From the IMG/VR virus record IMGVR_UViG_3300031519_000153, positions 1-29,031 of that record: DNA of 29,031 bases. The stretch is one strand, 5' to 3'. Of the stretch, positions 1-29,031 are shown piece by piece (the stretch's first letter is position 1; every line of letters starts with the position of its first letter). Source of the DNA: a virus. Taxonomy: Duplodnaviria > Caudoviricetes. Below the pieces are notes generated by a model. The model ran no database searches and had not been told where the DNA came from. It saw nothing but the letters and a program-made list of their open reading frames with translations. The position numbers and the translations under genes are program-made.

Positions 1-3000
1 CGAAGTCGCCGTAGTAAGTGTTATCATCGTTATCGTAGAAGATATTAGCATACGCACCGTTTAGAACAGTGTGTGTGCCAGTAACACTAACATTACGAGA
101 CATGTTCCAGTCACCGTTAGCATCAGTCCAGTCACTATCAGTAACAAACCTTAGTCTGTCTGGATCAGTACCTTCTGCCATGCGAAGCATCTGGCGTCCA
201 CCAGAAACAAGTTGCATATCGTCAGCGCCAACAAATCTAATATACGTATCTGTATCACCAGAGTGACGAATGTATTCATCAACATAAAGTTGATTTAGAA
301 CAGAAGTTCCAGCAGGATCAGCGTAGTAACTTGTGTCACTAGAATCACGGAACCTTTGTGCATCCATGTATCTTGCAGCAACAACATCACCTGAAGTCGT
401 AATAGTAGCACGACTTACAGGGTCGTATCCACCCACTGCTAAGTTATCGGAAGTAAATTGTAGGTTACCCAAGGAATTGGTTGTTAGGTCATCAGGTGAT
501 TCAAAGATCGACCATTCATTGCCACCTCTCCAACGAATGCCTTCGCTAGGACCGGGATCATTAAACCAGAGTTTATTTACACCTATAAGATCGCCATTGT
601 TAAACTCCCATTCACCACCAAGGTTACCACCAGTGCGTGGGTTGAATGAGTAAGTTGAGTTTGAAGCATCGCGGAAATTAGTTGCATCAACGTTAGTACC
701 TGTGATGGTAGAACCTGTAATATCACCAGTAACGTCAAGATCGTTTCCAATTATCCCATCGTTAACGATGTACATATCTTGGGCTTTAATTTTTCCTTGG
801 ACGTCAGACCTTTTAAGGATTGGTGGCCCAAATTCACGAACTGCCCCGCCAGCATTATAGTTCATCAATACAATTACACGAACGTATTTTACACCAAGTC
901 CATCTGAACCATTGTATGGTGTGTGAGTTGTTGGAACTGTGTGGTAGCCTTTGTATTCTGTCCAAGAGGTAGAAGTTACATTAACAGCAGATGCTCCGAA
1001 ATAAGTAATTCCATCATTTGAAGCAATAGGATTTTTATCTTTGTCGTATCTTCTGACACCAATATAAAGCAAACCGCCAGAACCGCTTATAAGTCTTACT
1101 GCTTGCTCAACGTATATTTCTTCGCCCGGTTCAACAGGAATATAGTCAGAGTCGAAAGTTCTGTAAGCGGATGTTCTTAGTGCATAAGCAGAAGCAAAGG
1201 GACCATTGCCATTCTTTACAAATTCGGCTGTGACAGTTGTTGCTTCGTTTTCAGCACCCTGCATAGGTTGAATAACGCGCTTATCCCAATAGTCAGTAGC
1301 ATCGAACATTTTCATGTCGGCAAGACCAGAGCCATATGTTTTCAGTAGGCCAACATCTTCGTTACCACCGTTGAGCGCAAGGCTACCAAAGATACCAGCA
1401 CCAAACGCTTGGAAGTTGCCATTTTCTTCAAACCAGAAACGTTCGCCAACACTATTAAAAGAAATGCCCATAGCAGAACGAGAGTTTCTTGTGTTGTGGA
1501 AGATTGAGGGGAAGTTAGGATCAGCCGATGTGTTTTGGATCACAATCATACGTTCTTGTGTAGACTTAACCTCAAGAGGATATGTTGTGCTATTAAAGAT
1601 TGCACTATCACCAGCTTTAACAGATTTAAGTCTTGACTGCCCAGCAAGATCAGCATAGAATGATGTGTCATCATAATCAGAAAAGAATGGTGCTCTCATG
1701 GATGAGTTTGCATAAGCATACCCATTTTCAGCACTAAGTTGTGCGATACCATTTGAATAGAGAACTGTTGAGTTGTTACGTGTTGCGTACAATACCCATT
1801 CGTTGTCGGTGTCGTTGTACAGACCCATGTTGGTTGCGCCATCAGATATGAAGGCCCAGTCATTAGAAATGGCATAACCAGCATAGCCAGCCTTATCACC
1901 GTTGACCATGATGGAACCATAAGAACCAGTTGGGGAGTCGATAGTAATCGATCCACCGTCAACTTGGAACTGGTTTGCTCTCATGATGTTTGTTATGGAT
2001 GTTCCAGCAAAGTCACCATAATAAGCAACGTTGCCGCTATCAACAAACTGAGGCGCAAAGACATTAACTCCGAAATCAGCAGAGTTGTTGTCAATATTTA
2101 AACGCTCTACGTTGTTCGTGACTACCTTGAATGTATCAGCCGCTGAGAAGCCCATGTAAGTTGTGAGATCGCCATTGTGACGAATGTAATCATCAATATC
2201 AATTCTATTCATTACGGATGTGGCGGCAAAGTCACCATAGTAACCTGTGTCGTTTAGGTCAATAAACTGAGCAAAAGTTGCTGTAGATGTTGCACCTGTA
2301 GCCGTTACTGAACCAGCAACACCGATTGGTTTGTCAAACGAGTAACCAGCACGATCTGTTATGAATTGAGAAAGAGCAGCAGTTTGTGAACCAATTTCAA
2401 GCCAACCTGTAGGTGTTGTAAACCTGTGTGATCCTGATGTGTTTGGGTTCCAAGTATAAGCTGTGTTAACGCTATCAGCAAAGATAGGTGCATTCATTGA
2501 GTTTGTTGCAGTGACCGCCGTGGTAGTAACTGCTAGACGTTGTGCTCCACCTGTCACTACTTCAAAAGCATCTGCACCACTAAAGTTTAGATATGTGTTG
2601 GTGTCACCATTATGAATGATTTGCCCAACAAGTGATATATCGTTTATAACAGAAGTTCCAGCAGGATCGACTAGATATGTGGCATTGCCAGCATCAATAA
2701 AACGTGCGCCTGTGATGTCGCCACTTGTGCTAACAGCTTTGTTGCCGCGAACTTTAACAGTCGCAGTGTCATCCATGTAGAAACCACCGCCACTACCAAA
2801 GCCAAGTTCATCACCCTTTAGGAATGTAGCTGTGCCATTACCAACAACAAAAGCATCGTCCAAGCTAGTCAATGCAACAGAACCATTTACGTGTAGAGCA
2901 TTGTTAGTTGCAGTACCGACTACTGGCGTTGCATCCATAACTGCATATGTTACGGTTTGGTCGCCAATGATAACGTCTGATGTGGATGCGTCAACAGAAA

Positions 3001-5557
3001 GGAGGAAGTTGGCACTTGAGTCTGTCACACTCCAAATTTGATTGTTGTCGATAACCTGATACATATTACCAAAGCCATCGCCCCTGAGTGTCGAAGCAAC
3101 TACGCCATCAATGTTATACTGTACCAACACGTTGTTTACTGTGTATGGATTGTTACCCAAATCAATCTTGTTTAATGTGGTGAGTGGCAATCCACCATTA
3201 CCACCTGAGATTGATAAGTTAGGATTTGAAGTGGCTGCTACTGTACCATATGGAGATATAGTAATACCACCATTGCCAGTTATATCATTAGACCTAACCA
3301 AATCACCAACGTTGCCAATAGCAACTTGGCCTGCTACTGCCAAAGAGGTAGTTGTAGCATCAAGGTCTAGGAAAGATGTTGTGCCAGTCGGTGCATAATA
3401 GATAGGTGAGCGGAACGGAACACTAGAAGAAACTACTGTGTCACTAATATCTACTCTTGCAACTCCGCCTGTTTGCAAAGAAATTGCATCAGTGCCAAAT
3501 GAAAGCTTTGTGTTTGTATCGCCATTGTGGAATAGATCAGCATCAATACCGACATTTGGACCAATAATATCAACTGATGCAGTGACAGCAGTATCAGTCG
3601 CAGTTAATCTGGCAACTCCGCCTGTTTGTAAAGAAATTGTATCAGTGGCAAAAGCAAGCTTTGTGTCTGTATCGCCACGATGGAATAGATCAGCATTAAT
3701 GCCGATGTTAGTACCAAGAAATTCTCTTGTCGATTCTACGTTAGTGTTGTTTATTAATACAATCGGAAATCCTGCGGTTTGTAAAGAAATTGTATCTGTA
3801 CCAAAGGAAAGCTTTGTGTTTGTATCACCATTATGGAATAGATCAGCATCAATACCGACGCCCGGAGCAATCACATTTTGTGCAAATGTCGCAGTTGTGT
3901 TATTAAGTGTCGCACGAACCGTACCACCAGTCGAGAATGTTATTGTATCAGTGGCGAAGGAAAGCTTTGTGTTTGTATCGCCATTATGGAATAGATCGTC
4001 ATCAATGCCCAAATTGTTTAGGACAGAAGTTCCAGATGGAAGTGTAAAGTAACCTGCATTAGCAGAGTCTACAAACTTTGGACCAACAAAATTAACTGAT
4101 GCAGTGACAGCAGTATCAGTAGCTGTTAGACGTGCAACACCACCTGTTTCCAAAGCCACCGTATCTGTACCAAAGGAAAGCTTTGTGTTTGTATCGCCAT
4201 TATGGAATAGATCGCTATCAATTCCGATTGTGTTCATTACTGATGTGCCAGCGAAGTCGCCAAGATAAGCATTGTTGCCTGAGTCTACAAAACGTGGCGC
4301 TTTTATATCGTTAGACGATGTGGTCGCAGTGTCAGTAACAGTAACTCTCTCAACGCCATTTGTAAAGATGTTGAATTGATCGTTGCTTGCAAATCCAATA
4401 TAAGTATTTGCATCTCCATTGTGGATAATGTAATCATCAATACTAATCTGGTTTACAACAGAAGTTCCAGCAAAGTCGCCATAGTACGCATTGTTGTCAA
4501 AGTCTACAAATCTTTTTGCTTGGGTGTCGTTTTCTACAACCCATACGCCAGTAGCTGTCGAATATGTTCTGTACGCAAAAGCGCCATCCAAGAAACCAAT
4601 TACACCAGCAGTAGATGCGAGAACACGATTGTTTCCAGCACCATCCATTGTCAGCAAAGCAGAACCAGCATTATTACCGATTTTGACCGTACCTTCAAGT
4701 TCTAGGTTGCCAGTGGCAGTATCGTTTACATCAGAACGTAAGAATTGAGATGCTTGTATACCATCAACAGTATCAGCATCAAACCCATTACCAGAACCTT
4801 CATCAGCAGTCGTAATGATACGCCCCAAGTCTGTACCAGCAGAGACAAGCTTCCAATAATCAGAAGTTTCGTCCCACAACAAAGATGAGTTTACAAGTGT
4901 ACCACGTTCTACTTCAATGCCACCGTTTTCAGATGGTGCTGAGCCTGTGTAGTTACTGTTGATTACAATAATGTTATCAGCAAGTAGAATTTCTTCTGTG
5001 TTGATTGTAGTTGTTGTCCCAGAAACAGTAAGATCACCAGTGACAATTAGGTTGCCGTCAAAAGTATCATCTTGGTCAGAACGCAAGAATTGTAGAGAAT
5101 TAACTCCATCTAAGAGGTCAGCATCAAGACCAGAGCCAGCGCCGTCGTTTCCAGCATACCAAACTGGTACACCACCGACAGAAGGAACATTGGTAAAGTC
5201 TGCTACAGTAGTATTGATTTTAAGTTGGTCGTTGTTGCCAGCAATGAATACCAAACCATTCGCAGTATTATCATTGAATTTGATTTCGTTTGCGCCTGAT
5301 GTATTTAAAATACTGTAGTCGCCACTACCTGAATTTTTAACTTGTAGCGCACCTACACCACCTTCAAAATTCATTAAAGGAGTATTAATACCGCCCGTGT
5401 TCTCAATAGTAATTGGAACCGATGATCCTGAGCTTGTAAGCTTAGATGTACCTTCAACCTGAAGTTTATTTACTGCGTCATCGATTGATTTACCAATCAG
5501 AACGTTGTTCTCTGATTGAAGACCATTCTTTACTATGAATTTTTTATCGTTAGCCAC
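1..5557 (-). CDS. Very large tail fibre / receptor-binding protein, 3' end outside the window (>=1852 aa)
   Basis: Absent from the ORF track because it has no stop in the window. My manual translation from GTG (5557-5555) is open down to position 2: MANDKKFIVKNGLQSENNVLIG...GAYANIFYDNDDNTYYGDF. It is preceded by SD GGGGAG and a late promoter. It contains DG.GSGLDADLLDG / QFLRSD fibre motifs, GDLTVSGTTTTIN...GIEVERG...WDE, nine H(N/R/S)GD repeats and a jelly-roll-like insert. Confidence 0.9.
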   Translation of the reverse strand, partial: MANDKKFIVKNGLQSENNVLIGKSIDDAVNKLQVEGTSKLTSSGSSVPITIENTGGINTPLMNFEGGVGALQVKNSGSGDYSILNTSGANEIKFNDNTANGLVFIAGNNDQLKINTTVADFTNVPSVGGVPVWYAGNDGAGSGLDADLLDGVNSLQFLRSDQDDTFDGNLIVTGDLTVSGTTTTINTEEILLADNIIVINSNYTGSAPSENGGIEVERGTLVNSSLLWDETSDYWKLVSAGTDLGRIITTADEGSGNGFDADTVDGIQASQFLRSDVNDTATGNLELEGTVKIGNNAGSALLTMDGAGNNRVLASTAGVIGFLDGAFAYRTYSTATGVWVVENDTQAKRFVDFDNNAYYGDFAGTSVVNQISIDDYIIHNGDANTYIGFASNDQFNIFTNGVERVTVTDTATTSSNDIKAPRFVDSGNNAYLGDFAGTSVMNTIGIDSDLFHNGDTNTKLSFGTDTVALETGGVARLTATDTAVTASVNFVGPKFVDSANAGYFTLPSGTSVLNNLGIDDDLFHNGDTNTKLSFATDTITFSTGGTVRATLNNTTATFAQNVIAPGVGIDADLFHNGDTNTKLSFGTDTISLQTAGFPIVLINNTNVESTREFLGTNIGINADLFHRGDTDTKLAFATDTISLQTGGVARLTATDTAVTASVDIIGPNVGIDADLFHNGDTNTKLSFGTDAISLQTGGVARVDISDTVVSSSVPFRSPIYYAPTGTTSFLDLDATTTSLAVAGQVAIGNVGDLVRSNDITGNGGITISPYGTVAATSNPNLSISGGNGGLPLTTLNKIDLGNNPYTVNNVLVQYNIDGVVASTLRGDGFGNMYQVIDNNQIWSVTDSSANFLLSVDASTSDVIIGDQTVTYAVMDATPVVGTATNNALHVNGSVALTSLDDAFVVGNGTATFLKGDELGFGSGGGFYMDDTATVKVRGNKAVSTSGDITGARFIDAGNATYLVDPAGTSVINDISLVGQIIHNGDTNTYLNFSGADAFEVVTGGAQRLAVTTTAVTATNSMNAPIFADSVNTAYTWNPNTSGSHRFTTPTGWLEIGSQTAALSQFITDRAGYSFDKPIGVAGSVTATGATSTATFAQFIDLNDTGYYGDFAATSVMNRIDIDDYIRHNGDLTTYMGFSAADTFKVVTNNVERLNIDNNSADFGVNVFAPQFVDSGNVAYYGDFAGTSITNIMRANQFQVDGGSITIDSPTGSYGSIMVNGDKAGYAGYAISNDWAFISDGATNMGLYNDTDNEWVLYATRNNSTVLYSNGIAQLSAENGYAYANSSMRAPFFSDYDDTSFYADLAGQSRLKSVKAGDSAIFNSTTYPLEVKSTQERMIVIQNTSADPNFPSIFHNTRNSRSAMGISFNSVGERFWFEENGNFQAFGAGIFGSLALNGGNEDVGLLKTYGSGLADMKMFDATDYWDKRVIQPMQGAENEATTVTAEFVKNGNGPFASAYALRTSAYRTFDSDYIPVEPGEEIYVEQAVRLISGSGGLLYIGVRRYDKDKNPIASNDGITYFGASAVNVTSTSWTEYKGYHTVPTTHTPYNGSDGLGVKYVRVIVLMNYNAGGAVREFGPPILKRSDVQGKIKAQDMYIVNDGIIGNDLDVTGDITGSTITGTNVDATNFRDASNSTYSFNPRTGGNLGGEWEFNNGDLIGVNKLWFNDPGPSEGIRWRGGNEWSIFESPDDLTTNSLGNLQFTSDNLAVGGYDPVSRATITTSGDVVAARYMDAQRFRDSSDTSYYADPAGTSVLNQLYVDEYIRHSGDTDTYIRFVGADDMQLVSGGRQMLRMAEGTDPDRLRFVTDSDWTDANGDWNMSRNVSVTGTHTVLNGAYANIFYDNDDNTYYGDF
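805..1300 (-). other. Putative carbohydrate-binding-module-like (galactose-binding/CBM4-9-like jelly roll) domain inside the fibre
   Basis: The pattern DYIPVEPGEEIYVEQAVR...LYIGVRRYDKDKNPI...TSWTEYKGY...KYVRVIVLMNY resembles CBM-like inserts in phage fibres. Assigned by eye. Confidence 0.5.
3440..4230 (-). repeat. Five near-identical intragenic repeats (GID.DLFHNGDTNTKLSF.TDT)
   Basis: His codons lie at 4202, 3986, 3833, 3680 and 3527 (spacings 216, 153, 153, 153 bp). The DNA core GATCTATTCCAYAATGGYGATACAAACACAAAGCTT is nearly identical across copies. Diverged copies occur near 4420, 2610, 2175 and 262. Confidence 0.9.
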
Positions 5558-5589
5558 GGTTCACTCTCCCCAAGTTGGCATCTTTGTGT

Positions 5590-5597
5590 TATTTATA
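5590..5597 (-). promoter_or_regulatory. T4-type late promoter TATAAATA
   Basis: Perfect TATAAATA on the minus strand in the intergenic gap, 32 nt upstream of the GTG at 5557. Confidence 0.85.
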
Positions 5598-5602
5598 ATA
5601 AG

Positions 5603-7909
5603 TTATGAAGCAATAAGCGTACCTATAATTTTATATGTTGTTGAATTAGAACTTGCTGGTGATGCCAATAGTGATAGCAATGGCCCAGATATCTCAACGT
5701 CGTAGCCTGCCAACTCAAGACCAGTAGCAACTGTACCAAATTCTGTCCCAATGGCAGTTGATCCATCATGAGTAATCAGCAACTTGGTAAGATGCCTTGC
5801 AGAACCTACCGTTGCTTGGATTATAATTTCAGCACTACCAAAAGTACCGTGGGGGAACGAGTATAGTGCAGTTTGGCTAGTAGTCGCGGTTGTGAATGTT
5901 TTTGAAACAAAAGTAGAATGTTCTTGTTCGATATCGTTGTTGACAGTCAATTTTCCAGACATCGTATCGCCTGTAACATTTACAAATCTATTATCTGCTT
6001 CTGTTTCTGTGTAATAAAGATTGTTTAGTTGACCAGCATTTAATTCTGTTTCTGTGTAATATCTATTATCTAGTTGACCAGCATTTAATTCTGTTTCTGT
6101 GTAATAGAGAGTGTTTAGTTGGCCAGCATCTAGTTCTGTTTCGGTGTAATAAAGGTTATCTAGTTGACCAGCATTTAGCTCAGTCTCAGTGTAATAGCGA
6201 GTATCCAAGTCAATAGACGATGCCGATTGAGCATGACCGTAAGTATCAAATGTAATGCCATTCAAAACATTACCATTTACAAGTGCAACATCAGCAATGG
6301 AAGATGTGTCACTGTGGGTAATTGTTATCGAAGTGTTGCTAGAGTCATTTAAGTTGAAAGAACCAGAACCACTAAGACCAGTACCGCCCGTGATTGTTAC
6401 GAGACCGTTACCAACACTTGCGTTCGCCGCTGATTGGGCTTCGTCTAGAATATCTTGTTTGTGTGATCCATCAAGCAGATCAGCGTCAAGACCTGTGCCT
6501 GTACCATCAACTGGAAGTAGTGCAGCTAAGATTTCTGCCCCCGTCTGGTCTGCTGTGGCTAGGTCTTCTATCAAATCAAGTTTTGCACCATCAACTGAGA
6601 GGTTTCTTCCATCCACAGTTCCAGTAACAGTAATATTTCCTATAACACCTAAACTATCGTTGAAGTGGTTGTATTGGTTATGTGAAAAGGTACTATTATT
6701 ATGGTCATAGTTAAAGATATTCTTTGAATAAACTCCAGTCGAACTAACTTCGTTCAGGGAAAAGGAGCTTCCTGTAGTGTCAGCATTAGCGATTTGGCTT
6801 GTAAGGTGAACCCCATAGTTATTCGCTGTAGCACTATTAGATAGCCACAAAGTACCGCCGCTGTACTGTGCTGTTGAAGAACCATCTATATTAAGCGATC
6901 CATATGCATCAGTAATTTTAGCAGGACCAGTGACATCAAGACCACCCCCAAAAGCAGAGATATCCACAAAGAAAGATGTGCTACCACTGTCGAGTTGTAG
7001 TGTGTTATTTGCTGTGTTCCAAGAAAAGTCATCAACACCAGAAACAGAAGCAGTGGATGCTACTGTGATACGACCATCTTCATCAACAGTAATGACTGGA
7101 ATGGCTGTTGCAGAACCATACGATCCAGCAGTCACACCAGTGTTAGCCAACTCTGTTACAAGAGACATTACGCCAGTGTTCGAAGACGCAAACCCAGTTA
7201 CCTTGCCAGTAAGAGTTAGGTCAAGACCATCTTCTAGGAGGTCTAATTTCGCACCATCAGCAGCGACGTCTCTTCCATCCACTAGGCCTGTAACAAAGAT
7301 ATTACCTGTAACACCAAGTCCAGTGAATGATTCTATAAGAGTATCATACACGTTACCATCTGCTGTGCCAATAGTAAATGTATTGTTGGCTACGTTCCAT
7401 GTCGTGTTTGCTACGCCAGCAACAGAAACTGATCCAGCGGCTGTAAGTCTACCGTCTTCATCAACAGTGAATGTAGGTACAAGAGACGCAGAACCATACG
7501 ATCCAGCAGTAACGCCAGTGTTGGCTAGTTCTGTGGTAAGTGTCATAACGCCATTAGCAGAGGAGGCCGTGCCAGTTACCTTGCCTATTAGGCTCAAGTC
7601 TAGGGACGCTGCGGGTACGTTAGTGAAGTTGTCGTAGTCTAGGTAGTAAGCACCAGACTGGGCGTCTAGGAGGTCAGCGTCGAGGCCTGAGCCATCACCA
7701 TCAACCGTTTTGATTAGGTCTAGTATGGCGTTCGCATCAAGATCGGAAGAGATGTCAACAATAGATTCAGTGTTAGCCGCTATGTCAAATTTCTTAAAGT
7801 AAAGCTTACCATCATTTGTGTTGATAGCAATTTCACCCAAGTCCAACTGAGCAGTCGTAGGAATACGACCAGCTACAGCGCTACGGCGTAGTTTAATATT
7901 GGTTGACAT
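5603..7909 (-). CDS. Tail fibre-like structural protein (768 aa)
   Basis: The N-terminus MSTNIKLRRSAVAGRIPTTAQLDLGEIAINTNDGKLY is an Mtd-N-like fibre start. It also has two GLDADLLD motifs, a duplicated GVTAGSYGSA...TVDEDGR module, VDGR...DGAKLD motifs, YYTETE repeats and a C-terminal beta domain (SAEIIIQAT...LLITHDG...TEFG). Confidence 0.85.
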   Translation of the reverse strand: MSTNIKLRRSAVAGRIPTTAQLDLGEIAINTNDGKLYFKKFDIAANTESIVDISSDLDANAILDLIKTVDGDGSGLDADLLDAQSGAYYLDYDNFTNVPAASLDLSLIGKVTGTASSANGVMTLTTELANTGVTAGSYGSASLVPTFTVDEDGRLTAAGSVSVAGVANTTWNVANNTFTIGTADGNVYDTLIESFTGLGVTGNIFVTGLVDGRDVAADGAKLDLLEDGLDLTLTGKVTGFASSNTGVMSLVTELANTGVTAGSYGSATAIPVITVDEDGRITVASTASVSGVDDFSWNTANNTLQLDSGSTSFFVDISAFGGGLDVTGPAKITDAYGSLNIDGSSTAQYSGGTLWLSNSATANNYGVHLTSQIANADTTGSSFSLNEVSSTGVYSKNIFNYDHNNSTFSHNQYNHFNDSLGVIGNITVTGTVDGRNLSVDGAKLDLIEDLATADQTGAEILAALLPVDGTGTGLDADLLDGSHKQDILDEAQSAANASVGNGLVTITGGTGLSGSGSFNLNDSSNTSITITHSDTSSIADVALVNGNVLNGITFDTYGHAQSASSIDLDTRYYTETELNAGQLDNLYYTETELDAGQLNTLYYTETELNAGQLDNRYYTETELNAGQLNNLYYTETEADNRFVNVTGDTMSGKLTVNNDIEQEHSTFVSKTFTTATTSQTALYSFPHGTFGSAEIIIQATVGSARHLTKLLITHDGSTAIGTEFGTVATGLELAGYDVEISGPLLSLLASPASSNSTTYKIIGTLIAS
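5999..6208 (-). repeat. 45-bp (15-aa) tandem repeat YYTETEL(N/D)AGQL(D/N)xx, five YYTETE copies
   Basis: Plus-strand units like ttctgtttctgtgtaata begin at 5999, 6044, 6089, 6134 and 6179. Confidence 0.95.
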
Positions 7910-8000
7910 ATCTATGTCCCTTTGCTATAATAGGCATATGCCTTATATTAATAACTAACAATGTATAAAAGAGTATAAGAAAATATCCTATACATTGTTA
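7905..8000 (-). promoter_or_regulatory. Structured leader: three inverted repeats upstream of and over the start codon of the 768-aa gene
   Basis: Perfect 12-bp inverted repeat taacaatgtata (7956-7967) / tatacattgtta (7989-8000). Palindrome AGGCATATGCCT at 7932-7943. GACATA-GA-TATGTC (7905-7918) includes the ATG. Confidence 0.55.
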
Positions 8001-8008
8001 TATTTAGA
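8001..8008 (-). promoter_or_regulatory. Possible variant late promoter TCTAAATA overlapping the stop codon of the 1289-aa gene
   Basis: 7/8 match to TATAAATA at the head of the intergenic region. Confidence 0.4.
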
Positions 8009-11000
8009 ATGTACCACCATCAATTTCGTTAATGGCAATCGCTATCTGTCCAGCAGTAACAGTCACGTCAACACCATCTGTTCCAGTGAAGGTCAGATTT
8101 GTGCCTAGTGTAATTACTTGACTTGCACCAAATTCATCAATAACTGTGAATGAAGAATTTTCTAGTTTAGCATTAGTGATATCACCATCTACTATTGAAA
8201 ATTGAGTTCCAGTTAAAGTTATGGCATCCCCAGCAGAGTATGTACCCGCGCCAGAGAATTGTTGCCAGACAACATCGTCTGTGCCAAGAACAAAAGTCTC
8301 AGCGTCTGTTACTGTTGCAACCCAACCAGTACCATTATTATCAGTACCGTCTGTTACAAATTGGAAAGCACCCGGTATCTCTACTGTTTCGTTGAAATAC
8401 TCACCGCGAGTAAGAACCCAAGCAGTGCTACCAGAACCAATAGTAGAAAATTCATATGAACCATTTTGCAATGATGCAGTCTGATCTTTTACTAGAATTC
8501 TATCGCCAACTACCCAAGAAGAAACTCCATCAATTTCAAGTATTGGAGTGGCTGCAATTGTAATGGTTCCAGCACCATGATTGTATGTGCCAGCTATATT
8601 TACAGTAGTTGCGGCAATCGCGGCTGGGATTACTCTCAGACCTTGAGCAACAGAATCTACATAGCCCTTACTTGCGACGTCTTGGATAGAAACTGGATCA
8701 GCGATATTCTTAAGTCTGTTAGCATTGAAATCAACTTCATTCGTGAATGCATTAATACTAAGATCGCCAGTACCAGTCGTAATCTCTCTTGTGTCAATGT
8801 AAACATCACCAGCACGGAAATTGTTTTCAACAACCAAAGCTTTGATGTTTGAGTCTGATCCACCGGGGTGTATGAAGAATGTGGTGGCATCAGCATCAAC
8901 AAATCTTTCTGCCCTTACATCACCATTCTGAACAACCCAGTTGCCAGTCGATCTTTCTGAGTAAGCAGCATAGTTGAACGTGTTATCAAGGAAACCAATC
9001 TTACCACCAGAAGCATACAAGGTTGACTGACTGCCAACACCATCAGCAAAGCCAATAGATGAGAATGTTAAACCGTAACCAACTCGTAGGGTATTCAGTC
9101 TTGTTTCACTAGCAGGATCAAGGAAATAGTCGTTGTCATCAGAGTCATAATATCTTGGAGCAAATACGTTACCCTCAAAAGTAGCGCCAGCAAGTTCTGC
9201 ATAAACTGTGTCGAGGTGGGTGTAGTCCAACCCAATGGCAACGTTTGCACTTGCACCGTTCGGTTGCGCAATGCTAAGCCCAGATGTAACCCCATCAGGA
9301 TAGATGTAACGCACATATTGTGCAGTAATTTCAGCTTGGATAGTTGTATTGCTTGCTCTTGTTACCTCAGCAACACCAGCAAGATCACCACTTAATTCAA
9401 TGTTAAAGTTGCGAACCTTCAGATTCATAACGTCGTTAGTGTCATCGTTTACTGCGATGATACCTTCGTTATTAGCATTACCATCAACAAACATAAGCGC
9501 GATAATATCACGAGATGTTTCAGTAAAGTTTGGAATAGCGTTAGCTTGAAGCTCTAACGGAATTTCTGTAGCAAAGTCAATACGACCATCTTCAGTAATA
9601 CGAATACGAGGAGTAAATCCATCAGTACCGTACATTGCAGCCTGAACACCAGTAATATCAAGGCCAACTTCTAGTTCATTATTGGCAGCATCAATCGATT
9701 GGACTTCAAGTCCACGACCAATTTTTAAAGTTGGGTTCTGCAACAAGTCAATAGATGTTGGATACGTGTTAGCATTGTCAACAATAATCATCTTGGATGA
9801 GAACTGTGTGTCCAAATAGTTTAGTGTAACAACGTCTCTTGGGTTTACTGGATTGGCAACATCTGTGATTGTGTTGTTGCTTGCATTGATAGTGCCAGTA
9901 GCGTCAAGATATAAATTACCATCAGATGTAACTTTTCCATTGACAGTTAAATTACCTGTGGTATAATCAATCTTAAGAACAGAAAGGTTATTGCCGTAAT
10001 TAAAGTTACCATCTTGGTCAATCTGTAATCTATGTATACCAGCAGAATAGAAGTCTAAGTCATTGTTGTCTGCACCAGCAGATGTTTCTGCAATGATATA
10101 AGTGTTTCTATCAAGGTCAATAACAGAACCAGCTAGGCCAGCCCATGCAGTTCCATCATAACCTTCAAATCTAGCATCCTCAGTATTGAAACGTAGCATA
10201 CCAATTTGTTCAGCAGGTCTTTGTGCTTCAGTACCTTTAGGTAGTACCATTGCACCTGTTGTATCTATTGTAACTACGCCATCATCAGCACCAAGTTTAG
10301 CTGTAAAGATTTTGTCAAAGTTCTTGGTTGAACTACCAAGGTTGATATTGCCAGTTGTTTTTGGGTTTAGCGTAGAAGCCAGTGCGTTGATATTGACATC
10401 ACCATAGAAATTGGCAGTGTTATCTGCATCAAACTGAGCGGCAAGAGAACCAGCAGTATAGAATTGTAGTTGATCGTTATCTGAACCGGGGGCTGTTTCT
10501 GCTATGACCTTTGTGTCTTGGTCAACATCAATGACACCACCAAGACCAGCCCATGCAGCACCACCATAACCTTCAAATTGACCGTCTTCAGTATTGAAAC
10601 GTATCATGCCTGATGTTGGTGTAGGTCTTGATGCTGAATCGCCTTCTGGCAGCTTAATAGCCCCAGTACCCGACACAGTAACGATATCAGAAACAGGGTT
10701 GATTTGTGCTAGTGAAACGGTTGTGTCAAGATTAAATTGAGTACCATTAAGAGACAGACCAGCGCCAGCAGTAAAAGTGCCTTCACCTTGGAACTGCACC
10801 CAATTAATAGGGTCTGTGTTAATGTTAAAACTAGATGCGTCTAGAACCGTAGAGACCCAACCTGAGCCACCATTAATAGTACCATCTGTTACAAATTCAT
10901 AAGAGCCCGGAAGTTCAGCACTTGTCGAAAATGAACTTCTTTGGAATACCCATGCTGTATTTGCACTACCTACTTGGATAAGATCGTAGCTACCATTCTC

Positions 11001-11873
11001 AGCAGCAACAGACTGATCTTTAACGAGCAGGTTTTTGCCTAAGGACCAAGTAGTAACATCATCGATGTATAGGAAATTTACTGGTGGAATAGACAAAGTT
11101 GCAGAGACTGTTGTGTTGCCTTCGTCGAAAGTAGCACCCAAATCAGCAGTTGTTGCAGCTAATGCTTGTGGACGTACAACAAAACCAGTAACCAAATTAT
11201 CAACGTAACGCTTGTTGGTAGCATCAGATGGCAGAATCGGGTCTTCAATAACCTTAACTGTGTTCTCAACACGGATTAATTCAAATTCAAGATAACTTTT
11301 ATTAACAACATCTTTACCATCAATAGGGTCAGCAACTTGTATAATTCTTGCGTTGCTTACGTCTACAGAATTATTAGCCGCTGGCTGAAGTTTTACATTG
11401 CCTAAACTCGTGATAGTGTTGGTTTCTAGTACCAAGCCACCAGCATCAAGTTTAGTCAAACCTACGATCTCAGGTGTTGTTCCACCCAAAGTAAGCGCAG
11501 TGCTACCAAACGTTATGTTATCAGAAGATATTACATTATTGCTTGAGGAGAAGTTTACTGGATCGAAAGAATTGTTTCTGAACTGTGTAATGTGGCCAAA
11601 CTGATCTAAGTCAATATTTCCAGCAAAAGTTAGTCCAGCGTTATTTGAACTTATTTCAGTAGAAGTGTTGGCGTGGCTTATTACAAGATTTGCATTTTCT
11701 ATGTTAGTTTCAGATGTGACAATGATACCTGCACCAGCATCAATTTGGGCAACGTAATTTCCGACTGTATCAATGCCCAGAGTAATCGAATCTGGTACAA
11801 TAAGTGGTTTTTTCTCAGCGGCAGCTACGATCCTGATGTTGCTAGGTGCGCCGACCTTAACTTTAATACTCAC
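8004..11873 (-). CDS. Long tail fibre / baseplate-associated fibre protein (1289 aa)
   Basis: GTG start with GGAGGT SD. It has two copies of D(A/V)xxKxYVD...LVKDQ...NGSY...PG.(Y/F).FVTDG...W.QF.G.GT(F/Y).AG and two copies of LP.G...RP...GM.RFNTED..FEGY.G.AWAGL. It ends in IDGGTF. These motifs are typical of fibre proteins of large T4-like aquatic phages. Confidence 0.85.
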   Translation of the reverse strand: MSIKVKVGAPSNIRIVAAAEKKPLIVPDSITLGIDTVGNYVAQIDAGAGIIVTSETNIENANLVISHANTSTEISSNNAGLTFAGNIDLDQFGHITQFRNNSFDPVNFSSSNNVISSDNITFGSTALTLGGTTPEIVGLTKLDAGGLVLETNTITSLGNVKLQPAANNSVDVSNARIIQVADPIDGKDVVNKSYLEFELIRVENTVKVIEDPILPSDATNKRYVDNLVTGFVVRPQALAATTADLGATFDEGNTTVSATLSIPPVNFLYIDDVTTWSLGKNLLVKDQSVAAENGSYDLIQVGSANTAWVFQRSSFSTSAELPGSYEFVTDGTINGGSGWVSTVLDASSFNINTDPINWVQFQGEGTFTAGAGLSLNGTQFNLDTTVSLAQINPVSDIVTVSGTGAIKLPEGDSASRPTPTSGMIRFNTEDGQFEGYGGAAWAGLGGVIDVDQDTKVIAETAPGSDNDQLQFYTAGSLAAQFDADNTANFYGDVNINALASTLNPKTTGNINLGSSTKNFDKIFTAKLGADDGVVTIDTTGAMVLPKGTEAQRPAEQIGMLRFNTEDARFEGYDGTAWAGLAGSVIDLDRNTYIIAETSAGADNNDLDFYSAGIHRLQIDQDGNFNYGNNLSVLKIDYTTGNLTVNGKVTSDGNLYLDATGTINASNNTITDVANPVNPRDVVTLNYLDTQFSSKMIIVDNANTYPTSIDLLQNPTLKIGRGLEVQSIDAANNELEVGLDITGVQAAMYGTDGFTPRIRITEDGRIDFATEIPLELQANAIPNFTETSRDIIALMFVDGNANNEGIIAVNDDTNDVMNLKVRNFNIELSGDLAGVAEVTRASNTTIQAEITAQYVRYIYPDGVTSGLSIAQPNGASANVAIGLDYTHLDTVYAELAGATFEGNVFAPRYYDSDDNDYFLDPASETRLNTLRVGYGLTFSSIGFADGVGSQSTLYASGGKIGFLDNTFNYAAYSERSTGNWVVQNGDVRAERFVDADATTFFIHPGGSDSNIKALVVENNFRAGDVYIDTREITTGTGDLSINAFTNEVDFNANRLKNIADPVSIQDVASKGYVDSVAQGLRVIPAAIAATTVNIAGTYNHGAGTITIAATPILEIDGVSSWVVGDRILVKDQTASLQNGSYEFSTIGSGSTAWVLTRGEYFNETVEIPGAFQFVTDGTDNNGTGWVATVTDAETFVLGTDDVVWQQFSGAGTYSAGDAITLTGTQFSIVDGDITNAKLENSSFTVIDEFGASQVITLGTNLTFTGTDGVDVTVTAGQIAIAINEIDGGTF

Positions 11874-11876
11874 AAG

Positions 11877-12203
11877 TTATACCTCCGTTATAGTTGGAAT
11901 AACAATTGCTAGACCTTCAACTATTTTGGACATTTCACCACTAGATTTTCGCATCAGTACATCGTATTCATATTTGCCCGGTTTTAAAGTAGCAGTAACA
12001 TCGGCTTCTAAAACAAGAGTGATGTCGTTTTCATTTTTTTCTATTGTAAATTCGGCTGTTCTCTTGGCAGAGTACATTTTTCTAAGATCAGCATAAAAGC
12101 TGAACGTGCTGATTACAAGATCATCATCATCACCGTCGAAAAGTTCTAACGAGATGCGGAAATCAGTACCCTGATCTATGTAAATATTTGCTTTTGAACC
12201 CAT
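11877..12203 (-). CDS. Small virion structural protein, BppU-N-like Ig fold (108 aa)
   Basis: The pattern ANIYIDQGTDF...ITLVLEADVTATLKPGKYEYDVLM...KIVEG.A.V.P is common in T4-like phages. It sits directly after a late promoter. Confidence 0.75.
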   Translation of the reverse strand: MGSKANIYIDQGTDFRISLELFDGDDDDLVISTFSFYADLRKMYSAKRTAEFTIEKNENDITLVLEADVTATLKPGKYEYDVLMRKSSGEMSKIVEGLAIVIPTITEV

Positions 12204-12238
12204 TTTAAATCTCTTTTATGCTTAAGCTTGCTTTATTC

Positions 12239-12246
12239 TATTTATA
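12239..12246 (-). promoter_or_regulatory. T4-type late promoter TATAAATA
   Basis: Perfect match, intergenic, downstream of the terminator and 35 nt upstream of the ATG at 12203. Confidence 0.85.
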
Positions 12247-12271
12247 ATAAGAAAGCAGTTTGCAATGGATG

Positions 12272-12306
12272 AAAAAAATGGGGCAGTACGCATTTATACC
12301 ACCCCA
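12272..12306 (-). terminator. Rho-independent terminator after the collagen-like fibre gene
   Basis: Minus strand reads TGGGGTGGTA-TAAATGCG-TACTGCCCCA-TTTTTTT: a 10-bp stem with two G-U pairs followed by U7. Confidence 0.85.
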
Positions 12307-12332
12307 CTTATACTCATCAAAAATGCTCATAT

Positions 12333-12608
12333 TTAAGCGTGATTAGTTTCATCCACTTTGTCACTCAAGTCTTTGATAGCTTCAATCAGAAGACCAACCA
12401 ACGAACCGTAAGCAACACTTTTAATTTTGTCACTAGAGTCATCGGTTATTACTGCCTCTGGAATTACAGCTTCAACTTCTTGCGCAATAAGACCAATCTT
12501 TTTTGCATCAGGCGCAGATATTTTATTAAAGTAAACGCCTCTCATGCTCTTAACTTTTTCAAGCGCCGAACCAATAGTTTCAACATTCTCTTTCAGTCTA
12601 GCATCAGA
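12333..12608 (-). other. Peptidase S74 / intramolecular chaperone auto-cleavage domain
   Basis: Canonical S-D-x-R-L-K motif (Ser codon at 12606-12608), GLIAQEV and a terminal coiled coil. Implies a trimeric fibre. Confidence 0.9.
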
Positions 12609-15600
12609 GTTTGTTGTAACATCGCCCGTTGCTGTGAAATTACCAGTCGTATTGTCGAAAGTAAAGATGGCAGCGCCACTGCTTCTATTTTCTATGATTA
12701 TCGAAGTCGCGTCGGTTGTACTCACGTCAAATAGTAATGCACCAGTAGCACTTTCAAACCCTAGCTTAGCAGCCGCATTCAAACCAAATCCTATATGAAC
12801 ATCGCTTGGGAGTGCCAAGTCAGAAGTAAGACCAGTTATCGTTGTGACGTCAATCGTACCACCAACAGTAATGTTACCACCAAGAGCAATGTTTTCTAGG
12901 CTTAGTTCATCAGCAGAAGATGTGTAGAAGAAGTTTTGTTCGCCACCCGGATTTGGACCCAATGTAGCAAGCAATTGTCTTTGATCTGCACCAGCTTCGA
13001 AGAATGGGATGAACAATGCAGTGTCTTGCAATGTAGATGTGTGGACGTTCTGAAGGTTGCCAACGCCGCCTTCATTGCCCGGTCCCTGTACACCTTGCGT
13101 ACCTTGGAAACCGTAGTCACCTTGGAAGCCTTCTGTACCTTGGAAACCTTGAACACCACCACCAATAGCACCTTGGAAGCCCAAGTCACCTTGAACACCT
13201 TGAATGCCTTGCATACCTTGGACACCTTGTCCAGTAGTACCTTGTACGCCAGTTTCGCCCAAGTCACCCTGAATACCCTGTGTACCTTGCGCACCCCCAT
13301 CACCACTTCCACCGACTAAACCTTGGAAGCCCTGTGCGCCTTGGAAGCCACTAAAGCCCTGCAAACCTTCTCCACCAGTTCCACCTTCGAAACCTTGTAC
13401 ACCTTGGAAACCACCTGAACCTTGGAGACCTTCATCACCGATACCAGCAGCACCTTGGAAACCTTGAGTACCTTGATTACCAGCACCAGTTGAACCTTGG
13501 AAACCATTGTCACCTTGGAAACCTTGGAAGCCGTTAAAACCTTGAGCACCTTGATTGCCTTCACCAGCAATACCTTGGAAACCACCTGCACCTTGGAAAC
13601 CTTCAGCACCCTGAAAGCCTTGAAGACCTTGTGTACCTTGCAAACCAATACCAATAGGGCCGTCTGTACCTTGAATACCCTGTGTTGACTGCATACCCTG
13701 AATGCCTTGGAGACCGTCGTTACCTTGGATACCACTTGCACCAACGCCGTCGTTACCTTTGACGCCTTGAGTACCTTGTACACCTTGGAAACCGTCGCCA
13801 CCCTGAAGACCAAACGAACCTTGGATACCTTGCGCACCTTCGCCGCCCACTTCGCCTTCGCCACCAATAGTACCGTCTGCGCCTTGGAAACCAGTGTCAC
13901 CCTGTGGACCAGCCGAACCTTGAATACCTACGCCAAGTAAGCCTTGAACGCCTTGGTTGCCTTGGATACCTTGCGCACCAATCGAACCAAGTTGGCCCGA
14001 AATACCTTGGTTGCCTTGCATACCTTGGACGCCTTGAATACCCTGTCCACCAACTGGGCCAATATCACCTGTTCTTGCGAAAGTGATAACAACGTCTGTT
14101 GCATCAGCAAAAGTTCCAGCAATCGAACCTGATACATAAGAAACTTCAATTGCGAAGTAACCAGCAGATTCTGTTAAGCTATCAATTACATAAATTACAA
14201 AGTTTGCTGGCTCACCATTTTCGGAAACCTTGAGGTGACCTTTAATTGGGCTGGTTGAGTCGTCAATTGTTCTCAAGAAAGGTTGGATGTCTGTAAAGTT
14301 ATCGTCTCTGTCATCCATGAATAGGTAGTTGGCAGAAGACAAAGAAGCATTGTTAAACTTCAGAGTACCAACACCGGGGTCTGTTGTTGTAACATTTGTG
14401 CTGAATGTGTAATCGAACGTGATGCCACCAAAGCTACCCGTTTGACCTTGCAAACCACCAGTACCCTGAAAACCATCGGTTCCTTGAGTACCCTGTGGAC
14501 CAATCGGCCCGGGAAATCCTTGTACGCCATCATCACCCTGAATACCAGTTTGACCTTGTAGACCCGTTTGACCTTGTAGACCAAAACCTTCGTCACCTTG
14601 AAGACCCTGTAGACCCTGTAGACCTTGCAAACCTTGTAAGCCTTGCGTACCTTGCAAACCTTGGTCGCCAGTTACTGAGAAGGAAACAACGATATCTGTG
14701 TTATTTGTAAAATATGTAGCATTTGCATTGACAGATTTACCAAGATATGATACATCAAATGTATACGCATTGGAAGCTGCAAGCGAAGATGTAATACCGT
14801 ACAAAAGAAATTCTTGTGGGTTAAACACAGAAGTAATTTTAATATAAGCTTTAATTGTGCTTGAAGACAAATCGATAGTATTGAGGAAAGTCGATATATC
14901 GTTTGTAAATGTGTCTTCTTCATGCATACGCAACACTGTAGCTGCTGTAACATCAGCATTGTTTAGCTTAAGAATACCTGAGGCAGGAACAGATGCCGTT
15001 ACATCTGGGTTGTAATCGTATTCAAACGATGCACCACCGTATGATCCAGCAATACCTTGCGCACCTTGGAAACCTTCAGTACCTTGAATTGACTGTGGAC
15101 CTTGAACGCCTTGAACACCTTGGACGCCTTGGACGCCCTGTAATCCTTGAACCCCTTGGAATGCTTGTGGACCTTGAACGCCTTGAACGCCTTGGACGCC
15201 CTGTGTTCCTTGAATGCCAGTCGTTCCTTGATTTCCGCTAGTTCCCTGATAACCTTGAACACCTTGGACACCTTGATCGCCCTGAATTCCTTGGTTGCCT
15301 TGGACGCCCTGAATACCAGTGCCGCCTTGCAGACCTTGGACACCTTGGACGGACTGAGTACCCTGAATTCCCTGAATCCCTTGTACGCCTTGATTTCCCT
15401 GAAAACCAGTGTCGCCTTGGACGCCCTGAATTCCTTGCGTACCTTGAATTGACTGTGGACCTTGTGTACCCTGTGTACCTTGAAATCCTAGATCGCCCTG
15501 AATGCCAGTCGTTCCTTGAATTCCTTGCGTACCTTGTGGGCCAAGATCACTTACGTTAATTACGCCACCCATTATAGAGTGATTTGAACATTGGTAATAT

Positions 15601-16568
15601 AATGTATTTGGTGCGTCGTATGGCAACTGTACCATTACCGTACCAGTTTCAGCACCATTATTAGTCACGCCATCATTATATTGATCGCCTGTACCTGTTG
15701 TCTGTGCTGTTTTAATATAAAACGGGTGGCCTGAGACATTAACATTAAAGTTATATGAGAAACCACGAATGAGATGAAGGATTGGTTGAGCTACGCCGTC
15801 AACAATGTAGTTGGTAGCACCGTTATTGGTTACCGTATAGTCTCGCGTACCTTCTGTGCCTTGAACGCCTTGAAATCCAGTATCGCCTTGAATGCCTTGG
15901 ACACCCTGAAAAGCTTGTGGGCCTTGGACACCTTGGTTGCCTTGCGTACCTTGAACGCCTTGAACGCCCTGAAATGCTTGTGGACCTTGAACGCCCTGTG
16001 TACCTTGATTTCCCTGAATGCCTTGGACACCCTGAATACCGATTGTACCCTGAAAGCCTTGCGTACCTTGAAAACCACGGAAACCACGGCTACCCTGAAT
16101 ACCTTCTTCGCCAATAATTCCTTGGACGCCTTGAGTACCCTGTGTACCGATAAAGCCTTGGACACCACGAAATGAACCAACATTAATCCATGTTGCGCCA
16201 TCGTAAACCCAAAGCTCATCATCTGTTTCGTCTATTGCAGCTTGACCAGTAGTTGCTGAAGGAAATGCTGTGTTAAGAGTTGCTTGTGGATCACCACCAG
16301 CATCGACGTCAGGAACAGAACCGATGACATCAAAGCCCGGCCCATAAGTACCTTGTAAACCTTGTAAGCCAGAATCGCCCTGAAGACCTGTTGTACCCTG
16401 AATACCAGCGCCAACAGCATTCCATGCTATCCCTGTGGAAACATAAATTAAGCCATCTGAGCCAAAAGCTACAGCACCTTTATACGGTGCTGGGTCTAGT
16501 TGGATCGGTACTGTTTGAGGCGTACCTTGCCCAATAATTCTGCTTCCGCTTATAGATTTAAAAGCCAT
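12333..16568 (-). CDS. Collagen-like (Gly-X-Gln) fibre with cupredoxin-like domain and C-terminal intramolecular chaperone (peptidase S74) (1411 aa)
   Basis: Five G-X-Q triplet blocks are interrupted by globular inserts, including GHPF...[12 protein letters not shown]. The C-terminus reads SDARLKENV...[15 protein letters not shown]...[17 protein letters not shown]. Confidence 0.9.
13060..16410 (-). repeat. Gly-X-Gln collagen-like triplet blocks (9-bp periodicity)
   Basis: Hundreds of residues of (G[VIFTLA]Q)n, with the plus-strand ccttg/ccctg motif recurring every 9 bp. Confidence 0.95.
15545..15846 (-). other. Cupredoxin-like domain with complete type-1 copper ligand set
   Basis: His (GHPF, 15726-15728) lies about 46 residues before C-x2-H-x2-M (CSNHSIM; Cys at 15588-15590, Met at 15570-15572). 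Confidence 0.7.
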
Positions 16569-16990
16569 TATACATCATCCTCTTCGGATTGACCAAGGGT
16601 GAACGATAATGTAGCATCTACTGCTAGGTTCGTGTCGCATTTAAGTTCTAGTAAATCACCAGATTTAAAAAATTGACCGTTAAGAGGCAAAGGAACTGTG
16701 TCATAAGCTGGAATTTGTAGATTTCTGATAATCCAAAATTCAGCGTTGACATCTTCCCTGTGAGTTCTTACATCAACTGCGACAGTAGTAGCCGTGAAGT
16801 TACATAGGACAAGAGGAGAAATAACTTCTCCTACGCCCGGTTCGACTTGAGTTGAACCCCCAAAGACTAGCTCTGGGACTTCATAGTTTGGTACTTCAAT
16901 CATCGTCTGCCAGTTAGTCGTTAATGTAAAAGATTTAGCGACTGGTTTAGCATCAGGTGCTTGTGATGTTACGATTGTTGTAATTGCCAT
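16568..16990 (-). CDS. Small beta-sandwich virion/fibre-associated protein (140 aa)
   Basis: The pattern [14 protein letters not shown]...[15 protein letters not shown]...FKSGDLLEL...VDATLSF matches small phage structural proteins that follow large fibres. It is coupled by TAATG overlaps on both sides. Confidence 0.7.
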
Positions 16991-19900
16991 TAGAGTGATG
17001 CCCTACTGTTGGAAGCCCTTCGAGCGAGTTTTCTGACCGATGATGTAAATGGACGACCTTCGATGCGACCTGTTCTACCATTGATTTTCAAACCTCTTGC
17101 GAAGTACTGGTTATTCAATTCGTCTGATCCAGACCATCTAATTCTACCACCACCCTCTGAGAGGACTGAAGCGGTAGCACCAATAGCAGCACCAATGTTT
17201 CTAAAGTTCAAAGGCAGAGCGTTTCTGTTAACACCTGCCGATGCGCCGTTAAACTGGTGAGCAATTGATTCAACGAGCGAACCAAAGACCAAGAAGTCTG
17301 GTCTTAGAACACTTTCTATTAGTACGTTATCAATCAATTCTGTCACCATGTTCCTGTGTGCTTGATCTGGAGCGATATTGTTATTTATATAAGTTTTCAT
17401 CTGTTCCCAAGCCTTATAGAAAGAATAAAGCAAATCAGAGTTGTTATCACCAACAGTGATCCAGTTTGTGCCATTCCAATGGTATATAACACCAACATAA
17501 CGGTTTACGTTATTATTAGTTGGAACAATGTAACAATCCCAAACCTTCATATCAGTCAAAGCATTTCTTGCAGTTATTGTTGCAACTGTACCCTTAAATC
17601 TTAGCTTGCGCCAATCAGCAAAGGATGCTGGTGGGTTGAATACTGGGAAAACGTGCTGCTGGTTGATGTTAAACAACGCGGCTGCAAATGATCTCATTGC
17701 TCTGTCTGTACCTTCGATTACATTAGCTGGATCGTTGAATGAGAAGTCATTTGCAAGAATTTGCAATAGGTTCCCACCGTCACGATAAGTCTTGGGTAGA
17801 TCGATAAACTTGTACTCAGAAGTAATAAATCTTTGTACTTCGCTTTGGAGTTTGCGTCTGTTGTTAGCAAGAATGTCTTTTGCAAAGCTGAATTCTTTAC
17901 TTGCACCGACAACATAGTTAGGCTCAGTCAACGGACCAAGACTTAGTGCTGAGTTGTTGAATAGTGCGTTATAGAATATCAAACCAAGATCATATACTTG
18001 ATCTGCTTCTACTTGCGTACCAACATTATTTCTGATAAACTGACCTTCCAGTGTACCCATAACTGCTGACTTAGCAAGCTCACCTAGTTTGCGATATGCT
18101 CCTGCTGTTGCTACTCTTGTATCTTCTGGAATTCTTAGTTCGTTGTTCCAGAAGTAGAAGTCTGCATTCCATCTGGAAGCTGAGTTACCACCATAGTTAA
18201 GGTCGTAGCTGAAGGCATCCAAGATGTAGTTTCCATCTCTGTAGCATTTGGCTTTGTTGTAATCAAGAACGCTGAATTCTTTGTTAATCCAAGTTGTGAT
18301 ATCATCAGCAAGATTATCAAGGTTTTCATCAATCGCGTTTCCAGCCCAAATCAAGTCTGCTGATACCCAAGAAGTATCTGGCTCAACCAAATCAGGCACT
18401 GCGTCTAGGCTATTGCGACGGATTGCCTCTTCAATAATTCTTACAAGATTAGCGACTTCTGCGCCTTCAACTGCTGTTGCTGGGTTACCAGATACATCTT
18501 GACCAACGGCAGTTTCTTGAACTACTTTCTGAACCAATTGTGCCATCTCATAGAAGAAATCAGCAGTTTGGGTTCTTTGGTCATATGGAAGGACACTGTT
18601 AGCGTTATCAAAATACATATTTGCATTCAATAGAGTACCGTAATTTGTTTGGTACTGGACATCGTGAGATAGTGCATCAATAATGATACCTACATCTCTA
18701 CGACATTTGTGCTCAGGATAGCTAAGACCATTGTATGTTTTGGAAATGAAGTTTACCATGGCTGTAGCCAATACAGCTTTATTATCAGCAATAGTATCAA
18801 TGCTATCTAGAATTGTTTCGCCAGCCATCCACTGCTTGAATGGTTCAATTCTGATTGGTAGTGTTGTTGGGTTATTTTCAACAACAACATTTGCAATTGT
18901 GATCGCCAAGTCTCTTGCTTCTCTGGCGATATATCTTCTTGCGACCAAACCAGTATTGTCTTGCTTGAGTGTAGCACCGATAACAGTTTGTACTGCGTTT
19001 TTAGCAACACTTACGAAAGTGTGTACTTTCTGTGCGCCTTTACCAGCAGAGCCTGCATTTACAGTAATAGTTGTTGCAGTTGTTGCAATTACTTTTACTG
19101 GCGAACCATTCAATGGATCAGATGCTCTTGGATGTGAGATATTTACGGCTGCACCGCTTGCGTCTAGGCAAGAGAATGTGAAGGCATTTGTTGGGAACAT
19201 AACGTGGTTTCCAACTTTTAGGTCATGCCCACCAGATAGAGTGATAACCATATCGCCATTCAATGCATCGTATGTTGCTGTGTTTGGTGTGTAAGTTCTG
19301 CCAATTCTCAATGGAACCTCTGTTTGGCGGATTACATCGTGGACAACTTCACTAAGGCGCATGAACGCTCTTTTCGAAGCTGCTCTTTGTGAGAGTGGCA
19401 GTACATTTACACCGTTAGCAAAGTGAATTTGTGCATTGTTCCATGTAGCAGCATTGCCGCCATATTGAACATCATGGCTGATACCGTCAACAATATAACC
19501 AACATCACGGCGACATTTCTCTCTGCTGTACTCAAGATAGCTGAACTTAGTTTTGAGGTAAGTTGTGATGCTTGAGGCCAAAGATGTCTTTTCAGTAGCA
19601 ATCAAAGCTGCTTCTGTTTCGTATGAGTAGTTAGTACCAACACCACTTGCTTCAACAATCGCTGGGATGTTGATTAGAGAGTTGTCAGTGATAAGGTCGC
19701 CAACGATAGCCCACAAAGTTTGTGCAGCGGTTGCTGTAGTTGCGTCCACAGTACCAAACACGGCGCTCTGCGATAGGCCATTACCAGTTGTAGGGGTAAC
19801 AGGCTGCTTTAGAAGCAATGCTCTTGTAACCGTCGCTAGATGGGTCCACAAGGCTACTGTAGGCGCTCTTTGAGCAAGTGTCAAGGAAGACAAACCATTT

Positions 19901-22900
19901 TCGAAGTATAGCTTTGCTATATCTCTCATTGCTGTGTTTGTGCCATGTCTTATGTCATAAGTTACCGCGTCAACCATGTAGCCTGTGTCTCTTTGACATT
20001 TAGCTTCAGTGTAAACCAAGGATGAGTAATTAACATTTACCCATGCCGTAGCTTCTGCTTGCAAGAACGCCCTGTTGGCAATCATGCCGTCCGAACCGTT
20101 TTTGGTGAACGTGGACACTTGTGCTGTGCCGTAATTGTAGTTAGTTCCGTCAGCCACGAAGTCATTTGTCATGACGTCGATGATATTAGTGAAGGAACCC
20201 GTTGCTCTAGTGAGTGCTACACCGCTTAGCTTAGCTTCGATGTCTCTTTGTATATAGCGAATTCCTTCTATCGTTTCAGCAAGCTGTTCCTCAATTACTT
20301 CTTGAGCGCCAGCCATACCATTACGATATGCCTTACCAGCATACTTACCGTTGTATGTGGAACCTGTTTGAACATCTCTTCTTACAGCATCAATGATAAA
20401 CCCTGCATCTCTTGCACATTTATCTTCATCGAATGTGTAGAATTCATCTTCGACAAATGCGACGATTTCATCTTGAATGAATGTTTTGTTTCTTTGAAGG
20501 GTTTCTCTTGCAAAGGTTCTGCTTGGTGACATAATAGGATTGCCAGTAACTGTTGGCAATTCTTTGCGCTTCTTGAGAACATCATCTTTAGAGCCAGTCA
20601 GACCTTCGATTTCAGGTGTATCGTCAACTAGGTCTGCAATAACAGTTGCTAGTGCTTTACCTTGTGCTGCGATAGTTGCAGAGCCAGCAGTACCCGACAA
20701 GTCTTGGGATGTGATGCTACCTTTGATTTCTTTGATTGCATCAGCATCCGCGCTGACGAATGTATGAGCACCACTATAAGTTCCTGCTGTACCAACCTGC
20801 AACGTAATAGTTGTAGATGTTACAGAAGTGATAGGAACTGCTTTGTTGTAGAATGGGTGGTGTGCCTCTGGGCTTGCATGGTTTTGTGCGCCAGAACCGT
20901 TATCACAAGAGAATGTGATGCTTTCTGGGGCAAACCAGATATGGTCGGCATCTGTTAATGTATGCGTACCAATGGTTGCAACAAAGACGCCAGTGTCTGG
21001 GTCATATGTAGCATCGGTTGGAGTGAACAAAGCACCAAAGATTGGAAGTACCTGAGTTTCTTCGATAACATCTTCGACAACATCAGCAAGGTGTAGGTAG
21101 GCCAATCTTGTTGGCATACGCTGATCGAATGGTAGGATGTTAAGTGCAGCATCCCAATAGTAGCCAGCCGCATTGATTGTACCAGCATTACCACCATATT
21201 TGACATCTTCTGTGATCGCGTCAACAACGTATCCAATATCACGGTAGCACATCGCTGTGTCGTAACCAAGACCATTATATGTTTCGCGAATGTAGTCAGT
21301 GATTTCTTGTTGGTACTTAGGAATGCTCCCAGAGATAAGCTGTGTGTCAGCATCAATAGCAGCGTCGTAGTTTGCCACTGCTGTTGTGTATGCTGGCTCA
21401 GTGATCGCTGGCAATGAAGTGATATCGTTGTTACGAACAACGTCTGCAACAACTTCCCATAGGCTTTGTACGGTTGCCGAAACTGCTGGAACAGATGCTT
21501 TTCTGAATGAATTTGCTGTGGCGCTCACAAAAGTGTGTGGCTTGACGTAGCCATTTGCGTCACCAACATTCATAGAAATGGTAGTAGCTGTTACAGACAA
21601 GATTTCGATTGGCTTGTTGAACCAAGGATCAGAAGCTCTTGGGTGTGAGATATTAATTGGTGTTGGATCAACATCAGATGTTGCACATGAGAAAGTAATT
21701 CCGTTTGTGTCAACAATGATGTAGTCGCCAACTTCCAATCTGTGCGTACCGATTGTTACGGAGAACGCACCACCTACTGGATCGTATGAACCATCTGTTG
21801 GTGTATATGTAGGTGCAAGTGTTGCCGTTTGAACTGCATCAGCTAGAGCACTCACGAATGTGTGTACTTTATTGACACCAGCAGCACCAACTTGCATTGT
21901 AATAGTGGTCGCATCAATCGCGTCAATTGTGATCGGCTTATTAAAGAACGGATCACTTGGACGTGGATGTGAAATATTCACTGGTGCGCCAAACTCATCT
22001 GGGCAAGAGAATGTAATACCGTTTTCAACAATAGAAATTCTATCACCAACTGTATAGGTGTGAGTTCCGATTGTGATAACCATTACGCCTGTTACTGAGT
22101 CGTATGTTGCATCCGTTGGGGTGAATGTTGTATTGTCTGCTCTTACTTGAGTTGTAACTCCTTGTAGTGGAGTAACAACTTCATTTCTTACGATTTGGCC
22201 AGCAATGTTAGCAGCAAATTCAAATGTCTCTGCTGTTGGTGTTCTTTGGTCTTCTGGAAGGATACCAACAGCAGCATTAAAGTAAAGTCTTGAATTCAAG
22301 ACAGTCGCTGCGTTAGAACCGTGCTGTACATCCCATGAGATTGTGTCTGCGAAGTAACCAATGTCACGCTCACATTTTGCTGCATCATATGTAAGAGTAG
22401 GATAGTTTGCAGCTATGAATGCTGTTACCTCATCTTGGATGAATGCTTTGTTAGCTTGAATTGTAGACTTGGCTTCATAAGCTTCATCAGTGACATATGT
22501 TTTACCAAATACCAGAGTATCAGCCGCTGCTTTGTCATTCTGCATGATATCGATGATTTCATCAAAAGCAGCATTTGAGCGAGAGATTGCAGTTGCGTTA
22601 GTGATGTCGCCAGCAATCTCGCCTTTTAGCCAAGTAATTGCGCCGACTGTTTCTGTTAATTCATTAGCAATAACAGATTCTGTAGAAGCATTACCTGAGC
22701 GATATGAAAGTCCTGTATTGACTGTGTTTACATTTGAGCCTGTGAGTACATCTCTTGCAACTGCATTCAAGATAAAGCCTGTATCGCGTTGACATAGTGC
22801 TTTATTGTAGACAAAGTAGTTGTTTCTGATCCAAGCATCAACATCATCTTGGATGAATTTCTTATTGGCTTGAAGTTGACGTGCTGCATATTCGCCGTCT

Positions 22901-25900
22901 TGAGTTGCTGTAACTTTAGCAAGACAATCAGCATCCGCGCTGACGAATGTGTGTGCTCCAACATAACCATTGCCGTCGCCTACACTGATAGAGAATGTGT
23001 TTACATCAGAAACTGTTACTGTTAATGGAAGATCATAAGCAGGATCGCCAATTCTAGGATAAGATGCAGATGCAACCCCACCATTATCACAAGAGAATGT
23101 GAAGCTGTTAGGTTTCATCTGAACGTGGTTGCCAGTTACTAGGCCGTGATTTGTCGCTGTGACAACAAATGCACCGTTGGAGGGGTCATATGTTGCACTT
23201 GTAACATCAATAAGTTCTGGCTTCTTGGCTGGGTCTGTCCAGTAAATTGCGTTAGTGTCGATACAATCAACATCAGCACTTACGAAAGTGTGTGCCGCTG
23301 CATATCCACCAGCATTACCAACGTTAACCGTGATAGTTGAACCAGTTGTACCTACAATTCTTACAGGTGATTTGTAAGCAGGCTCACCAAGTCTTGGGTG
23401 GCTGATTTCAACAGTCGTACCAGCTTCGGTATTTGCGCAAGACAATGTAATTGACTTTGGTGCGATTGTGATCCACTTACCTTCTGGAAGGCTGTGCGAA
23501 CCAATTGTCAATGTCATCTCACCAGATACAGGGTTATACGCAACATCAGTTGGTGTAACTTTACCTGAATAGACACCTACTGTTTTGATGCCATTTGGCA
23601 ATGCACTTACGAATGTGTGTACGCCAAGGTAACCACCACCGTCGCCTACATTAACTGTAATAGTTGTAGCAGAAACAGAAGAGATTGTCAATGCAGTTTT
23701 GTAAGCTGGATCAGTTACTCTTGGGTATGATGCTTCACCTACGCCGCCATTGTCACAAGAGAATGTAATGCCACCCTCTTCGATCATGATCTGTTCGCCA
23801 ACTGTAAGCTCATGAGCGCCAATGGTAATTTCTGTGATACCAGTTGCTGGGTCATATGTGGCTGTTGATGGAGTGAATGTGCCGTTAAGAACTGCAACTT
23901 CTTGGACCGAACCCGCTTTCGCTCTTACGAAAGTGTGTACACCAGAGTAACCGCCAGCATTGCCAACATTAAGAGTAATGGTGTCTGCTGTTTTTGCAGT
24001 AATTGTCTGTGGTACTCTGTAAGGACCGTCTGTTACTCTTGGGTGGCTGATGAAGATCGTTTCGCCAGTCACACTGTTAGCACAAGAGAATGTAATACCT
24101 TCTTTTGCAAATAGAACTTCATCACCAACATCAAAGAAGTGATCTTCAATTGTCAAGGTGAAGACACCAGATACTGGATCATAAGATGCATCTGAAGGTG
24201 TGTATTGCTTGCCCTCAGTTTGCATGATGCCCATGAATTCATCAAAAGCACCTTCGATACGACCCACCGTAGCAAGATCAGTTACCAAGTCGGTAGTTGC
24301 AACCTTGAGGTGTTCGAATGCACCAAGTGTCTGTGGAAGCTGTTCTGTTAGAAGGACTTCTGATGTCTTGCCACGATATGCAATGCCAGACTGGATTGCC
24401 ATAAAGTTTGAACCTGTAAGCAAGTCGCGTGAGACTGCTGGTAGGATATATTCGTTAACATCACGTTGGCACTTCTCACTATCGTACATAAAGAAGTTGC
24501 TTTCAGCCCAAGTCATCATCGAGTCTTGGATGTATGATTTGTTGATTTGTAGTTGCTGACGGGCATAAATCTTTTCGGATACGATGTTTGCGTCATTACT
24601 AAATGTAATTGCTTGACCTACAACAGAAACAGCGTTACGTGTTGCACTCACGAATGTGTGTACGCCAGTATAAGGAGTTTTGCCAGTATTAACAGTGATG
24701 GTATCTGTTGTTGCAAAAGTAATAGGAACTGCTGTTCTGTAAGATGGGTCAGACGCTCTTGGGTGAGATAGCTGGATTACGTTGCCATCTGTATCACAAG
24801 AGAATGTGAATGCTTCATCCGCAAAGGTAACCAATCTACCAATCGACAAGCCATGACCAGCCATAGTGATTACAAAATCACCTGTTGCTGGATTATAGGA
24901 TGCGTTTGTTGGTGTGAACTTGTCGCCGTTGTTACCAAGAATATCAACGATCTGATTAAATTTATCATAAGCTCTTGTTGCGCCCAGCGCAGTGTTGGCT
25001 TGGATAATTTTGTCAGTTTCTGCTCTTAGTCTTTCGTATGCAGCAACAGTTTCGTTTCTTTGGTTTCCAATCACAGAAGAGGCTTGCTTGAAGTAATAGG
25101 CATTACCTGCTGTCACTGAGTTGTAGTTTGTATCAAGCATCATGTCATTTTTGACTGCTGGCAAGATATATTCTTGGATGTCACGAGCACACTTGGCGCT
25201 ATCGTAAGCAAAGAAATCTTCGTTATTGTCGATCCAGTCAACCATACCCTGAATGATAAGGTCTTTGTTGTCTTGGATTAGGTGACGTGCATCTTCTTTC
25301 GATGTGGATACGTCATCAGTATAGGAAGTCCAAACGATTGGGCTTGCGTTCTCTTCGCCATTATTAAGGATGTTGATTGTTTCATCCAAGGAAGTAGAGA
25401 TGCGGTTTGTAACATCAGAGGAAGCGTTTGAGAAAATATCAAGAATGCTTTCTTTAAGATGCTCAATAGAACCCACTGTTTCTGTAAGCTGCTCTTGTTT
25501 AACAACGTAAGAGATCGGGCTGCTATATGTGATACCGCTTAGACGGCCCCAATAGTTGCCACCAGTCGCTACGTCTTGTGCTGTTAGGTCTACAAGAATG
25601 CCTGTATCGCGGAAACACTTGTCTGCATTGTAACCTTGATAACCTAAACCGGGACCGCCTTCAAACCCTGTAGTTGTGTTGGCTGTTAGGAAATCGACCA
25701 TATTATCAAGAATATCATCTTTTGCCGCCATGATTGAGTCAGCGAATGTAGTGTTGGCGAAGAACAAGTTGTCATCACCTTCTGCTGGTCTAATAATAGT
25801 TGTGAAGCCTTTTGCTCTCATTGAGATGTCACCAAACTGAGTACCTGAGTTGTTCAGGGTCATTTGGCCACCATTCAAGGCATAGAAAGCTTGGCGTGTA

Positions 25901-28086
25901 AAGATCGAAAGTGAACCAATACCGTTAACACCAGCACCGTTTTTAGCAACATAACCTGTACCGTTTTGGGTACGTGGCGTGAAACCAAAACAAAGAACAT
26001 ATGTGTATAGCGAGTCAGTGTCAAGAACTGCACGGTCAGCTAGAAGACAACCGCCCCCACGACCAACTGCTCTGTTTGGGAAGTCATCAATACCGATGCT
26101 CTCAACTGTACCTGTGCCACCGCGTTGGGCGTAAAGCATGTCGCCAATTTCTACGTTGCCCTTAAGGTTACGGATATAAATCTGGCGATTTGAGTTGATG
26201 TCGGCAATGTATGAGATGAAACCAGTTGCGCCAGATGAGAATGTTACTTCATCATCAATTTCAAATAGCGTTTGAGCACTATGCCCAACCGCAAGATAGA
26301 ATTCTTGGCCAAGGTCAGAGATGCCACCCTTGGAGTTGAATGGGTTAAGCGCAGGTTCAACGTCAAGACGGTTAAAGTTTGAAAGCTGCGAACTATCTCG
26401 AATGTATGGCGAACGTCTTAGCAAAGCGCCCGGACGGTAAGCAATAGCAAAACCACCTTCAGGATAATCAAAGTTATCAACCTCAAAGTTCATATAACCG
26501 AAACCTTGGACGTAGCAACCAGAACCAACTAGAATACCGTTTGTTCTTTCGTAGCCCGGAGATTTTCTAATGACAGTGGCATACTGACCTGCTGTCGAAG
26601 TCAAAGAACAATCATCTGGAAGTGCAATAGGCTCTTCAACGTAATAAGCGCCTGGGCCTACGGAGATGTGTACTGCATGGTCGATATCATTTCTGTCGTA
26701 CTGACCACCAGCTTTTTCTAGTGCTATCTCAGCGGCTCTCTTAATTGATCTCACAGGCTGTAGGATAGTACCGGGGTATCTGTCATCGCCATCAGCAGCA
26801 ACGTGGACTTTAAGAGCCTTTTCTGTGTTCTTGGAAACTTCATTGTAAAGCTGACGATAAGTCATCTTTTCAGTTTCGCCAGTTTTAACATTCTTAAGAG
26901 CGAAATAGCTGTCTTCGTCCAACTTAGGTTCAAAGACTTTAGTAAGCTCCATATCGAAGTCTACAAGATCAGAGCCTTGAATTGTTGTGTTGGCGATTGT
27001 CGAGTCTGTGATTGCACCGCCGTCAAAGGTAGACTTTACTTGGTCTAGGCCTGAAGCAGAGGAACTTGTGATCGTAAGGTTTTCTGCAACAACGTTGGAC
27101 ATGCTACCTTGGAACGATGTATTGGCAATAACTGAGTCTTGAATAGTACCTTGAACTGTGGTGTTGGTAAAGATGTTATTATTACCAGTACCATCAGAGA
27201 AATCTGAGTTCAAAAGGGCCATGTTGTTTGCAGAACTGTCATTGATAACAGAACTTGTCATGATGATGTTGTTTGCAGTCGTATCAATAATGGATGAGTT
27301 ACTGATAAGAGTATCCCAAATTTGACCATTCGAGAAACGTGAGTTTGTAATGTCAACGTTATCAAGATCAGTATCACGAATGTTTGAATTAGAAACAAAC
27401 ACGTCAAAGATATTTGTATTACCAGAGATAACTGAATCGATGATCGAACCGTTAGAGAATTCTGTAGTGTTGATCGCTGAGTTCGACATTAGAGCGTCTT
27501 CAAGGACGATCTCATCAATAGTGATGTTTGTAAGAATTAGGTTGTTAGCTGTGCCACCTTCAATCGCAACATTTGCGAAAGATGAATTGTCAATCTGCGA
27601 ATTGGTGAAGATGTTGTTGTTGCCAGTACCATCGGAGAAATCAGAACTAGTAATGGTCAGGTTGTTTGCAGAGCTATTCACGATTGTGGAATCGTCGATA
27701 GTCGAATCCGTGAGAACTACATTGTTACCAGTTCCATCATTAAACTCTGATTCAGTAATTACTGAAGAGGTCATGGTAACGTTATTTGCAGTCGCTTCTT
27801 CGATAGTGGAATCGTTCAGCGTAGATGCATTAATTACGCCATTGCTGAAAGTAGATGAGTTTATTTCTACGCTGTTTAGCGTAGAGTTGGTCATCGTAAC
27901 ATTGGAAATAGTACCACCAGTGATGGTAATTCTATTGAAGATTTCCAATTGTAGCGCTTGGACAAGTTCTTTACGAGTGATATTTTTAGTACCATCATCG
28001 CCTTGTATCAAGTTAACGATAACAAACAAATCTTCTGATCTGGTGTTAATGCCTGTAATCGGACCTAGTTCTGAAATCAACGACAT
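16990..28086 (-). CDS. Giant virion structural protein (3698 aa): Ser/Asn/Thr solenoid, split beta-helix scaffold, 12 phycobiliprotein-like helical repeats and 9 beta repeats
   Basis: Single 11.1-kb ORF behind a late promoter. It has a beta-helix start (VHVAADGDD..PGT...PVRSIKRA; RSPYIRDSS), 11 C-x-R-D repeats plus one TYRD, nine Y(D/N)..G...H...TFSC...PR...HTFV repeats, and a C-terminal GGGRIRWSGSDE...KINGRTGRIEGRPF. Confidence 0.9.
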   Translation of the reverse strand: MSLISELGPITGINTRSEDLFVIVNLIQGDDGTKNITRKELVQALQLEIFNRITITGGTISNVTMTNSTLNSVEINSSTFSNGVINASTLNDSTIEEATANNVTMTSSVITESEFNDGTGNNVVLTDSTIDDSTIVNSSANNLTITSSDFSDGTGNNNIFTNSQIDNSSFANVAIEGGTANNLILTNITIDEIVLEDALMSNSAINTTEFSNGSIIDSVISGNTNIFDVFVSNSNIRDTDLDNVDITNSRFSNGQIWDTLISNSSIIDTTANNIIMTSSVINDSSANNMALLNSDFSDGTGNNNIFTNTTVQGTIQDSVIANTSFQGSMSNVVAENLTITSSSASGLDQVKSTFDGGAITDSTIANTTIQGSDLVDFDMELTKVFEPKLDEDSYFALKNVKTGETEKMTYRQLYNEVSKNTEKALKVHVAADGDDRYPGTILQPVRSIKRAAEIALEKAGGQYDRNDIDHAVHISVGPGAYYVEEPIALPDDCSLTSTAGQYATVIRKSPGYERTNGILVGSGCYVQGFGYMNFEVDNFDYPEGGFAIAYRPGALLRRSPYIRDSSQLSNFNRLDVEPALNPFNSKGGISDLGQEFYLAVGHSAQTLFEIDDEVTFSSGATGFISYIADINSNRQIYIRNLKGNVEIGDMLYAQRGGTGTVESIGIDDFPNRAVGRGGGCLLADRAVLDTDSLYTYVLCFGFTPRTQNGTGYVAKNGAGVNGIGSLSIFTRQAFYALNGGQMTLNNSGTQFGDISMRAKGFTTIIRPAEGDDNLFFANTTFADSIMAAKDDILDNMVDFLTANTTTGFEGGPGLGYQGYNADKCFRDTGILVDLTAQDVATGGNYWGRLSGITYSSPISYVVKQEQLTETVGSIEHLKESILDIFSNASSDVTNRISTSLDETINILNNGEENASPIVWTSYTDDVSTSKEDARHLIQDNKDLIIQGMVDWIDNNEDFFAYDSAKCARDIQEYILPAVKNDMMLDTNYNSVTAGNAYYFKQASSVIGNQRNETVAAYERLRAETDKIIQANTALGATRAYDKFNQIVDILGNNGDKFTPTNASYNPATGDFVITMAGHGLSIGRLVTFADEAFTFSCDTDGNVIQLSHPRASDPSYRTAVPITFATTDTITVNTGKTPYTGVHTFVSATRNAVSVVGQAITFSNDANIVSEKIYARQQLQINKSYIQDSMMTWAESNFFMYDSEKCQRDVNEYILPAVSRDLLTGSNFMAIQSGIAYRGKTSEVLLTEQLPQTLGAFEHLKVATTDLVTDLATVGRIEGAFDEFMGIMQTEGKQYTPSDASYDPVSGVFTLTIEDHFFDVGDEVLFAKEGITFSCANSVTGETIFISHPRVTDGPYRVPQTITAKTADTITLNVGNAGGYSGVHTFVRAKAGSVQEVAVLNGTFTPSTATYDPATGITEITIGAHELTVGEQIMIEEGGITFSCDNGGVGEASYPRVTDPAYKTALTISSVSATTITVNVGDGGGYLGVHTFVSALPNGIKTVGVYSGKVTPTDVAYNPVSGEMTLTIGSHSLPEGKWITIAPKSITLSCANTEAGTTVEISHPRLGEPAYKSPVRIVGTTGSTITVNVGNAGGYAAAHTFVSADVDCIDTNAIYWTDPAKKPELIDVTSATYDPSNGAFVVTATNHGLVTGNHVQMKPNSFTFSCDNGGVASASYPRIGDPAYDLPLTVTVSDVNTFSISVGDGNGYVGAHTFVSADADCLAKVTATQDGEYAARQLQANKKFIQDDVDAWIRNNYFVYNKALCQRDTGFILNAVARDVLTGSNVNTVNTGLSYRSGNASTESVIANELTETVGAITWLKGEIAGDITNATAISRSNAAFDEIIDIMQNDKAAADTLVFGKTYVTDEAYEAKSTIQANKAFIQDEVTAFIAANYPTLTYDAAKCERDIGYFADTISWDVQHGSNAATVLNSRLYFNAAVGILPEDQRTPTAETFEFAANIAGQIVRNEVVTPLQGVTTQVRADNTTFTPTDATYDSVTGVMVITIGTHTYTVGDRISIVENGITFSCPDEFGAPVNISHPRPSDPFFNKPITIDAIDATTITMQVGAAGVNKVHTFVSALADAVQTATLAPTYTPTDGSYDPVGGAFSVTIGTHRLEVGDYIIVDTNGITFSCATSDVDPTPINISHPRASDPWFNKPIEILSVTATTISMNVGDANGYVKPHTFVSATANSFRKASVPAVSATVQSLWEVVADVVRNNDITSLPAITEPAYTTAVANYDAAIDADTQLISGSIPKYQQEITDYIRETYNGLGYDTAMCYRDIGYVVDAITEDVKYGGNAGTINAAGYYWDAALNILPFDQRMPTRLAYLHLADVVEDVIEETQVLPIFGALFTPTDATYDPDTGVFVATIGTHTLTDADHIWFAPESITFSCDNGSGAQNHASPEAHHPFYNKAVPITSVTSTTITLQVGTAGTYSGAHTFVSADADAIKEIKGSITSQDLSGTAGSATIAAQGKALATVIADLVDDTPEIEGLTGSKDDVLKKRKELPTVTGNPIMSPSRTFARETLQRNKTFIQDEIVAFVEDEFYTFDEDKCARDAGFIIDAVRRDVQTGSTYNGKYAGKAYRNGMAGAQEVIEEQLAETIEGIRYIQRDIEAKLSGVALTRATGSFTNIIDVMTNDFVADGTNYNYGTAQVSTFTKNGSDGMIANRAFLQAEATAWVNVNYSSLVYTEAKCQRDTGYMVDAVTYDIRHGTNTAMRDIAKLYFENGLSSLTLAQRAPTVALWTHLATVTRALLLKQPVTPTTGNGLSQSAVFGTVDATTATAAQTLWAIVGDLITDNSLINIPAIVEASGVGTNYSYETEAALIATEKTSLASSITTYLKTKFSYLEYSREKCRRDVGYIVDGISHDVQYGGNAATWNNAQIHFANGVNVLPLSQRAASKRAFMRLSEVVHDVIRQTEVPLRIGRTYTPNTATYDALNGDMVITLSGGHDLKVGNHVMFPTNAFTFSCLDASGAAVNISHPRASDPLNGSPVKVIATTATTITVNAGSAGKGAQKVHTFVSVAKNAVQTVIGATLKQDNTGLVARRYIAREARDLAITIANVVVENNPTTLPIRIEPFKQWMAGETILDSIDTIADNKAVLATAMVNFISKTYNGLSYPEHKCRRDVGIIIDALSHDVQYQTNYGTLLNANMYFDNANSVLPYDQRTQTADFFYEMAQLVQKVVQETAVGQDVSGNPATAVEGAEVANLVRIIEEAIRRNSLDAVPDLVEPDTSWVSADLIWAGNAIDENLDNLADDITTWINKEFSVLDYNKAKCYRDGNYILDAFSYDLNYGGNSASRWNADFYFWNNELRIPEDTRVATAGAYRKLGELAKSAVMGTLEGQFIRNNVGTQVEADQVYDLGLIFYNALFNNSALSLGPLTEPNYVVGASKEFSFAKDILANNRRKLQSEVQRFITSEYKFIDLPKTYRDGGNLLQILANDFSFNDPANVIEGTDRAMRSFAAALFNINQQHVFPVFNPPASFADWRKLRFKGTVATITARNALTDMKVWDCYIVPTNNNVNRYVGVIYHWNGTNWITVGDNNSDLLYSFYKAWEQMKTYINNNIAPDQAHRNMVTELIDNVLIESVLRPDFLVFGSLVESIAHQFNGASAGVNRNALPLNFRNIGAAIGATASVLSEGGGRIRWSGSDELNNQYFARGLKINGRTGRIEGRPFTSSVRKLARRASNSRASL
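17310..25750 (-). repeat. Twelve ~130-160-aa helical repeats with phycobiliprotein-like C-x-R-D motif
   Basis: Cys codons at 25615, 25189, 24469, 22792, 22372, 21247, 20416, 19996, 19513, 18703 and 18244. The twelfth copy has Thr at 17788. Confidence 0.85.
18990..24921 (-). repeat. Nine ~100-aa beta-rich repeats interspersed in the helical array
   Basis: Consensus TP..A(T/S)YDP..G....TIG.H....G......ITFSC.....SHPR..DP......I...T.TTIT..VG......HTFVSA. Approximate starts: 24921, 24207, 23880, 23562, 23215, 22130, 21810, 21030 and 19296. Confidence 0.9.
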
Positions 28087-28115
28087 GCTTGCCTACCCTT
28101 ATTACGTTTTTCTTT

Positions 28116-28123
28116 TATTTATA
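28116..28123 (-). promoter_or_regulatory. T4-type late promoter TATAAATA
   Basis: Perfect match, 29 nt upstream of the ATG of the 3698-aa gene. Confidence 0.85.
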
Positions 28124-28124
28124 A

Positions 28125-28152
28125 TAATCTGTGGACGTGTATCGTCAGATTA
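28125..28152 (-). terminator. Possible hairpin/weak terminator after the 164-aa gene
   Basis: Bulged stem TAATCTGACG-ATACA-CGTC(CAC)AGATTA followed by TTAT. The U-tract is poor. Confidence 0.35.
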
Positions 28153-28159
28153 CAAGTTT

Positions 28160-28654
28160 TTATTCAACGAGTTCCCATAACTCTATGTCATCAACGGCAT
28201 CGTAATATCTTCTTTCGATGTTACAACCCTTAAGGATATCAGCAACAGATGTTTCAACTCGTCCTTCTGCGTCCACAACTTGATCCCAATCAGCATGGCT
28301 GTCGCAGGTCATACCTTCCTTCATATATCTAAGGTTCGATCCAAGAACATAATCCCTACATTCTTCGATAGTGCCTGTAAATTCTGTGATTCCCCTAACA
28401 ACTCTACAATCTTCAGTTGCGTTAAGGTCGCCGCCCATCATTACAATATCAAAAATATCCATTGCTTTGTAAGCTCTGGCCACCCAACTTTCCTTTTGGA
28501 AATCGGGAAGAGTTTTGTAATAATCGCTTGCCTCTAGTATGGCAATCATATCGCGCCATGTTTCTGGTTTGTCATCACCACCATTCATCCATTCCTCAAC
28601 AGCTTCAGTGCAGAAAAATATATGTCCAGTCATGGCTATCTTGTGGGGATTCAT
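28160..28654 (-). CDS. Hypothetical acidic protein (164 aa)
   Basis: Fills the gap between its neighbours on the coding strand. The ATG overlaps the upstream stop (TAATG) with GGAGG just upstream. No recognised family. Confidence 0.75.
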   Translation of the reverse strand: MNPHKIAMTGHIFFCTEAVEEWMNGGDDKPETWRDMIAILEASDYYKTLPDFQKESWVARAYKAMDIFDIVMMGGDLNATEDCRVVRGITEFTGTIEECRDYVLGSNLRYMKEGMTCDSHADWDQVVDAEGRVETSVADILKGCNIERRYYDAVDDIELWELVE

Positions 28655-29031
28655 TAGAGGTATCCTCCATATATAGTACCATTATTTAGGCCAACAAAGG
28701 CAGTGCCAGATGTTTGGACTGCACGGCCACCAGAACCAGCAGGTTTTGAACCCGCGCCCCCCGGTTGGCCCCATCCGCCGCCGCCACCAGCCGCCATAGA
28801 ACTTCGCCCTGAACCACCTTGCGTTGTAGTGTGTGCATAGGGGTAGCCGTAAGCACCACCGGGATTGTTTGCGCCACCACCATAACCCCCCGGCCAGTCA
28901 GGCAGGTTGCCCACAGGGATAGGAGCATTTACGCTAGTGCCCGGAACTACGCGTCCACCACCGCCACCAGACCCTGCCGTATCCGCGCCTTTGTTTTCTT
29001 GTACGCCACCGCCAGCAGCACCTGCTTGGCC
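28654..29031 (-). CDS. C-terminal part of a glycine-rich, gp38-like adhesin (5' end outside the window)
   Basis: The frame is open from 29031: GQAGAAGGG...GSGGGGGRVVPG...GGGGGWGQPGGAG...GGRAV...NNGTIYGGYL*. The glycine-rich motifs and terminal G-x-I-Y-G resemble T2/T6/S16-type gp38 adhesins. Confidence 0.65.
   Translation of the reverse strand, partial: GQAGAAGGGVQENKGADTAGSGGGGGRVVPGTSVNAPIPVGNLPDWPGGYGGGANNPGGAYGYPYAHTTTQGGSGRSSMAAGGGGGWGQPGGAGSKPAGSGGRAVQTSGTAFVGLNNGTIYGGYL

Follow-up and report, generated by a model that had tools for sequence, protein, structure and literature searches.

Three late genes in the stretch of phage DNA analysed here (the window, 29,031 nt; our genome G000 consists of this 29-kb contig alone) may encode a single multi-part tail or baseplate fibre, in which a giant proximal protein carries eleven probably bilin-binding domains and a copper-type cassette is optional, a reading that we regard as evenly poised between right and wrong. 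The giant would be a tailspike-like proximal protein into which a run of domains, 12 of them globin-like and nine of the His/Cys beta type, has been inserted, and we think it fairly probable that its C-terminal tip would join the N-terminal knob of a collagen-like fibre via a 140-aa protein, leaving the S74 end of the fibre as the distal tip.

The genes were found as open reading frames of the sizes and in the order given by the first-pass annotation, all on the minus strand: a giant gene of 3698 aa (P0001, 16990..28086 (-)), called as a virion structural or fibre protein, a 140-aa gene (P0002, 16568..16990 (-)), which belongs to an unnamed viral family and is our candidate connector, and a collagen-like (Gly-X-Gln) fibre gene of 1411 aa (P0003, 12333..16568 (-)). 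The annotated TAATG stop/start overlaps are present at both junctions, at 16988..16992 (-) between the giant and 140-aa genes and at 16566..16570 (-) between the 140-aa and fibre genes, and an exact TAATG was found at these junctions in 148/226 and 133/223 loci, respectively. The T4-type late promoter claimed for the giant gene was found as well, TATAAATA standing at 28116..28123 (-), 30 nt before the ATG. Copies of TATAAATA number four in the window against 1.37 expected (2/100 shuffles reach four), three of them directly upstream of a gene, and the motif stands 5' of the giant gene in 8/9 loci holding the gene start, two of these being the same contig. An internal TATAAATA at 17382..17389 (-), ~400 nt before the 140-aa gene, is a possible second late promoter that may raise the output of the last two genes; it recurs at the matching place in 63/126 distinct relatives and in 33/33 relatives with the TYINN peptide, which are not independent of one another, against 0.035 expected from codon use.

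At the other end the unit closes with a terminator-like hairpin followed by a T run (12276..12309 (-)), whose 14 pairs make it the longest hairpin in 11800-29031. A terminator had been placed at 12272-12306; the hairpin is real and its position was slightly off, the stem running from 12309 to 12276 on the minus strand. Terminator-like sites are not enriched over the window (16 vs 13.6 by chance), and a hairpin with a T run, scored by a heuristic, was found in 41/72 distinct stretches downstream of the relatives' units. The late promoter of the next unit lies at 12239..12246 (-) and precedes that unit's first gene, a 108-aa LtfC-like gene (window 11877-12203 (-)); large fibre genes of 1289, 768 and >1852 aa make up the unit. 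Nine marine RNA-library runs from two studies matched the stretch, six of them with at least half of its words, and both gene junctions are spanned by a 5070-nt RNA-library contig, which need not equal a single transcript. Among the RNA contigs listed, ends at 12331-12351, on the fibre side of the hairpin, occurred in two studies, which is a weak hint; RNA contig ends at 17400 were considered as a transcript start and rejected, as they fit a graph branch. Promoter, overlaps and closing terminator were thus all seen, as expected of a late transcription unit of coupled genes, and the sequence speaks for a late unit that is conserved and made up of genes for virion structure.

Gene order was surveyed in 227 loci, a redundant set from which the window's own record was left out. 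The giant gene lies upstream of the 140-aa gene in 226/227 loci and the fibre gene downstream in 223/227, the remaining loci ending at a contig edge. The triad is also kept in 4/4 loci of a distant clade at 39-45% identity, and a homologous triad was found in the distant genome G061, and so the synteny check proposed for the three genes came out in favour of their association: they co-occur in all relatives where the order is visible, and in distant phages besides. In G024 the giant gene comes after the baseplate genes gp53, gp5, gp25 and gp6. In one distant locus (L605:4479-4573) the giant gene is broken into two frames, either by an assembly error or in reality.

The relatives' contigs carry T4 gp13-15, 17, 18, 20, 21, 23, 44 and 45 together with baseplate genes, and the window probably derives from an uncultured marine T4-like jumbo phage that is not a cyanophage. 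The NCBIfam cut-offs are passed in the relatives by a 5-aminolevulinate synthase and by an FdxA ferredoxin of proteobacterial type, and no photosynthesis gene was found among 333 ORFs scanned from the relatives' fragments. From these genes of the relatives we infer a proteobacterial, probably alphaproteobacterial, host.

The proposal that the 140-aa protein connects the other two within one appendage is plausible on the grounds of gene order, the overlaps and a near-invariant giant tip. The C-terminal ~100 residues of the giant protein (16993..17301 (-)) are kept where the whole protein is 39-45% identical and form a candidate docking end; this tip and the N-terminal knob of the fibre are the most conserved parts of their proteins. 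In phage T4 the long tail fibre is laid out as gp34-gp35-gp36-gp37, with a large proximal protein, a small connector and a distal fibre. The gene order found here is similar, and the last 108 fibre residues match the PHROG 'long tail fiber distal subunit', but no family match ties the giant or the 140-aa protein to gp34 or gp35 and the distal part is collagen-like, so that the likeness is one of analogy only. Searches of Pfam, PHROG, NCBIfam and PDB sequences gave no match for the 140-aa protein, and thus no sign of homology to the gp35 hinge. It has 575 homologues and is itself on record on a 220,918-nt contig, and look-alikes of one homologue (P0010) in the Atlas are unnamed viral clusters, one of them automatically named a virion structural protein. 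Modelling the 140-aa protein in complex with giant residues 3596-3698 (three copies) yielded no answer (score 0.00), which speaks neither way.

The three proteins could instead be co-expressed yet separate parts of the virion, namely a spike on the baseplate, a small cap and a collagen fibre independent of both. Phage late neighbours are often coupled without binding each other, the overlaps counted above are not universal, the internal late promoter could let the last two genes be expressed on their own, and in G059 the 140-aa homologue does not adjoin the repeat proteins. We nevertheless hold this arrangement to be doubtful, given that the gene order does not vary within the group and is seen again in G061, that in the homologue P0171 a Cys-less repeat of the terminal type is fused directly to the front of the 140-aa domain, and that conservation peaks at the very ends that would meet in a single appendage.

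The giant protein matches PHROGs 701, 5342, 18802 and 4527 (virion structural, tail fibre) with E values of 1e-152 to 6e-64. Towards its N-terminus it has a pentapeptide-like repeat region (residues ~50-380, 26947..27939 (-); Pfam Pentapeptide_4, E 1.7e-6, below the cut-off), followed by what we take, from the sequence pattern, to be a parallel beta-helix (tailspike-like) body at residues ~424-775 (25762..26817 (-)), completed by the C-terminal ~100 residues. Between these lie 12 repeats with a predicted phycobiliprotein-like globin fold (17737..25755 (-)), of which 11 carry a CxRD motif (Cys 824, 966, 1206, 1765, 1905, 2280, 2557, 2697, 2858, 3128 and 3281) and the 12th carries TYRD. Eleven such motifs, against 0.07 expected, bear out the array as annotated. 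The 11 paralogous repeats are ~36% identical around the site and all place Cys at the bilin-attachment position. Among distinct repeats found by profile, 804/842 keep CxRD, in sequences that are kin and not independent; those without it are almost all the twelfth repeat. Arg and Asp are kept even in this Cys-less repeat and may therefore be structural.

Comparison with known proteins pointed to phycobiliproteins throughout, at modest strength. The profile of the repeat (from an alignment of 55 rows selected on CxRD) gave as its top PDB matches mostly phycocyanin alpha chains, Cys aligned on Cys, with weak E values of 0.15-1.1. The model of one repeat (pLDDT 85.7) retrieved in Foldseek, among the matches listed within ranks 1-20, only phycobiliproteins or smURFP (best E 0.099, probability 1.0). 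VIA-align placed it on the ApcE bilin domain with Z 9.4, rmsd 2.1 and 86 aligned residues, and seven of the first 10 rows were phycobiliproteins, with a stressosome globin tying at Z 10.1; these Z values lie below the ~13 advised for helical folds. The structural match covers only model residues 36-131, the first 35 residues remaining unaligned. The Pfam Phycobilisome family (PF00502) scored at best 12.9 bits against a cut-off of 22.2, in 1/12 repeats, a single repeat had no match among PDB sequences, and none of the six hits of the repeat profile was a short protein of its own bearing a Pfam label. The core predicted by the model is thus phycobiliprotein-like, and the helical repeat would act in the manner of a CXRD bilin-binding globin outside PF00502. 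Phycobiliproteins (CpcA, ApcA/D, the ApcE bilin domain and smURFP) share with it the helical globin-like core and a CXRD aligned Cys to Cys, at 14-26% identity. They differ in that here 12 repeats sit within one chain of a phage structural protein, the first helices of the modelled repeat do not superimpose, neither alpha/beta pairing nor linkers nor a lyase were found, and the chromophore is putative.

Interleaved with the helical repeats are nine beta-rich repeats (18982..24939 (-)), which by alignment share an invariant His, a Cys (FSC/LSC) and a further His (HTFV) and constitute a possible third kind of metal site; like the internal TATAAATA, they are absent from the first-pass description. 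A 1234-residue piece holding both repeat types has matches in 282 records of phages that were cultured or deposited, almost without exception cyanophages. The same helical and His/Cys beta repeats occur in giant structural proteins of T4-like cyanophages (PHROG 701, 5342 and 4527; the S-WAM2 tail protein and P-SSM4 gp7), and the beta repeats in cyanophage gp7-like proteins, but for the 140-aa protein S-WAM2 yielded no homologue and P-SSM4 a doubtful one at most. Homologous repeats are carried by S-PM2 too. CxRD is kept in 11/13 repeats of S-WAM2, where a cpeT lyase gene (L081:7100-7624) lies 1.3 kb 5' of a 4759-aa tail protein with six CxRD repeats. The repeats of P-SSM4 gp7 are Cys-less, and two nearby structural genes of that phage have cupredoxin-type motifs.

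Could these cysteines be loaded? CXRD globins outside the cyanobacterial antennae are already represented by BBAG-1 and BBAG-3, which according to the excerpted text of PMC10151467 bind bilins without lyases, their holoproteins being photoinert or weakly fluorescent. The BBAGs described there are separate bacterial proteins in a bilin gene cluster with HO and FDBR genes, whereas the phage repeats are parts of a virion protein and lie far from hemO-pcyX. We consider it somewhat better than an even chance that, by analogy with BBAG-1/3, the CxRD cysteines would take up bilin without a lyase, supplied by the phage alaS-hemO-pcyX genes of colinear relatives.

The genetic evidence for such a supply comes from relatives. 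A search that does recover Mosig's enzyme found a bilin reductase (FDBR) in 0/39, 0/5, 0/3 and 0/4 operon-bearing contigs of the group, all of them fragments that are 9-64% complete; heme oxygenase was found in 0/5 and CpeT in 0/39 operon-bearing contigs, likewise fragments. The operon-bearing genome G041 encodes AlaS, a 5-aminolevulinate synthase (L419:10178-11383, beside nrdB), and neither hemO nor pcyX lies in the examined flanks of the closest alaS loci. A hemO-pcyX pair is present in G075 and G078, at a site that falls in a gap left uncovered by G040, G041 and G042; the two are colinear with those three, most of the core proteins being 70-89% identical. More broadly, 68/77 related pcyX loci have hemO. 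G024, which is nearer to the window, lacks the pair next to the lipase gene, its position in G075 and G078. The distant G061 carries the repeats, alaS and hemO-pcyX on one contig, with ~60 kb between the triad and hemO-pcyX. Since colinear relatives encode alaS, hemO and pcyX, bilin attachment is plausible.

The correspondence between repeats and bilin genes is partial: Mosig has hemO-pcyA/X and no repeat, and P-SSM4 has pcyA and one weak Cys-less repeat, and therefore not every phage bilin gene can be accounted for by the repeats. Mosig-type pcyX contigs are short and gave no link to the operon, five further pcyX contigs have no repeat in their assembled part, and a gp23 scan returned mostly distant, short contigs, among them two near-complete ones without repeats and without FDBR.

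The alternative for the array itself is that the helical repeats are pigment-free structural spacers of globin ancestry, their cysteines serving for disulfides or for metal ligation with the nearby beta repeats. The retention of Arg and Asp without Cys, the nine Cys-bearing beta repeats in the same chain, the Cys-less versions in P-SSM4 gp7 and the lack of an FDBR gene on the group's operon-bearing contigs would all sit well with spacers. We rate them improbable, as the Cys is kept exactly at the bilin-attachment position in 11 paralogues and in cyanophage copies too, is kept in two repeats transplanted to 140-aa homologues that have no beta repeats, and is accompanied in colinear relatives by the full alaS-hemO-pcyX route.

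The third gene encodes a protein with 18 Gly-X-Y tracts that matches Pfam Collagen (E 1e-74) and PHROG tail fibre families, and it ends in an S74 intramolecular chaperone (12336..12608 (-); Pfam Peptidase_S74, 54.2 bits against a cut-off of 22), which marks the fibre tip; by its sequence it qualifies as an S74-chaperoned collagen-like tail fibre. Residues 242-343 (15540..15845 (-)) form a predicted cupredoxin domain, and the type-1 insert annotated in the fibre is upheld as a predicted fold in which all four type-1 ligands are present (His281 with Cys327-x2-His330-x2-Met333) and the copper is putative. The domain model (pLDDT 92.2) matched AcoP, rusticyanin and plastocyanin in Foldseek (E 1.6e-4 to 5e-4) and aligned in VIA with the cupredoxin domain of Cu nitrite reductase at Z 9.9, rmsd 2.0 and 87 residues. 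Pfam Copper-bind (PF00127) gave no match, PF25489 alone appearing at E 0.0029, below its cut-off, and the cupredoxin sequence alone gave chance matches only. The insert shares the fold and the His...Cys-x2-His-x2-Met set with amicyanin, plastocyanin, rusticyanin and AcoP, but in contrast to these single-domain proteins it sits between collagen tracts, has neither signal peptide nor redox partner, and is optional and mobile.

Its optional character emerged from 141 complete fibres with S74 (six closed ORFs without S74 were dropped). The cupredoxin is in 60 of these and absent in 81; by distinct type, 23/74 have it and 51/74 do not. Where present, it lies at ~residue 241-251, 648-695 or 832, and the window's own insert is at 241 while that of its sister rows is near 695. 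In a quick IQ-TREE of 72 rows (71/74 fibre types and the window), its distribution needs seven changes (gains or losses), at least five of them forced, and one clade of 31 rows is wholly without it. In the distant clade (39-45% identity) 3/4 fibres have the cupredoxin, the fourth locus being cut at the insert; its recurrence there shows that its presence in that clade's fibre is not random and that the fibre is a recurring host. The G061 triad lacks a cupredoxin, and in G040 and G041 cupredoxins are found in two other structural genes; these two cupredoxin-bearing genes are adjacent (L414:11414-15541 and L423:11069-15196, G041/G040), and a YHYH protein gene adjoins them.

Distant homologues of the 140-aa protein (65 representatives, 12 inspected closely) offered a further view of these modules, several having inserts in a central loop after ~residue 78. 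P0133 and P0152 bear two CxRD repeats in that loop, with beta repeats absent, P0131 bears a full-ligand cupredoxin in the same loop, and five more homologues carry other inserted domains. As the 140-aa homologues bear either module in one loop, both are interchangeable surface cassettes, and the 140-aa protein itself is suggested to be an exposed virion protein. P0131, P0133, P0152 and P0171 are small natural constructs suited to bench tests.

These distributions bear directly on the functional link drawn in the first-pass annotation, namely that the bilin array and the copper centre form one light- or redox-responsive appendage, in which, for example, an excited bilin might pass electrons to copper and so gate adsorption. 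Both sites are intact within one coupled unit in the window, 77/77 inserts found by profile keep the four ligands (the profile having been built from motif-selected rows), the pairing recurs in the distant clade, and some insert-free fibres belong to the genomes, G040 and G041, whose cupredoxins lie in other structural genes. Moreover, in PMC6628666, light-dependent adsorption of cyanophages is described as unexplained, with fibres possibly involved. Yet the patchy distribution of the insert, which is missing from 51/74 distinct fibres, from an entire 31-row clade and from the G061 triad, and which shifts by 400-600 residues along the collagen rod, argues against an obligate bilin-copper coupling; the same article states that phages of heterotrophs had not shown diel traits of this kind, and a proteobacterial host is what the genes of the relatives suggest. 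Throughout the group the array is retained, whereas the cupredoxin comes and goes and changes place; an independent distribution of the two had been named in advance as grounds for abandoning the link, and so the link does not survive on its own terms. We thus consider the coupled device very improbable indeed. The blue-copper domain is better described as an optional, mobile cassette and no working partner of the bilin-site array.

Cassettes that come and go as accessory host-range domains do, and that are sited on surface fibres, could also serve as bait: attachment would be aided by offering tetrapyrrole or copper to proteins of the host surface or its uptake systems, and cassette swaps would alter the host range. 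A covalently buried bilin or type-1 Cu would be poorly exposed for such a purpose, and receptor binding is usually the task of the S74-folded tip, which together make bait a decidedly improbable role. Returning to a pigmented fibre with optional copper, we propose, as the weakest step of the mechanism and one that is itself rather unlikely, that the bound pigments and metals would play a passive part, soaking up light and oxidants at the surface of the particle, with no switch or electron wire; this passive sink is favoured over a switch because BBAG holoproteins are photoinert or weakly fluorescent.

Taken together, the optional nature of the copper-type domain in relatives makes a coupled light-and-copper device unlikely, and leaves a particle that may be pigmented. 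A wider claim, to which we give somewhat less than even weight, is that phages of this group synthesize bilin themselves (alaS, hemO and pcyX) and load it onto their own fibre, with up to 11 covalent pigments per chain, on a virion that infects a non-cyanobacterial host and is assembled from exchangeable pigment, copper and His/Cys metal cassettes. What bilin genes do in phages is termed 'a mystery' in PMC3037559 and, where the phages infect alphaproteobacteria, 'still enigmatic' in PMC11480375. If the claim is true, the virus particle would be pigmented and phage bilin genes would gain a phage-encoded target. Given a virion protein whose attachment sites are intact, one cloned 130-residue repeat is enough to put the bilin-gene question to the test, and effort can be redirected from a coupled bilin-copper device to natural pairs with and without the cupredoxin (e.g. 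L004 and L007), which isolate its role. A literature search, which covered broad result sets in part, subscription journals sparsely and main texts rather than supplements, returned no published account of phycobiliprotein-like or cupredoxin domains in virion proteins; new here are the test of the bilin-copper link, the finding that both modules enter one loop, and the hemO-pcyX evidence from colinear genomes.

Further gene content was observed in the same set of phages. L418:1436-7473 (G041) and L516:11049-19290 (G061) encode curli-type csgF/csgG, a FecR protein and a CHASE2 adenylate/guanylate cyclase, and L090:9198-14345 (G023) and L083:13629-19918 (G024) hold gene clusters for radical SAM, P450, halogenase-like, desaturase and hydroxylase proteins.
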